Shown: in pieces, positions 1-64,000 of the stretch
Layout: each line of letters starts with the position of its first letter
Numbering within the stretch: position 1 is the first letter of the stretch
Origin: Pseudomonadota bacterium
Lineage (GTDB): Bacteria > Myxococcota_A > Polyangia > Polyangiales > Polyangiaceae
DNA: 64,000 bases
Direction of reading: 5' to 3'
NCBI GenBank assembly: GCA_023431345.1
Contig: JAEYWK010000186.1
Coordinates: 38,946 to 102,945, forward strand
Made by a program: the position numbers and the translations under genes
Notes under the pieces: model-generated
Seen by the model: the letters and a program-made list of their open reading frames with translations, nothing else
Database searches by the model: none
What the model was told of the DNA's origin: nothing

Positions 1-59
1 GCTAGCTTCCGCCCGGGCTTGCTGGTCGCCCGACCAGCTGTTTCTCGGGAGTCAAGAGG

Positions 60-959
60 ATGTCGCGAACCCTTCAGTTACTGGTATCGCTCGGCGCTGT
101 AGCGACGAGCTCCTTGTTGTCCGGCGTCGCTTTCGCCCAAGACGATCTCGGCGTGCCGCCGCCCGAAGCCGAGAAGGTCGCGGCCGGCCCCGGCCCCGCG
201 CCCGACGCACCCCAGATCACGACCGCGCCGGAGGGCACCACCGCCTCGATCTCCGCCGGTGGCTTGAGCTCGAGCGGTAACTCGAAGCTCGTGGCGTTCA
301 CCACGAGCGGCAACTACGACTGGCGGCGTGGCGCCAACGGCGTCGGCGCGTCACTCGTGGGCAACTACGGTAAGAGCGCGCCGCCCGACGGCGAGATGGA
401 GACGACCACTGAAAACCTGCAGGGTCGCCTCCGCTACGACCGCTACCTGATCGAAGACGCATCGGTGTTCCTGTTGGTCACCGGTCGCCACGACCGCTTC
501 CAGGGCCTGGCTTTCCGGCTCAACCTCGACCCTGGCTTCAAGTACCTGTTCGTCAACCGGCCGAAGACGCAGCTGTGGGCGGAAGTCGGTTACGACTTCC
601 AGTACGACACGCGCACCAGTGAAGCGCGCAACGTGCTCGACGCCGACGGCATGGTGATAGATAGGCTCGACAAGCACGAGACCGACCACTCGGCGCGCGC
701 TTTCCTCGGCTTCAAGCACGCGTTCAACGACGACGTCGCCCTGGCGAACGGCATCGAATACCTGCAAAGCTTCGTGGACGGCGAGCGCTATCGCTTCAAC
801 TACGACGTGCTCTTCACGGCCAAGGTCTGGGGTGATCTGGCGCTCGGCGTCGGCTTCAACGCCCGCTACGACAACACTCCGCTGCCGGAGAAGGTCAAGC
901 TCGATACGACGAGCACCCTCAGCCTGGTCTATTCCTTCACCAACGTGGTCCAGGAATGA
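60..959 (+). CDS. Secreted outer-membrane-type beta-rich protein, DUF481/YdiY-like
   Basis: Clear N-terminal signal peptide (MSRTLQLLVSLGAVATSSLLSGVAFAQ). Alternating hydrophobic pattern with many Y/D/R. YDRY / GYDFQYD motifs resemble the DUF481 family. Stop is followed by mscL. Confidence 0.5.
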   Translation: MSRTLQLLVSLGAVATSSLLSGVAFAQDDLGVPPPEAEKVAAGPGPAPDAPQITTAPEGTTASISAGGLSSSGNSKLVAFTTSGNYDWRRGANGVGASLVGNYGKSAPPDGEMETTTENLQGRLRYDRYLIEDASVFLLVTGRHDRFQGLAFRLNLDPGFKYLFVNRPKTQLWAEVGYDFQYDTRTSEARNVLDADGMVIDRLDKHETDHSARAFLGFKHAFNDDVALANGIEYLQSFVDGERYRFNYDVLFTAKVWGDLALGVGFNARYDNTPLPEKVKLDTTSTLSLVYSFTNVVQE

Positions 960-1023
960 TGGCGCTCTCGTCTCATTCTTGAAACCGAAGGGTCGCTACT
1001 AATAGTACGAGAGCGAGGCCAGC

Positions 1024-1461
1024 ATGTCGTTCATCGATGATTTCAAGAAGTTCGCGTTCAAAGGCAACGTGGTCGATCTCGCGGTCGGCGTGGTGATCGG
1101 CGGCGCCTTCGGCAAGATCGTGTCGGCGCTGGTGGCCGACTTGGTGATGCCGCTGGTCGCGCTGGTGCTGCCGAGCGGCGACTGGCGCACCAGCGGCTAC
1201 GTGCTGAAGGAAGCGGCGGATCCGAAAGACAACGTGGTGCTCAACTACGGCGACTTCATCGGCGCCGTGCTCGATTTCTTCGTGGTCGCGCTGGTGCTGT
1301 TCCTGATCGTGAGCCGCCTCATCAAGGCCGCGGAGGGCCGCTTCGGGAAGCCCGCCGCGCCCGCCGCGCCCACGACGAAAGAGTGCCCGGCCTGCTGCGA
1401 GCAGGTGCCGCTCAAGGCTACCCGGTGCAAGTTCTGCACGAGCCAGCTCGAAGCGGCGTAG
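1024..1461 (+). CDS. mscL: Large-conductance mechanosensitive channel MscL with C-terminal Cys4 extension
   Basis: N-terminus MSFIDDFKKFAFKGNVVDLAVGVVIGGAFGKIVSALVADLVMPLV is the canonical MscL TM1 signature. Second TM FIGAVLDFFVVALVLFLIV. Tail carries CPACC...CKFC. Confidence 0.85.
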   Translation: MSFIDDFKKFAFKGNVVDLAVGVVIGGAFGKIVSALVADLVMPLVALVLPSGDWRTSGYVLKEAADPKDNVVLNYGDFIGAVLDFFVVALVLFLIVSRLIKAAEGRFGKPAAPAAPTTKECPACCEQVPLKATRCKFCTSQLEAA

Positions 1462-1701
1462 CGTCGGCGGCGTGCACGGTGCTCGGCACCGCGCCCGCCA
1501 GCGTGGCGGCGCGAAGCGCTGTTCGTGTTCGTTGGCAAGCGCGGACACACCATGAAAGTCGTGGCGAGGGACGGCGCTGGCGCCATCATCGTGCGTAACG
1601 GCCAATTGGTCGGCTGCGGCCGCTCGGGTTGGAGGTGCGGGCAGGTGTGCCGAAGTGTGTGATTTTTCCGGGGTTTTCTCGGGCTGTCTCGGAATGAGCC
1701 T

Positions 1702-1715
1702 TCAGAAACTTCTGA
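1702..1715. promoter_or_regulatory. Perfect 6-2-6 inverted repeat TCAGAAacTTCTGA about 20 nt upstream of motA-like start
   Basis: Read directly in the 274-nt intergenic region between mscL and the MotA-like gene. Candidate operator or protein-binding site. Confidence 0.3.
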
Positions 1716-1735
1716 GACGGCCGTCGTGAGTACCA

Positions 1736-2593
1736 GTGTCCACCATCATTGGGCTCTTGGTCGTGTTTGGCAGCGTGCTGGGTGGCTTCGCCATGTCGGG
1801 CGGCGCCTTCGGCATCCTGTTCCAGCCCAACGAGTTCATCGTGATCGGGGGCGCGACGATCGGGACGGTGGTCATCTCCGCGCCGGGCAAGGTGCTGAGC
1901 CGCGTGACGCATGCGCTCAAGAAGGGCTTCAAGAGCGCGGCGCCGGTCAAGTCCGACTACATGGATTTGCTCAAGCTGCTCTACCAGATCCTCGCGCTGA
2001 TTCGCCGCGAGGGCGTGCTGGCGCTCGAGCCGCACGTCACCGACCGCGCCACGAGCTCATTGTTCAACGCCTATCCGAGCGTGATGCAGCGCCATCACGC
2101 GGCTGACTTCCTCGTCGACGGCCTGAAGCAGCTGGTCGACGGCTGCTCTGCCGAAGAGCTCTCGCTGCTGTTCGACGCCGAGCTCGAGACCCACCACGAC
2201 GAAGAGCACCAGCCGATCGGCTTGATCCGCACCGCTGGTGACGCTCTGCCTGGCCTCGGCATCGTTGCCGCCGTGCTCGGCATCGTGATCACCATGGGTC
2301 ATTTGGATGGTGGTCCCGAGGTCATCGGACACCACGTCGCGGCCGCGCTCGTCGGCACCTTCCTCGGCATTTTGCTGTGTTACGGCCTGGTCTCCCCGCT
2401 CGCGACCAGCATCGAGATTCAGGGCAACGCCGAGAGCCGCTTCATGCTCTGCATCAAGGAAGCGATCGTCGCCGCCGCGCGCGGCGTCAATCCGCAGATC
2501 GCCATCGAGTTTGCCCGCCGCAGCATCTTCTCCGACGAGCGCCCCACCGGGCCCGAGCTCGAGAAGGCCTTCGCGGAGTTGAAGGGCAAGTAA
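1736..2593 (+). CDS. MotA/TolQ/ExbB-family proton-channel stator subunit (AglR/MotA-like)
   Basis: MSTIIGLLVVFGSVLGGFAMSGGAFGILFQPNEFIVIGGATIGTVVISAP N-terminus and C-terminal TM pair (LPGLGIVAAVLGIVITM...LVGTFLGILLCYGLV) are typical of MotA. Stop TAA shares its last A with the ATG of the downstream MotB-like gene. Confidence 0.8.
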   Translation: MSTIIGLLVVFGSVLGGFAMSGGAFGILFQPNEFIVIGGATIGTVVISAPGKVLSRVTHALKKGFKSAAPVKSDYMDLLKLLYQILALIRREGVLALEPHVTDRATSSLFNAYPSVMQRHHAADFLVDGLKQLVDGCSAEELSLLFDAELETHHDEEHQPIGLIRTAGDALPGLGIVAAVLGIVITMGHLDGGPEVIGHHVAAALVGTFLGILLCYGLVSPLATSIEIQGNAESRFMLCIKEAIVAAARGVNPQIAIEFARRSIFSDERPTGPELEKAFAELKGK

Positions 2594-3504
2594 TGGCGGG
2601 CGCAGCTCCCGGCGGCGGTGCCCGCGTCATCATCATCAAGAAGAAGGCCAAGGGCCACGGCGGGCATCACGGCGGCGCCTGGAAGGTCGCCTACGCCGAC
2701 TTCGTGACCGCCATGATGGCGTTCTTCATGGTGATGTGGCTACTGGCGCAGACCGATCAGGCTGCCCGCCAGCAGCTCTCGGAGTACTTCCGCACGGGCG
2801 TGTTCTCGGGCGCGCCTTCGGTGCTGAACGGTGGTAGCGGCATCCAGAACAAGGCGTATTTCGACGTGGTCGGTCAGTCGTCGGTGCAGCCGGAGGCTCA
2901 AGCCTTCGAGCGCGTCGCGGCCGCCGTGCGCGCCGCCATGCAACGCGCGCTGTCGGAAGATCCTTCGCTCAAGAAGCTAGCCGACCAGCTCAAGGTCAGC
3001 GTCACCGAAGAAGGCCTACTGATCCAGATCCTGGACGGCAGCGGCGACGACCTGCTCTTCGATCGCTCGTCGGCGGACTTGAAGCCGCGGCTCCAGGAGC
3101 TGCTGGCGGCGATCGCGCCCATCCTCGGCCGCCTCGACAACAAGATTCAAATCCACGGCCATACCGACGCCAAGCCGTTCCCCACCGGCTCGAACCGCTC
3201 GAACTGGCAGCTCTCCTTCGAGCGCGCCGACCAGGCGCGCTTGGTGCTGGAGAAGAGCGGCTTGAAGAAGGGCCAGGTCGGCGGCGTGTTCGCGCACGGC
3301 TCCTCGGCGCTCTACGCTCCCAAGGACCCGTACGCGCCCGAAAACCGTCGCCTGGCGATCCTGGCCGTGCGTCGCGGCATGGAGAAATACGCGGCCCAGG
3401 GCACGACGACCGCCAAGCAAATCAAAGAGGCCGAGCACGACAAGCCCGCGGCCCCCAGTACGCGGCCCGCGCTGCATTCGCCCGTCGAGTCGGAAGAGAA
3501 TTAG
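2593..3504 (+). CDS. MotB-like stator subunit with C-terminal OmpA/MotB peptidoglycan-binding domain
   Basis: Start MAGAAPGG at taATG overlap with upstream stop. One TM (FVTAMMAFFMVMWLL). OmpA-like block LLFDRSSADLKPRLQELL...IQIHGHTDAKPF...SNWQLSFERADQARLVL. The tabulated ORF 2377..3504 includes a spurious 72-aa Arg-rich N-extension. Confidence 0.8.
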   Translation: MAGAAPGGGARVIIIKKKAKGHGGHHGGAWKVAYADFVTAMMAFFMVMWLLAQTDQAARQQLSEYFRTGVFSGAPSVLNGGSGIQNKAYFDVVGQSSVQPEAQAFERVAAAVRAAMQRALSEDPSLKKLADQLKVSVTEEGLLIQILDGSGDDLLFDRSSADLKPRLQELLAAIAPILGRLDNKIQIHGHTDAKPFPTGSNRSNWQLSFERADQARLVLEKSGLKKGQVGGVFAHGSSALYAPKDPYAPENRRLAILAVRRGMEKYAAQGTTTAKQIKEAEHDKPAAPSTRPALHSPVESEEN

Positions 3505-3578
3505 GGCGCAGCGCTGAATCGGGACGGCGCGCGCGTGCCTGGCGCCCGCCAAAACCAGCCGCCCCCGCCGCCTACGCG

Positions 3579-4490
3579 CTAGCGGGCAGGCAGCAGCTCG
3601 ACGAGGCCCGCACCGGTTTCGAGGGCCGCGTCGAGCACGAGCGCGGTGCTTTGGCCGTCGGGGCCCAGATCGATCACGTAGCGCCAGCACGGACCCGCGA
3701 AGCTCGAGGTCAGCGCGCTCAAGACGCCGGCGGCGTGAGTCGGGGTCGCGGTGGCGCCGCGGGCCGCTACCGCCTGCGCGAACGCCTCGTGGTTACGACA
3801 GACGGTGGCGGTCAAGCGCCGCCCGCCAGGTCGCGAAGCGTCGCTATCGACGATGACGCCGTCGACCAAGCGCAGCTGGGCCGTACAGGCGAGCAGCAGC
3901 TGGCGGGTGCCCGGGCTCTCACTGCCGTCACCGAGCGCCACGAGCAAGCGGCGCTGGCTGGCCGCTCGCTCGACGACGGCCAGCACGAGGCTCTCGGCGG
4001 GAGCGTCGAGCCCCAGCAGCGGCTCCTCGAGGCACAGCGTGTGCGGCTGCGTCAGCGCTGCGTGCGCGACGAGCAGCGCGCGGCGCTCGGCGAGCTGCAA
4101 GTGCGCCAGGCGCTTGCTGGAGAGCGACGCCAGGCCCAGCTGCTCGAGCGTCTGAAAGGCGACGCGCCCGGACTGCCTTCGGCTCATGCCGGCGAGCTCG
4201 GCGCTGCTGGCCAAGAGCTGCTCGGCGCTCCAGGCGCCGGGCAGCACCGGATCCAGGCGCATCAAGCCGACGCGCCCTGTTTCCACCGCGAGCGGGAGCT
4301 CGGCGCCGGCGATCGACAGCGTGCCGGCCGCGAGCGCCGCCTCGCCCGAGAGCAGGCGAAACAGCGCCGACCAGTCGCCGAGCAGCGCCACTCGCGGCTC
4401 CGCGCTTCGCACCGAGAGCCGGGTCAAAAGTGGCTGCCCCAGGACGTCGATGCGCGCGTCCTCCGCGGCGAAGGTCAGGGCTTCAGTCAA
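3579..4490 (-). CDS. Degenerate ABC-ATPase-like protein (Walker A, signature and Walker B all substituted)
   Basis: Alignable to the ABC NBD fold. RVALLGDWSALFRLLSGE sits in place of GxxGxGKST. LQLAERRALLVAHAAL in place of LSGGQRQRVALARAL. LCLEEPLLGLD in place of LLLDEPTxGLD. Overlaps the SppA stop by 8 nt (co-transcribed). Confidence 0.5.
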   Translation of the reverse strand: MTEALTFAAEDARIDVLGQPLLTRLSVRSAEPRVALLGDWSALFRLLSGEAALAAGTLSIAGAELPLAVETGRVGLMRLDPVLPGAWSAEQLLASSAELAGMSRRQSGRVAFQTLEQLGLASLSSKRLAHLQLAERRALLVAHAALTQPHTLCLEEPLLGLDAPAESLVLAVVERAASQRRLLVALGDGSESPGTRQLLLACTAQLRLVDGVIVDSDASRPGGRRLTATVCRNHEAFAQAVAARGATATPTHAAGVLSALTSSFAGPCWRYVIDLGPDGQSTALVLDAALETGAGLVELLPAR

Positions 4491-7026
4491 CGCTGGTGAG
4501 CTCCATACGTGCGAGCGGCTTGTCGGCAGGGTGCACGACGAACGGGCCGAGCGCGCGCACCATGTCCATCATCTGGGGCGGCAAGACTTGAAGGTGAGCG
4601 GGCAGCTGCGCGCTCACGCCTTCGATGCCCAGCAGGCGGCCGACGAGGCTCGTGTCGACGGGCGGCAGCTCCTGGATCGGCGCATGATCGGTCAACCCGG
4701 CGAGCTTGCGCGCGGCAGCCAGCGCTTGGCGTAGGCCGCCGAGCTCATCGACCAACTTGTGCGCAAGCGCTTGCTCGCCGGTCCACACTCGCCCCTGACC
4801 GACCGCGTCTACCTGCTCTTTCGTCAGGTTGCGGCCCTCCGAAACGCGCTGCAAAAACACGTCGTAAAACTGCCAGACCTTGCGTTTGAGCTCGACCTTC
4901 TCTTCGTCCGTGAAGGGCCGGAACAGCGACTCGGCGTCGGCGCGGGGCGTCGTCTTGTAGACCTCGACGTTGACGCCCAGCTTCCTCAGCAGCTCCGAGA
5001 CGTCGGCCTTGCCGTAGAAGATGCCGATGCTGCCGGTGATGGTGAGCGGGTTCGCGAACACGCGCGTGCCCGGCGAGGCGATGTAGTAGCCACCGCTGGC
5101 GGCCGCGGTGCCCATGCTGACCACGACCGGCTTCACCTTCGTGGTGCGCTCGATTTCGCGCCAGATCACGTCGGCGGCCATGGCCGAGCCTCCGCCCGTT
5201 TCGATGCGCAGCACCACCGCGCCGACCATCGGGTTCTCGCGCGCTTGCTTGATTGACTCGGCCACCGTGTACGAGCCCACGAGCTTCATGCCCACGAGCG
5301 GGATGGTTTGGCTGCGACCGTCGATCATGTCGCCGTCGACGTAGATGAGCGCGATGCCAGGGGTGGCGCCGTTGAACTCGTCCGCGTACGGTCCGCGATC
5401 GTCGTCGATCAGGCGCACCGGTTGCCCGAGGAGGCGCGAGGTCTCCGCTTCGAGCTGGTCGTCGAAGGCGTAGCCATCGACGAAGCCGGCCGTCTTCGCC
5501 TCGATCGAAACGAACGGCCCCTTGGCGACGCGGGCGCGCACTTCCTCCGGCTTCAGGTTGCGGCCATGCGCGATGCCGAGCGTGAGGTGCTTTTCGTGCT
5601 GTTGCAGCAGGTCGACCTTGTCGTTACGGGCGACCTCCGACGAGCCGCTGCGCGTGAACGCTTCGGGCGCGCTCTTGTGCGCGCCGATGCGCACGAAATC
5701 GGCCTTGATGCCGAGCTTGTCGAGCAAGCTCGCGTAGTAGAAGTAGCGCGCGCGCAGGCCGGCGAAGCGGATGCCGCCCGCCGGGTTGACCAGGATGCGA
5801 TCTGCGGCGGAGCACAGGTAGAGCGACGAGCCGTCCGCGTCCTCGAGATGGCAAAGCACCTTCTTGCCGGAGCGCCGCAGCAGGTACACGGCGTCGCGCA
5901 GCTCTTGCACGTGCGCCATCGAGCCGGCAGGCGCCGTGCGGAGCTCGAGCACCACCGCGCCGATGCCGGGCTCGTGCTCGGCGATTTGCCAAAGGTGCCG
6001 CAACAGGGCGGTGTGCTCGCGCACGCCCGGCGTGCTCTCGAGCCGAATGCGCAGACCGAACGTAGGCGGCGTCGAGCCCGACGGCTCGCGGTAGCCCTTG
6101 AAGGCGACGTCGAGCGCCAGGTTCTCGTGCGCCTTGCCGCTCACGTTGCGGCCGAGCGCGCCGCCGAACAGGCTGCCGCCCGACAGCTCCATCGAGCCGG
6201 ACGTGCCGTTCAGGTAAAACGACATGGTGGCGCTGGCGAGCCATTCATCCCGCCTGATGCCGTCGTCGGGATCCATCAGCGTCAGGCCGCCGCGTAGGCG
6301 CCCGAGCTGCGGAATATCGAGGCCCAACGTGGCAGAGGGAGCCCAGGTGGCGCGCTCTCGCGCGTCGACGACCTTGCCTTCGAGGCCAATCTCCAGCGCG
6401 CGGCTGCGCAGCGGGCGCACCGCCACCGCCAAGTCGAACGTGCGATCGATGGAGCCGCCGGCGGCGTTCTTGGGTGCGTTGATGTCGCTGGCGACGAACG
6501 ACATTCCGAAGTAGTCGGACGGGCGCGTGGTCAAGCCTGCGGACCAGCCGAACAAGCCGTGCGCCTGGCTCAAATCGGAGTACGAGCGCTGGAGTGAGAA
6601 GCCCACCGCGAAGCTGTCGCTCGGGTGCACGGCGAGGCCCCACGTGACCCATTGATATAGCTTGTCGCCTGCGAAGAGGGGACCGGGGCCGCCCTCGGGC
6701 GGGCTGATCAGATCGACGCGCACGCCCGTCGCCGCGTTCACGAACGGAATGGGGAACGCGAAGGCCAGCGCGTGACCTTGCCAAGGGATGCGCGCGTCTT
6801 CGTTCAGGTACACGCTCGACCAGCGCAGCTCGCTCGCGGGCAAGAACGCGAGGCTCGCCGGGTTTTGTACGAGGGCGCTCGAGTCTTCGTTGCTGACGGG
6901 GTTTTTACCGAACACCGGCTGCCGCGTCGGCTGATTCGTCGGGTATTGAGCGAGGGCGGACGCCGCGAGCAGCGAGCTCGCGGTGAGCATGAGACCAAAA
7001 TTTCCGGCGGCTCGAAGGCGGGTCAT
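4483..7026 (-). CDS. sppA: Signal peptide peptidase SppA (protease IV, S49, two-domain 67K type) with about 330-aa N-terminal beta-rich extension
   Basis: Signal peptide MTRLRAAGNFGLMLTASSLLAASALAQ. Two tandem S49 modules (GAVVLELRTAPAGS...KSAPEAFTR and GAVVLRIETGGGSAMAADV...MGTAAASGGYYIASP...ITGSIGIF). The N-terminal 330 aa has an alternating beta-strand-like pattern and no similarity to the normal short TM anchor. Confidence 0.8.
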   Translation of the reverse strand: MTRLRAAGNFGLMLTASSLLAASALAQYPTNQPTRQPVFGKNPVSNEDSSALVQNPASLAFLPASELRWSSVYLNEDARIPWQGHALAFAFPIPFVNAATGVRVDLISPPEGGPGPLFAGDKLYQWVTWGLAVHPSDSFAVGFSLQRSYSDLSQAHGLFGWSAGLTTRPSDYFGMSFVASDINAPKNAAGGSIDRTFDLAVAVRPLRSRALEIGLEGKVVDARERATWAPSATLGLDIPQLGRLRGGLTLMDPDDGIRRDEWLASATMSFYLNGTSGSMELSGGSLFGGALGRNVSGKAHENLALDVAFKGYREPSGSTPPTFGLRIRLESTPGVREHTALLRHLWQIAEHEPGIGAVVLELRTAPAGSMAHVQELRDAVYLLRRSGKKVLCHLEDADGSSLYLCSAADRILVNPAGGIRFAGLRARYFYYASLLDKLGIKADFVRIGAHKSAPEAFTRSGSSEVARNDKVDLLQQHEKHLTLGIAHGRNLKPEEVRARVAKGPFVSIEAKTAGFVDGYAFDDQLEAETSRLLGQPVRLIDDDRGPYADEFNGATPGIALIYVDGDMIDGRSQTIPLVGMKLVGSYTVAESIKQARENPMVGAVVLRIETGGGSAMAADVIWREIERTTKVKPVVVSMGTAAASGGYYIASPGTRVFANPLTITGSIGIFYGKADVSELLRKLGVNVEVYKTTPRADAESLFRPFTDEEKVELKRKVWQFYDVFLQRVSEGRNLTKEQVDAVGQGRVWTGEQALAHKLVDELGGLRQALAAARKLAGLTDHAPIQELPPVDTSLVGRLLGIEGVSAQLPAHLQVLPPQMMDMVRALGPFVVHPADKPLARMELTSVD

Positions 7027-7044
7027 GGCGGCCCCGCATTCTTA

Positions 7045-8340
7045 TCACTGGATACGCGGTAAACGCACCGAGAACGTCGAGCCACGGCCCTCGGTGCTCT
7101 CGACGCTGACCGTTCCGCCCGCCTGTTGGACGATGCTGTAAACGGTGGAGAGGCCGAGCCCGGAGCCGTGCGCTTTCGTCGTGAAGAACGGCTCGAACAC
7201 GCGGTCGCGCGTCGCGGCGTCCATGCCTGCCCCCTGGTCCGTGACCGTGAGTAGCGCGTGGTCTTCCTCGACCGAGAGGGCTAGCGTCACCTCATCACCC
7301 TGAGGCGAGCCGGCGCTGGCGTCGCGCGCGTTGATGACCAGATTCAAGATCACTTGCTCGATCTGGCTAGGGTCGACGCTGACCAGCACCGCGCCGCTCG
7401 GGCGATGCACGCTCAGCGTCGCTTGCCCGCGTACGAGGGTGCCGAGCATGGGCTCGAGCTCGCGCAGGGTGCGCGATAGATCGACGGGGCGCGGCGCCGG
7501 ATTTTTGGCCTTGGCGAAGGTGAGCAGTTGCTGCACGAGCCTCGCCCCGCGTTGCCCGGATTCGACCACCTCGCCCAGCGCCTCATCGAGCTCGCGGTCA
7601 CCGGGGCGGTCGACCCGCAGCGACTCGATCTTCAGCATCATCGCTTGGAGCACGTTGTTGAAGTCGTGGGCCACGCCGGCGCTCATGCGGCTGAGCGCCG
7701 CCATGCGCTCGGCCTTCGCCAAGCGCTCGCGCTGCTCGGCCATGGCGGCCTCGACGTCGAGGCGCGTCGCTTGCTCGAGCAGCAGCGCCACCAAGTCGGC
7801 CAGGGCGGCCGCGAAATGGCGGTCGCGGGAAGTCCATTCGCGGGGCGCTCCGGTGTGCTCGTGTCGCACCACCCCCACCACCTGCCCGAGCCGGAAGACG
7901 GGGGCGTCGAGCGAGGCGCTGATGCCGTTCGGGTCGAGGTAGCTCGACGTCAGCGTGGCGTTCATCGCGCCGCCCCCCGGCTCCGGCAGTGAGAGCACGC
8001 GCCGGGCCTCGAGCGCCTCGAGGTAGCCTGGCAGCTGGGCCAGCTCCAAGCGGAGCCCGCTCGAGCTGCGATCTTGGCTCAGCTCGTACAGGGTCGCGCA
8101 GGTCAGCTGCGTCCCGTCGGCGGAGATGAACCAGACTCCCGTCCGCTCGACGCCCATTGCGCGGGCGCTGGTCTTGCAGGCTTGCGCGAGGGCCCGGGTC
8201 AGCTCGTCGGCGTGGCTCAGCGCGATGCGCGACAGCCCGAGCCGTGTGGCATCGAACAGTGAGCTCGTCTGCGATCCGTCCGTCACTACTTTCAGCCTAC
8301 TACGGCCGGAAGCTAGTTTGGGAAAGGCCCGCTTCGTCAC
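7045..8340 (-). CDS. Sensor histidine kinase with N-terminal GAF-like domain
   Basis: HisKA H-box (AHDFNNVLQAM). HATPase_c (DQGAGMDAATRDRVFEPFFTTKAHGSGLGLSTVYSIVQQAGGTVSVES). N-terminal 180 aa is GAF-like. Sits directly upstream of sppA on the same strand. Confidence 0.8.
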   Translation of the reverse strand: MTKRAFPKLASGRSRLKVVTDGSQTSSLFDATRLGLSRIALSHADELTRALAQACKTSARAMGVERTGVWFISADGTQLTCATLYELSQDRSSSGLRLELAQLPGYLEALEARRVLSLPEPGGGAMNATLTSSYLDPNGISASLDAPVFRLGQVVGVVRHEHTGAPREWTSRDRHFAAALADLVALLLEQATRLDVEAAMAEQRERLAKAERMAALSRMSAGVAHDFNNVLQAMMLKIESLRVDRPGDRELDEALGEVVESGQRGARLVQQLLTFAKAKNPAPRPVDLSRTLRELEPMLGTLVRGQATLSVHRPSGAVLVSVDPSQIEQVILNLVINARDASAGSPQGDEVTLALSVEEDHALLTVTDQGAGMDAATRDRVFEPFFTTKAHGSGLGLSTVYSIVQQAGGTVSVESTEGRGSTFSVRLPRIQ

Positions 8341-8367
8341 GCGGATTTCGGGTTAGATTGATGGGGT

Positions 8368-10419
8368 TTGGACCGCGCGCAGGCAGCACCACCGCCCTCG
8401 TCACCGTCCCCGCGAACGCCCGCGTCTCGGCTCGAGCACCCGCGCGCACCGCAATCTCGCTTCGACGCGACGCGCGCGTTCGTGCGCGAAGGGCTGCGGA
8501 GCCGGCTCGTGTGGCTGGTGCTCGCGGTCGGGCTTGCCGCTACCGCCGCCGCGGGCGTGCTGGCGGCGAAGCGCGCGCGCCTCGCCGCAGAGGCGGAGTT
8601 TGCGCGGAACTCGCAGGCGCTCCACGCCCACGTGACGGAGAGCTTTCGGGCCCCGCTCGAGGCGCTCCACGCCATCCACGCGCTCGGCGGGGCCTGGCCG
8701 GAGGTGGATCAACCCCGCTTCGAGCTGTTCGCCAGCCGCTTGCTCGAGCGCTATCCGAGCCTGGCCGCGCTGGAGCTGTTCGACGTCGTCGAAGCCTCAG
8801 AGCGAGAGCCGTTCGAGCGGAAGGTGAGCGCGCAGCTCGGTCGCGCTTTCTCTTTTCGTGAGCCGGCCGCGACCGGCGGGGGCATGGTGCCCGCTGCTCC
8901 GCGAGAGCGCTACGTGGTGCTCACGCGCCTCCTGCCGCTCCAGGACGGCCTGCTCGGGCTCGACTTGATGTTCGACCCGCTGCGGCGACAGCAGGTTGAA
9001 GACGCTGCGCGCGCGGCCACGCCGCTCGTGACCGGCAAGTTCCGGCTCGTCGAAGACCCGGAGGGAGTCTTCTCCGTCGCCGTCTATTATCCTCTGTACC
9101 AGGGCGGGGTGGTGCCGGCGCAGGTCGAGGCGCGCATGCGCGCGGTGCGCGGCTTCGCGGTGGCGCTGTATCGCTTGTCGCCCCTGATGCGCTCGGCCCT
9201 GCAAGGCGCGGCGTTCGACGCCGAGGCGGTGCGGCTCGTGGATCGCGATCCCGGGCTCTCGCCGAGCGACGCCCTGCTGTTCGGCAAGCCCGCGGCGGGC
9301 GGAGAAGGGGCGCTCCATCACTCCCATGATTTGCATTTTGCGGGTCGGGCCTGGGCGCTCGAAACCTCACGCGCCTCGGCGCCGCTGCTGGCGGGCGCGG
9401 GACCGAGCCTGGCCGTCGGCGGCGTGGGAAGCCTGCTGGTGGCCTTGCTCGTGGCGACGGCGACCTCGCTGCGCCAGTCGCGTCGGCGCGTCCGTGCGCT
9501 GCAAGAGCTCGGGCCTTATCAGCTGCTGCGTGAGGTCGGCGCGGGGGGGATGGGGCGCGTGTTCGAGGCGCGGCACAGCTTGCTGCGGCGCCGCGCGGCC
9601 ATCAAGGTGGTGGCCACCGAGGAGGCCAGCGAAGAGCAGCTGCGGCGCTTCGATTTGGAAGCGAAGATCACGAGCGAGCTGTGTCACCCGAACACGGTGG
9701 TGGTGTTCGACTACGGGCGCACGCGTAGCGGTGATTTTTACTACGCCATGGAGTTCGTCAACGGCATCGATCTCGAGCGGCTCGTACGAGAGCACGGCGC
9801 GCAGCCCGCCGCCCGCGTCCGACATCTGCTCGTTCAAGCGTGCGGCTCGCTCTCGGAGGCGCACGGCCTCGGCCTCGTTCACCGTGACGTGAAGCCGGGA
9901 AACTTGATGGTCGGCGTCATCGGGGGCGTGTTCGATTTCGTGAAGGTGCTCGATTTTGGCTTGGTGCGGGTGACGCGCGGCGTAGAAGCTGGCAAATCCG
10001 GTCCTGGACATTTACTGGGTACGCCGCGCTACATGGCACCCGAGTGCTTCGCCAGCTCACAGGCCGGGCCCAGCGCCGACATCTACGCGCTCGGCTGCGT
10101 CGCTTACTTCTTGCTCGCGGGCCAAGAGCCGTTCAACGCCAAGACCGACGCGGGCATCGCGACCCTGCACCTCACCCAGCCGCCGCCGCCGCTCACCGGG
10201 CGTGGGCGCGGCGACGTCACGCCCGCCTTCGAGAAGCTGGTGATGCGCTGCCTCGCCAAGAAGCCCGACGAGCGCTTCGCCAGCATGGCCCAGCTGATGC
10301 GGGCCCTGAACGAGCTCGAGCTGGCGGCCTGGAGTCAGGCGGACGCGGCCGCGTTCTGGGCGGAGCACGCCGCCGACCAGGACGCGCGAGCAGCCGAGCG
10401 CAGCCTGGTTGCGCGCTGA
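8368..10419 (+). CDS. Ser/Thr protein kinase with extracytoplasmic CHASE-like sensor domain
   Basis: TM1 (LVWLVLAVGLAATAAAGVLAA). About 260-aa CHASE-like region (ERYPSLAALELF...PLVTGKFRLVEDPEGVFSVAVYYPLYQGG). TM2. Hanks kinase motifs (GAGGMGRVFEA, AIK, HRDVKPGNLMV, DFG, GTPRYMAPE). Confidence 0.8.
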   Translation: MDRAQAAPPPSSPSPRTPASRLEHPRAPQSRFDATRAFVREGLRSRLVWLVLAVGLAATAAAGVLAAKRARLAAEAEFARNSQALHAHVTESFRAPLEALHAIHALGGAWPEVDQPRFELFASRLLERYPSLAALELFDVVEASEREPFERKVSAQLGRAFSFREPAATGGGMVPAAPRERYVVLTRLLPLQDGLLGLDLMFDPLRRQQVEDAARAATPLVTGKFRLVEDPEGVFSVAVYYPLYQGGVVPAQVEARMRAVRGFAVALYRLSPLMRSALQGAAFDAEAVRLVDRDPGLSPSDALLFGKPAAGGEGALHHSHDLHFAGRAWALETSRASAPLLAGAGPSLAVGGVGSLLVALLVATATSLRQSRRRVRALQELGPYQLLREVGAGGMGRVFEARHSLLRRRAAIKVVATEEASEEQLRRFDLEAKITSELCHPNTVVVFDYGRTRSGDFYYAMEFVNGIDLERLVREHGAQPAARVRHLLVQACGSLSEAHGLGLVHRDVKPGNLMVGVIGGVFDFVKVLDFGLVRVTRGVEAGKSGPGHLLGTPRYMAPECFASSQAGPSADIYALGCVAYFLLAGQEPFNAKTDAGIATLHLTQPPPPLTGRGRGDVTPAFEKLVMRCLAKKPDERFASMAQLMRALNELELAAWSQADAAAFWAEHAADQDARAAERSLVAR

Positions 10420-11547
10420 TCAGAGCCAACCGAGCGCGCGAGCGATGGTCTGAATCTCGGGCAAGCGCGCGGCCAGCTCGTCGTTGTCTTTGACGGGCAG
10501 GAAGCGCGAGCTTTCACCCGTGCGCGGCAAGTGCAAGTACTTCGTCGGCAGCGCGGAGGTGACCTCGTTCACCAAGCGCTCGAACTGGATGACCGGGCTC
10601 CCCTCCACCTTCTTGGTGACGGTGAAGAATGTCCACGGCATGTCGAGCTCGAGCAGCGCCTTGGCGTCGAAATGAAAGACGTTGGTGTTGAACACCCGCA
10701 CCGTCGCCGGATCGAAGCTGGGGGGAATGCGGAACTCTTCCAGCACGCACGGCCTACCATCCACGCGCACGGGGATGCCGCCGCGATCGGAGCCGAGCTT
10801 GTCTACTACCTCCGAGGTGACGGGCAGGCCGTGCGCCAGGTGAAAGCCGAGGATCAACGGATCGAGCGTGCCGCCGAGGTTGTCGATGTTGGTCATCATC
10901 AGCGTCTTGCCGCCCCGCTCGACGAAGCGCTGCAGCAGCCCGCTGCGCTTCAGCGCGTCCGGCAGGTCGCCGTGGCCGGGGGCGTGCTCGCTCGGGCGAC
11001 CGTCGCGGCCGAGGAAGATGTTGCCGTCGGGCGTGAGTCGCAGCGAGAGCTCTTGCAGGAAGGTCGCGACCTCGTCGCCTCGGCGGCGTGAGCCCAGCGC
11101 GTCTTTGATCTTTTGATCCGTCGACTGGCTGGTCATCAGCCACAGCGGCGGGAGCGCGCCGTATTTTTCGCGGATCACCTCCACCTCGCGCAGGCGCAGA
11201 TCCAAGAAGGTGTGCCCCGGCACGGCGTCGACGAGCGCCTTGACGACGCCGCCCATGCGCGTCGCCATGCCTCCCGCCAGCACGACGAGCGCGTACTCAC
11301 CGCGCTCGAGCGCGGCCTTGCCCAGCGCGGTGAGCCGCTCGTGCTCCGCCGTCCCCGCGACCGGCAGGTGCACCACGTCACCGGGCGCGGGGGGCGCGAT
11401 GCTGCCCTTCACGACGTTGTCGGCGGGGACTCCGCGCTGCAGGGGCTGAGCCAGCTCAATCAAGCGAGGGGCGTTGAAGCCGCACTCTTCGAGCGTGCGC
11501 TTGATGTCGGCGGGAAGGGCGGCGAGCTGCGTTTCGAGCGAAGTCAT
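10420..11547 (-). CDS. UDPGP-family nucleotide-sugar pyrophosphorylase (UTP--glucose-1-P / UDP-GlcNAc pyrophosphorylase, eukaryote-type fold)
   Basis: LAGGMATRMGG (LxGGxGTxxG nucleotide-binding loop), LWLMTSQSTDQ and GHGDL motifs. Length 375 aa. Convergent with the kinase gene (stops adjacent at 10419/10420). Confidence 0.7.
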   Translation of the reverse strand: MTSLETQLAALPADIKRTLEECGFNAPRLIELAQPLQRGVPADNVVKGSIAPPAPGDVVHLPVAGTAEHERLTALGKAALERGEYALVVLAGGMATRMGGVVKALVDAVPGHTFLDLRLREVEVIREKYGALPPLWLMTSQSTDQKIKDALGSRRRGDEVATFLQELSLRLTPDGNIFLGRDGRPSEHAPGHGDLPDALKRSGLLQRFVERGGKTLMMTNIDNLGGTLDPLILGFHLAHGLPVTSEVVDKLGSDRGGIPVRVDGRPCVLEEFRIPPSFDPATVRVFNTNVFHFDAKALLELDMPWTFFTVTKKVEGSPVIQFERLVNEVTSALPTKYLHLPRTGESSRFLPVKDNDELAARLPEIQTIARALGWL

Positions 11548-11654
11548 GACGGCGCGCGAGCCTAATGGCGCGGACGTCCAGCCACAATCGCTTTGCAGCG
11601 GGCGCCGCGCGCGCGGGTTGCGGCAAGATCTGCCATACTGCCGCAGGCTCGCTC

Positions 11655-11912
11655 ATGTTTCGGCCGCGTCGCTCACTCGTCGTCGTGCTCGCGCTGCTGG
11701 GCGCAGCTTGCGCTACCCAGCGTGAGCAGCGCTCGTCGTCGGCCGAGGCGCGCGAACGCCCCACCGACGAAGCTTGCGAAGCGCCGGGCAAGCCACCGGC
11801 GCCGGCTGCGGAGTGGTCGTGCGCGTACTGGCACTGGAACGGCGTGCGCTACGTCTGGATCGAAGGCAGCTGGTACACTCCCGCCCCTTCAAGCGTGCCT
11901 GCCGCGCGCTGA
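11655..11912 (+). CDS. Small lipoprotein (85 aa) with W/Y-rich C-terminus
   Basis: Internal start MFRPRRSLVVVLALLGAACATQ gives a lipobox (LLGAAC). C-terminal CAYWHWNGVRYVWIEGSWY. Upstream part of the tabulated ORF 11565..11912 is unlikely to be coding. The 3' end overlaps the convergent gene by 24 nt. Confidence 0.45.
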   Translation: MFRPRRSLVVVLALLGAACATQREQRSSSAEARERPTDEACEAPGKPPAPAAEWSCAYWHWNGVRYVWIEGSWYTPAPSSVPAAR

Positions 11913-12692
11913 GCTCTTCTTTCGGGCGAGAGGCTTTGGGGGCTTGGCCTTCGTCTTGGGCTTCGCCTGGGCTCTGCGCGTGGCCTTCGTCTTGGGCTTC
12001 GCCTGGGCCTCGGGCTTGGCCTTCGCCAGCGCTTTGGTCTCGGGCTTGGCCTTGATGGGGGGCTTGGAAGCGCGCCTTTTTGCCACGACGAGGGGCGTGG
12101 GCGCGGTGCGTTTGGCGCGGCGCTTCGGCCGAGTCTTTCTTGCCGCGGGGGGCGGCTCGGTGCGGAGCGACGGGGCGAGCGCGCGTGCGGCGATGAGCAG
12201 CTGGGCAGTGGCGCTCACCCAGCGGTCCGCACCAAAGTCGCGGAAGCTCTCGAGCGCTTGCTTCACGTCCCCCGTCGCGTCCGCGTCGAGAGCTAGCTGT
12301 CCGGCTCGACCGAGCAGCGCGCGGAGCTCGTCGGCGGCATCATCGAGCGCGCTCGGCCCCGCCGGTCGCTCGACGCGCTCCGCCCGCTTGGCCAGCGTGA
12401 GCGAGCTCTGCCCCGCTGCTTCGGAGAACGCGTCGAGCTCCTGCTTCACGCGGCGGAAGAACTCGGCCTTGCGACCGCCCAAGATGATGCTTTGCACGAC
12501 GTCGAAGGCCAGGCTCATCAGATCTGGCAGCGGCTGGCCGTGCTCATCGGTGCCGCGATCTTCGCCGCGACCTTCGGTCAGAAAATGGAGAGCGGCCACG
12601 ATGGGCCCGACGTTCACGGCCGTCGTGCCGTCGCGCAGGGTGGTGACCCCCGTCTCGTTCAAGACTAACGCTTCGATCTCGGCTCGACTCAT
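11889..12692 (-). CDS. Protein with globular N-domain and histone-H1-like K/P/A-rich repeat tail
   Basis: Start chosen at MSRAEIEALV. The upstream 43 aa of ORF 11889..12821 are Gly/Arg-rich and probably non-coding. C-terminus KPKRRAKRTAPTPLVVAKRRASKPPIKAKPETKALAKAKPEAQAKPKTKATRRAQAKPKTKAKPPKPLARKK. The overlapping + strand ORF 11593..12765 is a Ser/Ala-rich low-complexity shadow. Confidence 0.55.
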   Translation of the reverse strand: MSRAEIEALVLNETGVTTLRDGTTAVNVGPIVAALHFLTEGRGEDRGTDEHGQPLPDLMSLAFDVVQSIILGGRKAEFFRRVKQELDAFSEAAGQSSLTLAKRAERVERPAGPSALDDAADELRALLGRAGQLALDADATGDVKQALESFRDFGADRWVSATAQLLIAARALAPSLRTEPPPAARKTRPKRRAKRTAPTPLVVAKRRASKPPIKAKPETKALAKAKPEAQAKPKTKATRRAQAKPKTKAKPPKPLARKKSSARGRHA

Positions 12693-12861
12693 GACGTTCC
12701 CCCACGGTACACGCGCTCGCGCGCAGCGCCAACGACGCGGGCCCATCGCCAGCCTCGATCCGTAGACGAGGCCCGGCGCGGACGCGGCCGCTCCCGCGCC
12801 CGAACCCGGCCCGATCACCAATCGAGGCTGGGCCTATCGCCGTGCTACGCTCGCGTCCGTC

Positions 12862-14436
12862 ATGCGACGCCGGCTCCTGCGCTCCCTCACGCTCGCGCTT
12901 TTCAGCGTGAGCTTGGCGGCGCAAGCCCAAGCGCCCGTGCTGCACGAGTACATCGAGCCGAACCCCGCGGAAGACGTGGAGCTGTCGGCCACCACGCAAG
13001 ATGGCGCCATGCCGGCGGCCCTCGAAACCGAGAGCGGGGTGGTCTCGGCGCCGCAAACCGGCGCTCGCAAGCCCAAGGCCGAGCACGCCTACGGGGGCAA
13101 CGCCACGCCCGACAGCATCGACGCCAGCTTCCGGGTCGACCGTGACACGACGCGGCCGGACACGGTGTCGTACGACGAGCCGTTCATCCCCGCCGTCGCG
13201 CCGTTCAAGCGGCTCTACGCCTTCGACGCCGTCGACGAGAGCTTCGAGCTCACCGTCTTCGACAAGACGCTCGGCAAGCTCGAGGTCGGCGGCAGACCAG
13301 GCCCCGCCGACGATCAATTTTACGCCGATCTGTTCGTCGATTTGGCGCCAGGGGTCCCGGTACGAATCCCGAGCGTGGGCCCCGGCGCGCGCGTGCTCGT
13401 CGCGCGCACGGAGCCCGAGCAGTCCTTTTCGCTCCAGCGTGATCGCGCCGACAACTGGTTCATGACCGGCGACGCCCGCCGCCGCGCGCGGCTGATCATG
13501 CAGCTGGCCGCGCCGCGCGCCGTCTTCAGCTCCGAGCTGGCCGACGCCAGCTGGGGGGACCTGCTGCAGAAGCTGCCCCCCGTCCCGCCCAGCGTGCGCA
13601 GCGCCGCGCTCGACGTCGCGCATCAAATCGGGGTTTCACAGCAACAATCACCCAAGCGGGTGGCAGCGGCGCTCGTCGCTTATTTCCGCAGCTTCGGGCC
13701 GTCGGAAGCAACGCCCAAGGCCACGCGCGGGGCTCAGCTCTATCAAGAGCTGTCGCTCTCGCGCAAAGGCGTGTGCCGGCATCGCGCCTACGCGTTCACG
13801 GTCACGGCCCTCGGCCTGGGCCTGCCCACGCGCATGGTGCGCAACGAAGCCCACGCGTGGGTGGAGGTCTACGACGGCGTGCGCTTCCACCGTATCGACC
13901 TGGGCGGCGCCGCCGGTCGCATGGAGCTGGATCCGCGCACCGCCGATCACGTGCACCGGCCGCCGCCCGACGCCTTCGCTTGGCCGGAGGGGTCGGAGTC
14001 CGGTCAGGCCATGCTGAATGACACGCTCGAGGGAGCGTCCGACGCAGGCGCTCCCGCCCCCCGCGCCTCGAGCGCTACCAGCCCGCCGTCGCCCCCGGCC
14101 GGCAGCGCGAGCGCTCCGAGCCCGACCGCCGCCGCGGCCGGCGACGAGCGGCCGACGGCGAGCGTTACGTTGAAGCTCTCGGCGGGCAGCTCTGCCCGGG
14201 GGGGCTCACTGTCGGTGGCGGGGAAGGTCGAGGCGGACGGGGAGGCGTGTAGTAGCATGCGCGTCGATCTCAGCTTGCGTGACGCCGCGGGGGTGGAAAC
14301 GTGGCTCGGAGCCTTTCCGACCGACCAGAACGGTCGCCTCGAAGGCCGCGTCACGGTGCCGTTCGACATCGACGTAGGCGACTACCGCGTCGTCGCGCGC
14401 ACGCCGGGAGCTGGTCGCTGTGGCGGGAGCCGCTGA
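12862..14436 (+). CDS. Secreted transglutaminase-like (papain-fold Cys-His-Asp) protein with C-terminal Ig/carboxypeptidase-regulatory-like domain
   Basis: Signal peptide MRRRLLRSLTLALFSVSLAAQAQA. Transglutaminase core KGVCRHRAYAFTVTALGLGLPTRMVRNEAHAWVEVY...RIDLGG. S/A/P-rich linker. C-terminal beta domain (LSVAGKVEADGEACSSMRVDLSLRDAAGVETWLGAFPTDQNGRLEGRVTVPFD). Confidence 0.65.
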   Translation: MRRRLLRSLTLALFSVSLAAQAQAPVLHEYIEPNPAEDVELSATTQDGAMPAALETESGVVSAPQTGARKPKAEHAYGGNATPDSIDASFRVDRDTTRPDTVSYDEPFIPAVAPFKRLYAFDAVDESFELTVFDKTLGKLEVGGRPGPADDQFYADLFVDLAPGVPVRIPSVGPGARVLVARTEPEQSFSLQRDRADNWFMTGDARRRARLIMQLAAPRAVFSSELADASWGDLLQKLPPVPPSVRSAALDVAHQIGVSQQQSPKRVAAALVAYFRSFGPSEATPKATRGAQLYQELSLSRKGVCRHRAYAFTVTALGLGLPTRMVRNEAHAWVEVYDGVRFHRIDLGGAAGRMELDPRTADHVHRPPPDAFAWPEGSESGQAMLNDTLEGASDAGAPAPRASSATSPPSPPAGSASAPSPTAAAAGDERPTASVTLKLSAGSSARGGSLSVAGKVEADGEACSSMRVDLSLRDAAGVETWLGAFPTDQNGRLEGRVTVPFDIDVGDYRVVARTPGAGRCGGSR

Positions 14437-15595
14437 CGCCCCCTACGTTCTGCTCGTCGAGAGTCATCGAGAGCAGGAGCGCGAGCGGGCGCTGCTCTTC
14501 GAAGCACCGGAGCGCGTGCTCTGCTGCCGGCGCCCGTCCGAGGTCGAGGCCGTGCTCGGGCTCGCGGAGGCGGCGGTCGCCGCTGGCCGCTTCGTGGCCG
14601 GCTTCCTCGCTTACGAAGCGGGCTACGGGCTGTCGCCCAAGCTCTCTGGCGTCGCGTGTGAGGCCACCCCCGAGCACGTCGCCTGGTTCGGCGTGTTCGA
14701 GCGAGCACGCGAGCTCCGCGGCCATGAGCTGGATGCCTGGCTCCGCGAGCGCGCTGCGGGCGGCGAGGCGACGCTGTCGGCGCTGCGGTTCGATCGCGAC
14801 GCCGAGCAGCACCGCGCTGATTTCGAGCGCATCCAGGCGCACCTGCGCGCCGGCGACAGCTACCAGGTGTGCCAGTCGTTGCGCGCCCATTTCGAGCTGC
14901 GCGGCGCGCCGGCGGCCCTCTTCCAAAAGCTGCGCGCGAAGCAGATCACCGCGTACTCGGCGCTGATCGAAACCGGCGAGTACGCGATCGTCTCGCTGTC
15001 ACCGGAGCTGTTCTTCCGCAAACGTGGCGGCCGCGTGCAGCTTCAGCCGATGAAGGGTACGGCCGCTCCGGGGCGAAGCGCGGCTGAAGACGCCGCCATC
15101 GCCGAGCAGCTGCGGACCGATCCCAAGACGCGCGCCGAGAACGTGATGATCGTCGACTTGCTGCGCAACGACATCGGCCGCCTAGCGAAGGCGGGCAACG
15201 TGCGGGTGCCGGAGCTGTTCGCGGTGGAGCGCTTCGACTCTCTGCTACAGATGACCTCCACCATCGAAGCCGAGGTCGACCCGCAGCTCGGCCTGCTCGA
15301 GCTGATGCGGGCGCTGTTCCCGAGCGGCTCGGTCACTGGCGCGCCGAAGCTGCGGACGATGCAGCTCATCCACGAGCTGGAGCCGACGCCGCGCGGCATC
15401 TTTTGCGGCAGCATCGGTTATGTCACGCCCGACAACGACGCTTGCTTCAACGTCGCGATCCGCAGCGCCTGCGTGCGCCTGTCGGGCGCGGGCGTGCTCG
15501 GCATCGGCAGCGGGGTGGTGGTCGACTCGACCAGCGACAGCGAGCTCGCCGAGTGCCGGCTCAAGGCTCGCTTTCTGAGCCGCGCCGCCGAGTGA
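14420..15595 (+). CDS. Chorismate-binding enzyme, aminodeoxychorismate synthase component I (PabB)-like
   Basis: C-terminal chorismate-binding block PELFFRKRGGRVQLQPMKGT...TRAENVMIVDLLRNDIGRLA...FPSGSVTGAPKLRTMQLIHELEPTPRGIFCGSIGYV. 391 aa is short for TrpE, so PabB-like is favoured. Start overlaps the 3' end of the upstream gene. Confidence 0.7.
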   Translation: MAGAADAPYVLLVESHREQERERALLFEAPERVLCCRRPSEVEAVLGLAEAAVAAGRFVAGFLAYEAGYGLSPKLSGVACEATPEHVAWFGVFERARELRGHELDAWLRERAAGGEATLSALRFDRDAEQHRADFERIQAHLRAGDSYQVCQSLRAHFELRGAPAALFQKLRAKQITAYSALIETGEYAIVSLSPELFFRKRGGRVQLQPMKGTAAPGRSAAEDAAIAEQLRTDPKTRAENVMIVDLLRNDIGRLAKAGNVRVPELFAVERFDSLLQMTSTIEAEVDPQLGLLELMRALFPSGSVTGAPKLRTMQLIHELEPTPRGIFCGSIGYVTPDNDACFNVAIRSACVRLSGAGVLGIGSGVVVDSTSDSELAECRLKARFLSRAAE

Positions 15596-15618
15596 CGGCG
15601 CACGTGAGCCGGCGGCGC

Positions 15619-17237
15619 TCAGTTTCCTACGGAGCGGCGGACGCGGTCGGTGTGCGAGGAGAGCTCGCGCAGCGCGCCGTCTTGCTTGCGGGCCGCCTCT
15701 TCGATTTGCATGGCCGCGCTGAGCGCGCGCTCGGAGCCGCGCGTTTGCGTGCGCTGCGCGGAGTTGAGCTGACCGGCCAAGCTGTTGATGCTCTCCATGG
15801 CCTGCGTGATCTGCCGGCTGCCGCGCGACTGCTCTTGGCTCGAGCGCTCGACCTGCTGCGAGATGGTGCGCATCTTCTCGCCACTCTTCATGATCAGCTC
15901 GGAGCCGCGCGCCTGCTGGGCGGTGGCGGCAGCGATCTGCTGCACGGTGGCGGCGATGCGGCCGATGGCGTCCGTCACTTGCTTGCTGCCCTTGGCTTGC
16001 TCGACGGTCGCGCGGGCGATGGCGCGCACCATGTTCGTGCTCTTCTGCGAGCTCTCGAGGATCTTCTTCAGGGCGCGCTCGGCTTCGTTCGAGACCTCCA
16101 CGCCGCGATCGACGTTCTGTGCACCGCGCTCCACGGCGAGGATGGCGTTCTTCGACTCGCTCTGGATGGTCTTGATCAGGTCGGCGATTTCTTTGGTGCT
16201 CGCGCCGGCGCGCTCGGCCAAGTCCTTGATTTCGTCGGCCACGACCGCGAAGCCCTTGCCGTGCTCGCCCGCTTGGGCGGCGATGATGGCCGCGTTCAGC
16301 GCCAACAAGTTGGTCTGCTCGGCGACGTCGTCGATGACGTTGAGGATTTGGCCGATGGCGTCGATGCGAGAGCCGAGGTTCGAGATCACCGCCACCGCTT
16401 CCTGGCTGCTCTCTTTGATGCGGTAGATCTCGCCGATCGTCTTCAAAATGGCTTCCGCGCCGCGCTCGGCGTCTTGCGCGACTTCCTCGGACAGGCGCGC
16501 CGTCTCGTTGGCGTTCGATTGAACTTGGTCAATCGACACGTCCATCTCGTTCATGCTCGAGCTGGTTTCCTCGGCCGTGAGCGAGAGCGCGTCGACGTTC
16601 TTGGCGACCTCCTTGATCGAGTACGCCATCTCTTCGATCGAAGCCACCGTCTCGCGGACGCTCGTGGCTAGGTCGACGATGTTGCCGGCCACCTGCTCGT
16701 TGGTGGCCGTCATCTGGATCACCGACGAGCTCGACTCTTCGGCGGACGTGGCCAGCACTTCCACGTGCTCGGCGATCTCGCGCTGCGAGCTGGTCATCTC
16801 TTTGATGTAGCGGGCCGTCTCGTCGCTGGCGTTCAGCTGCTGGGCGACGCCATCGGTGAGAGAGCGCAGCGCCGCGCTGAGCGCGCCGGCCGCCTCGGCC
16901 ATTTCATCTTTGTCGACGCCGCCATCGCGCGCTTCTTTCAGGGCGTCGTGAGCGTCGGCGAGCTCCTCGTAGAGGCGAGCCAGCGCTGGCGGCGCGTCGC
17001 GTGGCGCCTCCGGGCGCCGACCGTCGAGCATCCGGCGCACGGAGCTCGCGACGGCCTCCATCGTTTCGGTGGCTCCGCCGTCTCCGCCGCTGCTGAGCAC
17101 CAAGTAGCCGGCGACGACGGCGTAGAGGACGATGGCCACCATCAGCCCCGTCTCGACCTTGAAGACGGCGACGATGCCCAGCGCGAGGACGAGCAGGGCG
17201 CCCAGCGCAAACAATTGACGTTGTGACACGCGGTTCA
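15619..17237 (-). CDS. Methyl-accepting chemotaxis protein (orphan, no adjacent che genes)
   Basis: Start at MNRVSQRQLFALGALLVLALGIV (TM). Second TM. Highly conserved MCP signalling hairpin LLALNAAIIAAQAGEHGKGFAVVADEIKDLAERAG. The upstream 55 codons of ORF 15619..17403 encode RDRRRDRR from a tandem repeat and are not coding. Confidence 0.85.
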
Positions 17238-17356
17238 TACGGCTCGACCCTGAGCTGAAAAGCTCCGAGCACATGACGAAAGCACAGATCTTTTCGCTTG
17301 TCGCCAGCCGCCGCGGCGGCTGTTTCAATAAGTCTCGGTCGGTCGCGCGCCGGTCG

Positions 17357-17392
17357 CGCCTTCGGTCCCGCCTTCGGTCCCGCCTTCGGCCG
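17357..17392. repeat. 12-bp direct tandem repeat CGCCTTCGGTCC x3 (third copy imperfect)
   Basis: Read directly: cgccttcggtcc cgccttcggtcc cgccttcggccg. Lies in the 178-bp spacer between the histidine kinase gene (ends 17416) and the MCP start (17237). Confidence 0.6.
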
Positions 17393-17415
17393 CCGCGCCG
17401 CACCGCGTGGGCGTT

Positions 17416-19074
17416 TTACGGCTCGAGGTTGCTGTCGCGGGGGGCCTCGGGGAGCAGCGTCGGGCCGGAGAAGGGCAGCTTGACCACGAACGAGGCGCCG
17501 CCCCCGGGGGCGTCGTGGAACCGAATCTCCCCGCCGTGCTCGAGCACGATGCGCTCGACGATGGCGAGGCCCAGGCCCGTGCCTTCGGCTTTGGTCGTCG
17601 CGTAGGGCTCGAACAGCTTGTCGCGCATCTCTTTCGCCACGCCGGGGCCATTGTCGGTCACGCTGAGCACCCACTTGTCGTGCTCACGGGCGACGCGCAC
17701 CTTCACCCGGCCATCGCCCTGCCCCGCCAGCGCTTGCTGCGCGTTTTGCACCAGGTTCGTCACGACCTGCACCAGCTGGTCCCGATCGGCGATGAGCTCC
17801 GGAGAAGGCTCGGCCTCGAGCTCGATGGGCGCGCCCGCGGCTGCGTGCAGGCTGACGACCGAGCGCACCGCCTCCGCGGCGTCGAAGGGGGCGGGCTGAG
17901 GCGCCGGCAGCCGCGCGAAGCGCGTGAACTCGCCGACGATGTGGGTGATGCGCGCGACCTCGTCGAGCACCGTGCGCGTGGCCTCGTCGAAGTACTCGTC
18001 GAAGCGCGGATCGCTACGAGCGCGTAGGCGGCGTAGCGTCTCGACGGAGGCTCGAATCGGCAGCAGCGGGTTCTTGATCTCGTGCGCGACTCGCCGCGCG
18101 ATTTCGCGTCGAGCCGCGATGCGCTCGGTGACGGCGAGCCGCTTGCGCAGCGCGACCAGGTCCGCGATGGCGCGGTTGAAGGCCTCGGCGGCCTCCACCA
18201 GCTCCCGCGCGCCGCTGGCTACGACGGGCCGCGGATCGCCGTGCATCACGCGCTGCGCCTGCTCGGCCAGCGCTCGCACGGGGCGCGCCAAGCCGCGCGA
18301 GAGCAGCACCGTGATGAGCAGCGCGGAGGCCAGCGTAGCGCTGCCGATCAGCAGCACCGTCAAGTCGAGCTGCTCGACGGTCGAGAGCAGGGCCCGGCGC
18401 GAGCGCGACGCGGTGATAGAGAGCCCTTGCTCGGAGAGCGGCAGCGTACGCTGCAGGCGATCGCTCGAGTCGAGCGGGGGCTCCAAGCTCAGCTCGACGC
18501 CGGAGCTCTTGCCGATGCGAGAGAGCAGCGCCTCGAGGTTACGCGAGGCGTAGACGCCGACCCACAGCTTGGGGCGCGCCGAGTCGCGCCGCACACAAGC
18601 GGCTTCGACCTCGAGCTCTCGGCCCACGCTGTCGAGCTGGGCGGAGGCGGGGGCCTTCGCGACGCGCGCGAGCAGCTTTGCGTCCTTCTGCCCGACCTGC
18701 CCCGGGCTGGTCGAGCCGAGGATCTCGCCCGACGAGGTCAAGATCACCAGCTGGTCGAGCGACAGCGCGCGCGCCAGCTTCGGCACCCGAAGGCTGATCG
18801 GCAAGCGCCGCGCGGCCAGGTCGTCGGACACCAGACCGACGAGGGCGCTGTCGACCAGCGGATCGTCCTGGCACAGTGGCCGCACCAGCTCTGGCAGCTC
18901 GCTGATCTCGCTCGTCAGCTGGTCGCGCAGGGGCACCAGCGCCTGGCTGAAAGCGGCCTCGAAGCTGCGCTCCTCGGCCACACGCCAGGCCGCGCGTACC
19001 CCGAGGCCGAGCGCCAGCAGCACCCCCACCGTCAACGCGAAGATCGCTAGGCCAAGCCGCTGTGCGAGACTCAC
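17416..19074 (-). CDS. Sensor histidine kinase with two TMs, HAMP, HisKA, HATPase_c
   Basis: TM MSLAQRLGLAIFALTVGVLLALGLGV. Periplasmic about 180 aa. Second TM LLIGSATLASALLITVLL. HAMP. H-box HEIKNPLLPIRASVETLRR. G-boxes DNGPGV...GTGLGLAIVERIVLEHGGEI. Confidence 0.8.
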   Translation of the reverse strand: MSLAQRLGLAIFALTVGVLLALGLGVRAAWRVAEERSFEAAFSQALVPLRDQLTSEISELPELVRPLCQDDPLVDSALVGLVSDDLAARRLPISLRVPKLARALSLDQLVILTSSGEILGSTSPGQVGQKDAKLLARVAKAPASAQLDSVGRELEVEAACVRRDSARPKLWVGVYASRNLEALLSRIGKSSGVELSLEPPLDSSDRLQRTLPLSEQGLSITASRSRRALLSTVEQLDLTVLLIGSATLASALLITVLLSRGLARPVRALAEQAQRVMHGDPRPVVASGARELVEAAEAFNRAIADLVALRKRLAVTERIAARREIARRVAHEIKNPLLPIRASVETLRRLRARSDPRFDEYFDEATRTVLDEVARITHIVGEFTRFARLPAPQPAPFDAAEAVRSVVSLHAAAGAPIELEAEPSPELIADRDQLVQVVTNLVQNAQQALAGQGDGRVKVRVAREHDKWVLSVTDNGPGVAKEMRDKLFEPYATTKAEGTGLGLAIVERIVLEHGGEIRFHDAPGGGASFVVKLPFSGPTLLPEAPRDSNLEP

Positions 19075-19138
19075 GCGGGCAGCCTACAACATCGCTGTGC
19101 GGAAGTAGCTCGGAGGCGGAAGGTGCTAGGCTGCCGCG

Positions 19139-21769
19139 GTGCGACGTCGCTCTGCGCTTCTCCTTGCTTGCTCGACCTCTCTCGCCCTGGCGTGCAGCGG
19201 CACGAGCGCGATCACCAAAATTGGCGGCCTGCCGTACGCGCAGCGCAGCGCAGCCAAGAAAAAGCCGAGCGCGCGCACGGGTCCGCTCGTCGCGCATCGC
19301 TTCGCGGAGGTGACGGACGTAGTGGGCCCGTACGTGGGGCGTGACGGCGCGCAGTCACTCGCCGTTTGGGCGGAAGCAGCCGGCGGCGGTCGCGCGCTCT
19401 TCGCCTCGCCCATCGACGAGCGCGGAGCGCCAGGCGAAGCCGTGCGCGTCGGTAGCGTGCCGAGCGAGCTGGACTTGGTCTTGGTGCGCGGCTTCGGCAG
19501 AGCGTCGGCGAGCGCTCCGGGAAACCCCCGCTTCGCGCTGGTGACGACGCGCCAGTCCGAGCAGAAAACGCGCATCGACGTCACGGCCGTCGACGCCCTG
19601 GGCGCGCCGGTTTGGGGGCCCAGCAGCGTCGCCGAGCGCAGCGCGCGCGTGCTGTGGCTCGGCTTCGTGACCAGCGCCGACAAGCCGTTGCTGCTCTGGG
19701 CCGAGCAAGCCGCGAGCGCCAAGCCCGGCGAGCCCGCCGCCATCTATTCGCTGCCGATCGGCGCGAGCGACCGAGCGCCGGCGCCCACGCTGCTGAGCGC
19801 CAAGGCTTGCGTGTGGCAGGTCGCGGCGAGCGCGGGTACGGCCGCGCTCGCGAGCGTCAAGGGCGCCCACGGCTGCAGCGGAGGTAGCGGCGTCGCGCTC
19901 GATCTGCTCGACGGCGTCGGCCGGTCGGTGAAGAGCGTCGACGTGGGTGGTCGCGCGGGGCTCGACTTGGATCTCGTCGGCACCGAGAGCGGCTACGTGC
20001 TGGCGTGGTCCGATCGCGGCCAGCTCGAGCCGCGCGCGTTCACGGCCGTGGTCGATGGCAAGGGCGCGCTGCTCTCGCCGGCTGCTCCCGCTGTGCCCGC
20101 GCTCGGCGAGCAAGCGGTGATCGCGCTCGTGCCGGGCAGCACGGAGAGCGCGGCCGCGTTTCTGGTTTGGGAGAACGTGAACGACCGAGCCGACGTGGGC
20201 CGCTCGTTTCAGATCTCCGCGCTCACGACGACGGGGCGGCAGAGCGGCGCGCATTCGCGGCTGCTGTACGCCCGGGCCGACGGCGGCGCCCCCGAGCTCG
20301 TCGCTCACCAGGGCGGCGTGGCGGCGCTCACGCTCGCGCCAGCGTGCGCGAGCGATGAAGGTTGTGAAGGCAGCCCCGCCGTGCCCACGTTCGTGGCGTT
20401 GGACGCGTCGCTCGCGGTGCGCGCCTCGGAGCCGCTGCTGCTCGATGGGCTCGCCGGGCGCGCCGCCGATCTGGGCTGGGGGCTGACTTGTCACGACGGG
20501 GGCTGCTTCGCGCTCGCGGCGCCCAGTCGCAGCCCCGCGCCGCTGTTCACGGTGCCGCTGCCGATTCGCCAGAGCCCGTTCCGCGCCGCGGCCGAGCCGG
20601 TGATCGCGGAGGCCAAGCCGCGCGTGGTCTCGAGCGAAGTCGTGCTCCGCGCCCCGGCCCCGCTGGCCCAGGTCGCGCTCGGCGACGTCGGCGGGCAGAC
20701 GCTCGTGGGCTACGTCACCGATTTCGACCCCACCACTCCATGGCAGAAGCTGACCAAGCCCGCCGAAGACGGGCGCTTGGAGCCGCTCCGCGCGCGCATC
20801 GCGACGCGCGCTCTGCAAAGCTCGGCGCCGCGCGCGCCCGCGTCCCTCGAAGAGCAGCTGATCTCGCTGCGCGCCCATTCGCTGGGCGGTCTCTCGCTCG
20901 TGAGCGAGGGCGCCGCCGCCAAGCAGGGGCTCGCGCTGTGGATGGGCCTCGACAAAGGCGACCCGCAGGTGTTCGCCACGCAGCTGAGCGCCGACGCTCA
21001 GCGCGGCCAACAGCGCATGCTGACGCGCAAGACGGGTGACGCGAGCGACGTCGTGGGGCTCGCGGTCGACGGCGGCTACCTGGTCGCGTGGGTCGACGAG
21101 CGCACCAGCGACGCCGAGGTGTATGCGGTCCGCGTGGGGCGCGCGCTCGAGAAGGCCAGCCCCGAGCAGCGCATCACGACCGCGGACGGCGCCGCCTCGG
21201 AGCTCGAGCTCGGTCGCTTGGGCGGCAAGCCGTTCGCGGTTTGGTCCGACGCGCGCGCGGCGCATGAGCCCGGCTGGGCCGACATTTATGGCGCCTTCTT
21301 GCGGCCCGGCGACGCCGCGCGCGACGGCGCGGAGCGCCGCCTCTCGAGCACGCGCCCGCACTCGTTCTCCCCGCGCCTGGCCGAGCTCGGCCAAACGCCG
21401 ATCTTGGCGTGGCTCGAAGCGGGCACCGAAGCCGAGCCCGCGAGCGTGCGCCTCGTCGCGCTCGCCGCGAGCGGCGACGTCTCCGGTGACGTTTCGGCGA
21501 TTTCGCTCGAGGGCGCCGTGCCGCGCGGGCTCGCCATCGCGTGCAGCGAGGTGGCGTGTCGGGTGCTGGTCACGGCCGAGGTCGACGCCCAGGGGGAGCT
21601 GCTCGGCTTCGAGTGGCGGCCCAGCACGCGAGCCACCCCCAAGCGCCTATCGAGCCTCGGTACGCCCGCGTCCGCGAACGTCGCTCCCCTGCTGCGCGGT
21701 GATACCGCGTTCGTCGCCGATCAACGCGACGGTCGCGGGCTCGTGCGGCGACTCGGCGTCGAGTGGTGA
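19139..21769 (+). CDS. Large (876 aa) lipoprotein with repeated beta-propeller-like blades
   Basis: Lipobox LLLACSTSLALACSG. Recurring units such as ESGYVLAWSDRGQLEPRAF, GGYLVAWVDERTSDAEVYAVRV, GGKPFAVWSDARAAHEPGWADIYGAF. The overlapping minus ORF 19355..21394 is an Arg-rich shadow. Confidence 0.6.
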   Translation: MRRRSALLLACSTSLALACSGTSAITKIGGLPYAQRSAAKKKPSARTGPLVAHRFAEVTDVVGPYVGRDGAQSLAVWAEAAGGGRALFASPIDERGAPGEAVRVGSVPSELDLVLVRGFGRASASAPGNPRFALVTTRQSEQKTRIDVTAVDALGAPVWGPSSVAERSARVLWLGFVTSADKPLLLWAEQAASAKPGEPAAIYSLPIGASDRAPAPTLLSAKACVWQVAASAGTAALASVKGAHGCSGGSGVALDLLDGVGRSVKSVDVGGRAGLDLDLVGTESGYVLAWSDRGQLEPRAFTAVVDGKGALLSPAAPAVPALGEQAVIALVPGSTESAAAFLVWENVNDRADVGRSFQISALTTTGRQSGAHSRLLYARADGGAPELVAHQGGVAALTLAPACASDEGCEGSPAVPTFVALDASLAVRASEPLLLDGLAGRAADLGWGLTCHDGGCFALAAPSRSPAPLFTVPLPIRQSPFRAAAEPVIAEAKPRVVSSEVVLRAPAPLAQVALGDVGGQTLVGYVTDFDPTTPWQKLTKPAEDGRLEPLRARIATRALQSSAPRAPASLEEQLISLRAHSLGGLSLVSEGAAAKQGLALWMGLDKGDPQVFATQLSADAQRGQQRMLTRKTGDASDVVGLAVDGGYLVAWVDERTSDAEVYAVRVGRALEKASPEQRITTADGAASELELGRLGGKPFAVWSDARAAHEPGWADIYGAFLRPGDAARDGAERRLSSTRPHSFSPRLAELGQTPILAWLEAGTEAEPASVRLVALAASGDVSGDVSAISLEGAVPRGLAIACSEVACRVLVTAEVDAQGELLGFEWRPSTRATPKRLSSLGTPASANVAPLLRGDTAFVADQRDGRGLVRRLGVEW

Positions 21770-21773
21770 GCGC

Positions 21774-22151
21774 TTAGGGCGCCTCGCTCGCGTCGAAGTC
21801 GACGTGCAAGCGGTTGCCGTCTGGGTCGAGCAGATTGACGATCACGTTACCCGTACCGGGCTGACGGCTCTGGCGAAAGCTCACGCCGTGCTGCGTGAGC
21901 CGGGCTACGAAATCGCCGAGGCCGCTGGCGGCGAACGCAAAGTGCTCGAGCCGGAGTGGCCCTTCCGGCGCGGGCTGCTCGGCGGTGCCCACGAGGTGGA
22001 TGACCGCTCGGTCGCCCGCGTACAGCCACACCCCCGGAAATCCGAGCGGTGGCCGCTCTCCGAGCTGCAGCCCCACGACCTCGGTGTAGAACCGGGCGAG
22101 CTGCTCCAAGTTGGCAGTGCGCACGTTGACGTGATCGAGCCAGCGGATCAT
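21774..22151 (-). CDS. Glyoxalase/bleomycin-resistance/VOC-family protein
   Basis: MIRWLDHVNVRTANLEQLARFYTEVVGLQLGERP...LEHFAFAAS...GVSF is the classic VOC beta-alpha-beta-beta-beta module. 125 aa. Confidence 0.75.
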   Translation of the reverse strand: MIRWLDHVNVRTANLEQLARFYTEVVGLQLGERPPLGFPGVWLYAGDRAVIHLVGTAEQPAPEGPLRLEHFAFAASGLGDFVARLTQHGVSFRQSRQPGTGNVIVNLLDPDGNRLHVDFDASEAP

Positions 22152-22218
22152 CGCCCGACACTAACACCCGTGGTGGCGAGCGGTCAGCGCGTGCGCAGAG
22201 CTACTCCGAACCGCGCCC

Positions 22219-23541
22219 TCAGAAGCCGGGTGACGTGCTGCCTTCGGTGCTCGCGTCGCTGCGCTGGCCTTCGGCCTCGAGACCTGAGCCGTAAGACGGG
22301 CTGGGCGCGGAGGGCGGGACGTCGTCTTCCAGCTTCACGTCGTAGGGGTTCGGCTCTTCGGAGGGTGAGCGCACGGCCGGCGCGGCGTCGTCAGTGGCGG
22401 GGCGCGGCGGTGGCGGCGCGACGCGCGCGACCTTGCGTCGCGCCTTCGGCTTCGGCGCGGGCGCTGCAGCAGGCGGGGACGCGCTCGGCGCAGGCTCCGT
22501 CACGAGCGCCGGCTCGGGCGCGCTGGCGACCGGGCTCGCGCTGGCGGCCGGGCTGATGACGCGCGCAGCAGCGGCCAGGGTAGCGGCGGCGACGGCGACG
22601 GGGGGGGAGGCCGCGATCGGAGCTTCCGGCGCACGACGCGCGAGCGCGAAGGTGAGCAGTGAGGCGGCCGCGGCGGAGCCGATCGACGAAACGACGATCC
22701 ATTTCTTCGACGAGCGCTGCACGTCGCGAAAGTGGCTGGCGGCAACGACGCTGAGATCCGCCGAGCGCGGCGCGGGGCGGGGGTTCGCGTCGGTCGTGGT
22801 GGGCGCGAGCGTCTGCGGCGCGTTCGCGCTGTACGGCGAGGCCGTGCGCTGCGCTTCGACGGGCGCCAAATCGAAGCTGATGGTGGCGGCCGGGCGAGCG
22901 TAAACCGCGAGCACCTCCGCGTCGTCACCCTCGCCGGGCGGGATCGCCGGGCGCGTCGCCGGGAGGGGGTTCGACGGGCGGCTGCTCGGCGTGGGCAGGC
23001 CGAACGGCAGCGTGCTGCGTCGGCTCGGCAGCGCATGGGGGGCTGGCGTCGAGCTGCGCGGAGGTGGGGTCGTCTTGGCCGCGGGCCGGCTCGGCTCGAC
23101 GGCGGGGATGCTCATCAAAGGGGCCCTCGGCACCACCGACGGCGGCGGCCCGAGCGGAGTCGTGGTCGCGGGCGCGCTCGTCACCGCTGGCGCCGGGCTA
23201 GCCTCGCTCGCGGCCGAAGCGCTCGGGGCCATACGCGCCGCGAGGCGGAGCTGCGGCACGCGATCGACGGATGCCCACTCCTTCATCCCCGCTCGCCACA
23301 CCAGCGAACGCAGCGTGAGCTTGTGCTGGCGCAGGGCGTCGACGACCTCGACCGTGCTCATCGGCACCACCACCGAATCGCTGGTGTTGACGAGCCACTC
23401 GCCGGGCGTCGTCGAGATCGACACCGTCACGGCATCGTCCGCGTCGCCCGACTGCTCTCGATAGTCGGGCAGCGCGTCCCAGCCGCGGTCTACGACGCGG
23501 GAATCGTCATCCATCGCTGCGAGCCTGCATTGTAGCTGCAT
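22219..23541 (-). CDS. Membrane-anchored protein with N-terminal GYF-like (DUF4339-type) domain and long Pro/Ala/Ser-rich linker
   Basis: TTPGEWLVNTSDSVVVPMSTVEVVDALRQHKLTLRSLVWRAGMKEWASV matches the GYF_2/DUF4339 pattern common in Myxococcota. One TM (WIVVSSIGSAAAASLLTFALA). True start may be MDDDSR at 23514. Confidence 0.55.
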   Translation of the reverse strand: MQLQCRLAAMDDDSRVVDRGWDALPDYREQSGDADDAVTVSISTTPGEWLVNTSDSVVVPMSTVEVVDALRQHKLTLRSLVWRAGMKEWASVDRVPQLRLAARMAPSASAASEASPAPAVTSAPATTTPLGPPPSVVPRAPLMSIPAVEPSRPAAKTTPPPRSSTPAPHALPSRRSTLPFGLPTPSSRPSNPLPATRPAIPPGEGDDAEVLAVYARPAATISFDLAPVEAQRTASPYSANAPQTLAPTTTDANPRPAPRSADLSVVAASHFRDVQRSSKKWIVVSSIGSAAAASLLTFALARRAPEAPIAASPPVAVAAATLAAAARVISPAASASPVASAPEPALVTEPAPSASPPAAAPAPKPKARRKVARVAPPPPRPATDDAAPAVRSPSEEPNPYDVKLEDDVPPSAPSPSYGSGLEAEGQRSDASTEGSTSPGF

Positions 23542-23678
23542 TCAGGAGGCACGGCAGCCCTCCGCCGTTGCGGGCTCGTGGCGCCGCGTCCATACCGGCG
23601 CGATTTTTTGAGTGAACGCGGACCGGCGAACGGCCCGCCGTGAACGCGCGTGTAGCGCTCTCCGGCATGTTAGCGCGC

Positions 23679-26600
23679 TCACTCCTCGACGGGTTCGTCG
23701 TCGTCGAGGTTGCTCAGCATCAGGTCGGGCGGATCAATCTTTCCGTAGTTGGCGTCAGCGGTGACAGGCTTGCCGAGCTTGATCGAATAGGGCTGATCGC
23801 CGTCGTCGATCGCATCGTCCTCCCCCGTTACGACGACTTGTTGCGGTGTCGACCAATTGCTGGTCGTAAACTCGAGGTTTTCGGGCACCGCCGTTCCCTC
23901 CGATGGATCGTCGCTGCTGACGGGGATCGACACCAAGCCCTTGGGCATCGACGTCAGCACGACCGTGAACGTCGCGACCCCGCCGGCCTCGGTCGTCGGC
24001 CCGCTGATCATCGACACCTGGATCCCCGCCATGTCGTCGTCGATGTTGAGCAGGTCGACGTCTTCCGGGTTCTTGCCCTGGTAGTTAAGGTCCTGGCTCA
24101 TGACGACGCCGGTCACGATCTTGTACGCCTGATCGCCATCCTGCTCTTTGTCGTTCTCGCCGTGGACCTCGATGGTCTGCTCGACGTTCCAGTTTGCGGG
24201 CGTGAACGTCACCGAGTCCACGGTGATCGTGCCCTCCGTTTCGTCATTGCTGGAGAGCGGGATGGTGACGTCGGCCGTCGGCTTGGAGCGCAAGACGATC
24301 GTGAACGTCGCCGTCTCACCCGTCTCCGTGGTCGGCCCCGACGCCGGCGAAATGTCGATGCCGGCCATGTCGTCGTCGACGTTCGACATCGCGACGTCGG
24401 GCGGATCTGTCTGCGCGTAGTCGGCGTCGGTCGTGGTCGGCTCCCCGAGCACGATCGTGTAGTCCTGGTCGCCGTCTTGCACCGTATCGTCCACCCCCTT
24501 CACGGTGATGGTCTGCGCGGCGTTCCAGTTCGTCGGCGTAAACACTAGCGACGTCGGGCTGACCGTGCCCTCCGAGGTATCGTTGCTGCTCACGGGCACC
24601 GTGACGTCACTCTTCGGCTTCGAAGTGAGCGCGACCGTGAACGAGAAGCTCGCCGCGCTGGCCTTCTCACCCGTCGTCCCGCGGCGGGGCGTGACGGTGA
24701 AGCCGGCGCTGTCGTCGTCCACGTTCTTGAGGGCCACGTCTGCCGCGTCCCTCTTCGAATAGTTCGCGTCGGTGCTGCTGGCCTCCCCGAGCAGGATCAT
24801 GTAGGGCTGATCGCCGTCGACCTCGTCGTCGTTCACCCCCGTGACGGTCACCGTCTTGGCCGAGTTGTAGTCAGTGGTCGTGAACGTCACGGACGCCACG
24901 TTTGGCGTCCCTTCACCCGGGTCACTGCTCGAGATGGGGATGGCGACGCTCGCCGTCGGCTGCGAGGTGAGCACGATCGTGAACGTCGTGCTCTTGCCGT
25001 CTTCCTTGGTGTCGCCGGCGGGCATCGACACCAAGATGCCGGCGCTGTCGTCGTCGATGTTGGTCAGGGTGACGTCGTCGGGATCGAGCCCTGCATAGCC
25101 GGCGTCCATGCTGACCGCCACGCCCACATCGATGGTGTAGACCTGGTCACCGTCTTGCACGCGCTCGTCCACGGGCGTGATGGTGATCTTCTGCGGCGCG
25201 TTCCAGTTGAGCGGCGTAAACGTCACCGAGTCGGGGCTGACGCTACCCTCCTTCGTATTCAGGCTCTTCACGGGGATGGCCACGGGCGCCTTCGGCTCGG
25301 AGCCGAGCACGATCGTGAAGGTCGCCGACATCCCCTTCTCGGTGGTGTCGTTGCTGGCGGGGCTGACCGTGATACGCGGGCTGTCGTCGTCGAGGTTGGT
25401 GGCCGGCACGTCGGCGGCGTCGCGCAGGTTGTATTTCGGATCCTGACTGCTGGCGGGCTCGATCAACACCAGGTAGGGCTGGGGCCCGTCCGCGACTTTG
25501 TCGTCGACGCCGGTCACCGTTACGGTGCGCGGCGAATTCCAGTTCGCGGCGGTGAAGAGCAAGCTGCTCGGGCTCACGGTTGCTTCCGTCGGCTTCGAGC
25601 TGCGCAGCGGGATCGTCACGTCCATGGTCGGCTGCGACTGCAGCTGGATGGTGAACGTCGCGGTGCCGCTCGGCTCCTTGGTGACCACGCCGCCCACCGG
25701 AAGGTTGACGATCACGCCCGGCGAGTCGTTGTCGAGGTTGGTGACGTTGACGTCCGCGACGTCGATGCCCTGGTACTTCGGGTCCTCGCTCTGCGCGGGG
25801 GCGGTGATGATCCGGTAAGGTTGATCGCCGTCGGCGACCTTGTCGTCGACGCCCTTGACCGTGACGGTCTGCGGCGCCGCCCAGTTGTCGCGCGTGAACG
25901 TCAGCAGGGCCGGCGTGACGGTGCCCTCGGCGGGCTTGTTGCTGGAGAGGCCGATGAGCACGTTCTTGGCAGGCCGCGACTGCAAGACGATTTGGAAGGT
26001 GGCAGGCGTGCCGTCTTCGCGCGTCTGCAGGTTGTTCTGGTTACGCAGCAAGATCCCCGGCTGATCATTGTCGAGGTTCGTCACCGTCACGTCGGGCGGA
26101 TCTTTGAGCTTGTAGTTGGCGTCGTCGCTGATCGCTTGGCCAAGGGTGATGCGATAGACCTGGGAGCCGTCCGCCGTGGCGTCGTCGTCGACGCCCTTGA
26201 TCGTGACGGTCTGCGGGGCTCCCCAGTTGAGGCGCGTGAACTTCAGGGCGGCCGTGTTCACGGTCCCTTCAGCCTGGTTCGTGCTCGACACCGGGATGGT
26301 GACGTCGGCCGTTGGCTCCGTGTTCAAGCGAACTTGGAAGGTAGCGGTGAGGCCGTTCTCGCTCGTGAGCAGGTTGTTGACGGGCCAGACGCTGAAGCCA
26401 GCCGTGTCGTCATCGATGTTGCTGACGTCGACGTTGGCCGCCACCATGCCCGAGTAGCTCGGGTCCGTGCTCACGGCGTCGTCGGTGAACACCTTGTAGC
26501 GCTGGTCGCCGTCCTGCATGTCGTCGTTCACGCCCTTGACGGTGACGGTTTGCGGCGCCGACCAATTGGCGGGCGTGAAGACGAGCTGAGGGGGGCTGAC

Positions 26601-28250
26601 CGTGCCTTCGGTGGTGTCGCCGCTGGTGAGCCCGATCGTCACGTCGGCGGTCGGCTTCGAGTTGAGCACCACGGTGAAGGTCGCTGCCTCGCCCCATTCG
26701 CGCGTCGTCAGCAGCGTCGGGGCCACGACCGTGATACCGGCGCTGTCGTCGTCGGTGTTCGACACGGGCACGTCGACGGGCAAGAGCACGCCGTAAGCCG
26801 CATCCGCGCTGGCGGTGCTGGGCGTTACGGTCACGTGATAGACTTGCATGCCGTCTGCGACATCATCATCGTCGACGCCGGTGACGGTCACCGTCTGCGG
26901 AGCGGCCCACGACACCTCGGTGAACACCAGCTGCGTGGGGCTGACGGTCCCCTCCAGCACGTTCGAGCTGGCGACGTCGAGCAGCACGTCACCGCTCGGC
27001 TTCGAGTTCAGCACGACCGTGAACGTGGCTGCGTCACCCATCTCGTGGGTCACGAGCCCGGTGGCGGGCGCCACCGTGATGCCTGGCGAGTCGTCGTCGA
27101 TGTTGATCACGGCGGCGTCGGGGCCGTCGTGCCCGGCGTAGCCCAAATCGTCGCTCTCGGCGGGATTCGTGCGTATCCAATACGGCTGATTGCCGTCGGC
27201 ACGGTCGTCGTCGACGCCCGTCACCGTGATCAGCTGCGGCGCCATCCAGTTCAGCGGCGTGAAGACGACGCTGTCGGGCCAGGCCGTCCCCTCGCTAGGG
27301 TCGTCGCTCACGAGGGTGATGCGCACGTCGCTCGTGGGAGGAGAGTTGAGCGAGATACCGAACGTGGTCATCTCCCCGTTCTCGCGCGTCATCAACCCAG
27401 TAGCGGGAGTCAGAGTGACGCCGGCAGTGTCGTTGTCTTGGTTCTGAACGATCGCGTCGTCGGCGTCGAAGCCGTTGTAACGCGAGTCCGCGCTCATGGC
27501 CGGCCCCGTGACGACGTGATAGGTCTGCAGCCCGTCCGCGATGTCGTCGTCGACGCCGGTGATCGTCACCATCTGCGGCGCCATCCAGTTCGTGGGCGTG
27601 AAGGTGAGCTGGGCGGGGCTCACGGTGCCCTCCGCCGGATTGTCGCTCGAGAGCGGGATGATGACGTCGGCGGTCGGGGCGTGGTTCAGCACGATCCCGA
27701 GCAGCGCTTCACCGCCAGATTCCGTCGTGAGTAGGCCGGAGGGCGGCAGCAGCGTGATGCCGGCGGTCTCGTCGTCGATGTTCTTGACCTGCACGTCCAG
27801 CGGGTCGAGGCCGAAATACTCGGGATCGTCGCTGGTCGCGGGCGAGGTCTTGATCGTGTAGTTCTGCGTCCCGTCCTCGGCCAGGTCATCGACGCCGGTC
27901 ACCTGCACCAGCTGCGGGGCGTTGAAGTTGTCGGGCGTGAACGTGACGCTGATGGGGCTGACCACGCCCTCGGCCTCGTTGCTGCTCGAAAGCGCGATCA
28001 CCACGATGCTGGTCGGCTGGACCTTGAGCGAGACGGTGAAGGTCGCTTTGCCTCCGCGCTCCGTCGTTATCAGGCCCGCGGTCGGCAGGATCACGATGTT
28101 GCCTTGCTCGTCGGCGCTGGGCCCACCGCCGCTGCCGCCGGGCTTCGTGACGTTGGGATCGTATTTGAAATCCCCGAGCAGGCTGTTACAGCCCGCGAGC
28201 GCGAGGGCCGCGCCCGCTAGCCAGGCTTTGAGCGAATTGAGCGACGCCAT
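23679..28250 (-). CDS. Giant (about 1520 aa) surface lipoprotein made of about 14 tandem Calx-beta-like repeats
   Basis: Lipobox MASLNSLKAWLAGAALALAGCNS. About 105-aa unit repeated throughout: AGITVxPxxGLxTTExGxxATFxVVLNSxPTADVTIxLSSxDxxEGTVSPxxLxFTPxNWxAPQTVTVTGVDDDxxDGxQxYxIxT. Antisense ORFs are spaced about 330-350 nt apart, mirroring the repeat period. Confidence 0.75.
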   Translation of the reverse strand: MASLNSLKAWLAGAALALAGCNSLLGDFKYDPNVTKPGGSGGGPSADEQGNIVILPTAGLITTERGGKATFTVSLKVQPTSIVVIALSSSNEAEGVVSPISVTFTPDNFNAPQLVQVTGVDDLAEDGTQNYTIKTSPATSDDPEYFGLDPLDVQVKNIDDETAGITLLPPSGLLTTESGGEALLGIVLNHAPTADVIIPLSSDNPAEGTVSPAQLTFTPTNWMAPQMVTITGVDDDIADGLQTYHVVTGPAMSADSRYNGFDADDAIVQNQDNDTAGVTLTPATGLMTRENGEMTTFGISLNSPPTSDVRITLVSDDPSEGTAWPDSVVFTPLNWMAPQLITVTGVDDDRADGNQPYWIRTNPAESDDLGYAGHDGPDAAVINIDDDSPGITVAPATGLVTHEMGDAATFTVVLNSKPSGDVLLDVASSNVLEGTVSPTQLVFTEVSWAAPQTVTVTGVDDDDVADGMQVYHVTVTPSTASADAAYGVLLPVDVPVSNTDDDSAGITVVAPTLLTTREWGEAATFTVVLNSKPTADVTIGLTSGDTTEGTVSPPQLVFTPANWSAPQTVTVKGVNDDMQDGDQRYKVFTDDAVSTDPSYSGMVAANVDVSNIDDDTAGFSVWPVNNLLTSENGLTATFQVRLNTEPTADVTIPVSSTNQAEGTVNTAALKFTRLNWGAPQTVTIKGVDDDATADGSQVYRITLGQAISDDANYKLKDPPDVTVTNLDNDQPGILLRNQNNLQTREDGTPATFQIVLQSRPAKNVLIGLSSNKPAEGTVTPALLTFTRDNWAAPQTVTVKGVDDKVADGDQPYRIITAPAQSEDPKYQGIDVADVNVTNLDNDSPGVIVNLPVGGVVTKEPSGTATFTIQLQSQPTMDVTIPLRSSKPTEATVSPSSLLFTAANWNSPRTVTVTGVDDKVADGPQPYLVLIEPASSQDPKYNLRDAADVPATNLDDDSPRITVSPASNDTTEKGMSATFTIVLGSEPKAPVAIPVKSLNTKEGSVSPDSVTFTPLNWNAPQKITITPVDERVQDGDQVYTIDVGVAVSMDAGYAGLDPDDVTLTNIDDDSAGILVSMPAGDTKEDGKSTTFTIVLTSQPTASVAIPISSSDPGEGTPNVASVTFTTTDYNSAKTVTVTGVNDDEVDGDQPYMILLGEASSTDANYSKRDAADVALKNVDDDSAGFTVTPRRGTTGEKASAASFSFTVALTSKPKSDVTVPVSSNDTSEGTVSPTSLVFTPTNWNAAQTITVKGVDDTVQDGDQDYTIVLGEPTTTDADYAQTDPPDVAMSNVDDDMAGIDISPASGPTTETGETATFTIVLRSKPTADVTIPLSSNDETEGTITVDSVTFTPANWNVEQTIEVHGENDKEQDGDQAYKIVTGVVMSQDLNYQGKNPEDVDLLNIDDDMAGIQVSMISGPTTEAGGVATFTVVLTSMPKGLVSIPVSSDDPSEGTAVPENLEFTTSNWSTPQQVVVTGEDDAIDDGDQPYSIKLGKPVTADANYGKIDPPDLMLSNLDDDEPVEE

Positions 28251-29281
28251 CAGAAAGACCCTTTCACGCCCGCGCTGCCGATACCCACGAACGGAGACCA
28301 CTCGACGGAGGCGCGCGCAGGTGCGGGCTTGCCGCCCGACGCCGCGCCGCTACCGCCGAAGACGCGCGGATCGACCAGCAGCAGCAGCGTGCCGGTCGCT
28401 ACCCCCACGCCGCCGACGATGAAGCCGACCGTGGAGAGCCTGCCATACAGGTAGTAGCTGTCCACGTCGCCTCGGTTCGGGCACGCCCTGTCGACGCACG
28501 ACTCGTTCAGCGTGTCGCGCTTGCCGATCGCGAGCGCGCCCGTGACGCCGCCGAGCGCGAGGCCCACGCCGCCGATCGCGAACGCGCTGATGATTGCCGG
28601 CTTGCGCCAGGGCGGGTCGGGCACCTCCGTCGTGATGACGGCGGTCGCGTCTTCCTCGGGCTTGGGCTTGGCGTCGGGCGGCGCGTCTTCCAGCTCGAAC
28701 GCGATGCTGAGCGACTCACCTTCGCGTAGCTCCACCGTCTTCTTCGCGGTGTAAAAGCCTGGTGCCGACGCCCGCACCTCGTGCTTGCCCGGATCGGCGG
28801 GGCGCTTCACGCCGAGTGAGGCCGCCGGGACGGGGACACCGTCGAGCGTGACGACGGGATCGCTCGGGCCCGCGACGGTGATCGTGATCCAAGGCAAGCG
28901 CGGAGGGATGGCCTCGATCTCGACCTTGGCGTCGGCCAGGGCCTTGACCCAGGACGCCGGCGCGCCGTCCGCTACACCCTCGCGGATGATGGTGGAGTAG
29001 TTCTCGTGCGCGTCGACCAGCTTGCCCAGGCCGACCTGAGCGCGCGCGAGATCACGCAGCAGCGTCGGAGCGTGCACGAGCTGCGCCGCGCGCGAGAAGC
29101 GGTCGGCCGCGGTCGCGTAGTCTTTCGCGTTCAACGCGACGTAACCCTCCTGCGCGAGCGTGCGCGCCGTCGCACGATCGGCCGAGCTTGGCTCATCGGC
29201 CAACGCGGCGGCGGGCGCGATCAAGGCTGCGCCGGCGCTGAGAACGAACGTCAAGCTAGCGAGGGAGAGTCGATGCCCCAC
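28250..29281 (-). CDS. Secreted protein with N-terminal TPR-like helical region, PEGA-like beta domain and C-terminal TM anchor
   Basis: Signal peptide MGHRLSLASLTFVLSAGAALIAPAAALA. TPR-like (YATAADRFSRAAQLVHAPTLLRDLARAQVGLGKLVDAHENY). PEGA-like (PGKHEVRASAPGFYTAKKTVELREGESLSIAFEL). TM (AIISAFAIGGVGLALGGVTGALAIG). Stop abuts the start of the repeat lipoprotein. Confidence 0.6.
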   Translation of the reverse strand: MGHRLSLASLTFVLSAGAALIAPAAALADEPSSADRATARTLAQEGYVALNAKDYATAADRFSRAAQLVHAPTLLRDLARAQVGLGKLVDAHENYSTIIREGVADGAPASWVKALADAKVEIEAIPPRLPWITITVAGPSDPVVTLDGVPVPAASLGVKRPADPGKHEVRASAPGFYTAKKTVELREGESLSIAFELEDAPPDAKPKPEEDATAVITTEVPDPPWRKPAIISAFAIGGVGLALGGVTGALAIGKRDTLNESCVDRACPNRGDVDSYYLYGRLSTVGFIVGGVGVATGTLLLLVDPRVFGGSGAASGGKPAPARASVEWSPFVGIGSAGVKGSF

Positions 29282-29397
29282 CTCAGCGGCTTAATTCCAC
29301 GCCGATGCGAGTGCAACTTGCTTTATCAACTAAACGGCCGAGCCGTCGTCCCGCGCATGCGTGTCCGATCGCACCGCTACCATTCGTAGTCATTGTT

Positions 29398-29416
29398 GTG
29401 AGATCTTAACGCTCAC
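29398..29416. promoter_or_regulatory. Inverted repeat GTGAGatcttaacgCTCAC in the comparatively AT-rich divergent intergenic region
   Basis: Read directly. Lies in the 305-bp spacer between the divergent PEGA/Calx operon and the flotillin operon. The spacer is locally AT-richer (ttaattccac, ctttatcaactaaacgg, tcattgttgtgagatcttaacg) than the window. Confidence 0.25.
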
Positions 29417-29586
29417 CCGTGCATGCTAGGCAGCGCGGGTCAGCCGAGCGTCGACTGCCGGCTCGGCCCCCCAGAGCCGTACCGAGAGTCGGGCAGCCAG
29501 AGCGGAACCCGCTCACCTGCCCCGCGGGTTTGGGGGCTTTTTCGAGGCCCTTCGCGGCGTGTTCGCGGCTGGTTTATGCTGGGTAG

Positions 29587-30069
29587 TTGGAGATGAACGA
29601 AAGGTCGCTGCTGGCGCTCGGGGTGCTGCTTGGCGTTGGGTCCGGCAAGCCGCCGAAAGAATGGCTCGAGAGCGCGCACGGCTACCTTCGCGAGAAGCAG
29701 GCGGAGGACCCGATGAACAGCATCGTGATGACGGTGCTCGCGGGGGCCGCCGCCTTCTACGCCGCGGAGCGTTATGAGAACCCCCAGGTCAAGTCGTTCT
29801 TCGACGCGCTGCTTTACGTCTCCACCAACATGTCCGTGGGGTACTCCGACATTTTCGCGCAAACAGACGCGGGCAAGGCCATTGGCTCAGCGCTCATGAC
29901 CTACGGCCCCGCTATGGCTACGCGGGCGTTCGATCCTCCGCACGAGGCCCGGCTCCGCGCCGAAGAGGGTCAGCGCTCGGAGGCTCGGCTGGGCGAGATC
30001 GCGGACAAGCTGGAGGCCATCTTGCTCGAGCTCCGCAGCCACCGAGGCGAAACGTCCGAGCATGGCTGA
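29587..30069 (+). CDS. Small two-TM K+-channel-like pore protein (Ion_trans_2-like) with GYS in place of GYG
   Basis: TM1 IVMTVLAGAAAFYAAE. Pore-helix/filter FFDALLYVSTNMSVGYSDIF (compare TxxTxGYGD). TM2 KAIGSALMTYGPAMATRA. Cytoplasmic helical tail. Stop overlaps the start of the next gene by 8 nt. Confidence 0.55.
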   Translation: MEMNERSLLALGVLLGVGSGKPPKEWLESAHGYLREKQAEDPMNSIVMTVLAGAAAFYAAERYENPQVKSFFDALLYVSTNMSVGYSDIFAQTDAGKAIGSALMTYGPAMATRAFDPPHEARLRAEEGQRSEARLGEIADKLEAILLELRSHRGETSEHG

Positions 30070-30817
30070 AGTCGTCGTCTTGGCGCTGTCGTTTCCGAGC
30101 GTCGTGTTCACGGTGCTGCTCGGCGTCGTGCTCATCTATTGGGCCTTCGTGATGGTGGGGGTGGTCCACATCGGGGAAGGCTCCGAGGGCGCGCTCGACG
30201 GGCACCTCGATGGCGCGACCAAGGGCCTGCTCGAGGGCGCGGCGGACCACGTCGGTCATGCTCACGGGGATCTCGCGCCTTCGGGCGGCGGAGGGGACTT
30301 GGAGCTCGATGACGACGGCGGCGGCGCCCTGGCCGCGATCATGAGCGCGCTCCACCTGCGCTCGGTGCCGGCTACGGTCGTGCTCAGCTTGATCATCACC
30401 TTCTCGTGGTTGGTCAGCGTGGTCGGCATGCAGGTGCTCACGCGGCTTGCGCCCGCCTTGCTCGGCTCGTTCACGTCGCTCGGAGTGCTGCTGCTCGCCT
30501 TGCTGCTGTCGCTGCCGTTGACGTCGATCACGGCGCGCCCTTTGCGCAAGGTGTTCGCGACCAAGCACGCGCCCGCGAAATCGGACTTCATCGGTCGCAC
30601 GTGCACCGTCCGCACCGGCACCGTGACGGCCAAGTTCGGCGAAGCGACCTTGCACGACGGCGGGGCGGGGCTGGTCGTGCGCGTGCGCGTCGAGGACGGC
30701 AAACAGCTCGCGCGAGGCGAGCAGGCGCTCATCGTCGACTACGACGCCGAGCGCGAGAGCTACTTGGTCGAGCCGATGCGCGACGTGCTCGGCGCCAAGC
30801 TCCCTCGCTCGTCGTAG
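30062..30817 (+). CDS. YqiJ/NfeD-like membrane protein (N-terminal TM region plus C-terminal OB-fold)
   Basis: N-terminal TMs (VVVLALSFPSVVFTVLLGVVLIYWAFVMVGVV; second cluster ATVVLSLIITFSWLVSVVGMQVL; SLGVLLLALLLSLPL). C-terminal OB-like FIGRTCTVRTGTVTAKFGEATLHDGGAGLVVRVRVEDGKQLARGEQALIVDYDAERESYLV. Immediately precedes flotillin, like E. coli yqiJK. Confidence 0.65.
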   Translation: MAEVVVLALSFPSVVFTVLLGVVLIYWAFVMVGVVHIGEGSEGALDGHLDGATKGLLEGAADHVGHAHGDLAPSGGGGDLELDDDGGGALAAIMSALHLRSVPATVVLSLIITFSWLVSVVGMQVLTRLAPALLGSFTSLGVLLLALLLSLPLTSITARPLRKVFATKHAPAKSDFIGRTCTVRTGTVTAKFGEATLHDGGAGLVVRVRVEDGKQLARGEQALIVDYDAERESYLVEPMRDVLGAKLPRSS

Positions 30818-30994
30818 CGCGCGTCCGTCGCCCGGGCGTGGTGCGGAAGGCGCTGGCCCTGCTCAGGCGACTAGCGTGAAGACGAGCGTCGCAGCCGCAG
30901 GAGAGCGACGAGCTTCAATAAGCGTCCCCGCTCACCCGTTCAGCCTCTCTACGCCCGCAGACAGCGCTCGCGGCTTCGGGCATTCTTTGCGGCG

Positions 30995-32986
30995 ATGAAC
31001 CTTGGGGATAGCGACATGCTCGGGCTGTATCCGGTGATCGTGGTCGTGGCGATCATCGCCTTCTTGCTGTTCGGCTTGCTGGCGCTGGTGGCGCGCTTCT
31101 ATCGCCAGGTCGATCAGGGGCGGGCGCTCGTCATCAACACCATGCGCTCGGACCCGATCGTGGCGTTCACGGGCGCCGTCGTCTACCCCATCATCAACCG
31201 CGCCGAGACGATGGACCTCTCCGTGAAGACGATCGACATCGATCGTCGCGGCAAGGAGGGCCTGATCTGCAACGACAACATCCGCGCCGACATCAACGTC
31301 ACCTTCTTCGTGCGGGTGAACAAGACCGTCGACGACGTGCTCAAGGTCGCCCAGTCGATCGGCTGCGCGCGCGCCAGCGACCCCGCCGCGCTCGAGGAGC
31401 TGTTCACGGCCAAGTTCGCGGAGGCGCTCAAGACCGTCGGCAAGCACTTCAACTTCGAGGAGCTGTACACCAAGCGCGACGACTTCAAGGACAAGATCAT
31501 CGAGGTCATCGGCAAAGACCTGAACGGCTTCATCCTCGACGACGCCGCCATCGACTACCTCGAGCAGACCCCGCTCGAGCACCTCGACAAAGACAACATC
31601 ATGGATGCCGACGGCATCCGCAAGATCACCGACTTGACGGTGATTCAGAACGTGAAGACCAACGAGCTCCGCCAGAAGGAGCGCATGGAAATGGGCAGTC
31701 AGAACCTGAACGCCGACGAAGCGCTGTTCCGGTTCGAGCAGCGCCGGGCCGAGGCGGAGGCCAAGAAAGAGAAGGAAATCGCGGTCGCCAAGGCCCGCGA
31801 AGAGAACGAGGCCATGCGCGTCGCCAGCGACGAGCGCAAGAAGACGCAGCTCATCGTCACCAAGAACGAAGAAGAGGCGCAGGTGGCGGACCAAGCCAAG
31901 GAGCGCGGCGTCGCTATCGCCACCAAGCACAAGGAGCGCGAGATCGCGGTCGAGAACGAGCGCGTCGAGAAGGCCCGCCAGCTCGAGGTGATCGGGCGTG
32001 AGCGCGAGGTGGCGCTGGGCGGCATCGCGCGTGACAAAGAAGTCGAGGTTCAGAAGAAGGAGATCGCGACGGTGATCCGCGATCGGATCGCGGTCGAGAA
32101 GACCGTCGCGGGCGAGGAGGAACAGATCAAGGACGTGCGACGCCTGGCCGAGGCCAACCGCGAGAAGGAGGTCGTGCGCATCGCGGCCGAAGCGGCGGCG
32201 GCGGAGGTAACGACCAAGCAGGTGAAGGCCGCCCAGGCCTCGGAGGAGGTCGCCAAGATCAAGGCCCGCGAGCGGATCGTGACCGCCGAGGCGGAGCTCG
32301 ACACGGCCGACAAGCTGGCGCGCGCCAAGATTCGCATCGCGGAAGGCGTGCAAGCGGAGGCCGCCGCCGAAGGCCTGGCCCAGGCGCGGGTGAAGGAAGC
32401 CGACGCGGCCGCGAGCGAGAAGCTCGGCTTGACCGAAGCCAAGGTCTCGCTGGAGAAGTTGAGCGCGGAGGCGGCGGGCGAGGAGAAGCAAGGCCTGGCC
32501 AAGGTGCGGGTGCGCGAAGCCGAAGCGGCCGCGGTCGAGAAGCAGGGCGTGGCCGAGGCCGCCGCCATTCGCGAGAAGCTGAGCGCGGAGGCGCAGGGTC
32601 TGGCCCAGAAGGCGGCGTCGATGAAGGCGCTCGACGAGTCGGGCCGCGGCCACGAAGAGTTCCGGCTGCAGGTCGAGAATCAACGCGCGATCGCGATCGA
32701 GTCGCTCAAGGTCAAGAAAGACATCGTGGCCGCGCAGGCGCAGATCCTGGCCGAGGCCATGTCCAAAGCGAAGATCAACATCGTCGGCGGCGACGGCCAA
32801 TTCTTCCAGCGCTTCGTCAGCGCCATCTCGCTCGGCCAATCCGTGGAGGGCGCGCTCGAGCAGAGCGACACGCTGCGTAGCCTCGTCGAAGGGCTCTCCA
32901 GCGGCGAAGGCGGCCCCGCGCTCGCGGCCGCGCTCGAGAAGATGTCCGGCAAAGGCGACGGCAAGGGTCCCAACAAGCGCGCCTAA
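30995..32986 (+). CDS. Flotillin (SPFH/band-7, YqiK/FloT-like) with about 300-aa E/A/K-rich coiled coil
   Basis: N-terminal TM (LYPVIVVVAIIAFLLFGLLALVARF). SPFH core (YRQVDQGRALVINTMRSDPIVAFTGAVVYPIINRAETMDLSVKTIDIDRRGKEGLICNDNIRADINVTFFVRV). Long EAxxK heptad region (KEKEIAVAKAREENEAMR...AEAAAAEVTTKQVKAAQ...). Confidence 0.85.
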   Translation: MNLGDSDMLGLYPVIVVVAIIAFLLFGLLALVARFYRQVDQGRALVINTMRSDPIVAFTGAVVYPIINRAETMDLSVKTIDIDRRGKEGLICNDNIRADINVTFFVRVNKTVDDVLKVAQSIGCARASDPAALEELFTAKFAEALKTVGKHFNFEELYTKRDDFKDKIIEVIGKDLNGFILDDAAIDYLEQTPLEHLDKDNIMDADGIRKITDLTVIQNVKTNELRQKERMEMGSQNLNADEALFRFEQRRAEAEAKKEKEIAVAKAREENEAMRVASDERKKTQLIVTKNEEEAQVADQAKERGVAIATKHKEREIAVENERVEKARQLEVIGREREVALGGIARDKEVEVQKKEIATVIRDRIAVEKTVAGEEEQIKDVRRLAEANREKEVVRIAAEAAAAEVTTKQVKAAQASEEVAKIKARERIVTAEAELDTADKLARAKIRIAEGVQAEAAAEGLAQARVKEADAAASEKLGLTEAKVSLEKLSAEAAGEEKQGLAKVRVREAEAAAVEKQGVAEAAAIREKLSAEAQGLAQKAASMKALDESGRGHEEFRLQVENQRAIAIESLKVKKDIVAAQAQILAEAMSKAKINIVGGDGQFFQRFVSAISLGQSVEGALEQSDTLRSLVEGLSSGEGGPALAAALEKMSGKGDGKGPNKRA

Positions 32987-33010
32987 CGGCCTTCGCCGAG
33001 AGTCGTTTCG

Positions 33011-36000
33011 ATGACTGAGCAGAACGAGCGGAGCCTCGAGGGCGGCTCCTACGAGGTCATTCGGCGGCGCCTGCTCGAGAGGGCGACCGAGCTTTCGGCG
33101 ACCGCGGAGGCGCTGAACCAGAAGCGCAAGGCGCTGTTCGGCGGGGGTGAGCTCACGCTCGTCGCGACGGAGCGCGTTCGCACCGAGCACAACTGTACTC
33201 CGCGCGACGTGGTCAGCGTCGCGGGGCAGCTCTTGTTCGGGTTCGAGGTGTTCATCGGCTTGAAGAGCGAGACGCGCGTCCCCGACGTGCTCAGCTTGTT
33301 CAAGTTCGAGAAGAACGGCGAAGGCTACGACCTGGCGCAGCAGTCGTTCGAGGGCCCCGGCGCCTACCTGGCCGACCCCGAGTTCGACAAGCAGTTCCGA
33401 GACTCCTTTCGCTACTACAAGGAAGCGCGCCTGCTGCAGCTGCTGCGCACGGAGCAGCGGCTGCTCGTGGCGCTGCAGATCGGCGCCCGCCCCAGCGACT
33501 CCAAGATCTTCCGCTTCGCCATCGACGGCAAGGGGCGCGTCACTTTCATGGATGCGCGTGGCGAGGACGACTACAAGCCGCCGCGCCGGCACCCGTTCGA
33601 GTGGACGCCGACGCGCCGCGAGGACCAGGTCGCGGGCAAGCATCCGCACATCAGCGTGCTCAACGAGGTCTTCGTCGAGACCATCAACGGCGATCTCACG
33701 ATCAAGATCGAGAACAACACCGAGGACGGCCTCGGTGTCTACCGCGAGCCCGTCGACGATCCGAACCAGACCCTCGATGACGCCGAGATCGGCTACGCCC
33801 GCGTCGCGGGCCTGATCTTGCTCAAGATTCGGCCCTTCCGCGAGCAGAAGACGCGCTACCTCGTCTACAACCCGCGCACCGAAGAAGTGCTGCGCGTCGA
33901 CGCGCTGGGCGTCGCCTGCGTCGAGCTACCGGAAGACCACGGCTTGATCTTCCCCGGCGGCTACTACCTGACGACGGGCGAGCACAAGCTGTTCGACGGC
34001 GACAGCGAGGGTCTCGAGTTTCGTCGCAGCATCAGCTCCCCGAACGGGGAGGACGTGCTCTACGTTTTTTACCGCGTCGAGCAGGGCGAGTACGAGCTCT
34101 TGCCGTACAACCTGATCGGCAAAGAGGTCAAAAACCCCATCCGCTGCCACGGCTACAGCCTCTTCCCCGACGGCACGATGGTGGTGTTTCGCGCCGAGAG
34201 CGAGCCGACGCGCGTGCACCCCGTGCAGATCTGGTTGACGCCCTTCACGACCGCCGAGTTCGCGGCCTCCGCGCCGACCGACGGCTCGTACTTGGCCAAG
34301 GTCGGTAACGCGGCGCTCGTCAGCGGCATCAGCGAGCTGCTCAGCATTCGCAAGCTGGCGCAGACCGAGAAGCCGACGCGCCGCACCTTCGAGGACTTGG
34401 TGCGCGCGGTGCGCAAGGCGATCGATACGCACTACTGGCTCGGTCACGCGGAGCTGGGCGGCCTGCTCGAAACCGTGCGCGAGCTGTTCAAGAGCTCGGA
34501 GCTGATCGTCGATGAGTTCGAGAAGCAGCTCGCGCTCGAGCGCACGGCGCGCCAAGCCATCGACGAGGCCGAGACGGCTCAGGCTGCCCTGCTAGCGCAG
34601 GTTCGGCCGAGCGAGCTCAAGTCGGTCGAGGCGTACTTGAGCGGGCTCTCCGAGCTGAAGCGCCAGCGCGGCAGGCTGATCACGCTCAAGGAGCTGCGCG
34701 CCATCGACGTCGCGCGCGTCGAGGCGCTCGAGAGCGGCGTGGCCGAGCGCTTCGGGGAGGTGAGCCGCGCTTGCGTCGACTTCTTCCTGGCCGAGAACGC
34801 CTTCCAGCCCCTGCTGGATCGGCTCGACGCCGTCGTGAGCCAGGTCGGGCAAGCCCACAAGACGACGGAGCTCGGGCCGCTGCGCCAGGAGCTCGACGCG
34901 GCGCACGAGGGGCTCACGCTGCTGAGCGAGACCATCGCCGGCTTGCCCATCGACGACCCCACCGTACGTACCCAAATCTTGGACGGTACGAGCTCGGCGT
35001 TCGCCCAGCAAAATCGGGCGCGGGCCGTGCTCGACGGCCGTCAGCGGGAGCTGGCCGCCAGCGAGGGCCGCGCCGAGTTCGGCGTGCAGTTCAAGCTCTT
35101 GAGCCAGAGCGTCACGAGCGCGCTCGCGCTGGCGGTGACGCCGGAAGCGTGCGACGAGCAGCTGGGGCGCTTGATGCTGCAGCTCGAGGAGCTCGAGGGC
35201 CGCTTTGGCGAGCTCGACGAGTTCTCGCTGCAGCTGGCGGAGAAGCGCGAGGAAGTGCTGGACGCGGTCGCGGCCAAGCGCCAGCTGCTGGTCGAGGAGC
35301 GTCAGCGCCGCGCCCAGTCGCTCGCGACCGCAGCGGAGCGAGTTCTGGGCGGCATCGTGCGCCGGGCCCAGAGCGTCACGAGCGCGGACGAGCTCAACTC
35401 CTACTTCGCGTCCGACGCGATGGTGCACAAGCTGGGTGAGCTGTCGGCCGACCTGCGCAAGCTGGGCGACTCGGTGCGCGCCGACGAGCTGGACTCCAAG
35501 CTGAAGAGCGCCAAGCAGAACGCGCTCCGGGCGCTGCGCGACAAGACCGACCTGCTCGAAGACGGCGGCGCCATCATTCGCCTCGGGCCGCACCGCTTCA
35601 CCGTCAACACGCGCCCGCTCGAGCTCGCGATCGTCCCTCGCGACGGCGTGCTCAACGTGCACCTGACCGGAACCGATTTCTACGAGCCGCTCTCGAACCC
35701 GCTCTTGGACGCGGCGCGCGAGCTGTGGGACCAAGAGCTCGTCGCGGAGACGCGCGAGGTGTACCGCGCGGAGTACTTGGCGGTGAGCTTGCTCTTGGAG
35801 GCGGAGGCCGGCGCCCCCGGGCGGAGCGTGCCGGAGCTGGAGCAGGCGGCGCGCGAAGGCAAGCTGCTCGAGGTCGTGCGGCAGGCCGCCGCCGAGCGCA
35901 TCGACGAAGGCCACGAGCGCGGCGTGCACGACGCCGACGCCGCGGGCATCCTGGCCAAGCTCCTCGGCCTGCTGAAGCTCGCCGGAGGTCTGCGCCATTC

Positions 36001-38530
36001 ACCGCGCGCGCGCGGCCTGGCCTGGCTGTACTGGTTGGGCCTGCCCGCGGAGCGCAAGGAGCTGGTCGAGCGCCGCGCGCAGAGCGCGGGCCGCCTCCGT
36101 GAGCGCCTGAAAGACTCGAGCGCCGAGCAGGAGCTCGCGCGCGATCTGCTTCACGGCATCGGCGACGCTTTGCAGCAGCTCGGCCTGGAGTCCGAGCGGC
36201 CGCTGGCGCGCTTCGCCGCTCGCTACCTCGTCACGGAGATAGCGACTGACCGACCGCAGTTCACGGAGTCGAGCGCGGCGGAGGAGCTGCGCCGCGAATT
36301 CACGTCGTACCTCGAGCAGTCGGGGGCCGCGCGCGGCTTCCAGGATGACCTGCGCGCGCTGGAGCGGCACCCCGCCGAGCGGCTGCGCGTCGCGCTGTCT
36401 TACGTGGACGCCTTCACGCGCCAGCTCGGGCGGGGCGCCGAGTACCGGCTCGAGCTGGCGGCGCGCTTGGTGGGCGAGGGGACGCTCGAGTTCGCGGTCT
36501 CTACGGCGCTGGTCGACGGCTCGGTGCACGACCTGCTCGGCGCTCATCCGCGGGTGGTGAGTCGCACCCTCTCGTTCACGCTGTGTGAGCTGCTCGAGCG
36601 CGTGACGACGTTCATCGAAGATCGCGCGCCCCGCTTCCGCGCCTTCCGCAGCCTGAAGACGGAGCTCGCGGCGCGCGCCCGCGAGCGGCTCAGGCTGAAC
36701 GAATACCTGCCGCGCGTGCTCACCTCCTTCGTGCGTAATCGCTTGATCGACCAAGTGTATCTGCCGCTGGTCGGCGCGAACCTCGCCAAGCAGCTGGGCG
36801 CGGCGGGCGCGGCCAAACGCACGGATCAGATGGGCTTGCTCTTGCTCGTGTCGCCCCCCGGCTACGGCAAGACCACGCTCATGGAGTATGTGGCGAGCAA
36901 GCTGGGCCTCGTGTTCGTGAAGGTGAACGGGCCCGCGCTAGGCACCGACGTGCACTCCTTGGACCCGAGCGAAGCGCCCAACGCCACCGCGCGCCAAGAG
37001 GTCGAGAAGATCAACCTGGCGCTCGAGATGGGCAACAACGTGATGCTGTATCTCGACGATATTCAGCACACCCACCCCGAGCTCTTGCAGAAGTTCATCT
37101 CGCTGTGCGACGCGCAGCGCCGCATCGAGGGCGTGTGGAACGGCAAGACCCGCACCTACGACCTGCGGGGTAAGAAATTCTGCATTTGCATGGCCGGCAA
37201 CCCGTACACGGAGAGCGGCGCGCGCTTTCAGATCCCGGACATGCTCGCGAACCGCGCCGATACCTATAATTTGGGCGATATCCTGGACGGAAAGCAGGAC
37301 GCCTTCGCGCTCAGCTACCTCGAGAACGCGCTCATTTCGAACACGACGCTGGCCCCGCTCGCCGGGCGCGACCCGGCCGACGTCTACAAGCTCATCGGCA
37401 TGGCGCGCGGCGACGACGTCGCGCTGAGCGAGCTGAGCCACGGCTACTCGAGCGCGGAGGCGCAAGAGATCGTGGAGGTTTTCAAGCGCCTGTTCAAGGT
37501 GCAAGACGTGCTGTTGCGCGTGAACCTCGAGTACATCGCCTCCGCGTCGCAAGACGATCGCTACCGGAGCGAGCCGCCCTTCAAGCTGCAGGGCAGCTAC
37601 CGCAACATGGCCAAGCTGACCGAGAAGGTGGTGGCGGCCATGAACGACGCCGAGCTAGAGCGGTTGATCGACGATCACTACGCCAGCGAAGCGCAGACGT
37701 TGACCAAGGGCGCCGAACAAAATCTGCTCAAGCTGGCCGAGATGCGCGGTCGCCTCAGCCCCGAGCAGAGCGCGCGCTGGAGCGAGATCAAGGAGGCGTT
37801 CGGCCGCGTGCAGCGCATGGGCGGTAGCGAGGCGGATCCGGTGACGCGCGTCACGGGCACGCTGTCGGGCCTCGACGTCCAGCTCAAGGGCATTCGCGAA
37901 GCGATCGGCGCGGCCGCGGCCGCGGCCAGCGCCGGGAGCGGCGGCGATCTGGCGGCGCTGGCCAAGAGCTTGACCGAGCTCGGCCGACCTCGCGTCGAGG
38001 TGCGGCTGGAAGACGAGGGTAACGACGCGCTGATGACGCTGTTCAACCGGCAAACCGAGCTGCTGGAGCAAGCGCTCTCGGCGCTCGGAGAGCGCGCTCG
38101 GTCGCCGGTCGCGAGCGCAGCCAGCGGCGACGAGCAGAAGCTGTCGGAGCTGCTCGGCGCGCTCGGCAAGCTCTCGCGGCAAATCGAGCAAGGCGCCGAT
38201 GGCAGAGCGCGCCGCGTCGACGTCGAGCTGGGGGTGGCGGGTCCCACCAATCTGTATCGACCGCTTTCGAGCCGTGACGTCCTCGCCGGCGGCGTCTTCG
38301 TGGCGACTTACGAGAAGCTGCCGCCGCTGGGCGCGGACGTGCGGGTGGCGCTGCGCTTCCCGACAGGCCCGAGCTGCGAGCTGACGGGCAAGGTCGCGTG
38401 GGTGCGCGACAGGCTCGGCGACGACGCTCCGCCAGGCTTTGGTGTGCGCTTCGCGGAGGTATCGGCCGAGGCGCGCGAGCTGCTTCGGGCCTACGCTGAA
38501 GCGCGCGAGCCCATGCTGCACGACGATTGA
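33011..38530 (+). CDS. Giant (1839 aa) flotillin-operon protein: helical/coiled-coil N-terminal 1200 aa, AAA+ (MoxR/AAA_5-like) ATPase core, C-terminal PilZ-like domain
   Basis: Walker A LLLLVSPPGYGKTTLMEYV at about 36861. Walker B/sensor NVMLYLDDIQ...RIEGVWNGKTRTYDLRGKKFCICMAGNPYTE. C-terminal RARRVDVELGVAGPTNLYRPLSSRDVLAGGVFVATYEKLPPLGADVRVALRFPTGPSCELTGKVAWVRDR...PGFGVRFAEV resembles PilZ (RxxxR ... D-x-x-x-GG ... VVW ... PGxGVxF). 25-nt gap after flotillin. Confidence 0.7.
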   Translation: MTEQNERSLEGGSYEVIRRRLLERATELSATAEALNQKRKALFGGGELTLVATERVRTEHNCTPRDVVSVAGQLLFGFEVFIGLKSETRVPDVLSLFKFEKNGEGYDLAQQSFEGPGAYLADPEFDKQFRDSFRYYKEARLLQLLRTEQRLLVALQIGARPSDSKIFRFAIDGKGRVTFMDARGEDDYKPPRRHPFEWTPTRREDQVAGKHPHISVLNEVFVETINGDLTIKIENNTEDGLGVYREPVDDPNQTLDDAEIGYARVAGLILLKIRPFREQKTRYLVYNPRTEEVLRVDALGVACVELPEDHGLIFPGGYYLTTGEHKLFDGDSEGLEFRRSISSPNGEDVLYVFYRVEQGEYELLPYNLIGKEVKNPIRCHGYSLFPDGTMVVFRAESEPTRVHPVQIWLTPFTTAEFAASAPTDGSYLAKVGNAALVSGISELLSIRKLAQTEKPTRRTFEDLVRAVRKAIDTHYWLGHAELGGLLETVRELFKSSELIVDEFEKQLALERTARQAIDEAETAQAALLAQVRPSELKSVEAYLSGLSELKRQRGRLITLKELRAIDVARVEALESGVAERFGEVSRACVDFFLAENAFQPLLDRLDAVVSQVGQAHKTTELGPLRQELDAAHEGLTLLSETIAGLPIDDPTVRTQILDGTSSAFAQQNRARAVLDGRQRELAASEGRAEFGVQFKLLSQSVTSALALAVTPEACDEQLGRLMLQLEELEGRFGELDEFSLQLAEKREEVLDAVAAKRQLLVEERQRRAQSLATAAERVLGGIVRRAQSVTSADELNSYFASDAMVHKLGELSADLRKLGDSVRADELDSKLKSAKQNALRALRDKTDLLEDGGAIIRLGPHRFTVNTRPLELAIVPRDGVLNVHLTGTDFYEPLSNPLLDAARELWDQELVAETREVYRAEYLAVSLLLEAEAGAPGRSVPELEQAAREGKLLEVVRQAAAERIDEGHERGVHDADAAGILAKLLGLLKLAGGLRHSPRARGLAWLYWLGLPAERKELVERRAQSAGRLRERLKDSSAEQELARDLLHGIGDALQQLGLESERPLARFAARYLVTEIATDRPQFTESSAAEELRREFTSYLEQSGAARGFQDDLRALERHPAERLRVALSYVDAFTRQLGRGAEYRLELAARLVGEGTLEFAVSTALVDGSVHDLLGAHPRVVSRTLSFTLCELLERVTTFIEDRAPRFRAFRSLKTELAARARERLRLNEYLPRVLTSFVRNRLIDQVYLPLVGANLAKQLGAAGAAKRTDQMGLLLLVSPPGYGKTTLMEYVASKLGLVFVKVNGPALGTDVHSLDPSEAPNATARQEVEKINLALEMGNNVMLYLDDIQHTHPELLQKFISLCDAQRRIEGVWNGKTRTYDLRGKKFCICMAGNPYTESGARFQIPDMLANRADTYNLGDILDGKQDAFALSYLENALISNTTLAPLAGRDPADVYKLIGMARGDDVALSELSHGYSSAEAQEIVEVFKRLFKVQDVLLRVNLEYIASASQDDRYRSEPPFKLQGSYRNMAKLTEKVVAAMNDAELERLIDDHYASEAQTLTKGAEQNLLKLAEMRGRLSPEQSARWSEIKEAFGRVQRMGGSEADPVTRVTGTLSGLDVQLKGIREAIGAAAAAASAGSGGDLAALAKSLTELGRPRVEVRLEDEGNDALMTLFNRQTELLEQALSALGERARSPVASAASGDEQKLSELLGALGKLSRQIEQGADGRARRVDVELGVAGPTNLYRPLSSRDVLAGGVFVATYEKLPPLGADVRVALRFPTGPSCELTGKVAWVRDRLGDDAPPGFGVRFAEVSAEARELLRAYAEAREPMLHDD

Positions 38531-38568
38531 GCGCCCGCCGACCTTCCGCGCGGCGGTGATGAGCCCAC

Positions 38569-39480
38569 TCAGGGCTGGTAGGTATAGAGCTCGACCCAGT
38601 CGTAGTAAGCCTTGGCGGAGCCGGTGGCGTCCGTGACGGCGCCGGCCCAAGCTGCGCTCGAGGACGCCCAAATCGTCAGCAGCACGTTTTGAGGCAGCTT
38701 CATGCGATCGATGTGCTCGGTCCAGCTGCGGACCTCGGCGCCGTCGATGGAGAAGCGCGCGCCCTGGGGTGTCCACTCGATCTCGTAGTCGTGGAAATCG
38801 GCGCTCGGATCGAAGCCGACGGCAGCAATCGTAGGCGAGGCGGTCGGCTTGACCGAGGTCGTGACGGGCGGCGCGGGCGGCGCCCCCAGATACACCATGG
38901 TGTTGAGCTGCACCTTGCCGGTTTCGCCCAGGCACTCGATGTCGAGCTCGTTCCAGTCGTCGGCCGGCCACGGCGTGTAGATGGTGACGAGCGACGACAC
39001 CACCGCGGGCCCGGACGCGAACTTGATGCGCGCGCGCACGCGGCCATAGGTGAGTGTGTCCGTCGACCGCACCTCGGCCCCGAAGAACTTCTTGATGGCT
39101 CCCGCGTCGTCGACGGTGCCCTCGGGCGCGGGCAGGAGGCTTATCACCAGCTGCCCGGCTTCGACGACGGCCGCTCGTGGCGAGAACAGCGCCAAGTTGC
39201 TGTCCCAGGAGTGGGTCATGAGCTGCCAGCGAGCCGAGTCCAGGGTGTCGAAGTCGTCTCGAAACAAGAGCTCGAAGCTGCCGGGCTGCGCGGGGGCTCC
39301 GCCGCCGCTGCCGCCGCTGTCGGCGCCCCCGCTGGTCGCTGGAGCGCCGCCCCCCGCCGCGCCCGCTGCGCCCGCTGCGGCCGCCGCGAGGCCTCCATCA
39401 TCGCAGCCGAGTAGCACGAGCGCCGCGGACGCCAGCAGAATCCGCGCGGAAGCCAGGGGAGCGACGAGGGAGGGACGCAT
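38569..39480 (-). CDS. Secreted glycoside hydrolase family 16 (beta-glucanase/laminarinase-like) lipoprotein
   Basis: Internal start MRPSLVAPLASARILLASAALVLLGCDD (lipobox). The upstream 180 codons of the tabulated ORF are Arg-rich junk. GH16 catalytic motif NELDIECLGE. Jelly-roll spacing (FELLFRDDFDTLDSARWQL ... YYDWVELYTY). Confidence 0.75.
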   Translation of the reverse strand: MRPSLVAPLASARILLASAALVLLGCDDGGLAAAAAGAAGAAGGGAPATSGGADSGGSGGGAPAQPGSFELLFRDDFDTLDSARWQLMTHSWDSNLALFSPRAAVVEAGQLVISLLPAPEGTVDDAGAIKKFFGAEVRSTDTLTYGRVRARIKFASGPAVVSSLVTIYTPWPADDWNELDIECLGETGKVQLNTMVYLGAPPAPPVTTSVKPTASPTIAAVGFDPSADFHDYEIEWTPQGARFSIDGAEVRSWTEHIDRMKLPQNVLLTIWASSSAAWAGAVTDATGSAKAYYDWVELYTYQP

Positions 39481-39582
39481 GGGACCCACCGAAGCTGGCC
39501 TCGGCGCCACACGCGGGCATCTCACTTTTTGCGTGATCGCCCAGGCCCCCCCGCTGCCCGCCTCCGCGCCGCCACCTGACCA

Positions 39583-40401
39583 TTGACGACGAGACCGACG
39601 ATCAGGCGCTGCTATGCTCTGGCCGTGACCGCGGCGGCGCTGTACCAGCCTTTCCCGATGCTGCCGGGCAGGCGCGCGCAGGCGTGGCGCCATCAACCGT
39701 CGTTTCTCCGCCCCCGTCATTTTCACCGTGAGCCCGAGCTCAACTTGGTGGCGCGCGGCGAGGCTCGGTTGGCCGTCGGCGAGAAGGTCGCGACGGTCTC
39801 CGCGGGTGACTGCGTGCTGTTCGCGCCGGGGCAGGACCATCAGCTGCTCGAGGCCAGCGCCGATCTGGAGCTGTTCGCGATCGCGCTCACGCCCGAGCTC
39901 GCGGCGCGCGCCCGCTCGCTCTCGTGCGCCGCGCGGCGATTGACGCCGGCGGAGCTGAGCGAAGCGGCGGCCAGGCTCGGCGCCGCCGGTGAGCTGCGTG
40001 ACTCTGCGGCCGTGGAGCAAGCGATCGTGCCGCTGTTCGAAGCCCAGCCTGCGACGGGGCTCCGCCGGAGCACCTGCTTGAGCCTGCAGCGGCTACTGCT
40101 GGAGCCGGCCGTCAGCGCGACGACGCTCGCGGCTCACGCGCGCACGACGCCGAGCGAGCTGAGCCGGCACTTTCGGCGCGACGTGGGCGTGCGCTTCGTC
40201 GAGTATCGGGCGCGCCTGCGCTTGATGGCGTTCGTGGCCGAGGTAGACGCGGGGCGTTCGCTGACGCGGGCGGCCCTCGACGCCGATTTCGGCAGCTACG
40301 CGCAGTGCCATCGCGTGTTTTCGCGCACCCTCGGCTGTAGCCCGCAGCAATACTTCGCTCAGCGTCGCCGTGACATCGACCGAGCGGTGGCGGTGCGCTG
40401 A
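39583..40401 (+). CDS. AraC-family transcriptional regulator (cupin-like N-domain plus HTH_AraC)
   Basis: C-terminal HTH LAAHARTTPSELSRHFRRDVGVRFVEYRARLRLMAFVAEV...FGSYAQCHRVFSRTLGCSPQQYF. N-terminal cupin-like HFHREPELNLVARGEARLAVGEKVATVSAGDCVLFAPGQDHQ. Start may be the internal M at 39658. Confidence 0.7.
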   Translation: MTTRPTIRRCYALAVTAAALYQPFPMLPGRRAQAWRHQPSFLRPRHFHREPELNLVARGEARLAVGEKVATVSAGDCVLFAPGQDHQLLEASADLELFAIALTPELAARARSLSCAARRLTPAELSEAAARLGAAGELRDSAAVEQAIVPLFEAQPATGLRRSTCLSLQRLLLEPAVSATTLAAHARTTPSELSRHFRRDVGVRFVEYRARLRLMAFVAEVDAGRSLTRAALDADFGSYAQCHRVFSRTLGCSPQQYFAQRRRDIDRAVAVR

Positions 40402-40453
40402 GCGGCTGCTACTTGGCTTGCGTCGCACGCGAAGGGGGCCCAGTCTAAGCGTC

Positions 40454-41920
40454 ATGCTCGAGGTCGCAGAAGCGGGGCGCTCGCTCAGTAAAGAGCAGTA
40501 TGACGCGGTCTTGCCGGGGCTGCGCGCGGCTCTGCTCGACGCGCAGGCGCGCTTGCGCCAGGCGGGCTTCTCGGTGGTGGTGCTGATGAGCGGCGGCGAC
40601 GCGGCGGGCAAGAGCGAGATGGTGAACGCGTTGAACGAGTGGTTCGACGCGCGCTTCATCCGCACCGAAAGCTACGCCGAGCCGACGGAAGAGGAGCGGG
40701 CTCACCCCGACTTCTGGCGCTACTGGCTGTGGCTCCCGTCGCGCGGGCGCATCGGGCTCTTCTCGGGCGGCTGGTATACCAGGCCCATCCTGGACGCCGC
40801 TTCGGGTCGGAGCTCGCGATCGGAGCTGGCCGAGCAGCTGGCGCGCATCAACGGCTTCGAGCGGACGCTCGCGCAGGACGGCACCCTGCTGATCAAGCTG
40901 TGGCTGCACATCTCGAAGAAGGCCCAGCGCAAGCGCTTCAAGGAGCTCGAGAGCGACAAGACGACGCGCTATCGCGTCAGCAAGCAAGACTGGAAGAACC
41001 ACGAGCGCTACGACGAGCTGGAGCGGGTGCGGAAGACAGCGCTGTCCGAGACCAGCACGGCCGACGCCCGCTGGCTGGTCATCGACGCCGCCGACGCGCG
41101 CGCCCGTAACTTGACGGCCGCGCGTGCGATTCTAGACGCGCTCGAGTCGCGTTTGGCGGAGCCCAAGCCCGAGCGCGTCCCCCAGCCCAAGCCCAACATC
41201 GCTGATCCGAAGACGCTGCTCGACGACCTCGACCTGAGCCAGGCGCTGACCAAGCACGACTACGAAGCCCGCATCGCCCAGCTGCAATCGGAGCTCCACG
41301 GCCTGGTGCGCAAGCTGCAGAAGCGCGACAAGAGCGCTATGTTGGTGTTCGAGGGCCCTGACGCGGCCGGCAAGGGCGGCGCGATCCGTCGCGTCACCTG
41401 GGCGCTGGATGCGAGGAGCTACCGGCTCATCCCGATCGCGGCTCCGACCGATGAGGAGCTCGCTCATCACTACTTGTGGCGCTTTTGGCGGCACCTGCCG
41501 CGCAGGGGCCGCGTGACGATCTTCGATCGGAGCTGGTACGGCCGGGTGCTGGTAGAGCGCGTCGAAGGGTTCGCGAGCGAAGCCGAGTGGCAGCGCGCCT
41601 ACCAAGAGATCAACGACTTCGAGCGGGAGCTCACCCGGTCGGGCATCGTGCTGTGCAAGCTTTGGCTGCACATCTCTCCCGACGAGCAGCTGCGGCGGTT
41701 CGATGAGCGCAAGCACAATCCCGCCAAGCGCTACAAGATCACCGCGGAGGACTATCGCAATCGCCAGCAAGCCAACCAATACGAGCTGGCGGCGGCGGAG
41801 ATGGTCACGCGCTGTAGCCCGCCCGAGGCGCCGTTCATCCTCGTCGAAGCCAACGACAAGCGCTTCGCCCGCGTCAAAGTGCTGGAGTCGGTCTGCGCCC
41901 GCCTGCGCGGCGGGCTCTGA
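40454..41920 (+). CDS. Two-domain polyphosphate kinase 2 (PPK2; polyphosphate:AMP phosphotransferase-type)
   Basis: Two tandem PPK2 modules, each with a Walker A-like loop (VVLMSGGDAAGKSE and MLVFEGPDAAGKGG) and PPK2 lid motifs (FWRYWLWLPSRGRIGLFSGGWY / LWRFWRHLPRRGRVTIFDRSWY). Start set at MLEVAEAGRS. The tabulated ORF begins 28 codons upstream. Confidence 0.8.
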   Translation: MLEVAEAGRSLSKEQYDAVLPGLRAALLDAQARLRQAGFSVVVLMSGGDAAGKSEMVNALNEWFDARFIRTESYAEPTEEERAHPDFWRYWLWLPSRGRIGLFSGGWYTRPILDAASGRSSRSELAEQLARINGFERTLAQDGTLLIKLWLHISKKAQRKRFKELESDKTTRYRVSKQDWKNHERYDELERVRKTALSETSTADARWLVIDAADARARNLTAARAILDALESRLAEPKPERVPQPKPNIADPKTLLDDLDLSQALTKHDYEARIAQLQSELHGLVRKLQKRDKSAMLVFEGPDAAGKGGAIRRVTWALDARSYRLIPIAAPTDEELAHHYLWRFWRHLPRRGRVTIFDRSWYGRVLVERVEGFASEAEWQRAYQEINDFERELTRSGIVLCKLWLHISPDEQLRRFDERKHNPAKRYKITAEDYRNRQQANQYELAAAEMVTRCSPPEAPFILVEANDKRFARVKVLESVCARLRGGL

Positions 41921-41962
41921 CTCACGAGGCGCTCCGCCTGTCCAGCCGCGAGCTGGCCTGAG

Positions 41963-43630
41963 CTACGGCGCGAGCTCGCTCGACAAGCGGTACTTGAAGC
42001 GGTCGCTCCGGGCGAGCGCGAGCATGAGCTGCACGACATTGCCGTCGGTCTCTCGGAAGCTGCGAGATAGCTCGGCGGTCGTGCAGTCGTCGTTCTCTTC
42101 GAGCGGGCGACGATAAGCGTGCTCTTGCCAGTGGCGCACGAAGCAGGTCTGCCCGTCCTCGCTTTCGGCGATGAGCTGCAACAGCTCTGGTGCGTTGGCG
42201 AACGAACCGGCGGCATCCGTTACAGTCAACGTGCCGCTCGAGTCGATGGGCTGCCCCTCGTCCAGCGTTCGGTAACGACCGACACCGTCGTAGTGATCGA
42301 ACGCAAAGCCCGGGTCGTTCAGTACAGAGTGGCAACCGCGGCACTCTGCGGAGGAGGTGTCGGCCGTCAGCCGCTGTCGCCACGTGCCGTTAGGGATCGG
42401 GTCGGGCGGCTCGGCCAGGCCCATCGCGGCGGGATCTGGCGCCATGTTCACGCAGAGGAGCTGGTTCACGACGAAGATGCCACGTTGTATCGTGCCGGGA
42501 CGGAGCCTGTGCGACGTGGCGTCGAGGAACGCCTGCTGGGTGAAGAGACCTGCGCGCTCTTTCGGATCGAGCTGGACCTTGCGAAACTCGGCGCCCGCCA
42601 CGTCGGCGTACCCGTAGAAGCGCGCTAGGGGCTCGTTGAGCCATGTCGACGGCTCGGTGAGGAGCGCGCGGTACGTGCCGACACCGAACGTCGCGTCTTC
42701 GATGAAGAGGCGGGTCTCTTCGCGCGCGAGCGCCAAGACCTCGCTCGATACCGGAGCTTCGGCCAAGCCGTCGTTGTCGAGCGGGTAGATGCGACGGTAG
42801 AAGGCCACGAGCTGCTGGCGATTCGCCGGGCTTCCGACGAGCCGCTGCAGCTGCTCCTCCAAACCGTCTTCTTCTTGCAGTCGACCCTGATCGGCGGCCC
42901 GAGATAGGTCGGCGTCGGGCGGGCCACCCGTGAGAAAGAAGCTCAGGCGCGTTGCTACCTCGAACGGACTGAGCGCTACCACCCCGTCGAGCTCCGGGCG
43001 GGCTCCGAGCTCGAGCAAGTACAGGAACTCGGGGCTCTGCAGCGTTACTTCGATCACGGCGCGCACGCCGCTCTCGAAGCTGCCACCGAGCTCTCGTCCG
43101 CGCTCGAACACGCTCACCATCTCGGCGACGTCGTCCGGCGTCGCCGGGCGCCGGAATGCCTGGCGCAAGAAGCGCTCAATGAAGTGAGCGCGGCAGGCTT
43201 CCTCGCCCGACGCGGGGTCGCAGTCCAAGACCCTGGCTAGGCGCACGTCGTCGGTCGTGACGGCCTGAGCCGTCGCATGCGCGATGTCGTGCATGACCTC
43301 CACGAGCAGCATCGAAAGCCCCCGGGGCTCGCTCTCCGCAGGCAGCCGCTCGACGCGCTCCGCCTCACCGACGAGCGCTGTGATGCTGTGCCGTAGCTCG
43401 TCGTTCGTGAGCATGCTGAGGGGGGCAGCGCCCGGATGAGGATGCTCGCAGCTGGGGCGCTGCAAATCTTCCTCGCCCGGCGCGCGGCCGCCTGCGCCCC
43501 CGCCGGCGCCGGGTGGGGCGACGCTGGACGACCCCGCATGGCTCGGGTGAGGCGATGATGCTCGCGAGTCGGTGCGACCGCAGGCGCTCATTAGCAGCAG
43601 CAGCACCGCTGCGACAGCGGGGTGCGTCAT
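41963..43630 (-). CDS. DUF1592/DUF1588-family lipoprotein with CxxCH motif (partner of DUF1552)
   Basis: Internal start MTHPAVAAVLLLLMSACG (lipobox). The upstream 201 codons are Arg-rich. CxxCH read as SSAECRGCHSV. ATGA overlap (start 43630 / upstream stop 43627) with the DUF1552 gene. Family pairing typical of Planctomycetota/Myxococcota. Confidence 0.6.
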   Translation of the reverse strand: MTHPAVAAVLLLLMSACGRTDSRASSPHPSHAGSSSVAPPGAGGGAGGRAPGEEDLQRPSCEHPHPGAAPLSMLTNDELRHSITALVGEAERVERLPAESEPRGLSMLLVEVMHDIAHATAQAVTTDDVRLARVLDCDPASGEEACRAHFIERFLRQAFRRPATPDDVAEMVSVFERGRELGGSFESGVRAVIEVTLQSPEFLYLLELGARPELDGVVALSPFEVATRLSFFLTGGPPDADLSRAADQGRLQEEDGLEEQLQRLVGSPANRQQLVAFYRRIYPLDNDGLAEAPVSSEVLALAREETRLFIEDATFGVGTYRALLTEPSTWLNEPLARFYGYADVAGAEFRKVQLDPKERAGLFTQQAFLDATSHRLRPGTIQRGIFVVNQLLCVNMAPDPAAMGLAEPPDPIPNGTWRQRLTADTSSAECRGCHSVLNDPGFAFDHYDGVGRYRTLDEGQPIDSSGTLTVTDAAGSFANAPELLQLIAESEDGQTCFVRHWQEHAYRRPLEENDDCTTAELSRSFRETDGNVVQLMLALARSDRFKYRLSSELAP

Positions 43631-44979
43631 GTCAGACCTACCATCGGCCCCTTCGAGAACTCGGGGGTTCCGAAGGTTTGCTGGTCGTCGCCAAATAGGT
43701 TGAACAGCGACACGAGCAGGTTGTTGTGCGGCTCGTGATCCCTTTGAAGCCAGCGCCCCGTACGCAGGCCGCCGCCGTTGCCCGCGAGCAGGTAAGGCAT
43801 GTCGTTCTTCAAGTGGTCGGGCGGACTCTGCAGATTCGAGCCGAAGAAGACGATGGTTTCGTCCAAGAGGCTCCCGCTCTCCGTTCGTGCGTTCTGCAGC
43901 TGACCGATGAGATAGGCGTGCTGCTCCGCGTACCAAGTAAAGATTTTCGTGCACTCCGCGGGCTGGTAGCCGCCGTCGCCGGAGTAGAATTGCAGCGTCT
44001 CGTTCAGCCCCAGCCAGGGGTAGGTGTGCTTGGCTTCCGTGTCGCACCACTGCAGTGATGCGACCGAGGTGATGCGGCAAGCGAGCGCCATGACCAGCAT
44101 GTCGATCATGAAGCGCCCCACTTTCGGGATGGCGGCGTCCGTCAGCGGATCCTTCAAGCTGCCGTCGTCGGCCGATTGGAGACCGCTGCGCGGGTCGTAG
44201 TCGGAAGTGTCGACGCGGAGCGGCGCGGAGCAACTGGGCAGGGCCGTCAGCTCACGCTCGAGCTGCCGGACTTGCTCCAGGTGCAGCTCCAAGCGCTCGC
44301 GATCGGCCTGGCCGACCCGCGCCCTCAGCCGCGAGTAACGCTCGCTGACCGCGTCCAGGATCGATTTCTCCCAAGGGTCGCCCTTGGCACGAGGTGCCGC
44401 GCCGAACAGGCTTTCCCACACCTCCTGCGGATCCAGCCGCGGCGCGATGGGAGTGGCGCGCCCGTCATCGGCGTAATGAGCGATGTTGATCGGGCTCGGC
44501 AGTCCGTGCGACTTGCCGGTGCCCCAGCGCACCGCAAGCAGGAGGCTGGCCAGCTCGAGGCCTTTCGAGAGCCTGGGCGCGAGCACTTGGTCGATCGATG
44601 GCCCCATCGGGAATTTGCCGGAGCCCGGCTGCGCTATTCCCGTCAGCCACCCGACGAGGCCCGACTGGTCCTGATCCCCGTTTAGAAATTTCCACAGGGG
44701 AAAATCTACTCCACTGAAGCCCACCAGCTGCTGCTGGTAGGGAGCCAGCGAAGCCAGGATGGGGCCGAGTTTGAAGTTGTCCTCGGCGGTGAGCTCGGCC
44801 GGACGCCAGCTATCGAGGGTGGTGCCCGCCGGGGTGAACACGGTCACGAGGTGCTTGGCCGGCGGCGCCTTGGCGTGCGCTACCCGTTCGGGGGCCATGA
44901 TCTCGAGCCACGGCAGCGCCACCGCGACGCCCCCCGCCCCCCTCAACACCGCTCTCCGACTCAGACGAAATTTCGACAT
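43627..44979 (-). CDS. DUF1552-family protein with twin-arginine signal
   Basis: N-terminus MSKFRLSRRAVLRGAGGVAVALPWLEIMAPE is the characteristic Tat-signal start of DUF1552. 450 aa. Translationally coupled to the downstream DUF1592-family gene. Confidence 0.65.
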   Translation of the reverse strand: MSKFRLSRRAVLRGAGGVAVALPWLEIMAPERVAHAKAPPAKHLVTVFTPAGTTLDSWRPAELTAEDNFKLGPILASLAPYQQQLVGFSGVDFPLWKFLNGDQDQSGLVGWLTGIAQPGSGKFPMGPSIDQVLAPRLSKGLELASLLLAVRWGTGKSHGLPSPINIAHYADDGRATPIAPRLDPQEVWESLFGAAPRAKGDPWEKSILDAVSERYSRLRARVGQADRERLELHLEQVRQLERELTALPSCSAPLRVDTSDYDPRSGLQSADDGSLKDPLTDAAIPKVGRFMIDMLVMALACRITSVASLQWCDTEAKHTYPWLGLNETLQFYSGDGGYQPAECTKIFTWYAEQHAYLIGQLQNARTESGSLLDETIVFFGSNLQSPPDHLKNDMPYLLAGNGGGLRTGRWLQRDHEPHNNLLVSLFNLFGDDQQTFGTPEFSKGPMVGLT

Positions 44980-45142
44980 TGAAGGCGCTCCCGACCGATC
45001 CTTTGCCCGCGCGAGCGAGCGCTCGATCCGTTAGTGAGCCCAGCGCGCCGTTTCTGACCCAACTCGACGTGCCAATTTTCACGCTCGACCTGCGCTCGCG
45101 GCGGCGTCGGCATGCCGCTGCCAATGCGCTATTACTGACCTC

Positions 45143-45937
45143 ATGACGCGCCTCGCCATCGGCGGCCCGTACTCGGGAGCTTTCGGGCTTCTGGCCGTGC
45201 TGACGATGGGCTGCGGCGACGTGACTCAGCCGTCGCCCGAGGAGCTCAGGGAGCCGTCCGCCGTTGCGGCCAGCTTCGACGTCGCGCTGGCGTTCGACGG
45301 CGTGGACGATTACGCCACGCTCGGGACGGGGCGGGTGCCTGCGATCCAGCGTGACCAGTCGGTGATGCTGTGGTTCGAAGCCGCGCCCGGCGCCAGCGGC
45401 GCTTCCGAAGGGAGGCAGGCGCTCTTCACGCTGCGGCGCAGCGACGGCTCGGGCTACGCGCTGACGCTCGACGACGGCGTGCCCTACGCCTTCAACGTGT
45501 ACGCGCAGCGGACACTGGCGCGCGCGGCCCTGCCGATCACGACCGGCATTTGGCACCACCTCGCGCTCGTCATCGACGCCTCGGGCGGCCGCCTCTATGT
45601 CGACGGCGTCGAGGCCGGCGCTGGCGATCGCCCGGCCACCAAGCGCACGCCCACGCACGCCTTCCTCGGCAGCCTCGACGGCTACAGCTCGATGTTTCAC
45701 GGCTCCATCGACGAGCTGCGCCTGTACGATCGAGTCGTCTCCGTCGACGAGGTGGCGCGCGCCGCGGCCGGCGACGCGCCCGACCCGGACGTGGGCTCAC
45801 TCGTGATGTATCTGCCGTTCGACGAGGCCAGCGGGGCGCGCAGCTTCGATCGCTCGGGCCTGGCCAACCACGCGGCGCTGGGGGACGGGGTGCCGTCGCT
45901 CATGCCGTCGCGGGTGCCATCGGGCGTCCCGCGCTGA
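45143..45937 (+). CDS. Lipoprotein with concanavalin-A-like/LamG_3 domain
   Basis: Lipobox LLAVLTMGCGD. LAFDGVDDYATLG and WHHLALVIDASGGRLYVDGVEAG...GSIDELRLYDRVVSVDEV are hallmark LamG_3 segments. Confidence 0.6.
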   Translation: MTRLAIGGPYSGAFGLLAVLTMGCGDVTQPSPEELREPSAVAASFDVALAFDGVDDYATLGTGRVPAIQRDQSVMLWFEAAPGASGASEGRQALFTLRRSDGSGYALTLDDGVPYAFNVYAQRTLARAALPITTGIWHHLALVIDASGGRLYVDGVEAGAGDRPATKRTPTHAFLGSLDGYSSMFHGSIDELRLYDRVVSVDEVARAAAGDAPDPDVGSLVMYLPFDEASGARSFDRSGLANHAALGDGVPSLMPSRVPSGVPR

Positions 45938-45952
45938 CGTCGAGCGCGCCCT

Positions 45953-46753
45953 TCAATCGCTGAAAACGCCGCTCGGCGAGACGCGGCTCAGGCTCACGGC
46001 GGCGTCGTCGGCATAGAGCACGAGCGGCTGAGGCTCTGCGCGCTCGGCCGTGTTGCTCAAGCTGAGCGTGAGCTCACCGCTCGGCGCGCCGGGGCGCTCG
46101 TTCAAATCGTAGCGAAGCGCGCCGTCGAGCCACACCCGCAAGCGACCGGAGCTTCGCGGCTCGTAGCGCACCTCGAGCTGAAACCAGCGCCCCACCTCGA
46201 TGTGTGGCGCTGGTTCGGCCACCGGCTCGAGGAGGAAGTTGGCATGATTGTTCATCACTTGCAGCACGTACCCGCCCGTCTTCAGGCTGCGCAGCACGAG
46301 CGCCTCGCCTCCCGCCGGCAGCTCGCCGGGCGCCGCTCGCGAGCGCAGCCGCAGCAAGGTCAGCATGGGATCGAGCCGATATTGCTCGGGGAGCAGGAAC
46401 CATGCGCTGTAGTACGCGTCGGCGAGCTCCCCCACGGCGTGAAACAGCTCGGGCCCTTCCTCTCCTTCGGCGACGCTCCTCGATGGGTCGTCGGAGTCTT
46501 TGGGATTCCAGCCCGTGGGGTTGGAGAGCTTGAGCGCGTAGCGACCGCTGCGCACCCGCTCGCTCGTGATCTCGATGGTCGAATCGGGCGGCAGCCGCGT
46601 ACCGCCGAGATCGCCGCTCTTCCACTGCTCGAGATCACCGGTCTCTTGATCCGCGGTCCACACGAGATCGGTACCCAGATCGAGCGGGTCGCTGCAGCCG
46701 CCGAGCAGCAGCGCGGCGGCGGCTGCGCCGTTGGTGCAAAGACCACGGAGCAT
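45953..46753 (-). CDS. Lipoprotein, beta-jelly-roll-like, function unknown
   Basis: Internal start MLRGLCTNGAAAAALLLGGCSD (lipobox). The first 30 codons of tabulated ORF 45953..46843 would overlap the upstream gene. No recognisable catalytic motif. Confidence 0.5.
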   Translation of the reverse strand: MLRGLCTNGAAAAALLLGGCSDPLDLGTDLVWTADQETGDLEQWKSGDLGGTRLPPDSTIEITSERVRSGRYALKLSNPTGWNPKDSDDPSRSVAEGEEGPELFHAVGELADAYYSAWFLLPEQYRLDPMLTLLRLRSRAAPGELPAGGEALVLRSLKTGGYVLQVMNNHANFLLEPVAEPAPHIEVGRWFQLEVRYEPRSSGRLRVWLDGALRYDLNERPGAPSGELTLSLSNTAERAEPQPLVLYADDAAVSLSRVSPSGVFSD

Positions 46754-46755
46754 GC

Positions 46756-47607
46756 TCAGTCGATCGCGAAGCAATACAGCTTGCCGGCCCCGCCTCGGGG
46801 AGCCGTGTCGCTGCAGTCTTGGTTCTCGTGCGACGAGTTCCACGAGCCGTAGTTGCCGTCGGGGTTACCGCCGGGCCCGAGGCCGTCGGAGTGGCCCACC
46901 TGGGCCTTGTGGCTGGCGGAGTCGCTGGTCCAATCCTGGCAGGTGTTGCCGGCCTTGCTGACCGTGCCGTCAGGCTCGGAGCCCGTGAAGATGTCGTGTT
47001 CGTTGGGAGAGGGCGAGCCCTGCCACTGTCCGTTGACCTTGTTCTTCTTTTCGTCCAGGAACAGCTCGGCGTTGCCCTTCAGGGCGTGCAGAGCCGCCAG
47101 ATCGGCCGCGACCATCACGCCCATCGAGTTGTGCCAAGGCCCTTGCCCGATGCGATCTTTGGCGTTCGCGCTCGAGGTGCTCAGGTAAGCGCGGAAGGTG
47201 TGGTCGCCAAAGCCGGCGGCAACTGCCAAATCTTGGCAGCGCTTGTCGGCGCCTTCGAGTCCGCCGAGCTTGCCCGTCTTGCTCGTGTCGCTCGTGACGA
47301 AGAACGTCGTCTTCGATTTGCCGCCACCGGAGCCACCGGAGCCGCTGGCGCCGCCCGTCGCTCCGCCGCTACCGGCATCCCCGCCGCCCGCGTTGCTGCC
47401 TGCGCCGCCCGCGCTACTGCCTGCGCCGCCCGCGCTGCTGCCTGCGCCGCCCGTCGCGACGCCGCCGCTGCTCATGCCAGCCGCAGCGCCGCCGCTTGCC
47501 CCGGAACCTCCGGAGCCGCTGCCGGGGTCGCTGTCGTCGCTGCAGCCGAGCGCCGCAAGCAGGCTGATGAATGCCAACTGGTCGAGGGTCTTGCAGCGAA
47601 CAGCCAT
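46756..47607 (-). CDS. Lipoprotein with Gly/Ser/Ala-rich tandem-repeat linker and Cys-containing C-terminal domain
   Basis: Start MAVRCKTLDQLAFISLLAALGCSDD (lipobox). Linker GGAGSSAGGAGSSAGGAGSNAGGGDAGSGGATGGASGSGGSGGG encoded by near-perfect DNA tandem repeats at about 47390-47470. C-terminal domain with 6 Cys (CQDLA...CQDWTS...QDCSD...LYCFAID). Confidence 0.5.
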   Translation of the reverse strand: MAVRCKTLDQLAFISLLAALGCSDDSDPGSGSGGSGASGGAAAGMSSGGVATGGAGSSAGGAGSSAGGAGSNAGGGDAGSGGATGGASGSGGSGGGKSKTTFFVTSDTSKTGKLGGLEGADKRCQDLAVAAGFGDHTFRAYLSTSSANAKDRIGQGPWHNSMGVMVAADLAALHALKGNAELFLDEKKNKVNGQWQGSPSPNEHDIFTGSEPDGTVSKAGNTCQDWTSDSASHKAQVGHSDGLGPGGNPDGNYGSWNSSHENQDCSDTAPRGGAGKLYCFAID

Positions 47608-47666
47608 GTCACACCTCGCAGTGAGGGATTGGACCATCCCCGGCATCAAATGCCGGAACCGAAGGT

Positions 47667-50222
47667 CTAAGCGCTGGCGGCGGGGCTCGCAAGTCCCTTC
47701 TTGGCGCGCCGCTGCTCCAAGTAGGCCAGGATCGACGGCAACCACAGCACGGTCGCCGCGAGGCAAGTCAGCTCACCCACGGCCGCGCTCAACCCAAAGC
47801 TATGGATGCCCTTGTTGATCGAGAACAGCAGGGCGAGATAGCCGATGGAGGTCGTCAGCGAGCACAGCGTGAGCGCCCCACCCGTGGCCAGCACCACTTG
47901 GCGCAGCTTGCCCGGCCCCTCGAAGCGGTAACGCTGCATCATGTTGTGGGCATATTCCGCGCCAATGCCGATGGTTATCGGGATCGCTACGAAATTCAGA
48001 AAGTTCAGCTTGATCCCCTTCAAGTACATGAAGGCCACGAGCCCCGCGACGCCCAGCAGCCAGGGCACGAACACACCTAGCGCCAGCTTGTTGCCGCGAA
48101 ATGCGATCAAAATGATCAAGATGGTTCCGAGCGCAGACACGAGCATCGCGCGCGGCGCATCCTCGCCGATCGTGTAGATCATGTCGGCGAAGATCACCGC
48201 CCGGCCGGAGCCGTGAATCACCTCGCCGTTCGGTAGCTTCACCTCGCGGAAGCTGTTGGCCCAGCGCATCAAGTACTTCGCGTCCCAGACGCTGCGACCG
48301 TGCCGGGGCACGATGTAGACGATGCGGCCGCGGGTGCCGTCGCGCTCGGTGAACGGTCGCGCCGCTTGCTCGGGCAAATCATCGATCCCGATCGGCTTGA
48401 TTTCGCCCTTCGGCAGGTGCTTCTCGATCTTCGCCCAATCGGCGTCGCTGATCACGCCGCGCTTACGCGCGCGCTCGATGCGATCGCGCATCGCCTCGAT
48501 CAGCGGGATTTTCTCGGACTGATCGCGAGGCAGCAGCGAGAAGATGCTGACCGTCTTGCCGAACGGCTCGAGCTCCGGATCGGGAGTGCGGCGGCGCTTT
48601 TCGAGCTCGACTTCGAGCGGCGGCACCTGGTCGACGCGATCGGTCACGATCGCGATGCCATCTTGTCCGACGCGCCCCACCACGTTGTCGACGACGTGCG
48701 TCAGCTGCTTGGCCGCCGACTTGTTCTCGGCGTCGTCGTTGCCGATGTTTCGCAGGTTGTACTCCATCGGGTCATCGTAGAAGTACAGGGCGGTGAGCCC
48801 GACCGTGACGAGGCCGATGGCGAGCCCGGTGGAGGCGACCAGCCGCGGCGCCCCCAAGCCCAGCCGCGCGAACAACACGCCGAAGTAAGAGCCGAGGCTC
48901 CAGGCCTTCTCTCCTTCGCGATAGGCGGGCAAGACGCGCTCGCTGGCGGAGAGCAGCGCAGGCGTGAACAAGTAGGTCGACAGCCAGCAGAACAGCATGC
49001 CGTAGCCGCCGATGATGCCGAAATGCTTGAAGCCGCGGAAATCCGTGACGATCAGCGAGCCGTACGCGAGAGCGCCCGTCGCCGCCGAGGCGAGCGTGGG
49101 TATCCAGGTGTCGCGATGGGCGAGGCGGATCGCCTCCGCGATGCCGAACCCCTGATCACGGCGGGCTTCGACGTAGCGCGCCATGTACACGATGCCGTAG
49201 TTGATCCCGTTACCGGCGATGATGCTGACCAAGAAGCCAGTCGAGCTGTTGAGGTAACCGATCGTGTAGCGGGTGACGCCGAACGTCCACAGCAGGCCCA
49301 CCAGCAGCGCGCCACCCATCGTCATCACGACGCGGATGCGATTGAAGTAGAGGTACACGATGGCGAGCACGCCCGCCACGCCGCCGACGCCCACGTGGCT
49401 CAAGTCGCTGGTGATGCGCTCGTATTCTTCGGCGCCCGTCACGAGGTCGCCCGTGTACTGGACGATCATCGTCGGCTCGAATCGCTTCGGGTCGACCTTG
49501 GCGACGACCGCCTCGACCTTGCGCCGCAGCTCCGCCGTCTTCTCTTTACCGCCCACGGGCGTGCGAATCAGGATCGCCGCGAGCGACCCCTCCGGGTTCT
49601 CGTAGTAGCCGTTCGGGAACGTCGGCCCCGACGACGGAGCGGCGGGCGTGCGCGCCGCGAGCTCTTTTTCGATGCTCTCCGCCGTGATCGGCGGCGGCTC
49701 GTCTTCCTCGTCGAGCAGCGCGCCTTGCTGCTTGGCGACCTCCCAGTCGTAGCGCTCGATGATGCGATCGTGGGCCTTTTGCAGGTCCTCCTTCGCGGCG
49801 TACAAGAGCGCGTTCTCTTCGAAGAAGCGCCGCGCGTCCTTCACGCCGTAGTCGACCGCGCCGACCCACTCTTTGCCGAGCCCGTACAGCTCGGGCACGA
49901 GCGCGTCGACGCACGCCTCGAGCTCGCGCTGCTTGCCGCCTTGCTCCGTTCTGACGATCAAGCTCAACGTCGCGCTGCCGGCGAGGCGCGCGCTGGCGCG
50001 GCGCATCTCGATCACGCTGGGTTTGTTGTCGGGCAAGAGCTCCGACAAGTCGAGCTTCAGGTCCAGCCGCGAGGACGCCCACGCCGCCGGCAGCATGGTC
50101 AGCACGGCGATGACGATGAGCAGCCACGGTCGGCGTGCCTGCAGCTCCGCCAGCAGCGCGAGTAGCGTCGGAAGGCGGCGCTCGCGGTCGGACGAGTCGG
50201 GAGGTGGATCGGCTTCGGCCAT
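47667..50222 (-). CDS. RND-superfamily MMPL-type exporter (two 6-TM bundles with two large periplasmic loops)
   Basis: Start MAEADPPP. Two repeats each with a large loop followed by a TM cluster (e.g. ALLVGLLWTFGVTRYTIGYLNSSTGFLVSIIAGNGINYGIVYMARY and ILIILIAFRGNKLALGVFVPWLLGVAGLVAFMYL...FVAIPITIGIGAEYAHNMMQRY). About 850 aa. Confidence 0.75.
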   Translation of the reverse strand: MAEADPPPDSSDRERRLPTLLALLAELQARRPWLLIVIAVLTMLPAAWASSRLDLKLDLSELLPDNKPSVIEMRRASARLAGSATLSLIVRTEQGGKQRELEACVDALVPELYGLGKEWVGAVDYGVKDARRFFEENALLYAAKEDLQKAHDRIIERYDWEVAKQQGALLDEEDEPPPITAESIEKELAARTPAAPSSGPTFPNGYYENPEGSLAAILIRTPVGGKEKTAELRRKVEAVVAKVDPKRFEPTMIVQYTGDLVTGAEEYERITSDLSHVGVGGVAGVLAIVYLYFNRIRVVMTMGGALLVGLLWTFGVTRYTIGYLNSSTGFLVSIIAGNGINYGIVYMARYVEARRDQGFGIAEAIRLAHRDTWIPTLASAATGALAYGSLIVTDFRGFKHFGIIGGYGMLFCWLSTYLFTPALLSASERVLPAYREGEKAWSLGSYFGVLFARLGLGAPRLVASTGLAIGLVTVGLTALYFYDDPMEYNLRNIGNDDAENKSAAKQLTHVVDNVVGRVGQDGIAIVTDRVDQVPPLEVELEKRRRTPDPELEPFGKTVSIFSLLPRDQSEKIPLIEAMRDRIERARKRGVISDADWAKIEKHLPKGEIKPIGIDDLPEQAARPFTERDGTRGRIVYIVPRHGRSVWDAKYLMRWANSFREVKLPNGEVIHGSGRAVIFADMIYTIGEDAPRAMLVSALGTILIILIAFRGNKLALGVFVPWLLGVAGLVAFMYLKGIKLNFLNFVAIPITIGIGAEYAHNMMQRYRFEGPGKLRQVVLATGGALTLCSLTTSIGYLALLFSINKGIHSFGLSAAVGELTCLAATVLWLPSILAYLEQRRAKKGLASPAASA

Positions 50223-50239
50223 GCGGGCTTGCCGTGTTA

Positions 50240-51172
50240 TCACAAAGCCAACGAAACCCCGCCCGTCAGGCCGAGCCAAACGTAGGGCAGATGGCCTACC
50301 GTACCTTGGGGCAGCTGCGAGAGCGCTGGCGCGAAGGGGAACACGGCCGCAGAGGCCCCGAGAAACGGGCTGAAGAGGCGCTCCTCTGCCACTCCGAAGT
50401 GGAGGCCCAGCCGACCGCCGACGCTGAAGGCCGTGTCGCTCGACGGGCGGCGCGTCGACTGTCCGCCGACCTCCGCGCGCATGCCGACGGCGCTGGCGTC
50501 GATGCTCGTGGAGAGCGGCCCGCGCAGCACGACCCAGCGCGCTCCGATCGCCACGTCCAGCCGCTCCACCTCTGCACGGCCAGCGAACGCGCCGGTGTAC
50601 TCGAGCTTGGCCTTCGGCCAGTAGCCGGTGGCGAGCGTCAGCCGCGTGCTACCCGAACCGAGCGCGACGCCGAGCGCTCCGCCAAAGCTCACCACGCGCG
50701 CGCTGTCGGAGAGCGGCGTGCTGAACGCGCCGCGGGCAGCGAGCTCGATGCGGACGCGTTTTGGCGCCGTCGCTACCTCCGGCCCGGTCTCGGTCTCGGT
50801 CTCGGTCTCGCGAGCGGGAGGGGCGGCCTGCGCTGGCGCAGGCAAGGTGGCCGGTCGTCGAGGTGCGCTCGCCGTTTCGGGCTCGGGCTCGGGAGCGCCG
50901 AGGTCGGGCGGCATGAGCGAGACGACGACCAGCACCGAAACGAAGTGGCTGCGGCGATCGCAATCGCGCGCAGCGTCTTCGTAGACGCGCACGTTGGTCT
51001 TGCCGTCGCGCGTGATCGCGATCGCGATGCTGCCCCCGCGATCACTGATGACGACGCTCGCATCCGCGGGCACCGCCTGGCGCTGCGCGGGTGTCGTGAG
51101 CTCTCGCACCTCCGCCTGCACGGCATCCGGGCTGGGGCAGCCGGAGTCGCTTTGAATGGGGAGCAGCTCCAC
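50240..51172 (-). CDS. Hypothetical protein with ETETETE Pro-rich linker and beta-rich C-terminal half (first gene of the MMPL operon)
   Basis: No obvious signal peptide at the tabulated start. Linker EPEPETASAPRRPATLPAPAQAAPPARETETETETGPE encoded by a (GGTCTC)x4 tandem repeat at about 50790-50815. C-terminal alternating pattern. Ends 18 nt before the MMPL gene start. Coding status is moderately uncertain. Confidence 0.4.
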   Translation of the reverse strand: MELLPIQSDSGCPSPDAVQAEVRELTTPAQRQAVPADASVVISDRGGSIAIAITRDGKTNVRVYEDAARDCDRRSHFVSVLVVVSLMPPDLGAPEPEPETASAPRRPATLPAPAQAAPPARETETETETGPEVATAPKRVRIELAARGAFSTPLSDSARVVSFGGALGVALGSGSTRLTLATGYWPKAKLEYTGAFAGRAEVERLDVAIGARWVVLRGPLSTSIDASAVGMRAEVGGQSTRRPSSDTAFSVGGRLGLHFGVAEERLFSPFLGASAAVFPFAPALSQLPQGTVGHLPYVWLGLTGGVSLAL

Positions 51173-51286
51173 GATTTTTCTCTAGTCCAGCCTGCGTCAG
51201 TTCAAAAGGCAGGCATACTCAAGCCGGCCTTTCGTCGGCGCCCCGGGAGTTTTTTGCGGAGGAGCCAAATTTCTGAAAAGGCAAAG

Positions 51287-51934
51287 ATGGTAGCCCCCCT
51301 GGATCAAGGCAGGAACGTGCTGGCCAGTGAGCTCCGAGCCGACCGGGCTCCGGATGAGAACCCACCCCACAAGGGCGGTGGTGTCTCTGCGCTCAGCTTC
51401 GAGGCGCTCTACGAGCAGTGGTTCAGCGATGTCTCGCGCTGGGTGCGCGCGCTCGGAGCCGGTGACGCCGACCGTGACGACTTGGTGCAGGACATCTTCC
51501 TCGTCGTTCATCGCCGGCTTTCGGATTTCGACGGACACAACGTGGCAGGGTGGCTCTACCAAATCGCTCGGCGCAAGGTGCGTGATCACCGTCGCCTACT
51601 TTGGGTGAAGCACCTGTTCGGAAATACCAGCTCCCCCTTGACCGACGCGACGCTGGCCACGACGAGCGGACCGCTCGATGCGCTCGAAACGAAGCAAAAG
51701 CAGGCCCTACTTCAAACTTTGCTGGAAAAGCTGAACGAAGATCAGCGCGCTGCGTTCGTGCTCTTCGAAATCGAAGGCAATAGCGGCGAAGATATCGCTG
51801 CGCTACAAGGTGTACCCATCAACACCGTGTGGGCGCGCATTCACAAAGCTCGCAAGAAGCTGCAGGAGCAAGCCGCGCGCTTCGAGAAGCGGGGCGCTCA
51901 GGGCGGAGCTCGACGTCGGGGGAGGGTTCGATGA
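51287..51934 (+). CDS. ECF (group IV) RNA polymerase sigma-70 factor
   Basis: Start MVAPLDQ. Region 2 (DDLVQDIFLVVHRRLSDFDGHNVAGWLYQIARRKVRDHRR). Region 4 HTH (LNEDQRAAFVLFEIEGNSGEDIAALQGVPINTVWARIHKARKKL). The upstream 384 codons of ORF 50135..51934 are Arg-rich non-coding. Confidence 0.8.
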   Translation: MVAPLDQGRNVLASELRADRAPDENPPHKGGGVSALSFEALYEQWFSDVSRWVRALGAGDADRDDLVQDIFLVVHRRLSDFDGHNVAGWLYQIARRKVRDHRRLLWVKHLFGNTSSPLTDATLATTSGPLDALETKQKQALLQTLLEKLNEDQRAAFVLFEIEGNSGEDIAALQGVPINTVWARIHKARKKLQEQAARFEKRGAQGGARRRGRVR

Positions 51935-52599
51935 AGCGCTTGATCGAAGAATCCGAGCCGGCGCTGAGCACGCTGACGCAGCTGGTTGCTAGCAGCGCTC
52001 CGCACCAGTCGAGCCCGTTCGCGAAGCGCCACGTTTACTCGCGCATCCAGCGCGCCCTCGAGGCGAGCCCTTCGCGCGCCGCCTGGCGTCCCGCCCTCCT
52101 CGCGACGGCAGGCTTGCTGATCGCGGCCACGGCGGCCGCCGCCGGATATTCCATCGTTGCGCCGGAGGCTCCGGCGCTCACGCCCGCGCCGTTCGAGCGC
52201 GCCCTGCCTCCTGCGGTTCGTGTGGCGCCTGCCCCGGCTTCGGTGTCACCGGTCACACCTCCCCCCGTCGAGCCTGAGGTCGAAGTCGGCGTCAAAGACG
52301 AAAAGCCGAGCGAACGTCGCGTCGAGAGGCCGCCCCGGCCCGGCGAAGACCCGACCCAGGTCGCCGAAGCCGTGCGCGCCCTGCGCAAACAAGGCGACCC
52401 GGCGCGCGCGCAAGCCTTGCTCGACCAATACTTGCGCTCGAATCCGCGCGGGGCGTTGTCGGAAGACGCGCTGGCGCTGTCGATCGAAGCCGCGGCCGCG
52501 CGCAAGGATCCGCGCGCGGCCGATTATGCGCGCCGCTACCTGGCGCGCTATCCTCAAGGCCGCTTCCGCCCGATGGCTGAACGCGTGCTGGCGAAATAG
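51931..52599 (+). CDS. Putative anti-sigma factor (single-pass membrane protein with periplasmic helical domain)
   Basis: ATGA overlap with the sigma factor stop. Start MKRLIEESEPALSTL. TM ALLATAGLLIAATAAAAGYSIV. Pro-rich spacer. C-terminal helical repeat (EAVRALRKQGDPARAQALLDQYLRS...ARRYLARYPQGRF). Confidence 0.55.
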   Translation: MKRLIEESEPALSTLTQLVASSAPHQSSPFAKRHVYSRIQRALEASPSRAAWRPALLATAGLLIAATAAAAGYSIVAPEAPALTPAPFERALPPAVRVAPAPASVSPVTPPPVEPEVEVGVKDEKPSERRVERPPRPGEDPTQVAEAVRALRKQGDPARAQALLDQYLRSNPRGALSEDALALSIEAAAARKDPRAADYARRYLARYPQGRFRPMAERVLAK

Positions 52600-52767
52600 C
52601 GCCGAAAGCTCGGGTGGCGCGGCGCGCTCTGCGCAGCGTAGCCCGCGGGGTTGCGGACCACTGACCGATCCCTGACAGCTGTGTGTCAGGGATATTGCAG
52701 CGGTTCGGGCCCCGCGTTGGGGGGCCACTGCCGGTACCGGAGGCGCGGTGCTAGGCCATGGGCCCCG

Positions 52768-55674
52768 ATGCCGAAGCATGCCCCGCCGCCCGAGCCCGAC
52801 GCGATCGTCATCCGAGGAGCCCGCGAGCACAACCTCAAGAACGTCACGCTCAGCATCCCGAAGCACAGCCTCGTGGTGCTGACGGGCGTGTCGGGCAGCG
52901 GCAAGTCGTCGCTCGCCTTCGACACGCTCTACGCGGAGGGGCAGCGCCGCTATGTCGAGAGCTTGTCGAGCTACGCGCGGCAGTTCCTCGGCCAGATGGA
53001 GAAGCCGAAATACGACACGATCCGCGGCCTCTCCCCCACGATTTCCATCGAGCAGAAGACAGCCTCGAGCAACCCGCGCTCGACCGTCGGCACCGTCACC
53101 GAGGTGCACGACTACCTGCGCGTGCTGTACGCGAGCATCGGCGTGCAGCACTGCCCCCAATGCGGGGTGAAGGCGTCGGGGCAGTCCGCGGAGGCCATCG
53201 TGCGCTCGCTGATGGCCCTGCCCAAAGGCGAGACGGTCACGATTTTGGCGCCGCTCATGCGCCAGCGTAAGGGCGAGCACAAAGACGTGCTCGAGAAGGC
53301 TCAAGCCAAGGGCTTCTCGCGGCTGCGCATCGACGGGCGCGTCGTGCGGCTCGGGCAGGAGCAGGTCACGCTCGACAAGAAGTCGAAGCACGACATCGAT
53401 ATCGTCGTCGACCGCATCAAAATCGAGCCCGACGCGCGCGCCCGCGTCACCGACTCGGTGGAGACGGCCCTCCGCGAAGGCGAAGGCAAGCTCGTCGCGC
53501 TCAGCGCGAAGGGCGAAGAGACGGCGTACAGCGAGAAGAGCGCGTGCCCGAAATGCGGCATGTCGTTCCAAGAGCTCTCGCCGCTGTCGTTTTCGTTCAA
53601 CTCGCCGATCGGCTTTTGCGCCGACTGTAACGGCCTCGGTTCGCGCCCGGAGATGGACCCCGAGCTGGTGGTGCCGAACCCCGAGCTAGCCATCAAAGAC
53701 GGCGCGATTCAGCCGTGGGCGGCGGCGGTGTCGCGCGGTGAAGGCTGGACCGCGTCCGAGGTCGACTGGGTGATGCGCCTGCTCAAGATCAAGCTCAGCA
53801 CGCCTTGGAACAAGCTCACCGCGGCGCAGCAGAAGGGCGTCTTGTGGGGCGCGAGCATCAAGGGGAACGTGTGGGAAGGGCTCTGCAATCAGCTCATGCG
53901 CCGCATGCGCCAAACGGCCAGCGAAGACATGAAGCAGTGGTACATGCGCTACTTCTCGAGCAAGCCTTGCCATACCTGCGCGGGCGCGCGCTTGAAGGCC
54001 GAGAGCCGCGCCGTGAAGATCGCGGGCATGAGCCTGACCGAGCTGTCCCAGAAGCGCATCGAAGAGGCGTCGGATTGGGTCGACAGCGTCGAGCTCACCG
54101 GCGCCGATCGCGAGATCGCGGTGGAGCTCCGTAAGGAGATCCGCGCTCGGCTCGGCTTCTTGGTCAACGTGGGGCTCGGCTACCTGACGCTCGATCGCGC
54201 GGCTTCGACGCTCAGCGGCGGCGAGAGCCAGCGTATCCGCCTCGCGTCGCAGATTGGCTCCGAGCTCACGGGCGTGATCTACATCCTCGACGAGCCCTCC
54301 ATCGGCTTGCACCAACGCGACAACGGGCGCTTGCTGGCGACGCTCGAGGCGCTGCGCGATCTCGGCAACTCCGTGGTCGTTGTCGAGCACGACGAAGAGA
54401 CGATGACCAAGTCCGACTACCTGATCGATTTCGGTCCCGGGGCGGGCGAGCTCGGCGGTCAAATCGTAGCCCAGGGCACGCCCGAGCAGGTCATGAAGGA
54501 TGAAGCGTCGCTCACGGGCGCTTACCTCTCCGGTCGCAAGAAGATCGAGCTGCCAGCCGCTCGCCGCGCCGGCAACGGTCACTTCATCGAGGTCAAAGGC
54601 GCCACCGAGCACAATTTGCGGAACCTCGACGTGAAATTTCCGCTCGGTACGCTGCTGGCCGTCACCGGCGTGAGCGGCGCCGGCAAGTCGACCCTCGTCA
54701 ACAGCATCTTGTTCCCCGCGCTGTCACGCAAGCTGCACGACGCGCGCGCGCCGCTCGGCGCGCACAAGGCGGTGCTCGGTATCGAGCACGTCGACAAGGT
54801 CATCGCCATCGACCAGCGTCCGATCGGCCGCACTCCGCGCTCCAACCCCGCTACCTACACCAAGGTCTTCGACGCGATCCGCGAGCTTTACGCCAGCACA
54901 CCCGAGGCGCGCGCCTACGGCTACGACGCGGGCCGCTTCTCGTTCAACGTGAAGGGCGGCCGCTGCGAAGCCTGCGCGGGTGACGGCTTGCGCCAGGTGG
55001 AGATGCACTTCTTGCCCGACGTTTACGTGACGTGCGAGGAGTGCGCTGGCCGGCGCTTCAACGACGCCACGCTGCGCGTCACCTACAAGGGCAAGAGCAT
55101 CGCGGATACGTTGGAAATGAGCGTGCGCGAGGGCTTGGAGGTGTTCTCGGTGCACACCCAGATCATGCGCGGCCTGCAGACGCTCGCCGACGTCGGGCTC
55201 GGCTACGTGAAGATCGGTCAGCCGTCACCCACGCTCTCGGGCGGCGAGGCGCAGCGCATCAAGCTCGCGCGCGAGCTCTCGCGCGTCGGCACCGGCCGCA
55301 CCATCTACATCCTCGACGAGCCGACGACCGGCTTGCATTTCGCCGACGTGGAGAAGCTGCTGCTGGTGCTGTCGCGCCTGGTCGACGCCGGCAATACGGT
55401 GGTGGTCATCGAGCACAACCTCGACGTGATAGCGCACGCAGATTGGGTGATCGACCTCGGCCCGGAGGGCGGCGCCGGCGGTGGACAGCTGATCGCGGAG
55501 GGTACGCCGGAGCAGCTGGCGCGCGTGACCGCGAGCCACACCGGGCGTTACCTCGAGGAGAAGCTGCAGCAGCTGGGCGGCGGGCTCGCGCAGCCAGCGC
55601 GGTCCACCACCAAGCCGGCGGGGCGAGCCAAGCCCAAGGCACGGGGCGGCGCGCGCGTCGCGGAGGCGAGCTGA
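52768..55674 (+). CDS. uvrA: Excinuclease ABC subunit A
   Basis: Start MPKHAPPPEPDAIVIRGAREHNLKNV. Two ABC modules (GVSGSGKSSLAFDTLYAEGQRRY; second GVSGAGKSTLV). Zn-finger cysteines (CPQCG, CPKCG, CEAC...CEEC). LSGGESQRIRLA / LSGGEAQRIKLA signatures. The upstream 39 codons of the tabulated ORF are excluded. Confidence 0.95.
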   Translation: MPKHAPPPEPDAIVIRGAREHNLKNVTLSIPKHSLVVLTGVSGSGKSSLAFDTLYAEGQRRYVESLSSYARQFLGQMEKPKYDTIRGLSPTISIEQKTASSNPRSTVGTVTEVHDYLRVLYASIGVQHCPQCGVKASGQSAEAIVRSLMALPKGETVTILAPLMRQRKGEHKDVLEKAQAKGFSRLRIDGRVVRLGQEQVTLDKKSKHDIDIVVDRIKIEPDARARVTDSVETALREGEGKLVALSAKGEETAYSEKSACPKCGMSFQELSPLSFSFNSPIGFCADCNGLGSRPEMDPELVVPNPELAIKDGAIQPWAAAVSRGEGWTASEVDWVMRLLKIKLSTPWNKLTAAQQKGVLWGASIKGNVWEGLCNQLMRRMRQTASEDMKQWYMRYFSSKPCHTCAGARLKAESRAVKIAGMSLTELSQKRIEEASDWVDSVELTGADREIAVELRKEIRARLGFLVNVGLGYLTLDRAASTLSGGESQRIRLASQIGSELTGVIYILDEPSIGLHQRDNGRLLATLEALRDLGNSVVVVEHDEETMTKSDYLIDFGPGAGELGGQIVAQGTPEQVMKDEASLTGAYLSGRKKIELPAARRAGNGHFIEVKGATEHNLRNLDVKFPLGTLLAVTGVSGAGKSTLVNSILFPALSRKLHDARAPLGAHKAVLGIEHVDKVIAIDQRPIGRTPRSNPATYTKVFDAIRELYASTPEARAYGYDAGRFSFNVKGGRCEACAGDGLRQVEMHFLPDVYVTCEECAGRRFNDATLRVTYKGKSIADTLEMSVREGLEVFSVHTQIMRGLQTLADVGLGYVKIGQPSPTLSGGEAQRIKLARELSRVGTGRTIYILDEPTTGLHFADVEKLLLVLSRLVDAGNTVVVIEHNLDVIAHADWVIDLGPEGGAGGGQLIAEGTPEQLARVTASHTGRYLEEKLQQLGGGLAQPARSTTKPAGRAKPKARGGARVAEAS

Positions 55675-55676
55675 GC

Positions 55677-56060
55677 ATGGGCGCTTGGCTCGTCGCGAGC
55701 GGCGTCAGCGGCTTCTTGGCGGTGGCGCTCGGCGCGTTCGGTGCGCACGGCTTGACGGCGCGGCTCGCCGGCGTCGCCGACGGCGAGAAGCGCCTCGCTT
55801 GGTGGAACACGGGCGCGCACTATCACCTGCTGCACGCGCTGGCGCTCGGCCTCGTGGCGCTCGTGATCGCGCGGGCTCCGGCGGCGCGCTTCGGCGGCTA
55901 CGGCTTCTGCCTGGGCACGCTGCTGTTCAGCGGCAGCTTGTACGTGATGGCGCTGGGCGGCCCGCGCTGGCTAGGCGCGGTCACGCCGCTCGGAGGGCTG
56001 TGCTTCTTGGCCGGCTGGGCCGTCGTGGCGTGGTGCGGCGTCGCGCTCGGCCGCGCCTGA
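55677..56060 (+). CDS. DUF423 (YgdD-like) small membrane protein
   Basis: MGAWLVASGVSGFLAVALGAFGAHGL...HYHLLHALALGLVAL matches the DUF423 FGAHG / HxxxH pattern. Four predicted TMs. Starts 3 nt after the uvrA stop. Confidence 0.7.
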   Translation: MGAWLVASGVSGFLAVALGAFGAHGLTARLAGVADGEKRLAWWNTGAHYHLLHALALGLVALVIARAPAARFGGYGFCLGTLLFSGSLYVMALGGPRWLGAVTPLGGLCFLAGWAVVAWCGVALGRA

Positions 56061-56062
56061 CG

Positions 56063-57214
<1,152 letters not shown>

Positions 57215-57361
57215 GCGGCGCGCACCCTAGCAGAAGCCGCCGCGCGCGCGTCACGGTCGCCCGAGGGGGGAGCGCCGGTTCACGGCACGGCCCCGCTGCC
57301 GTCGATCACTTGGGAGGGTGAGCCGACGCGCGGCTGCCAGCGGGGAGGGCCTGGCGCACGC

Positions 57362-58249
57362 TCACCCCCCGAGCGCGGCGCGCAGCCGCTGCTCTTCTTG
57401 GCCTAGCTTGGCGATGGCTTCCAGGGTGCGGTCGGCGATGCGCTGCTCGGTGCGCGCGGTCGGCGGCTCGTCGAGCAAGTCGGTAAAGTCGATGGGCTCG
57501 CCGTAGACGACCAAAATCTTCCGGCCGGTGCCGTCGAAGTTGCTCTCGATCTGACGGGGCAAGTCGTTGATCAGGCCGTGAATGAACACGGGAATGACCG
57601 GCACGCGCGCGCCCTGAATGATGCGCCCGACGCCGCGCTGGGCAGGCAAGAAGGTGTACGGGTCATCGTCCTTCTTGCGCGTCCCCTCGGGGTGAATTCC
57701 GCAGAACATGCCGCCGCGCCGGAGCAGCCACGAGAGCTCGTCGAGCGAGGTCGGGTTCAAGATCAGCTTCTTGCGCTCGCGGAACAGCGGCGGGTACATG
57801 GCGAAGAAGCTCATGACGCCGTTCACGAATAACCCGATCGGGTTATCGTAGAAGAACGTGGAGCGCACCGGGAACACGATGCGATGCTGCAGGCGGCGCC
57901 GCACCAAATCGCCCGTAATCACGTACATGTCGAAGAAGCTGCGGTGATTCGAGACGACGATGTAGCTCTGCGAGCGCTCGAGCTTGGGCAGCCGCTCGAG
58001 GCCGTGAACGTGGCGTAGATTCTTGGTACAATGGTGGATCCACAGCGAGCCGAGGCGGTGCTGCAGCGTACGGATCAGCTCGTCGATGGGGCCTTTGCGG
58101 AAGGTGCCGCGCACGAAGCCGACGATCACCCGCTCCCAAAACGAGAGCCGCTCACGGCCGCTGGAGACCAAATCCGGCCGCGCGCCTGCGGAGGGCTCTG
58201 GCGTGGGGGCGTCGCTCGAGCGGGTGGGTGGGGAGGCGGCCTCAGACAT
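57362..58249 (-). CDS. 1-acyl-sn-glycerol-3-phosphate acyltransferase (PlsC-family)
   Basis: Start MSEAASPPTRSS. The upstream 65 codons of ORF 57362..58444 are Ser/Thr/Pro junk. HXXXXD motif in VVSNHRSFFD. IHPEGTR and VIPVFIHG blocks. Confidence 0.75.
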   Translation of the reverse strand: MSEAASPPTRSSDAPTPEPSAGARPDLVSSGRERLSFWERVIVGFVRGTFRKGPIDELIRTLQHRLGSLWIHHCTKNLRHVHGLERLPKLERSQSYIVVSNHRSFFDMYVITGDLVRRRLQHRIVFPVRSTFFYDNPIGLFVNGVMSFFAMYPPLFRERKKLILNPTSLDELSWLLRRGGMFCGIHPEGTRKKDDDPYTFLPAQRGVGRIIQGARVPVIPVFIHGLINDLPRQIESNFDGTGRKILVVYGEPIDFTDLLDEPPTARTEQRIADRTLEAIAKLGQEEQRLRAALGG

Positions 58250-59030
58250 TGTCGAACACGATGTCGACGTAGCCCGGCGGAGGCAAGTGGGGGCTGACGG
58301 CGTTGAAGACGTGATTGGCGAGGTGGCGGTAGTCGACGTCGCCGCTGCCCTGGGGGGTGAGCTTGATCGTCGGGTGGGGCTCGAGGTCGCGCTCGGGGTT
58401 GTAGGTGCGGAGGAGCTCGTAGCGCGCGAGCTCGGGCAGCTCAACCAGGCAGCGCTCGAGCGCCGCGGTCAGCTCTGCCGGCACCGGCGCGCCCGCTTCA
58501 GCCACGACGGTGCGCACGTCGTCGTCGGGGATCGCCGCCACGTAGCCGACGAGCGGGATGGGGTGACCGGTGACCAGCTGCTTGACCTCGGCCGCCGTGA
58601 GCATCAGCTCCGAATCGGCGCCGGCGTCGATGACCACGCCCTGCACCTGCTCGTCGAGGGTGCCGCTGGCCATCTCCAGCGCCACGCCGCCGGGGATCTG
58701 ACAAAACTCGAGCTCGCCGCCGCCCGTGCGCCAGCCCAGCTGGCCGCCCATGGCGTCGAGGTGAGCGGGGGTCGTGAACAGCGCCGCGAAGCTGGGCCCG
58801 TCGGGCATGGTCAAGAAGTGCGGTTGCAAGCGCAGCTCGCCTTCGACCTTGGTGCGCTCGCCGGCGGTCGCGCCCGCGAGCGGCTCGGCGAGAGGGATCA
58901 ACAGATCTGCTTGCTCGAGGGCGTCGAGCAACGCTTTGACGTCGCTGCGAAAGCCGCGCCGCGCCTGTCGAACCGCCGTCGTCAGGTCCGGGCCACCGCC
59001 CGAACCGCTGTCTTGCCCGAGAACTTGCAT
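58242..59030 (-). CDS. SseB-family protein
   Basis: N-domain DVKALLDALEQADLLIPLAEP...ELRLQPHFLTMPDGPSFAALFTTPAHLD fits the SseB N-terminal domain pattern. 8-nt overlap with the plsC-like start. Confidence 0.55.
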   Translation of the reverse strand: MQVLGQDSGSGGGPDLTTAVRQARRGFRSDVKALLDALEQADLLIPLAEPLAGATAGERTKVEGELRLQPHFLTMPDGPSFAALFTTPAHLDAMGGQLGWRTGGGELEFCQIPGGVALEMASGTLDEQVQGVVIDAGADSELMLTAAEVKQLVTGHPIPLVGYVAAIPDDDVRTVVAEAGAPVPAELTAALERCLVELPELARYELLRTYNPERDLEPHPTIKLTPQGSGDVDYRHLANHVFNAVSPHLPPPGYVDIVFDNV

Positions 59031-59107
59031 GGAAGCGCGGCTCCCGTATCACGACCGCCGCGCCACCGCACGGCCGGGCTCGGCGAGGGCTGATCGGGAC
59101 GGCGTGC

Positions 59108-60103
59108 GTGATAGGCTCCCGGGCCCCGATGGTCACGCGCGTGCTCCGCAGCTTCTACCCCGAGATCCAGCCCTATCGGACGGGCTTTCTGCAGGTCTCC
59201 CCGGTCCACTCGCTCTACTTCGAGGAGTCTGGCAACCCTCAGGGCAAGCCGGTCGTCTTCCTCCACGGCGGCCCGGGTGGTGGTACGAGCCCCAAGCAGC
59301 GCCGCTTCTTCGATCCGGCGCGCTACCGCATCGTGCTGTTCGACCAGCGCGGCTGCGGCAAGAGCCGGCCGCACGCCTCGCTCGAGGACAACACCACCTG
59401 GCACCTCGTCGCCGACATCGAGGCGCTGCGCGTCCACCTGGGTATCGAGCGCTGGCAGGTGTTCGGCGGCTCGTGGGGCAGCTCGCTGGGCCTCGCCTAC
59501 GCCGAGGCCCATCCCGACCGCGTGAGCGAGCTCGTGCTGCGCGGCATCTTCCTGCTCCGGCGCTGGGAGCTCGAGTGGTTTTATCAGCAGGGGACGAGCA
59601 TGTTGTTCCCCGACGCCTTCGAGCCGTTTCACGATCTCATCCCCGAAGCGGAGCGCGGGGATTTGATCGGGGCGTTCCACCGCCGGCTGACGAGTGACAA
59701 TCCGGTCCAGCGCCAGGAGGCCGCTCGCATCTGGAGCGTCTGGGAGGCGAGCACCAGTCACTTGCTGCAAGATCGCGACTACATCCGGAGCGCAGCCGGC
59801 GACGAGTTCAGCTTGGCTTTCGCCCGCATCGAAGCGCACTACTTCGTGAATCACGGCTTCCTGAAGTCGGAGCAGCAGCTGCTCGACGACGTCGCCAAGA
59901 TTCGTCACTTGCCGTGCACCATCGTGCAAGGTCGCTACGACGTGGTGTGCCCGGTCAAGAGCGCGTGGGAGCTCTCGAAGGCGTACCCCGAGGCGGAGCT
60001 ACGCATCGTGCCCGACGCCGGTCACTCCGCGTTCGAGCCCGGCATCGCCCACGAGCTGATCAGCGCGACGGATCGCTTCGCCGCCAGGAAGAGCTCGCAA
60101 TGA
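59108..60103 (+). CDS. pip: Proline iminopeptidase (prolyl aminopeptidase, S33 alpha/beta hydrolase)
   Basis: LYPEIEPY-type N-terminus (RSFYPEIQPYRTGFLQVSPVHSLYFEESGNPQGKPVVFLHGGPGGG). Nucleophile elbow GGSWGSSLG. C-terminal His block (DAGHSAFEP). Start may be M at 59129. Stop overlaps the next ATG (caATGA). Confidence 0.85.
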   Translation: MIGSRAPMVTRVLRSFYPEIQPYRTGFLQVSPVHSLYFEESGNPQGKPVVFLHGGPGGGTSPKQRRFFDPARYRIVLFDQRGCGKSRPHASLEDNTTWHLVADIEALRVHLGIERWQVFGGSWGSSLGLAYAEAHPDRVSELVLRGIFLLRRWELEWFYQQGTSMLFPDAFEPFHDLIPEAERGDLIGAFHRRLTSDNPVQRQEAARIWSVWEASTSHLLQDRDYIRSAAGDEFSLAFARIEAHYFVNHGFLKSEQQLLDDVAKIRHLPCTIVQGRYDVVCPVKSAWELSKAYPEAELRIVPDAGHSAFEPGIAHELISATDRFAARKSSQ

Positions 60104-63100
60104 GCCTCGCGGACGCGTTCTTCACGGTGCGCAAGCTGCTGTCGCCGCGCTCGCGTCGCTCTTGGCTGGGGCGGACTCGCGCGCACATCGAGCTGCGTGA
60201 TTTGTCGGCCTCCGAGCTGTCGACGTTCGCGGAGCGCGTGCGTCCCGCGCTGCTGGCGCTCGTGCGCGTGCACGGCGTCGAGATCAACGCCCCGCTGCGG
60301 CGCGTGATCGTGGCCTTCGACGACGACTCGTACTCGCTGTCCGAGCTGCTCGTGGTGGTGGAGCAGGCGGAGCGCGCGGCGGGGGTCGACAACGCCGCGT
60401 TCCGCGACGAGGAGTGGGAGCACCCCGCCGATATCGAGAGCGTCGAGCGGCTGATGGTCGGCTTGTGCGCGGACGCGCTCGGTACGATGACGGGCCTCGG
60501 CCTCAAGTTCTCGCCGCTGCCGGCCTCGCGCATCGCGGGCACGCTCGGCAGCTTGTTCTCGATCGCGCAGACCACCGAGCGCTTGCGCAAGCCGCTCGAC
60601 GACCGCTTCGGGCCGCAGCGCGCCAACCTGCTACTCGACGTGGCGGCGGCGGCCGCTCACGGCGCCGCGCAGCGCCCCGGCAGCGCGTTCGTCGAGCTCG
60701 CGCACAAGTTCTCGCGGCTGGGCGAGGCTCAGGCGCGGCGCCGCGTCTGGGAGCAGCGCGAGCAAGAGCTGTTCTCGGTGCCGGCCGACGTCGGCGAGCT
60801 GTTGGGCAGCGAGCCCAGGCCACGCGCGCTGCCGCGCGGCCCGATCGAGGAGTACGCGGATCGGGCGTGGATCGTGTCCCTCGGCGGCTTCGCGGTGAGC
60901 TTCTTGACCACGCGCAGCGTGCAGCGCGCCGTCGCGGCGCTGTTCGCCGGTCTGCCTCAGCCGGCGCGCCTCGGCCGCGAGACTTTCTGCGCGGAGCTGT
61001 CGCGCGCGCTCGCTGCCCGCCAAGCGCTCGTCGTCGACGTGGAGGCTCTGCGTCGGCTCGATCGCATCGATTGCTTGGTGCTCGAGAGCGGACTGGTGGC
61101 GCGAGATCGCTACGAGGTTCGCGAGCTGATCGTCGTCAGCCACGTGGACGAGGCCGAGATTCGGCGGGCGCTCACGGCCGCGCTCGACGTGGAGCGGCCG
61201 ATCGAGAAGCGACGAGTCGGTGACTACACCTTCGGTGCGCTGGGGGTGCTCGGCTGCGAAGTGCCGGACGAGCTCAGCCCCAGCGCGGCCGATTTGGGCC
61301 GTCGCGGCGGCCTCGTGGTGGGCTTGATGCAAGACGACGCGCTCGTCGCCCTCGCCGAGGTAGAGCTGATCCCTCAGACCGGCATCGATGAGCTGATCAC
61401 GGCCGCGCACGAGGCGGAGATGCGCGTGGTGGTGGCGGGCAGCGACGAGCAAGTGCTGTCGGGGCTGCCTGCCGACGACACCATCGGCGGCGGTGAGGAT
61501 TTGGCGCGAGGCATCCGCCGTCTGCAGCGCGAGGGCCGCGCCGTGTGTTTGGTGGCGACGAGCCGTTCGCCGCGCGTGGACTCGGCCGACCTCACCATCG
61601 GCTTGATGCGTGAGGGCGAGCCTCCTCCGTGGGGCGCGCACGTGATCTGCCGGGACGACCTGTCGGACGTGCGCTTCTTGATTCACGCCGCCGTGTCGGC
61701 GCGACAGGTCGCCAAGCAGGGCGTGAACATCGCCCTCGGCGCGGCGACCCTCGGCGCCTTGGTCTCCGCGGGCGGCGTGTTGCCGCTCACCGCCCGCCGC
61801 GTGATCGCGGTCGTGAACGCGGCTTCGCTGATCTCGATGGCCAACGGCGTGCGCGGCTCTTTCGCGCTCGCGCGCCGCGCGCTGCCCGCGCCGCGTGACC
61901 GCACGCCGTGGCACGCGCTCGACGCGCGCAGCGTGCTGGTCAAGCTGCGCTCCTCGGAGCAGGGGCTCTTGCGGCGTGAAGCGCAGCGCCGCAAGCGCCC
62001 GAGTCACCACGCATCTCGCTCGCGCGTGGGCGAGCTGGTGGAAGCCGTCACCGACGAGCTGTTCAATCCGCTGGCCCCGCTGCTGGCGGCGGGGGCCGGC
62101 TTGTCGGCGGCCGTCGGCTCCTTCGGCGACGCGGGCATGGTCGGCGGCGTGGTCGCGCTCAACGCGCTGATCGGCGGCGCGCAGCGCTTCCGCACCGAGC
62201 GTCGCTTGCGCGAGCTGTCGCGCGGTGAGCGGCGCTACGCGCGTGTGCGGCGCGGCGCAGCCCTGCTCGACATGCCCGAGCAAGAGCTGGTGCGCGGTGA
62301 CATCATCGTGCTCGAGGCGGGCGACGTCGTCCCCGCCGATTGTCGCATCTTGTCGGCGGAGGCCCTCGAGGTGGACGCCTCGAGCATGACGGGCGAGTCG
62401 CTGCCGGTGCGCAAGTCGCCCGCGCCCTCGTTCGAGCTGCACGTCGCCGATCACAGCTCCATGCTCTACGACGGCACCGCCATCGCGGCGGGCCGCGCGG
62501 TGGCGGTGGTGGTGGCGACGGGCGAAGAGACGGAAGCGCGCCGGGGCGCCAGCGCCGTGAAGCGCGACCCCAGCCGCGGCGGCGTCGAGCGCCGCCTGCG
62601 CTCGCTGATTCACATGACGGGGCCGGTGGCGCTCGGCGCCGGCGTCAGCCTGATCGGCGCGGGCCTGATCCGTGGCCGTAAGCTCGAAGATTTGGTGGGC
62701 AGCGGCGTGAGCCTGGCCGTCGCGTCGGTGCCGGAGGGCCTGCCGCTGATCGCGACGGCGGCGCAGCTGGCGGCGGCCTCGCGCTTGTCCAAGCGAGGCG
62801 CGCTCGTGCGCAACGTGCGCAGCATCGAGGCGCTCGGCCGCGTGGACGCGCTGTGTCTCGACAAGACCGGTACGCTCACCGAGGGCCGCATCGAGCTCGG
62901 CTCGCTCTCGGAGGCGACCGCCGACGCGCCTGCTCGATACGGCGAGCACGAACGCTCGCTGCTCTCCGCTGCGCTGCGCGCTGCCCCCGAGCTCCGCGTC
63001 GGCAGCACCAAGACCGATCCGACCGACGGCGCGCTGTACCGCGCCGCGGAGACGCTCGGCGTCCGCGTGTTCGACGGTGAGAGCGGCTGGGTGCGCCTGC

Positions 63101-64000
63101 GTGAGCTGCCGTTCGAGGCCGAGCGCGGCTACCAAGTCGTGCTCGGTGAGCGACCGCGCGGAGCGCTGCTGTCGGTGAAGGGCGCGCCCGAAAAGCTCAT
63201 CGCTCACGTCAACAGCTTGCGCAAGGCGGGCGAGCTCAGCGAGCTCGATGAGGCAGGTCGCAAGGCCCTGCTCGAGCGCGCCAGGGAGCTAGGCGGCGCG
63301 GGCCTGCGCGTGCTCGGGGTGGCCGAGGCCGAGGTTTCGGCCGACCACGATCTGGCGACGTTGCCGCCCCTGTGCTTCCGCGGCTTCATCGCCTTCCGTG
63401 ATCCGGTGCGCTCCACCGCGGCTCAGGCCGTCTCGGACCTGCACGCGGCCGGCGTGGTGACCTACATGTTGACCGGTGACCACCCGAGCACGGCCGAAGC
63501 AGTCGCGCGCGAGGTGGGGCTCTTGCCGCCGGGAGGCATCGTGATGTCGGGCAGCGCGCTGCTCCAGTTCTCCGACGAAGAGCTGGACGCGCAGCTGGGC
63601 CGGGTGCGCGTCTTCGCGCGGGTCACGCCCGCCCAGAAGGTGCGCATCGTGCGCGCTCTGCAGCGCGCGGGCCGGGTGGTGGGCATGGTCGGTGATGGCG
63701 CCAACGACGCCCCTGCGATCCGCCTCGCGAACGTCGGCATCGCGGTCGGCCGACAGAGCACGGCGGCAGCTCGCGCAGCTGCCGACGTCGTCTTGACCGA
63801 CGAGCGCATCGAGACCTTGGTGCACGCTATCGTGGAAGGCCGCGCGATGTGGGCTTCCGTGCGCGACGCGGTGTCGATCTTGGTCGGCGGCAACCTCGGC
63901 GAAATCGGCTTCACGTTGGCGGCCGGCTTGCTCGATGGTCGCCCGCCCCTGAACCCGCGCCAGCTCTTGCTCGTCAACTTGCTGACCGATGTCGCGCCCG
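60100..64000 (+). CDS. P-type cation-transporting ATPase (P2-like), 5' partial in window, with about 600-aa N-terminal catalytically degenerate pseudo-copy of the ATPase core
   Basis: Frame 1 is open from ATG 60100 to the window end, which is why it is absent from the complete-ORF track. My translation gives Cation_ATPase_N-like HALDARSVLVKLRSSEQGLL at about 61905, GDIIVLEAGDVVPADCRIL, MTGES (62385), VPEGLP, DKTGTLT (62860), MLTGDHPSTA, MVGDGANDAPA. Upstream residues 250-600 align to the same blocks with active-site residues replaced (see finding). Minus ORF 60631..63207 and plus ORF 60414..61223 are shadows. Confidence 0.8.
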   Translation, partial: MSLADAFFTVRKLLSPRSRRSWLGRTRAHIELRDLSASELSTFAERVRPALLALVRVHGVEINAPLRRVIVAFDDDSYSLSELLVVVEQAERAAGVDNAAFRDEEWEHPADIESVERLMVGLCADALGTMTGLGLKFSPLPASRIAGTLGSLFSIAQTTERLRKPLDDRFGPQRANLLLDVAAAAAHGAAQRPGSAFVELAHKFSRLGEAQARRRVWEQREQELFSVPADVGELLGSEPRPRALPRGPIEEYADRAWIVSLGGFAVSFLTTRSVQRAVAALFAGLPQPARLGRETFCAELSRALAARQALVVDVEALRRLDRIDCLVLESGLVARDRYEVRELIVVSHVDEAEIRRALTAALDVERPIEKRRVGDYTFGALGVLGCEVPDELSPSAADLGRRGGLVVGLMQDDALVALAEVELIPQTGIDELITAAHEAEMRVVVAGSDEQVLSGLPADDTIGGGEDLARGIRRLQREGRAVCLVATSRSPRVDSADLTIGLMREGEPPPWGAHVICRDDLSDVRFLIHAAVSARQVAKQGVNIALGAATLGALVSAGGVLPLTARRVIAVVNAASLISMANGVRGSFALARRALPAPRDRTPWHALDARSVLVKLRSSEQGLLRREAQRRKRPSHHASRSRVGELVEAVTDELFNPLAPLLAAGAGLSAAVGSFGDAGMVGGVVALNALIGGAQRFRTERRLRELSRGERRYARVRRGAALLDMPEQELVRGDIIVLEAGDVVPADCRILSAEALEVDASSMTGESLPVRKSPAPSFELHVADHSSMLYDGTAIAAGRAVAVVVATGEETEARRGASAVKRDPSRGGVERRLRSLIHMTGPVALGAGVSLIGAGLIRGRKLEDLVGSGVSLAVASVPEGLPLIATAAQLAAASRLSKRGALVRNVRSIEALGRVDALCLDKTGTLTEGRIELGSLSEATADAPARYGEHERSLLSAALRAAPELRVGSTKTDPTDGALYRAAETLGVRVFDGESGWVRLRELPFEAERGYQVVLGERPRGALLSVKGAPEKLIAHVNSLRKAGELSELDEAGRKALLERARELGGAGLRVLGVAEAEVSADHDLATLPPLCFRGFIAFRDPVRSTAAQAVSDLHAAGVVTYMLTGDHPSTAEAVAREVGLLPPGGIVMSGSALLQFSDEELDAQLGRVRVFARVTPAQKVRIVRALQRAGRVVGMVGDGANDAPAIRLANVGIAVGRQSTAAARAAADVVLTDERIETLVHAIVEGRAMWASVRDAVSILVGGNLGEIGFTLAAGLLDGRPPLNPRQLLLVNLLTDVAP

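Follow-up and report, generated by a model that had tools for sequence, protein, structure and literature searches.

Four open reading frames, g1 to g4, occupy the centre of the window, the 64,000-nucleotide stretch of myxobacterial DNA that was analysed. As the earlier note had claimed, all four are co-directional; they read from the plus strand. The genes, their domains and the adjoining intergenic regions are as follows:

29225-29592, no strand: intergenic region separating g1 from the divergent PEGA/Calx-beta genes on the minus strand
29593-30069, plus strand: g1, K-channel-pore-like protein, 158 aa from the called ATG at 29593 (longest ORF 29587-30069, from an alternative TTG start at 29587)
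29833-29850, plus strand: g1 filter, S81-V-G-Y-S-D86, aligned to TVGYGD of KvAP
30062-30817, plus strand: g2, YqiJ/YuaF-type (NfeD2-like) membrane protein, 251 aa
30818-31015, plus strand: g2-g3 gap, with an imperfect inverted repeat at 30827-30871
31016-32986, plus strand: g3, flotillin, 656 aa from the called start at 31016 (longest ORF 30995-32986, from an alternative ATG at 30995)
33011-38530, plus strand: g4, soluble DUF3686-family AAA+ ATPase, 1839 aa
33089-34435, plus strand: DUF3686 domain of g4, an N-terminal helix and then a beta-propeller (residues 27-475; PF12458, E=7.6e-186)
34436-36727, plus strand: helical rod of g4, including DUF7902 (residues 596-680, 34796-35050)
36728-37735, plus strand: AAA+ module of g4 with a conserved C-terminal extension (about residues 1240-1575; Pfam AAA, AAA_5 and RuvB_N)
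36851-36877, plus strand: Walker A of the AAA+ module, SPPGYGKTT
37055-37060, plus strand: invariant Asp-Asp of Walker B, LYLDDIQH
38273-38497, plus strand: PilZ-like C-terminal domain of g4 (residues 1755-1829; Pfam PilZ, E=6e-7, 30.3 bits, cut-off 22.5)

The start of g2 at 30062 precedes the g1 stop at 30069, giving an overlap of 8 nt (ATGGCTGA), and g3 and g4 are separated by 24 nt (not 25). The tight packing claimed for the block holds at these two junctions but not between g2 and g3, where 177-198 nt intervene (30818-30994 or 30818-31015, depending on the g3 start). The block is therefore not tight throughout, and a single transcript is not assured. No Rfam match was obtained in this gap. 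In related loci the median spacing is ∼43 nt between g2 and g3 and 112 nt between g3 and g4. The divergent spacer upstream of g1 measures 305 nt between the longest ORFs, the length given previously, and 368 nt between the called genes. Its GC content is 0.63-0.64; the upstream gene (28100-29299) has ∼0.69-0.71, and the block's first genes have 0.63-0.69. This spacer is the presumed promoter region; neither a sigma-70-like nor a sigma-54-like consensus was seen in it, and it gave no Rfam match.

The middle pair had been assigned to the yqiJK-type module, and BLASTP comparisons with the Escherichia coli proteins bore this out (g3 versus YqiK, 27% identity over 461 aa, E=1e-32; g2 versus YqiJ, 24% over 186 aa, E=9e-5). 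The genes stand in the same order, and their products belong to the same families, as in the NfeD2-SPFH2 module represented by E. coli yqiJK and Bacillus subtilis yuaFG(floT). Of the profile searches proposed for the four products, those with Pfam placed g1 and g4, whereas g2 matched YqiJ_N weakly and below the cut-off (E=0.024) and g3, too divergent for Band_7, gave no match to that profile; both were placed by BLASTP. By hydropathy g2 has three hydrophobic segments, and it also contains an acidic loop rich in His and Gly and a soluble domain at the C-terminus. g3 is a YqiK-type flotillin (SPFH2), in which a single N-terminal transmembrane helix (residues 7-25 by hydropathy) precedes a divergent SPFH domain and an extended helical region rich in Glu and Ala. 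Its homologues bear YqiK or SPFH names, some with PF01145, and at 656 aa it is longer than YqiK (553 aa). The structure model of g3 is poor (pLDDT 55), so the cage proposed below comes from homology only. A further difference from E. coli lies downstream, where yqiK is followed by sibD/ibsD and not by an ATPase gene.

The product of g4 consists, in order, of the DUF3686 beta-propeller, the helical rod, the AAA+ module and the PilZ-like tail, and its Pfam matches are DUF3686, DUF7902, AAA, AAA_5, RuvB_N (weak) and PilZ. Propeller and helical bundles are visible in an AlphaFold2 model of residues 1-720 (pLDDT 88.5), and Foldseek matched the propeller to generic beta-propellers (DCAF1 WD40, PON1, tricorn and prolyl oligopeptidase). 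Against the PDB, the AAA+ profile matched only the Walker-A region of NVL, Rix7, p97 and RuvB. Invariant columns were taken from 18 sequences with 33-51% identity to the window protein. Walker B carries Asp-Asp instead of Asp-Glu, and inspection by eye identified no canonical aromatic pore loop in the AAA+ module; on these two grounds g4 need not work as a threading unfoldase. No segment clearly exceeds the 1.6 hydropathy cut-off for a transmembrane helix (maximum 1.6, at the threshold). The family is large, with at least 4857 homologues forming 925 clusters at 50% identity, from at least 588 species genomes.

NCBI records label this family 'DNA repair ATPase', and that name, with the similar 'ATPase involved in DNA repair' (NCBI/Pfam) and the weak RuvB_N match, would suit a genuine DNA-repair enzyme whose linkage to flotillin is incidental. 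We give this reading next to no credence. The similarity to RuvB is confined to the P-loop region; nuclease, helicase, DNA-binding and SMC/ABC domains were not detected in g4 with Pfam; the gene is fixed beside two membrane-protein genes in six phyla; and no use of DUF3686/PF12458 was found in the literature searched. The name is probably an annotation transfer to the long helical region.

Gene neighbourhoods were surveyed at 82 loci in 80 genomes from six phyla. The YqiJ-like, flotillin and DUF3686-AAA+ genes are present at 75, 78 and 82 loci, respectively, and their order and strand are kept in 74-78 of the 82, with the YqiJ-like gene directly upstream of the flotillin gene in 75; the missing genes correspond to contig ends or insertions. 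This core is shared in fixed order by Myxococcota, Actinomycetota, Gamma- and Betaproteobacteria, Planctomycetota and Acidobacteriota. Such adjacency is far beyond chance, and the block is kept well outside the window genome, so the chance association that the earlier note had wished to see checked is not borne out. Conservation of all three genes as a block in different phyla links the giant ATPase functionally to the yqiJK-type module, as had been proposed.

In Proteobacteria the cassette is longer. At 19 loci, genes for YjfI (DUF2170, E=3e-50; CesT-like) and a PspA_IM30 protein (E=2e-49; the PspA-like YjfJ) lie directly upstream, and genes for a rhomboid protease and a PLD-like hydrolase are often gained downstream. 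On plasmid pQBR103 the order is PspA, rhomboid and yjfK/L/M/C-like genes, followed by SPFH and 'DNA repair ATPase'. The window lacks a PspA gene, and at the myxobacterial and actinobacterial loci none lies as close as 10 kb to the cassette; the window holds the 'abbreviated' form.

The patchy distribution, with 46-60% identity across phyla, suggests horizontal transfer, and the cassette is now and then found on megaplasmids. Defence systems often include large ATPases with repeat-domain sensors. These features might indicate an anti-phage or abortive-infection system, in which a giant propeller NTPase would act as sensor with membrane partners and a depolarising pore as effector. We regard this as very improbable, however: PADLOC models gave P-loop noise only (E no better than 0.004), only 13 of 72,556 plasmids carry the cassette, its neighbours in the window (Calx-beta, PEGA, GH16, AraC and PPK2 genes) are not defence genes, and the proteobacterial context is one of PspA, polyamine and rhomboid genes.

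The arrangement had been thought undescribed, yet the core operon is already in the literature. Ravi et al. 2024 (mSystems 9:e00847-23; PMC11237479) described an operon of flotillin, YqiJ and a beta-propeller AAA+ protein, including widely distributed abbreviated operons without the CesT/Tir-PspA pair, the form present in the window, and proposed a role in sub-membrane dynamics. That study is computational only and does not give a mechanism for the ATPase; the linkage of ATPase and flotillin is thus described, with no function attached. The core cassette also appears to correspond to the 'biofilm-associated cluster' bacABCDEF of Pseudomonas aeruginosa (PA3732-PA3727; PMC10948618). Published bacD primers match the g3 orthologues at the Pseudomonas loci of the survey, and the bacD/E reverse primer encodes the invariant DUF3686 motif TENNCIA, assuming a one-base error in the printed primer. 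BacC would be the YqiJ-like protein and BacD the flotillin, and on this primer and motif evidence BacE would be the DUF3686 ATPase. The bac genes are co-transcribed (RT-PCR) and co-regulated by BacA; dependence on sigma-54 has been proposed for them, and biofilms, rhamnolipid production and virulence require them. Phenotypes have been published for bacA and bacB but not for the ATPase (PMC10948618). The bac operon begins with BacA (DUF2170) and BacB (PspA-like) and ends with BacF, whereas PspA, DUF2170 and PLD genes are all absent from the window, as is a sigma-54-like site. What is new is the g1-type gene and the PilZ-type tail of the ATPase, both restricted to the Polyangia lineage and neither mentioned by Ravi et al. 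(PMC11237479).

g1 matches Pfam Ion_trans_2 (E=8e-8, 32.4 bits, cut-off 22.5) and aligns with the KvAP pore domain (E=8e-8). It shares the helix, pore-helix, filter, helix layout of two-transmembrane K+ channel pores (KcsA and the KvAP pore). Its two helices are weakly hydrophobic (maximum hydropathy 1.36), and an amphipathic helix follows at the C-terminus. It differs from those channel pores in having SVGYSD in place of TVGYGD, and a short C-terminal helix only, with no sensor or RCK domain. Among the 120 close homologues listed, the filter reads SVGYSD in 96 and SVGYAD in 6, and remoter relatives have SAGYGD, SVGYDN or SGGYTN. Judged by sequence, the filter is degenerate, the second Gly not being conserved in the family. 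Of the ion-conducting element suggested earlier, the adjacency of a channel-like gene to the YqiJ-like gene stands, in three Polyangia families and both orientations; conduction is uncertain.

It is adjacency only that places g1 in the system. A g1-type gene occurs at 8 of the 82 loci, all Polyangia; it is absent from the other 74, among them several Polyangiaceae whose upstream sequence is intact (L008, L020 and L024), and in Labilithrix and Kofleriaceae it is divergent to the cassette. On these grounds g1 could be a functionally unconnected neighbour, a small channel at the 5' end of the three-gene cassette in Polyangia. We consider this unlikely, since the gene adjoins the YqiJ-like gene at 8 of 8 loci, co-directional or divergent, despite the low mutual identity of g1 homologues across the three families; in the window it overlaps g2; and its family is small (291 matches), every homologue within the 82 loci adjoining a cassette.

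The PilZ-like tail of g4 also matches TIGR02266 (E=3e-12). The fusion is found at 8 of the 82 loci, specific to Polyangiaceae and Labilithrix, and is kept in all 120 of the Polyangia homologues listed. Its best relatives in the PDB are the Xanthomonas PilZ structures 3dsg, 3cnr and 4f48 (E=1e-4). To our knowledge, this protein (XC1028/XAC1133) does not bind c-di-GMP. It works on its own as an adaptor for the EAL domain of FimX and for the PilB ATPase, both of which it binds, whereas the PilZ domain of g4 is fused to an AAA+ protein. Like the Xanthomonas protein, the g4 tail and all aligned homologues have neither RxxxR nor (D/N)xSxxG. The missing motifs and the non-binding nearest solved relatives argue against the c-di-GMP response that had been suggested as a possibility.

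The earlier note had joined all four products into one microdomain machine, in which flotillin would couple a K+ channel to an ATP-driven component, with the PilZ tail letting c-di-GMP switch the latter. The co-directional genes, the translational coupling of g1 and g2, their adjacency at 8 loci and the PilZ and Ion_trans_2 matches above the Pfam cut-offs all agree with it. We nevertheless find it improbable, given the missing c-di-GMP motifs and the unconserved second Gly of the g1 filter. Moreover, the channel-type gene and the PilZ tail occur together at only 3 of the 82 loci, and each is also found without the other; they are independent lineage add-ons and do not belong with the core to a single conserved machine of four parts.

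The pairing of an SPFH scaffold with an AAA+ machine recalls HflK/C-FtsH and the mitochondrial SLP2-PARL-YME1L (SPY) complex, which has a rhomboid protease; a rhomboid gene is carried by proteobacterial cassettes too. Both FtsH and YME1L are AAA proteases anchored in the membrane, whereas g4 has no clear transmembrane segment and no protease domain, and has a propeller and rod instead. The likeness is one of analogy, with homology limited to the AAA+ fold.

The best explanation, to which we assign a probability of about 0.58, is a conserved membrane-associated YqiJ/flotillin/giant AAA+ cassette, in abbreviated form, that remodels a scaffold and bears two Polyangia add-ons. As in the HflK/C, QmcA-YbbJ and flotillin-1/2 cages, taken as analogues, the flotillin, anchored by its one N-terminal helix, would oligomerise with its three-transmembrane YqiJ-like partner to form a cage on the cytoplasmic side of the membrane. 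The ATPase may dock through its propeller and rod and, like AAA+ partners of other SPFH or ESCRT-III-like scaffolds, might use ATP to assemble, remodel or disassemble the scaffold or its clients in membrane stress. The two extras would have been recruited independently in the Polyangia lineage: g1, translationally coupled to the YqiJ-like gene, probably serves the scaffold as a membrane client or effector, and the PilZ-fold tail, of the adaptor type that does not bind c-di-GMP, is probably a protein-docking module.

A public gene call for the same contig (ENA ERZ27268761) places four open reading frames on the forward strand where the earlier note had read a flotillin operon:

29587/29593–30069, + strand: g1, potassium-channel-pore-like gene, 158 aa
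30062–30817, + strand: g2, YqiJ/NfeD-like gene, 251 aa
30995/31016–32986, + strand: g3, YqiK-type flotillin gene, 656 aa
33011–38530, + strand: g4, giant DUF3686-family AAA+ ATPase gene with a PilZ-like C-terminal tail, 1839 aa

The tight packing described for these genes holds for the 8-nt overlap between g1 and g2 (ATGGCTGA) and for the 24 nt between g3 and g4, but not for g2 and g3, which are separated by a gap of 177–198 nt that had been overlooked. The spacer to the divergent PEGA/Calx-beta genes measures 305–368 nt and is indeed locally AT-richer, with a GC content of 0.63–0.64 versus 0.69–0.71 in the upstream gene. Scans for sigma-70 promoters, sigma-54 sites, terminators and Rfam families around the four-gene block returned nothing above chance.

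The divergent neighbours (window 23679–29281, − strand) encode a Calx-beta-containing protein of ∼1520–1540 aa and a PEGA-domain protein of 324–343 aa. PEGA-like ORFs also lie near the cassette in four of the compared loci (L003, L019, L020 and L021), although this may reflect no more than shared repeat domains. Further away, window 8368–10419 (+) encodes a 683-aa protein in which an extracytoplasmic CHASE sensor is joined to a Ser/Thr protein kinase domain of eukaryotic type, and window 52651–55674 (+) a 1007-aa UvrA-like protein whose UvrA interaction, DNA-binding and ABC domains are accompanied by weak N-terminal matches to STAND/AAA_16 P-loop models, possibly a UvrA paralogue and not the housekeeping gene. 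Two long ORFs of 876 and 857 aa (window 19139–21769, +, and 60631–63207, −) have no Pfam match at E≤1e-4 and may be shadow ORFs in GC-rich DNA.

The distribution of the cassette was analysed starting from g4. Its N-terminal 700 residues, used as a query against 1.84 billion representatives, matched 925 clusters (50% identity), and a scan of one genome per species detected relatives in at least 588 species. The neighbourhood sample drawn from these comprised 80 loci, labelled in their records as Myxococcota (∼22), Actinomycetota (25), Gammaproteobacteria (25), Betaproteobacteria (3), Planctomycetota (2) and Acidobacteriota (2). DUF3686 was also found in 13 of 72,556 plasmid records, adding Deinococcus, Hymenobacter, Vibrio and Proteus as carriers. 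When the window proteins were searched against the six-frame ORFs of 82 loci, homologues of g2, g3 and g4 were found in 75, 78 and 82 of them, respectively, always in the order g2-g3-g4 and on a single strand, with median spacings of 43 nt and 112 nt. The exceptions to the block are contig ends (L025, L074, L079 and L072) and insertions (L002, L003, L004 and L012). This fixed order and orientation rules out chance adjacency of the three-gene core, so that the conservation beyond this genome which the earlier note had wished to see checked is established for g2, g3 and g4.

Some inserted or unusual loci deserve a separate description. In Labilithrix (L002) the YqiJ-like and flotillin genes are separated by a gene for a probably secreted 512-aa protein that begins with a hydrophobic stretch near its N-terminus, and the flotillin and ATPase genes by one for a 115-aa putative lipoprotein (L002:5794–7332 and 9634–9981). 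The insertion is 1.6 kb in L003 (between 6223 and 7806) and 6.4 kb in L004 (between 3500 and 9989). Locus L013 (CAZQBW010000056.1) comes from a contig named ‘uncultured Clostridia bacterium’, yet its cassette shares 54% identity with the myxobacterial one and takes its place between Myxococcota loci in the match list; this bin is probably mis-assigned.

The first two members of the core form a yqiJK-type module, as had been proposed. By BLASTP, g2 matches Escherichia coli YqiJ (24% identity over 186 aa, E=9e-5) and g3 matches YqiK of E. coli K-12 (27% identity over 461 aa, E=1e-32), the latter alignment taking in the SPFH domain and the helical region next to it. These matches were obtained despite weak or absent Pfam matches, which argues for a module that is real but divergent: g2 hits YqiJ_N at E=0.024, below the cut-off, and g3 itself matches no Pfam family at E≤0.1, hence not Band_7 (PF01145), a domain present in some of its homologues, which are annotated YqiK or SPFH. 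A profile of 15 g3 homologues retrieved no PDB chain at E≤0.01, and the AlphaFold2 model built from 15 close homologues (pLDDT 55, below 50 in the SPFH region) was too poor for a fold search. Judged from sequence, the SPFH domain of g3 is divergent. The hydropathy profile of g2 displays three hydrophobic segments ahead of a C-terminal domain that is soluble, and among the 82 loci examined the gene directly adjoins g3, on its upstream side, in 74. The loop between hydrophobic segments 1 and 2 (window 30170–30340, residues ∼37–92) is rich in Asp, Glu, His and Gly (…HLDGATKGLLEGAADHVGHAHGDL…GGGGDLELDDDGGG); a similar loop occurs in the Labilithrix homologue, and it could bind metals or other cations.

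The third member, g4, is a composite protein. Pfam assigns DUF3686 (PF12458) to residues 27–475 (E=8e-186), DUF7902 to residues 596–680, an AAA+ core to residues ∼1240–1450 and PilZ to residues 1755–1829. Since no segment lies clearly above the hydropathy cut-off (the maximum, 1.6, is at it), the protein is probably soluble. An AlphaFold2 model of residues 1–720, built from 26 sequences with 35–52% identity to the query, reached a mean pLDDT of 88.5 and contains a helix (residues 13–43), a beta-rich domain (residues 49–410) and a helical region. In Foldseek the beta-rich domain matched beta-propellers of a generic kind (DCAF1 WD40, paraoxonase, tricorn and prolyl oligopeptidase) and no specific solved relative; the helical region matched helical bundles. 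In an alignment of 18 family members (33–51% identity to the window protein), conservation reaches approximately residue 1575. The Walker A motif (SPPGYGKTT) is invariant there, and so are the sensor-1 Asn (N1397), one Arg that follows it (R1415) and a Walker B motif (LYLDDIQH) with Asp-Asp (D1349-D1350, window 37055–37060) in place of the Asp-Glu of classical AAA unfoldases of the Vps4/p97 type. The invariant Asp-Asp may denote slow or regulated hydrolysis, and inspection by eye revealed no obvious aromatic pore loop; with these two features the ATPase could work in either a switch-like or a threading mode.

Members of this family are named ‘DNA repair ATPase’ in the databases, and the P-loop of g4 does resemble that of RuvB and p97. 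The resemblance stops there: the AAA+ profile matched NVL, Rix7, p97 and RuvB in the PDB over ∼40–70 residues around the P-loop and nothing beyond, RuvB_N scored 22.8 bits against a cut-off of 27, also at P-loop level, and Pfam gave no SMC or AAA_23 match. A repair ATPase of the SbcC, Rad50, RecN or RuvB type was rejected because g4 presents neither full-length likeness to them nor DNA-binding or nuclease partner domains, and its conserved neighbours are membrane proteins; we infer that the name reflects annotation transfer. A role in anti-phage defence found no support in the PADLOC models, which gave P-loop-level matches for g4 at E≥0.004 and nothing else, and none for g1–g3.

The arrangement had been taken as one not described before. 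This does not hold for the core, which corresponds to an operon reported in a computational survey by Ravi et al. 2024 (PMC11237479), which describes CesT/Tir-PspA with three further components, one of them a 3-TM YqiJ/YuaF protein. The survey also reports abbreviated operons with flotillin, YqiJ and in some cases the ATPase; these are widely distributed and may cooperate with a PspA from another locus. The window has an AAA+ protein with an N-terminal beta-propeller and a helical region beside flotillin and YqiJ genes, as in that description; it was matched through the text, the example accession having a different context in the survey's own supplementary table. As it contains no pair of CesT/Tir-like (DUF2170) and PspA-like genes, which stands at the 5′ end of the full form, it represents an abbreviated form of that operon. 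No PspA/YjfI homologue was found in the window or in any non-proteobacterial locus among the 82, while DUF2170 (YjfI) and PspA/IM30 genes precede the core in 19 gamma- and betaproteobacterial loci, several of which also carry a rhomboid protease gene and a PLD-like gene downstream. Literature searches returned no mention of DUF3686 or PF12458, no description of the biochemistry of the ATPase and nothing relevant on flotillin with ‘DNA repair ATPase’, or on SPFH and NfeD with a potassium channel.

In several gammaproteobacterial loci the rhomboid (PF01694) and PLD-like hydrolase (PF13091) genes follow the DUF3686 ATPase gene on the same strand, and one fused row is plasmid-borne:

L048:15160–15759 and 15763–16449; L045:15092–15814; L068:14874–15458: rhomboid/PLD-like genes downstream of the ATPase
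L084, NC_009444.1 85452–100855: fused version of the cassette on the Pseudomonas fluorescens megaplasmid pQBR103

The combination of SPFH, rhomboid and AAA+ proteins recalls the mitochondrial SLP2-PARL-YME1L complex; Ravi et al. (PMC11237479) mention the PLD gene and, in the sections consulted, not the rhomboid. The pQBR103 row runs PspA, rhomboid, DUF2491, DUF350, DUF1190, glutathionylspermidine-synthase-like, YqiJ-like, SPFH and ‘DNA repair ATPase’, and unites two PspA operon classes that the survey treats separately.

The core also connects to genetic work on bacABCDEF, a biofilm-associated cluster of Pseudomonas aeruginosa (PMC10948618). That study identifies BacA as DUF2170, BacB as PspA-like and BacD as flotillin, and reports a single transcript by RT-PCR with a proposed sigma-54-binding site at the promoter. 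It finds a joint accumulation of BacB to BacF when bacA is mutated, and that biofilm formation, rhamnolipid production and virulence depend on the cluster. The primers it lists for bacC/D and bacD/E align to the g3 orthologues of Pseudomonas loci with 0–3 mismatches. If one T is dropped from a run of five, the reverse primer of the bacD/E pair reads T-E-N-N-C-I-A (the other primers listed alongside it are all 20-mers). TENNCIA is a near-invariant DUF3686 motif, and the primer fits the 5′ region of the g4 orthologues in L057, L073 and L051 with 1–2 mismatches. Taken together, the encoded motif and the orthologue match indicate that BacE is very probably the DUF3686 ATPase.

As a system, then, the core is known, computationally described and partly characterised genetically; the window holds a variant of it with two undescribed add-ons, the channel-like gene and the PilZ tail. 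The first of these, g1, belongs to Ion_trans_2 (32.4 bits versus a cut-off of 22.5, E=8e-8) and aligns to the KvAP pore domain (E=8e-8) with the same layout of TM, pore helix, filter and TM. Ion conduction, as proposed, and K+ selectivity are uncertain for this protein: the helices are weakly hydrophobic (maximum hydropathy 1.36) and the filter is SVGYSD where KvAP has TVGYGD, so that S-V-G-Y-S stands in place of the consensus T-[VI]-G-[YF]-G. Among the 120 close homologues listed, 96 have SVGYSD and 6 have SVGYAD; more distant members have SAGYGD, SVGYDN or SGGYTN, and the last consensus position is occupied by S, A, G, D or T across the family. Such variation means that the second glycine of the K+ signature is not conserved. 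The family is small (291 matches in 5.8 billion proteins), and HMM searches detected homologues in exactly 8 of the 82 loci: Polyangiaceae L001, L003 and L011, Labilithrix L002, and Kofleriaceae L016, L018, L019 and L021. An HMM of these eight homologues added none from the remaining 74 loci. In all eight g1 directly adjoins g2, co-directional and overlapping in Polyangiaceae and divergent, across a spacer of ∼50–380 nt, in Labilithrix and Kofleriaceae.

The second add-on had suggested a c-di-GMP-responsive ATPase. Membership of the PilZ family is clear from Pfam (PF07238, 30.3 bits versus a cut-off of 22.5), the match beginning at profile position 28; TIGR02266 also matches (E=3e-12), yet below its cut-off. 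The tail lacks both ligand motifs. RxxxR, a motif of the N-terminal edge, is absent from the tails inspected (20 of the 120 aligned and a 15-sequence alignment), the window having RARRVDVE and Labilithrix PRFDV at this place, and (D/N)xSxxG is replaced by D-V-L-A-G-G, with Leu, Phe, Cys or Val at the Ser position in the homologues inspected. Searched as a profile, the tail retrieved Xanthomonas PilZ (3dsg, 3cnr, 4f48 and 7lkq, E=1e-4) and no other PilZ protein from the PDB; as a single sequence it matched nothing there. Xanthomonas PilZ is an adaptor between FimX and the PilB ATPase and, to our knowledge, does not bind c-di-GMP. On the motif test and these nearest structural relatives, control by c-di-GMP through the tail was rejected.

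The tail is kept in all 120 close homologues listed and is fused to g4 in 8 of the 82 loci, all Polyangiaceae or Labilithrix. It occurs together with the channel in three loci and no more; Kofleriaceae have the channel without the tail, and L008 and L024 the tail without the channel. The two are independent acquisitions.

Overall, the observation made by the earlier note is confirmed and its interpretation is partly supported. Three proteins are inherited together: a flotillin anchored in the membrane, its 3-TM YqiJ-like partner and an ATPase of propeller-rod-AAA+ build that is probably soluble. In Proteobacteria the trio forms part of membrane-stress operons of the PspA type. Solved SPFH assemblies (HflK/C-FtsH, QmcA-YbbJ and flotillin-1/2) serve as models for how it might work. 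On these models, flotillin and the YqiJ-like protein would form a cage on the cytoplasmic membrane face, and the ATPase would bind it through propeller and rod; ATP would power the assembly, remodelling or disassembly of this scaffold or of its clients. The accessory genes, which vary (PspA/CesT, rhomboid, PLD and, in this window, the channel-like protein), would encode clients or effectors particular to a lineage, and the PilZ-fold tail would be a docking module. The cage analogy draws in part on the discussion of SPFH assemblies in PMC13086221.

A more specific proposal, to which we assign roughly one chance in five, is that in Polyangia a minimal K-channel-type pore has become a dedicated client of the flotillin/YqiJ cage and its AAA+ partner. 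The ATPase-remodelled scaffold would then gate, sequester or quality-control a cation leak under membrane stress, and the PilZ-type tail would recruit a further partner. If true, this would be the first genetically hard-wired SPFH–ion-channel pair in bacteria, a tractable prokaryotic model for how stomatin, podocin or MEC-2 regulate ion channels and a route to the function of DUF3686 ATPases. Such a coupling of a flotillin cage to a minimal channel would be of real interest to the SPFH and ion-channel fields alike, and a channel that is a true client would provide a simple system in which to study the action of SPFH cages on membrane proteins.

Flotillins and their NfeD partners occur widely in bacteria, yet how they work is still under debate. 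Their most conserved large partner is the DUF3686 AAA+ ATPase, present in at least 588 species from six or more phyla. The PilZ result is a warning that a PilZ match need not signal c-di-GMP control. Membership of the cassette corrects the mistaken DNA-repair name of the g4 family, ties the myxobacterial and actinobacterial loci to the bac/PSP-type membrane-stress operon of Pseudomonas, and draws attention to a lineage with a channel-like membrane protein that may be wired to the scaffold.

Follow-up and report, generated by a model that had tools for sequence, protein, structure and literature searches.

We identified, within a 64,000-nucleotide stretch of a Polyangiaceae genome (the window), a gene for a giant ATPase that probably serves a flotillin/NfeD membrane module as its cytoplasmic AAA+ partner and that carries a lineage-specific PilZ tail, probably of the adaptor type. 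The open reading frame runs from 33011 to 38530 on the forward strand, starts with ATG and encodes 1839 aa, the length given by the original prediction, and its GC3 of 0.91 is as expected of a real gene in a window with 68% GC. The features on which the argument draws are the following.

29587..30069, forward strand: small pore-loop (K+-channel-like) protein, from Pfam Ion_trans_2
30062..30817, forward strand: YqiJ/NfeD-like inner-membrane protein, 251 aa, first cassette gene, from hhalign and BLASTP
30995..32986, forward strand: YqiK-type flotillin (SPFH), 663 aa, from hhalign and NCBIfam
33011..38530, forward strand: giant cytoplasmic AAA+ protein of the DUF3686 family, 1839 aa, from the open reading frame check
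33089..34435, forward strand: DUF3686 domain, residues 27-475, modelled as a beta-propeller, from Pfam PF12458, AlphaFold and Foldseek
34436..36700, forward strand: helical scaffold, residues 476-1230, including DUF7902, from AlphaFold (to residue 700) and composition
34796..35050, forward strand: DUF7902, residues 596-680, from Pfam
36803..37270, forward strand: AAA+ ATPase core, about residues 1265-1420, from Pfam and conservation
37271..37930, forward strand: conserved family-specific region, residues 1421-1640, from invariant columns
37931..38200, forward strand: variable, poorly conserved linker, residues 1641-1730, from the alignment
38201..38527, forward strand: C-terminal PilZ-fold domain, residues 1731-1839, from Pfam and structure comparison

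Of 81 loci, drawn from at least four phyla, 78 have the gene order YqiJ/NfeD-like, YqiK-type flotillin, giant ATPase, all on one strand and mostly with overlaps or with gaps below 150 bp. These loci span Myxococcota, Actinomycetota, Planctomycetota, Gammaproteobacteria and a betaproteobacterial MAG (Aquabacterium), and the plasmid pQBR103 carries the cassette too. The giant gene has the flotillin gene as its immediate upstream neighbour in 78 of the 81, with a gap of 24 nt in the window, and the YqiJ-like gene lies upstream of the flotillin in 76; the arrangement is that of an SPFH-NfeD operon of the YqiJK type, its order being kept in 76-78 of the loci. Homology to YqiK confirms that the gene immediately before the giant one encodes a flotillin, as had been proposed: a profile of 26 orthologs of the 30995..32986 product aligned to E. 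coli YqiK over 398 columns (hhalign probability 99.9%, E 3.1e-33), and the protein itself matched NCBIfam FloT (E 1.5e-5). It has the flotillin layout of an N-terminal membrane segment, detected as a hydrophobic stretch, an SPFH domain and then a long coiled part rich in E and A; Pfam Band_7 matched 3 of the 26 orthologs, and the profile found no match in the PDB. The YqiJ-like protein, which contains hydrophobic segments, was related to E. coli YqiJ by a 17-ortholog profile (hhalign probability 95.2%, E 2.5e-8) and by pairwise BLASTP (E 9e-5), with a weak match to Pfam YqiJ_N (E 0.024). An AAA+ protein encoded after a flotillin is thus the rule for the giant family and not an oddity. The "unusual combination" of the original prediction does not apply to the flotillin and the AAA+ protein, which stand together in these 78 loci; it does apply to the PilZ tail, which is found in one clade only.

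Upstream of the cassette, the stop of the pore-loop gene overlaps the YqiJ-like start by 8 nt. Its product matches Ion_trans_2 (E 8.4e-8) and has a filter-like sequence, SVGYSD; homologs occur near the cassette in 8 of the 81 loci, all in Myxococcota, and the gene is a lineage-specific neighbour outside the universal cassette. The cassette of 18 gammaproteobacterial loci stands after YjfI-like (DUF2170) and weakly PspA-like genes, which points to a link with membrane stress. A scan for promoters and terminators over 29200-38800 found none beyond what chance gives.

The giant protein belongs to the DUF3686 family, with PF12458 matched over its full length, followed by DUF7902 and an AAA module. 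All 120 best homologs have this set of DUF3686, DUF7902 and AAA in Pfam; in the protein of the window, the Pfam order is DUF3686, DUF7902, AAA/AAA_5 and PilZ. At E<=1e-10, the protein has at least 4857 homolog clusters; a search with residues 1200-1839 gave 396 clusters at 50% identity (E<=1e-30), and species-representative genomes gave at least 566 matches. The family of DUF3686 giant ATPases is widespread and unstudied: no paper was found on DUF3686, PF12458 or the "DNA repair ATPase" family, nor on a flotillin or YqiK tied to such an AAA+ ATPase. The giant ATPase is unmentioned both in an SPFH-evolution paper and in a P. aeruginosa SPFH study. In a tree of the AAA core, loci group by phylum, which suggests vertical inheritance.

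The first 1200 or so residues had been described as helical, rich in E, R, L and A, and devoid of recognisable motifs, and this description is wrong for the first part of the region. Pfam places DUF3686 at residues 27-475 (E 7.6e-186, 618 bits, profile positions 1-448 of 448) and DUF7902 at residues 596-680 (E 5e-24, 84.8 bits). In the AlphaFold model of residues 1-700 (pLDDT 91), about 25 beta strands, spread over residues 49-410, follow a long helix at residues 13-43, and long helices run from residue 427 to 699; the helical prediction therefore holds for about 427-699 and fails for 49-410. The top Foldseek matches of this model in the PDB are nearly all beta-propellers (Elp1, paraoxonase, YncE, tricorn, WDR91), at just 8-11% identity and with low TM-scores, and the DUF3686 region is accordingly modelled as a beta-propeller. 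The compositional bias is likewise confined to roughly residues 430-1230, E/R/L/A content being 52-53% in 476-595 and 681-1230 and 34% in 27-475. What follows the propeller would be a scaffold of roughly 800 residues (about 430-1230), predicted to be helical as far as the model extends (to residue 700) and, for residues 700-1230, inferred to be so from composition only.

The protein contains a single AAA+ module, in which each of the motifs named by the original prediction occurs once. The Walker motifs and sensor block, expected near 36860-37230, lie at 36851-37213: Walker A is SPPGYGKTT at residues 1281-1289 (nt 36851-36877; GYGKT, 1284-1288) and fits the pattern GxxxxGK[ST], Walker B is MLYLDDIQ at residues 1345-1352 (nt 37043-37066; YLDD, 1347-1350), and ICMAGNPYTE occupies residues 1392-1401 (nt 37184-37213). 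Walker A and the other core motif residues are invariant in an alignment of 34 sequences and at least 90% conserved in one of 77 sequences. A candidate sensor-1 residue, N1397, and a candidate Arg finger, R1415, are also invariant and lie in or just after the AAA_5-aligned stretch. The second acidic residue of Walker B (D1349, D1350) is Asp throughout the family, and the motif appears to be an unusual invariant hhhhDD. Since Walker B carries DD instead of DE, the giant protein may be a slow nucleotide switch and not a motor.

The AAA_5 part of the proposed MoxR/AAA_5 affiliation draws support from Pfam. Pfam AAA_5 matches residues 1277-1400, from Walker A to the sensor-1 region, on positions 2-125 of the 139-position profile (27.9 bits, cut-off 22), and by eye the pattern D-[DE]-I-x-x-x-x-P ... 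A-x-x-N-P-x-x-E ... R also recalls MoxR proteins. Membership in the MoxR subfamily finds less support. Pfam AAA (PF00004) scores as high on the core (residues 1277-1353, 29.6 bits against a cut-off of 21.2), the two models being equal there, and the Walker B DD pair aligns to the DE of RavA in an hhalign comparison whose overall match is weak (probability 4.7%). MoxR/RavA proteins have about 300-500 aa, a size that the giant protein exceeds roughly four- to sixfold; no gene for a VWA-domain partner was found among the scanned neighbours. Alignment-profile searches, which supplied the PDB sequence matches for both the core and the tail, matched the core to p97/VCP, NVL, RuvB and Rpt3 in the Walker A region only. 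When the whole protein, the isolated tail or the flotillin was searched as a single sequence, the PDB gave P-loop matches only or none.

Beyond the core, residues 1421-1640 contain many invariant columns, e.g. EPPFKLQGSYRNM at 1521-1533, and have no Pfam and no PDB match; they are possibly the lid and C-terminal domains of the AAA+ unit. For nearly all distant relatives, the tblastn match ends at about residues 1610-1735 of the query, mostly at 1620-1660. The linker that follows (1641-1730) is gappy and varies in length in the alignment.

The C-terminal tail of the giant family varies between lineages, and Pfam found no common domain on 46 tails without PilZ. The database search for the domain fusion did return AAA+/PilZ proteins, among them 118 homologs, and only in one monophyletic Polyangiales/Labilithrix clade that includes the protein of the window. 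A PilZ-like C-terminus had been read from the landmarks RARR (1732-1735), LSSRDVLAGGVFV (1752-1764), VAWV (1795-1798) and PGFGVRF (1808-1814), all of which are present, and the assignment was upheld by both Pfam (PF07238, residues 1755-1829 on positions 28-100 of the 102-position profile, 30.3 bits, cut-off 22.5) and structure prediction. The last 105 or so residues are confidently predicted to adopt a PilZ fold: the model has the six strands of the PilZ barrel, then a C-terminal helix, with pLDDT below 50 for its first 16 residues, and two structure-comparison methods support the fold. No second PilZ-like paralog was found in the window.

A PilZ fold raises the question of whether the tail truly acts as a c-di-GMP receptor and turns the AAA+ enzyme on or off with the c-di-GMP level. 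The Pfam score above cut-off and a sub-threshold TIGR02266 match speak for this, as do R1732, R1734 and R1735, which immediately precede strand 1 in a flexible or disordered segment and stand some 21 residues before D1756-x-x-x-G-G1761. Myxobacteria are also rich in PilZ receptors. Since the Arg-rich RARR has the correct spacing to DVLAGG, the tail may, judged by its sequence, bind c-di-GMP in a non-canonical way. However, c-di-GMP-binding PilZ domains are defined by two motifs, RxxxR and D/NxSxxG, as in the canonical YcgR, Alg44, PA4608, MotI and BcsA (PMC3131395), and the giant protein's tail has neither. Before strand 1 it reads G-R-A-R-R-V-D-V, without Arg at positions i and i+4, RARR having the wrong spacing for RxxxR, and the Pfam alignment, starting at profile position 28, omits the RxxxR region. 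At the D/NxSxxG position, in the turn between strands 2 and 3, it has DVLAGG, with Leu in place of the motif Ser; other tails are variable here. None of the 118 tail-bearing homologs has [DN]xSxxG, and none has both motifs. Some RxxxR does occur in the upstream Arg-rich linker of 48 of the 118, at varying positions, and of RARR only the last Arg is widely, though moderately, conserved in the clade.

The nearest match of the tail in both sequence and structure is the Xanthomonas PilZ protein XAC1133/XC1028 (including PDB 3dsg), and PilZ proteins of the XAC1133 type do not bind c-di-GMP and act by binding PilB and FimX (PMC8389850). With both motifs missing and a non-binding nearest relative, a direct receptor role is unlikely, and we consider the receptor reading improbable; "c-di-GMP-receptor-like", as the tail had been called, is not a description that we would retain. 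The tail is most likely a protein-protein adaptor or autoregulatory domain and, from its sequence, would belong with the non-binding adaptor class, and any response to c-di-GMP would probably be indirect, through a partner. XAC1133, XC1028 and PA2960, from Xanthomonas and Pseudomonas, are PilZ adaptors of the PilB-PilZ-FimX complex. XAC1133 itself is a free-standing protein of about 117 aa that acts in type IV pilus control, whereas the tail forms the C-terminus of an 1839-aa protein encoded in a flotillin operon; the scanned neighbouring genes include no homolog of PilB or FimX.

Our preferred reading takes the giant protein as the probable cytoplasmic AAA+ partner of the flotillin/NfeD module. 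A hydropathy scan found no hydrophobic 19-residue window above threshold, and thus no membrane segment, in the giant protein, while both cassette partners have such segments. In this reading, a conserved membrane module of three genes would have the giant protein as its soluble subunit, driven by ATP: the propeller and scaffold may dock onto the cytoplasmic side of the flotillin/NfeD assembly or onto its clients, and an AAA+ ring would spend ATP to remodel or disassemble this assembly or to extract clients. Pairing of an SPFH-family membrane scaffold with an AAA+ ATPase is familiar from FtsH-HflK/C and from the m-AAA protease with prohibitins, and the module might parallel FtsH-HflK/C without the proteolysis. 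In both, an SPFH scaffold is genetically coupled to an AAA+ protein, here a YqiK-type flotillin with an NfeD-like protein. Unlike FtsH, the giant ATPase is soluble, has 1839 aa, lacks a protease domain and a membrane anchor, and adds a beta-propeller and a long helical scaffold. The putative tie between the giant ATPase and the flotillin is one of gene order. The first two cassette genes are homologous to E. coli yqiJ-yqiK and in identical order; in E. coli K-12, yqiK is followed by sib/ibs loci and no such ATPase, which indicates that YqiK-type flotillins can work without it.

Two other functions were weighed for the cassette as a whole. In an anti-phage or abortive-infection system, the giant NTPase would be the sensor and a membrane protein the effector; a very large P-loop protein with a propeller, variable C-terminal tails and membrane-protein neighbours would suit this, as would the presence of the cassette on some megaplasmids, e.g. 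pQBR103 (RefSeq names: "SPFH domain-containing protein" and "DNA repair ATPase"), and faint, P-loop-only matches to IetA/IteA, BrxF and TRIP13 models. Nevertheless, PADLOC 2.0 returned only P-loop matches of about 30 residues (E>=0.0037) for the giant protein and no match for the flotillin, the phylogeny tracks taxonomy, and the genes flanking the cassette in the window are ordinary (GH16, AraC, PPK2). Only 13 of 72,556 plasmid records contain the family and no phage record does, and a defence role is very unlikely. A DNA repair ATPase that works on DNA and stands beside a flotillin by coincidence is a hardly credible alternative: it is suggested by the Pfam description of DUF3686, by the NCBI name of the family ("DNA repair ATPase") and by weak RuvB similarity limited to the P-loop region, but that similarity, some 45 residues long around Walker A, is found in p97 and Rpt3 too, Pfam and PDB-profile searches turned up no domain for DNA binding and none of a nuclease or helicase, the two membrane-protein genes strictly keep their place beside it across phyla, and the literature search found no paper backing the name. 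The widely propagated product name thus appears to be without visible basis.

Returning to the AAA+ partner of the flotillin/NfeD module, a bolder and more doubtful proposal is that YqiK flotillin, NfeD-like protein and giant AAA+ protein form an undescribed SPFH-AAA+ membrane-remodelling machine, which the PilZ tail would couple, in its Polyangiales version, to the c-di-GMP network through a FimX-like partner. If true, this would be a non-proteolytic analogue of FtsH-HflK/C with a giant AAA+ protein dedicated to YqiK-type flotillins. For c-di-GMP biology, the tail carries a caution that a Pfam PilZ match on a large enzyme need not denote a receptor. The role of bacterial flotillins is still debated, and a strictly syntenic, ATP-driven partner, present in tractable genera such as Myxococcus, Streptomyces and Pseudomonas, would provide a concrete and testable handle on their function.

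The giant protein is a lineage-specific, PilZ-tailed variant of the DUF3686 family, which is catalogued by Pfam (DUF3686) and by an NCBI product name ("DNA repair ATPase") but remains uncharacterised; we found no paper on the family or its flotillin link among open-access papers and bioRxiv. Its ORF (33011..38530, + strand, 1839 aa) has a GC3 of 0.91 in a window of about 68% G+C. Antisense ORFs of 438-905 aa facing the flotillin and giant genes (30932-33649, 34592-35998 and 37655-38971, all on the - strand) fail the GC3 test and resemble the shadow ORFs that high-GC DNA typically produces. The strings quoted for the AAA+ module and the tail in the original prediction were all recovered from the giant protein, once each:

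Residues 1281-1289 (nt 36851-36877), Walker A, SPPGYGKTT
Residues 1345-1352 (nt 37043-37066), Walker B, MLYLDDIQ
Residues 1392-1401 (nt 37184-37213), ICMAGNPYTE
Residues 1732-1735, RARR
Residues 1752-1764, LSSRDVLAGGVFV
Residues 1795-1798, VAWV
Residues 1808-1814, PGFGVRF

Because the Pfam bit scores for AAA (29.6), AAA_5 (27.9) and PilZ (30.3) all exceed the gathering scores, these motifs are not chance occurrences.

Our domain map keeps the AAA+ motifs and PilZ fold of the proposed architecture, but not its N-terminal helical reading; the c-di-GMP gating is unlikely. The first ~1200 residues had been described as helical, E/R/L/A-rich and lacking a recognisable motif. Pfam detects two domains there, a full-length DUF3686 (PF12458; residues 27-475, E 7.6e-186) and DUF7902 (residues 596-680, E 5e-24). 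A confident structure model of residues 1-700, built with a 77-sequence alignment (pLDDT 91, pTM 0.78), opens with a helix over 13-43, continues with some 25 beta strands within 49-410 and has long helices over 427-699. Foldseek matched it in the PDB mainly to beta-propellers (Elp1, paraoxonase, YncE, tricorn, Ski8 and WDR91), at just 8-11% identity and with low TM-scores; we therefore read DUF3686, from the model, as a predicted propeller-like domain that is without a close solved relative. Composition agrees with a beta-rich segment followed by a helical region, the E/R/L/A share being 34% in 27-475 versus 52-53% in 476-595 and 681-1230. The helical description thus holds for residues ~430-1230 (by composition only over 700-1230) but not for 27-475. 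Membrane segment prediction over the giant protein found none.

Conservation within the family is highest in the AAA+ region. GLLLLVSPPGYGKTTLMEY, MLYLDDIQH, MAGNPYTE and PDMLANRAD show little or no variation across 34 close sequences and are mostly kept in 77 diverse ones (most positions at least 90%). Family-wide, Walker B reads hhhhDD, not hhhhDE, and the DD pair does not vary in close homologs and reaches at least 90% conservation among the 77 diverse ones; as judged from these alignments, the usual catalytic Glu is replaced by Asp throughout the family. The AAA_5 model spans residues 1277-1400, from Walker A to the sensor-1 region, and the classical AAA model reaches only 1353, while PDB sequence and profile searches gave matches to p97/VCP, NVL, RuvB and Rpt3 confined to the P-loop region. 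"AAA_5-like" is a fair label. The other half of the proposed "MoxR/AAA_5-like" assignment is not supported: the protein is too large, a VWA partner gene is missing, and hhalign matches RavA only weakly, with the DD pair aligned to DE.

The tail, predicted to be PilZ-like, does adopt a PilZ fold in a confident model of residues 1714-1839 (35 sequences; pLDDT 88.5, pTM 0.80), in which six strands and a C-terminal helix follow a disordered lead-in. The top Foldseek PDB matches were Xanthomonas PilZ 7lkm_D (E 3.2e-4) and then 3dsg, followed at lower rank by the tetrameric PilZ 3ph1, Alg44 and MotI. The c-di-GMP-gated AAA+ enzyme was the most attractive but weakest inference of the original prediction. 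RxxxR and D/NxSxxG define c-di-GMP-binding PilZ domains (PMC3131395), and the tail has neither: G-R-A-R-R-V stands in place of RxxxR, and DVLAGG, with Leu replacing Ser, at the second site. None of 118 homologous tails contains [DN]xSxxG, their residue at the serine position varying (S, R, M, A, T, D and others); 48 of the 118 contain an RxxxR string, at shifting places within an Arg-rich linker. The PilZ proteins of Xanthomonas and Pseudomonas fail to bind c-di-GMP; they work by binding PilB and FimX (PMC8389850). Given the missing motifs and these non-binding relatives, we consider direct c-di-GMP binding by the tail unlikely.

A search with a local HMM limited the PilZ tail to L001 (the public contig), L002-L005, L008, L012 and L024, every one a Polyangiales or Labilithrix locus. 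In a representative search, the alignment reached the query's end in only 4 of the best 150 clusters. Actinobacterial giant proteins end about 40 residues past the conserved core, whereas in those of Gammaproteobacteria and Myxococcia a tail of 100-380 aa follows in which no domain could be detected. Such tails without a Pfam domain outside the PilZ clade include L063 12819-13754, L065 12523-13674 and L006 12810-13472, among others. Lineage-specific additions seem to concentrate at the C-terminus. A neighbour-joining AAA-core tree without bootstrap places all PilZ-bearing loci in one clade inside Myxococcota, consistent with a single acquisition of the tail, and the grouping of loci by phylum in that tree suggests vertical inheritance. 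In the same tree the cassette of L013, an 'uncultured Clostridia bacterium' MAG, pairs with a deltaproteobacterial MAG, and the two are sister to the actinobacterial clade; wrong binning or a wrong taxonomic label in the public record may explain this placement.

The giant gene closes a three-gene cassette, shown here with its flanking genes:

23679-28301 (-), Calx-beta-containing protein, 1540 aa, upstream and divergent
28250-29281 (-), PEGA-domain protein, upstream and divergent
29587-30069 (+), pore-loop protein, 160 aa
30062-30817 (+), YqiJ/NfeD-like protein
30995-32986 (+), YqiK-type flotillin
33011-38530 (+), giant AAA+ protein
38569-40020 (-), GH16 glycosidase, called shorter in L001
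Downstream of the cassette, AraC regulator and two-domain PPK2 polyphosphate kinase

The family is large, with at least 4857 homolog clusters at E<=1e-10, 396 50%-identity clusters at E<=1e-30 and at least 566 relatives confirmed in species-representative genomes. For the best 80 of these relatives plus the window's contig (81 loci), every ORF was translated and searched with neighbour proteins from the window. Synteny was strict: a flotillin-like gene lies directly upstream on the same strand in 78 of the 81 loci, usually overlapping or within 150 bp, and a YqiJ-like gene precedes the flotillin in 76; one locus lacking the flotillin sits at a contig edge. The loci come from Actinomycetota (Nonomuraea, Streptomyces, Amycolatopsis, Micromonospora), Gammaproteobacteria (Pseudomonas, Xanthomonas/Lysobacter relatives, Pseudoalteromonas, Xenorhabdus, Methylomonas), Myxococcota, Planctomycetota and a betaproteobacterial MAG (Aquabacterium). 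Further taxa, Deinococcus, Hymenobacter and Proteus, come from plasmid records. By profile comparison the flotillin identity is solid (E. coli YqiK, probability 99.9%, E 3.1e-33, 398 columns), and the gene before it matches E. coli YqiJ (probability 95.2%). In E. coli K-12, yqiJK comes without the ATPase. An AAA+ enzyme with a c-di-GMP-receptor-like tail behind a flotillin had been called an unusual combination; the conservation of flotillin followed by AAA+ in 78 of 81 loci indicates that this pairing is a family signature and not a local oddity, the lineage-specific part being the PilZ tail.

The Calx-beta, PEGA, GH16, AraC and PPK2 genes are not conserved with the cassette. The pore-loop protein (Pfam Ion_trans_2, E 8e-8) reads SVGYSD in place of the TVGYGD of K+ channels; an 8-nt overlap between its stop codon and the YqiJ-like start suggests that it is co-translated with the cassette. 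Homologs lie near the cassette in only 8 of the 81 loci, all Myxococcota, in some on the opposite strand. In 18 gammaproteobacterial loci a DUF2170 gene (YjfI-like, E 6e-46) precedes the cassette on the same strand, together with a short gene of weak PspA/IM30 similarity (E 4e-4, below cut-off), the pair lying for example at L027 3845-4960, and pQBR103 (L084 1-1429) carries DUF1190 and glutathionylspermidine-synthase-family genes ahead of it. These genes have counterparts in the E. coli yjfIJKLMC cluster (L085), which includes the PspA-family protein YjfJ, a hint of a membrane-stress context linked to PspA-type genes. In 7-8 gammaproteobacterial loci a rhomboid protease gene and a PLD-like gene lie behind the giant gene, on its strand (L028 13319-14652).

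A role in defence is improbable, as PADLOC matches are P-loop-length only, the family is rare on plasmids and was not found in phage records, and the flanking genes in the window are ordinary. RefSeq lists the pQBR103 trio as a hypothetical protein, an "SPFH domain-containing protein" and a "DNA repair ATPase", and JGI sometimes names homologs of the giant protein "MoxR-like ATPase/Tfp pilus assembly protein PilZ"; that the protein truly repairs DNA, a role which only the NCBI name suggests, is very hard to credit, since a search for DNA-related domains found none and the synteny is with membrane proteins.

The giant protein is soluble and its two cassette partners are membrane proteins; we propose that the three act together. 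SPFH scaffolds can partner AAA+ enzymes, as in FtsH-HflK/C, and by analogy the AAA+ ring would provide ATP-driven remodelling, with the propeller and scaffold binding the flotillin/NfeD assembly or its clients. The Polyangiales tail probably serves as a protein-binding or autoregulatory adaptor. The more interesting result lies at the level of the family: a conserved operon of an NfeD-like protein, a flotillin and a giant AAA+ ATPase.
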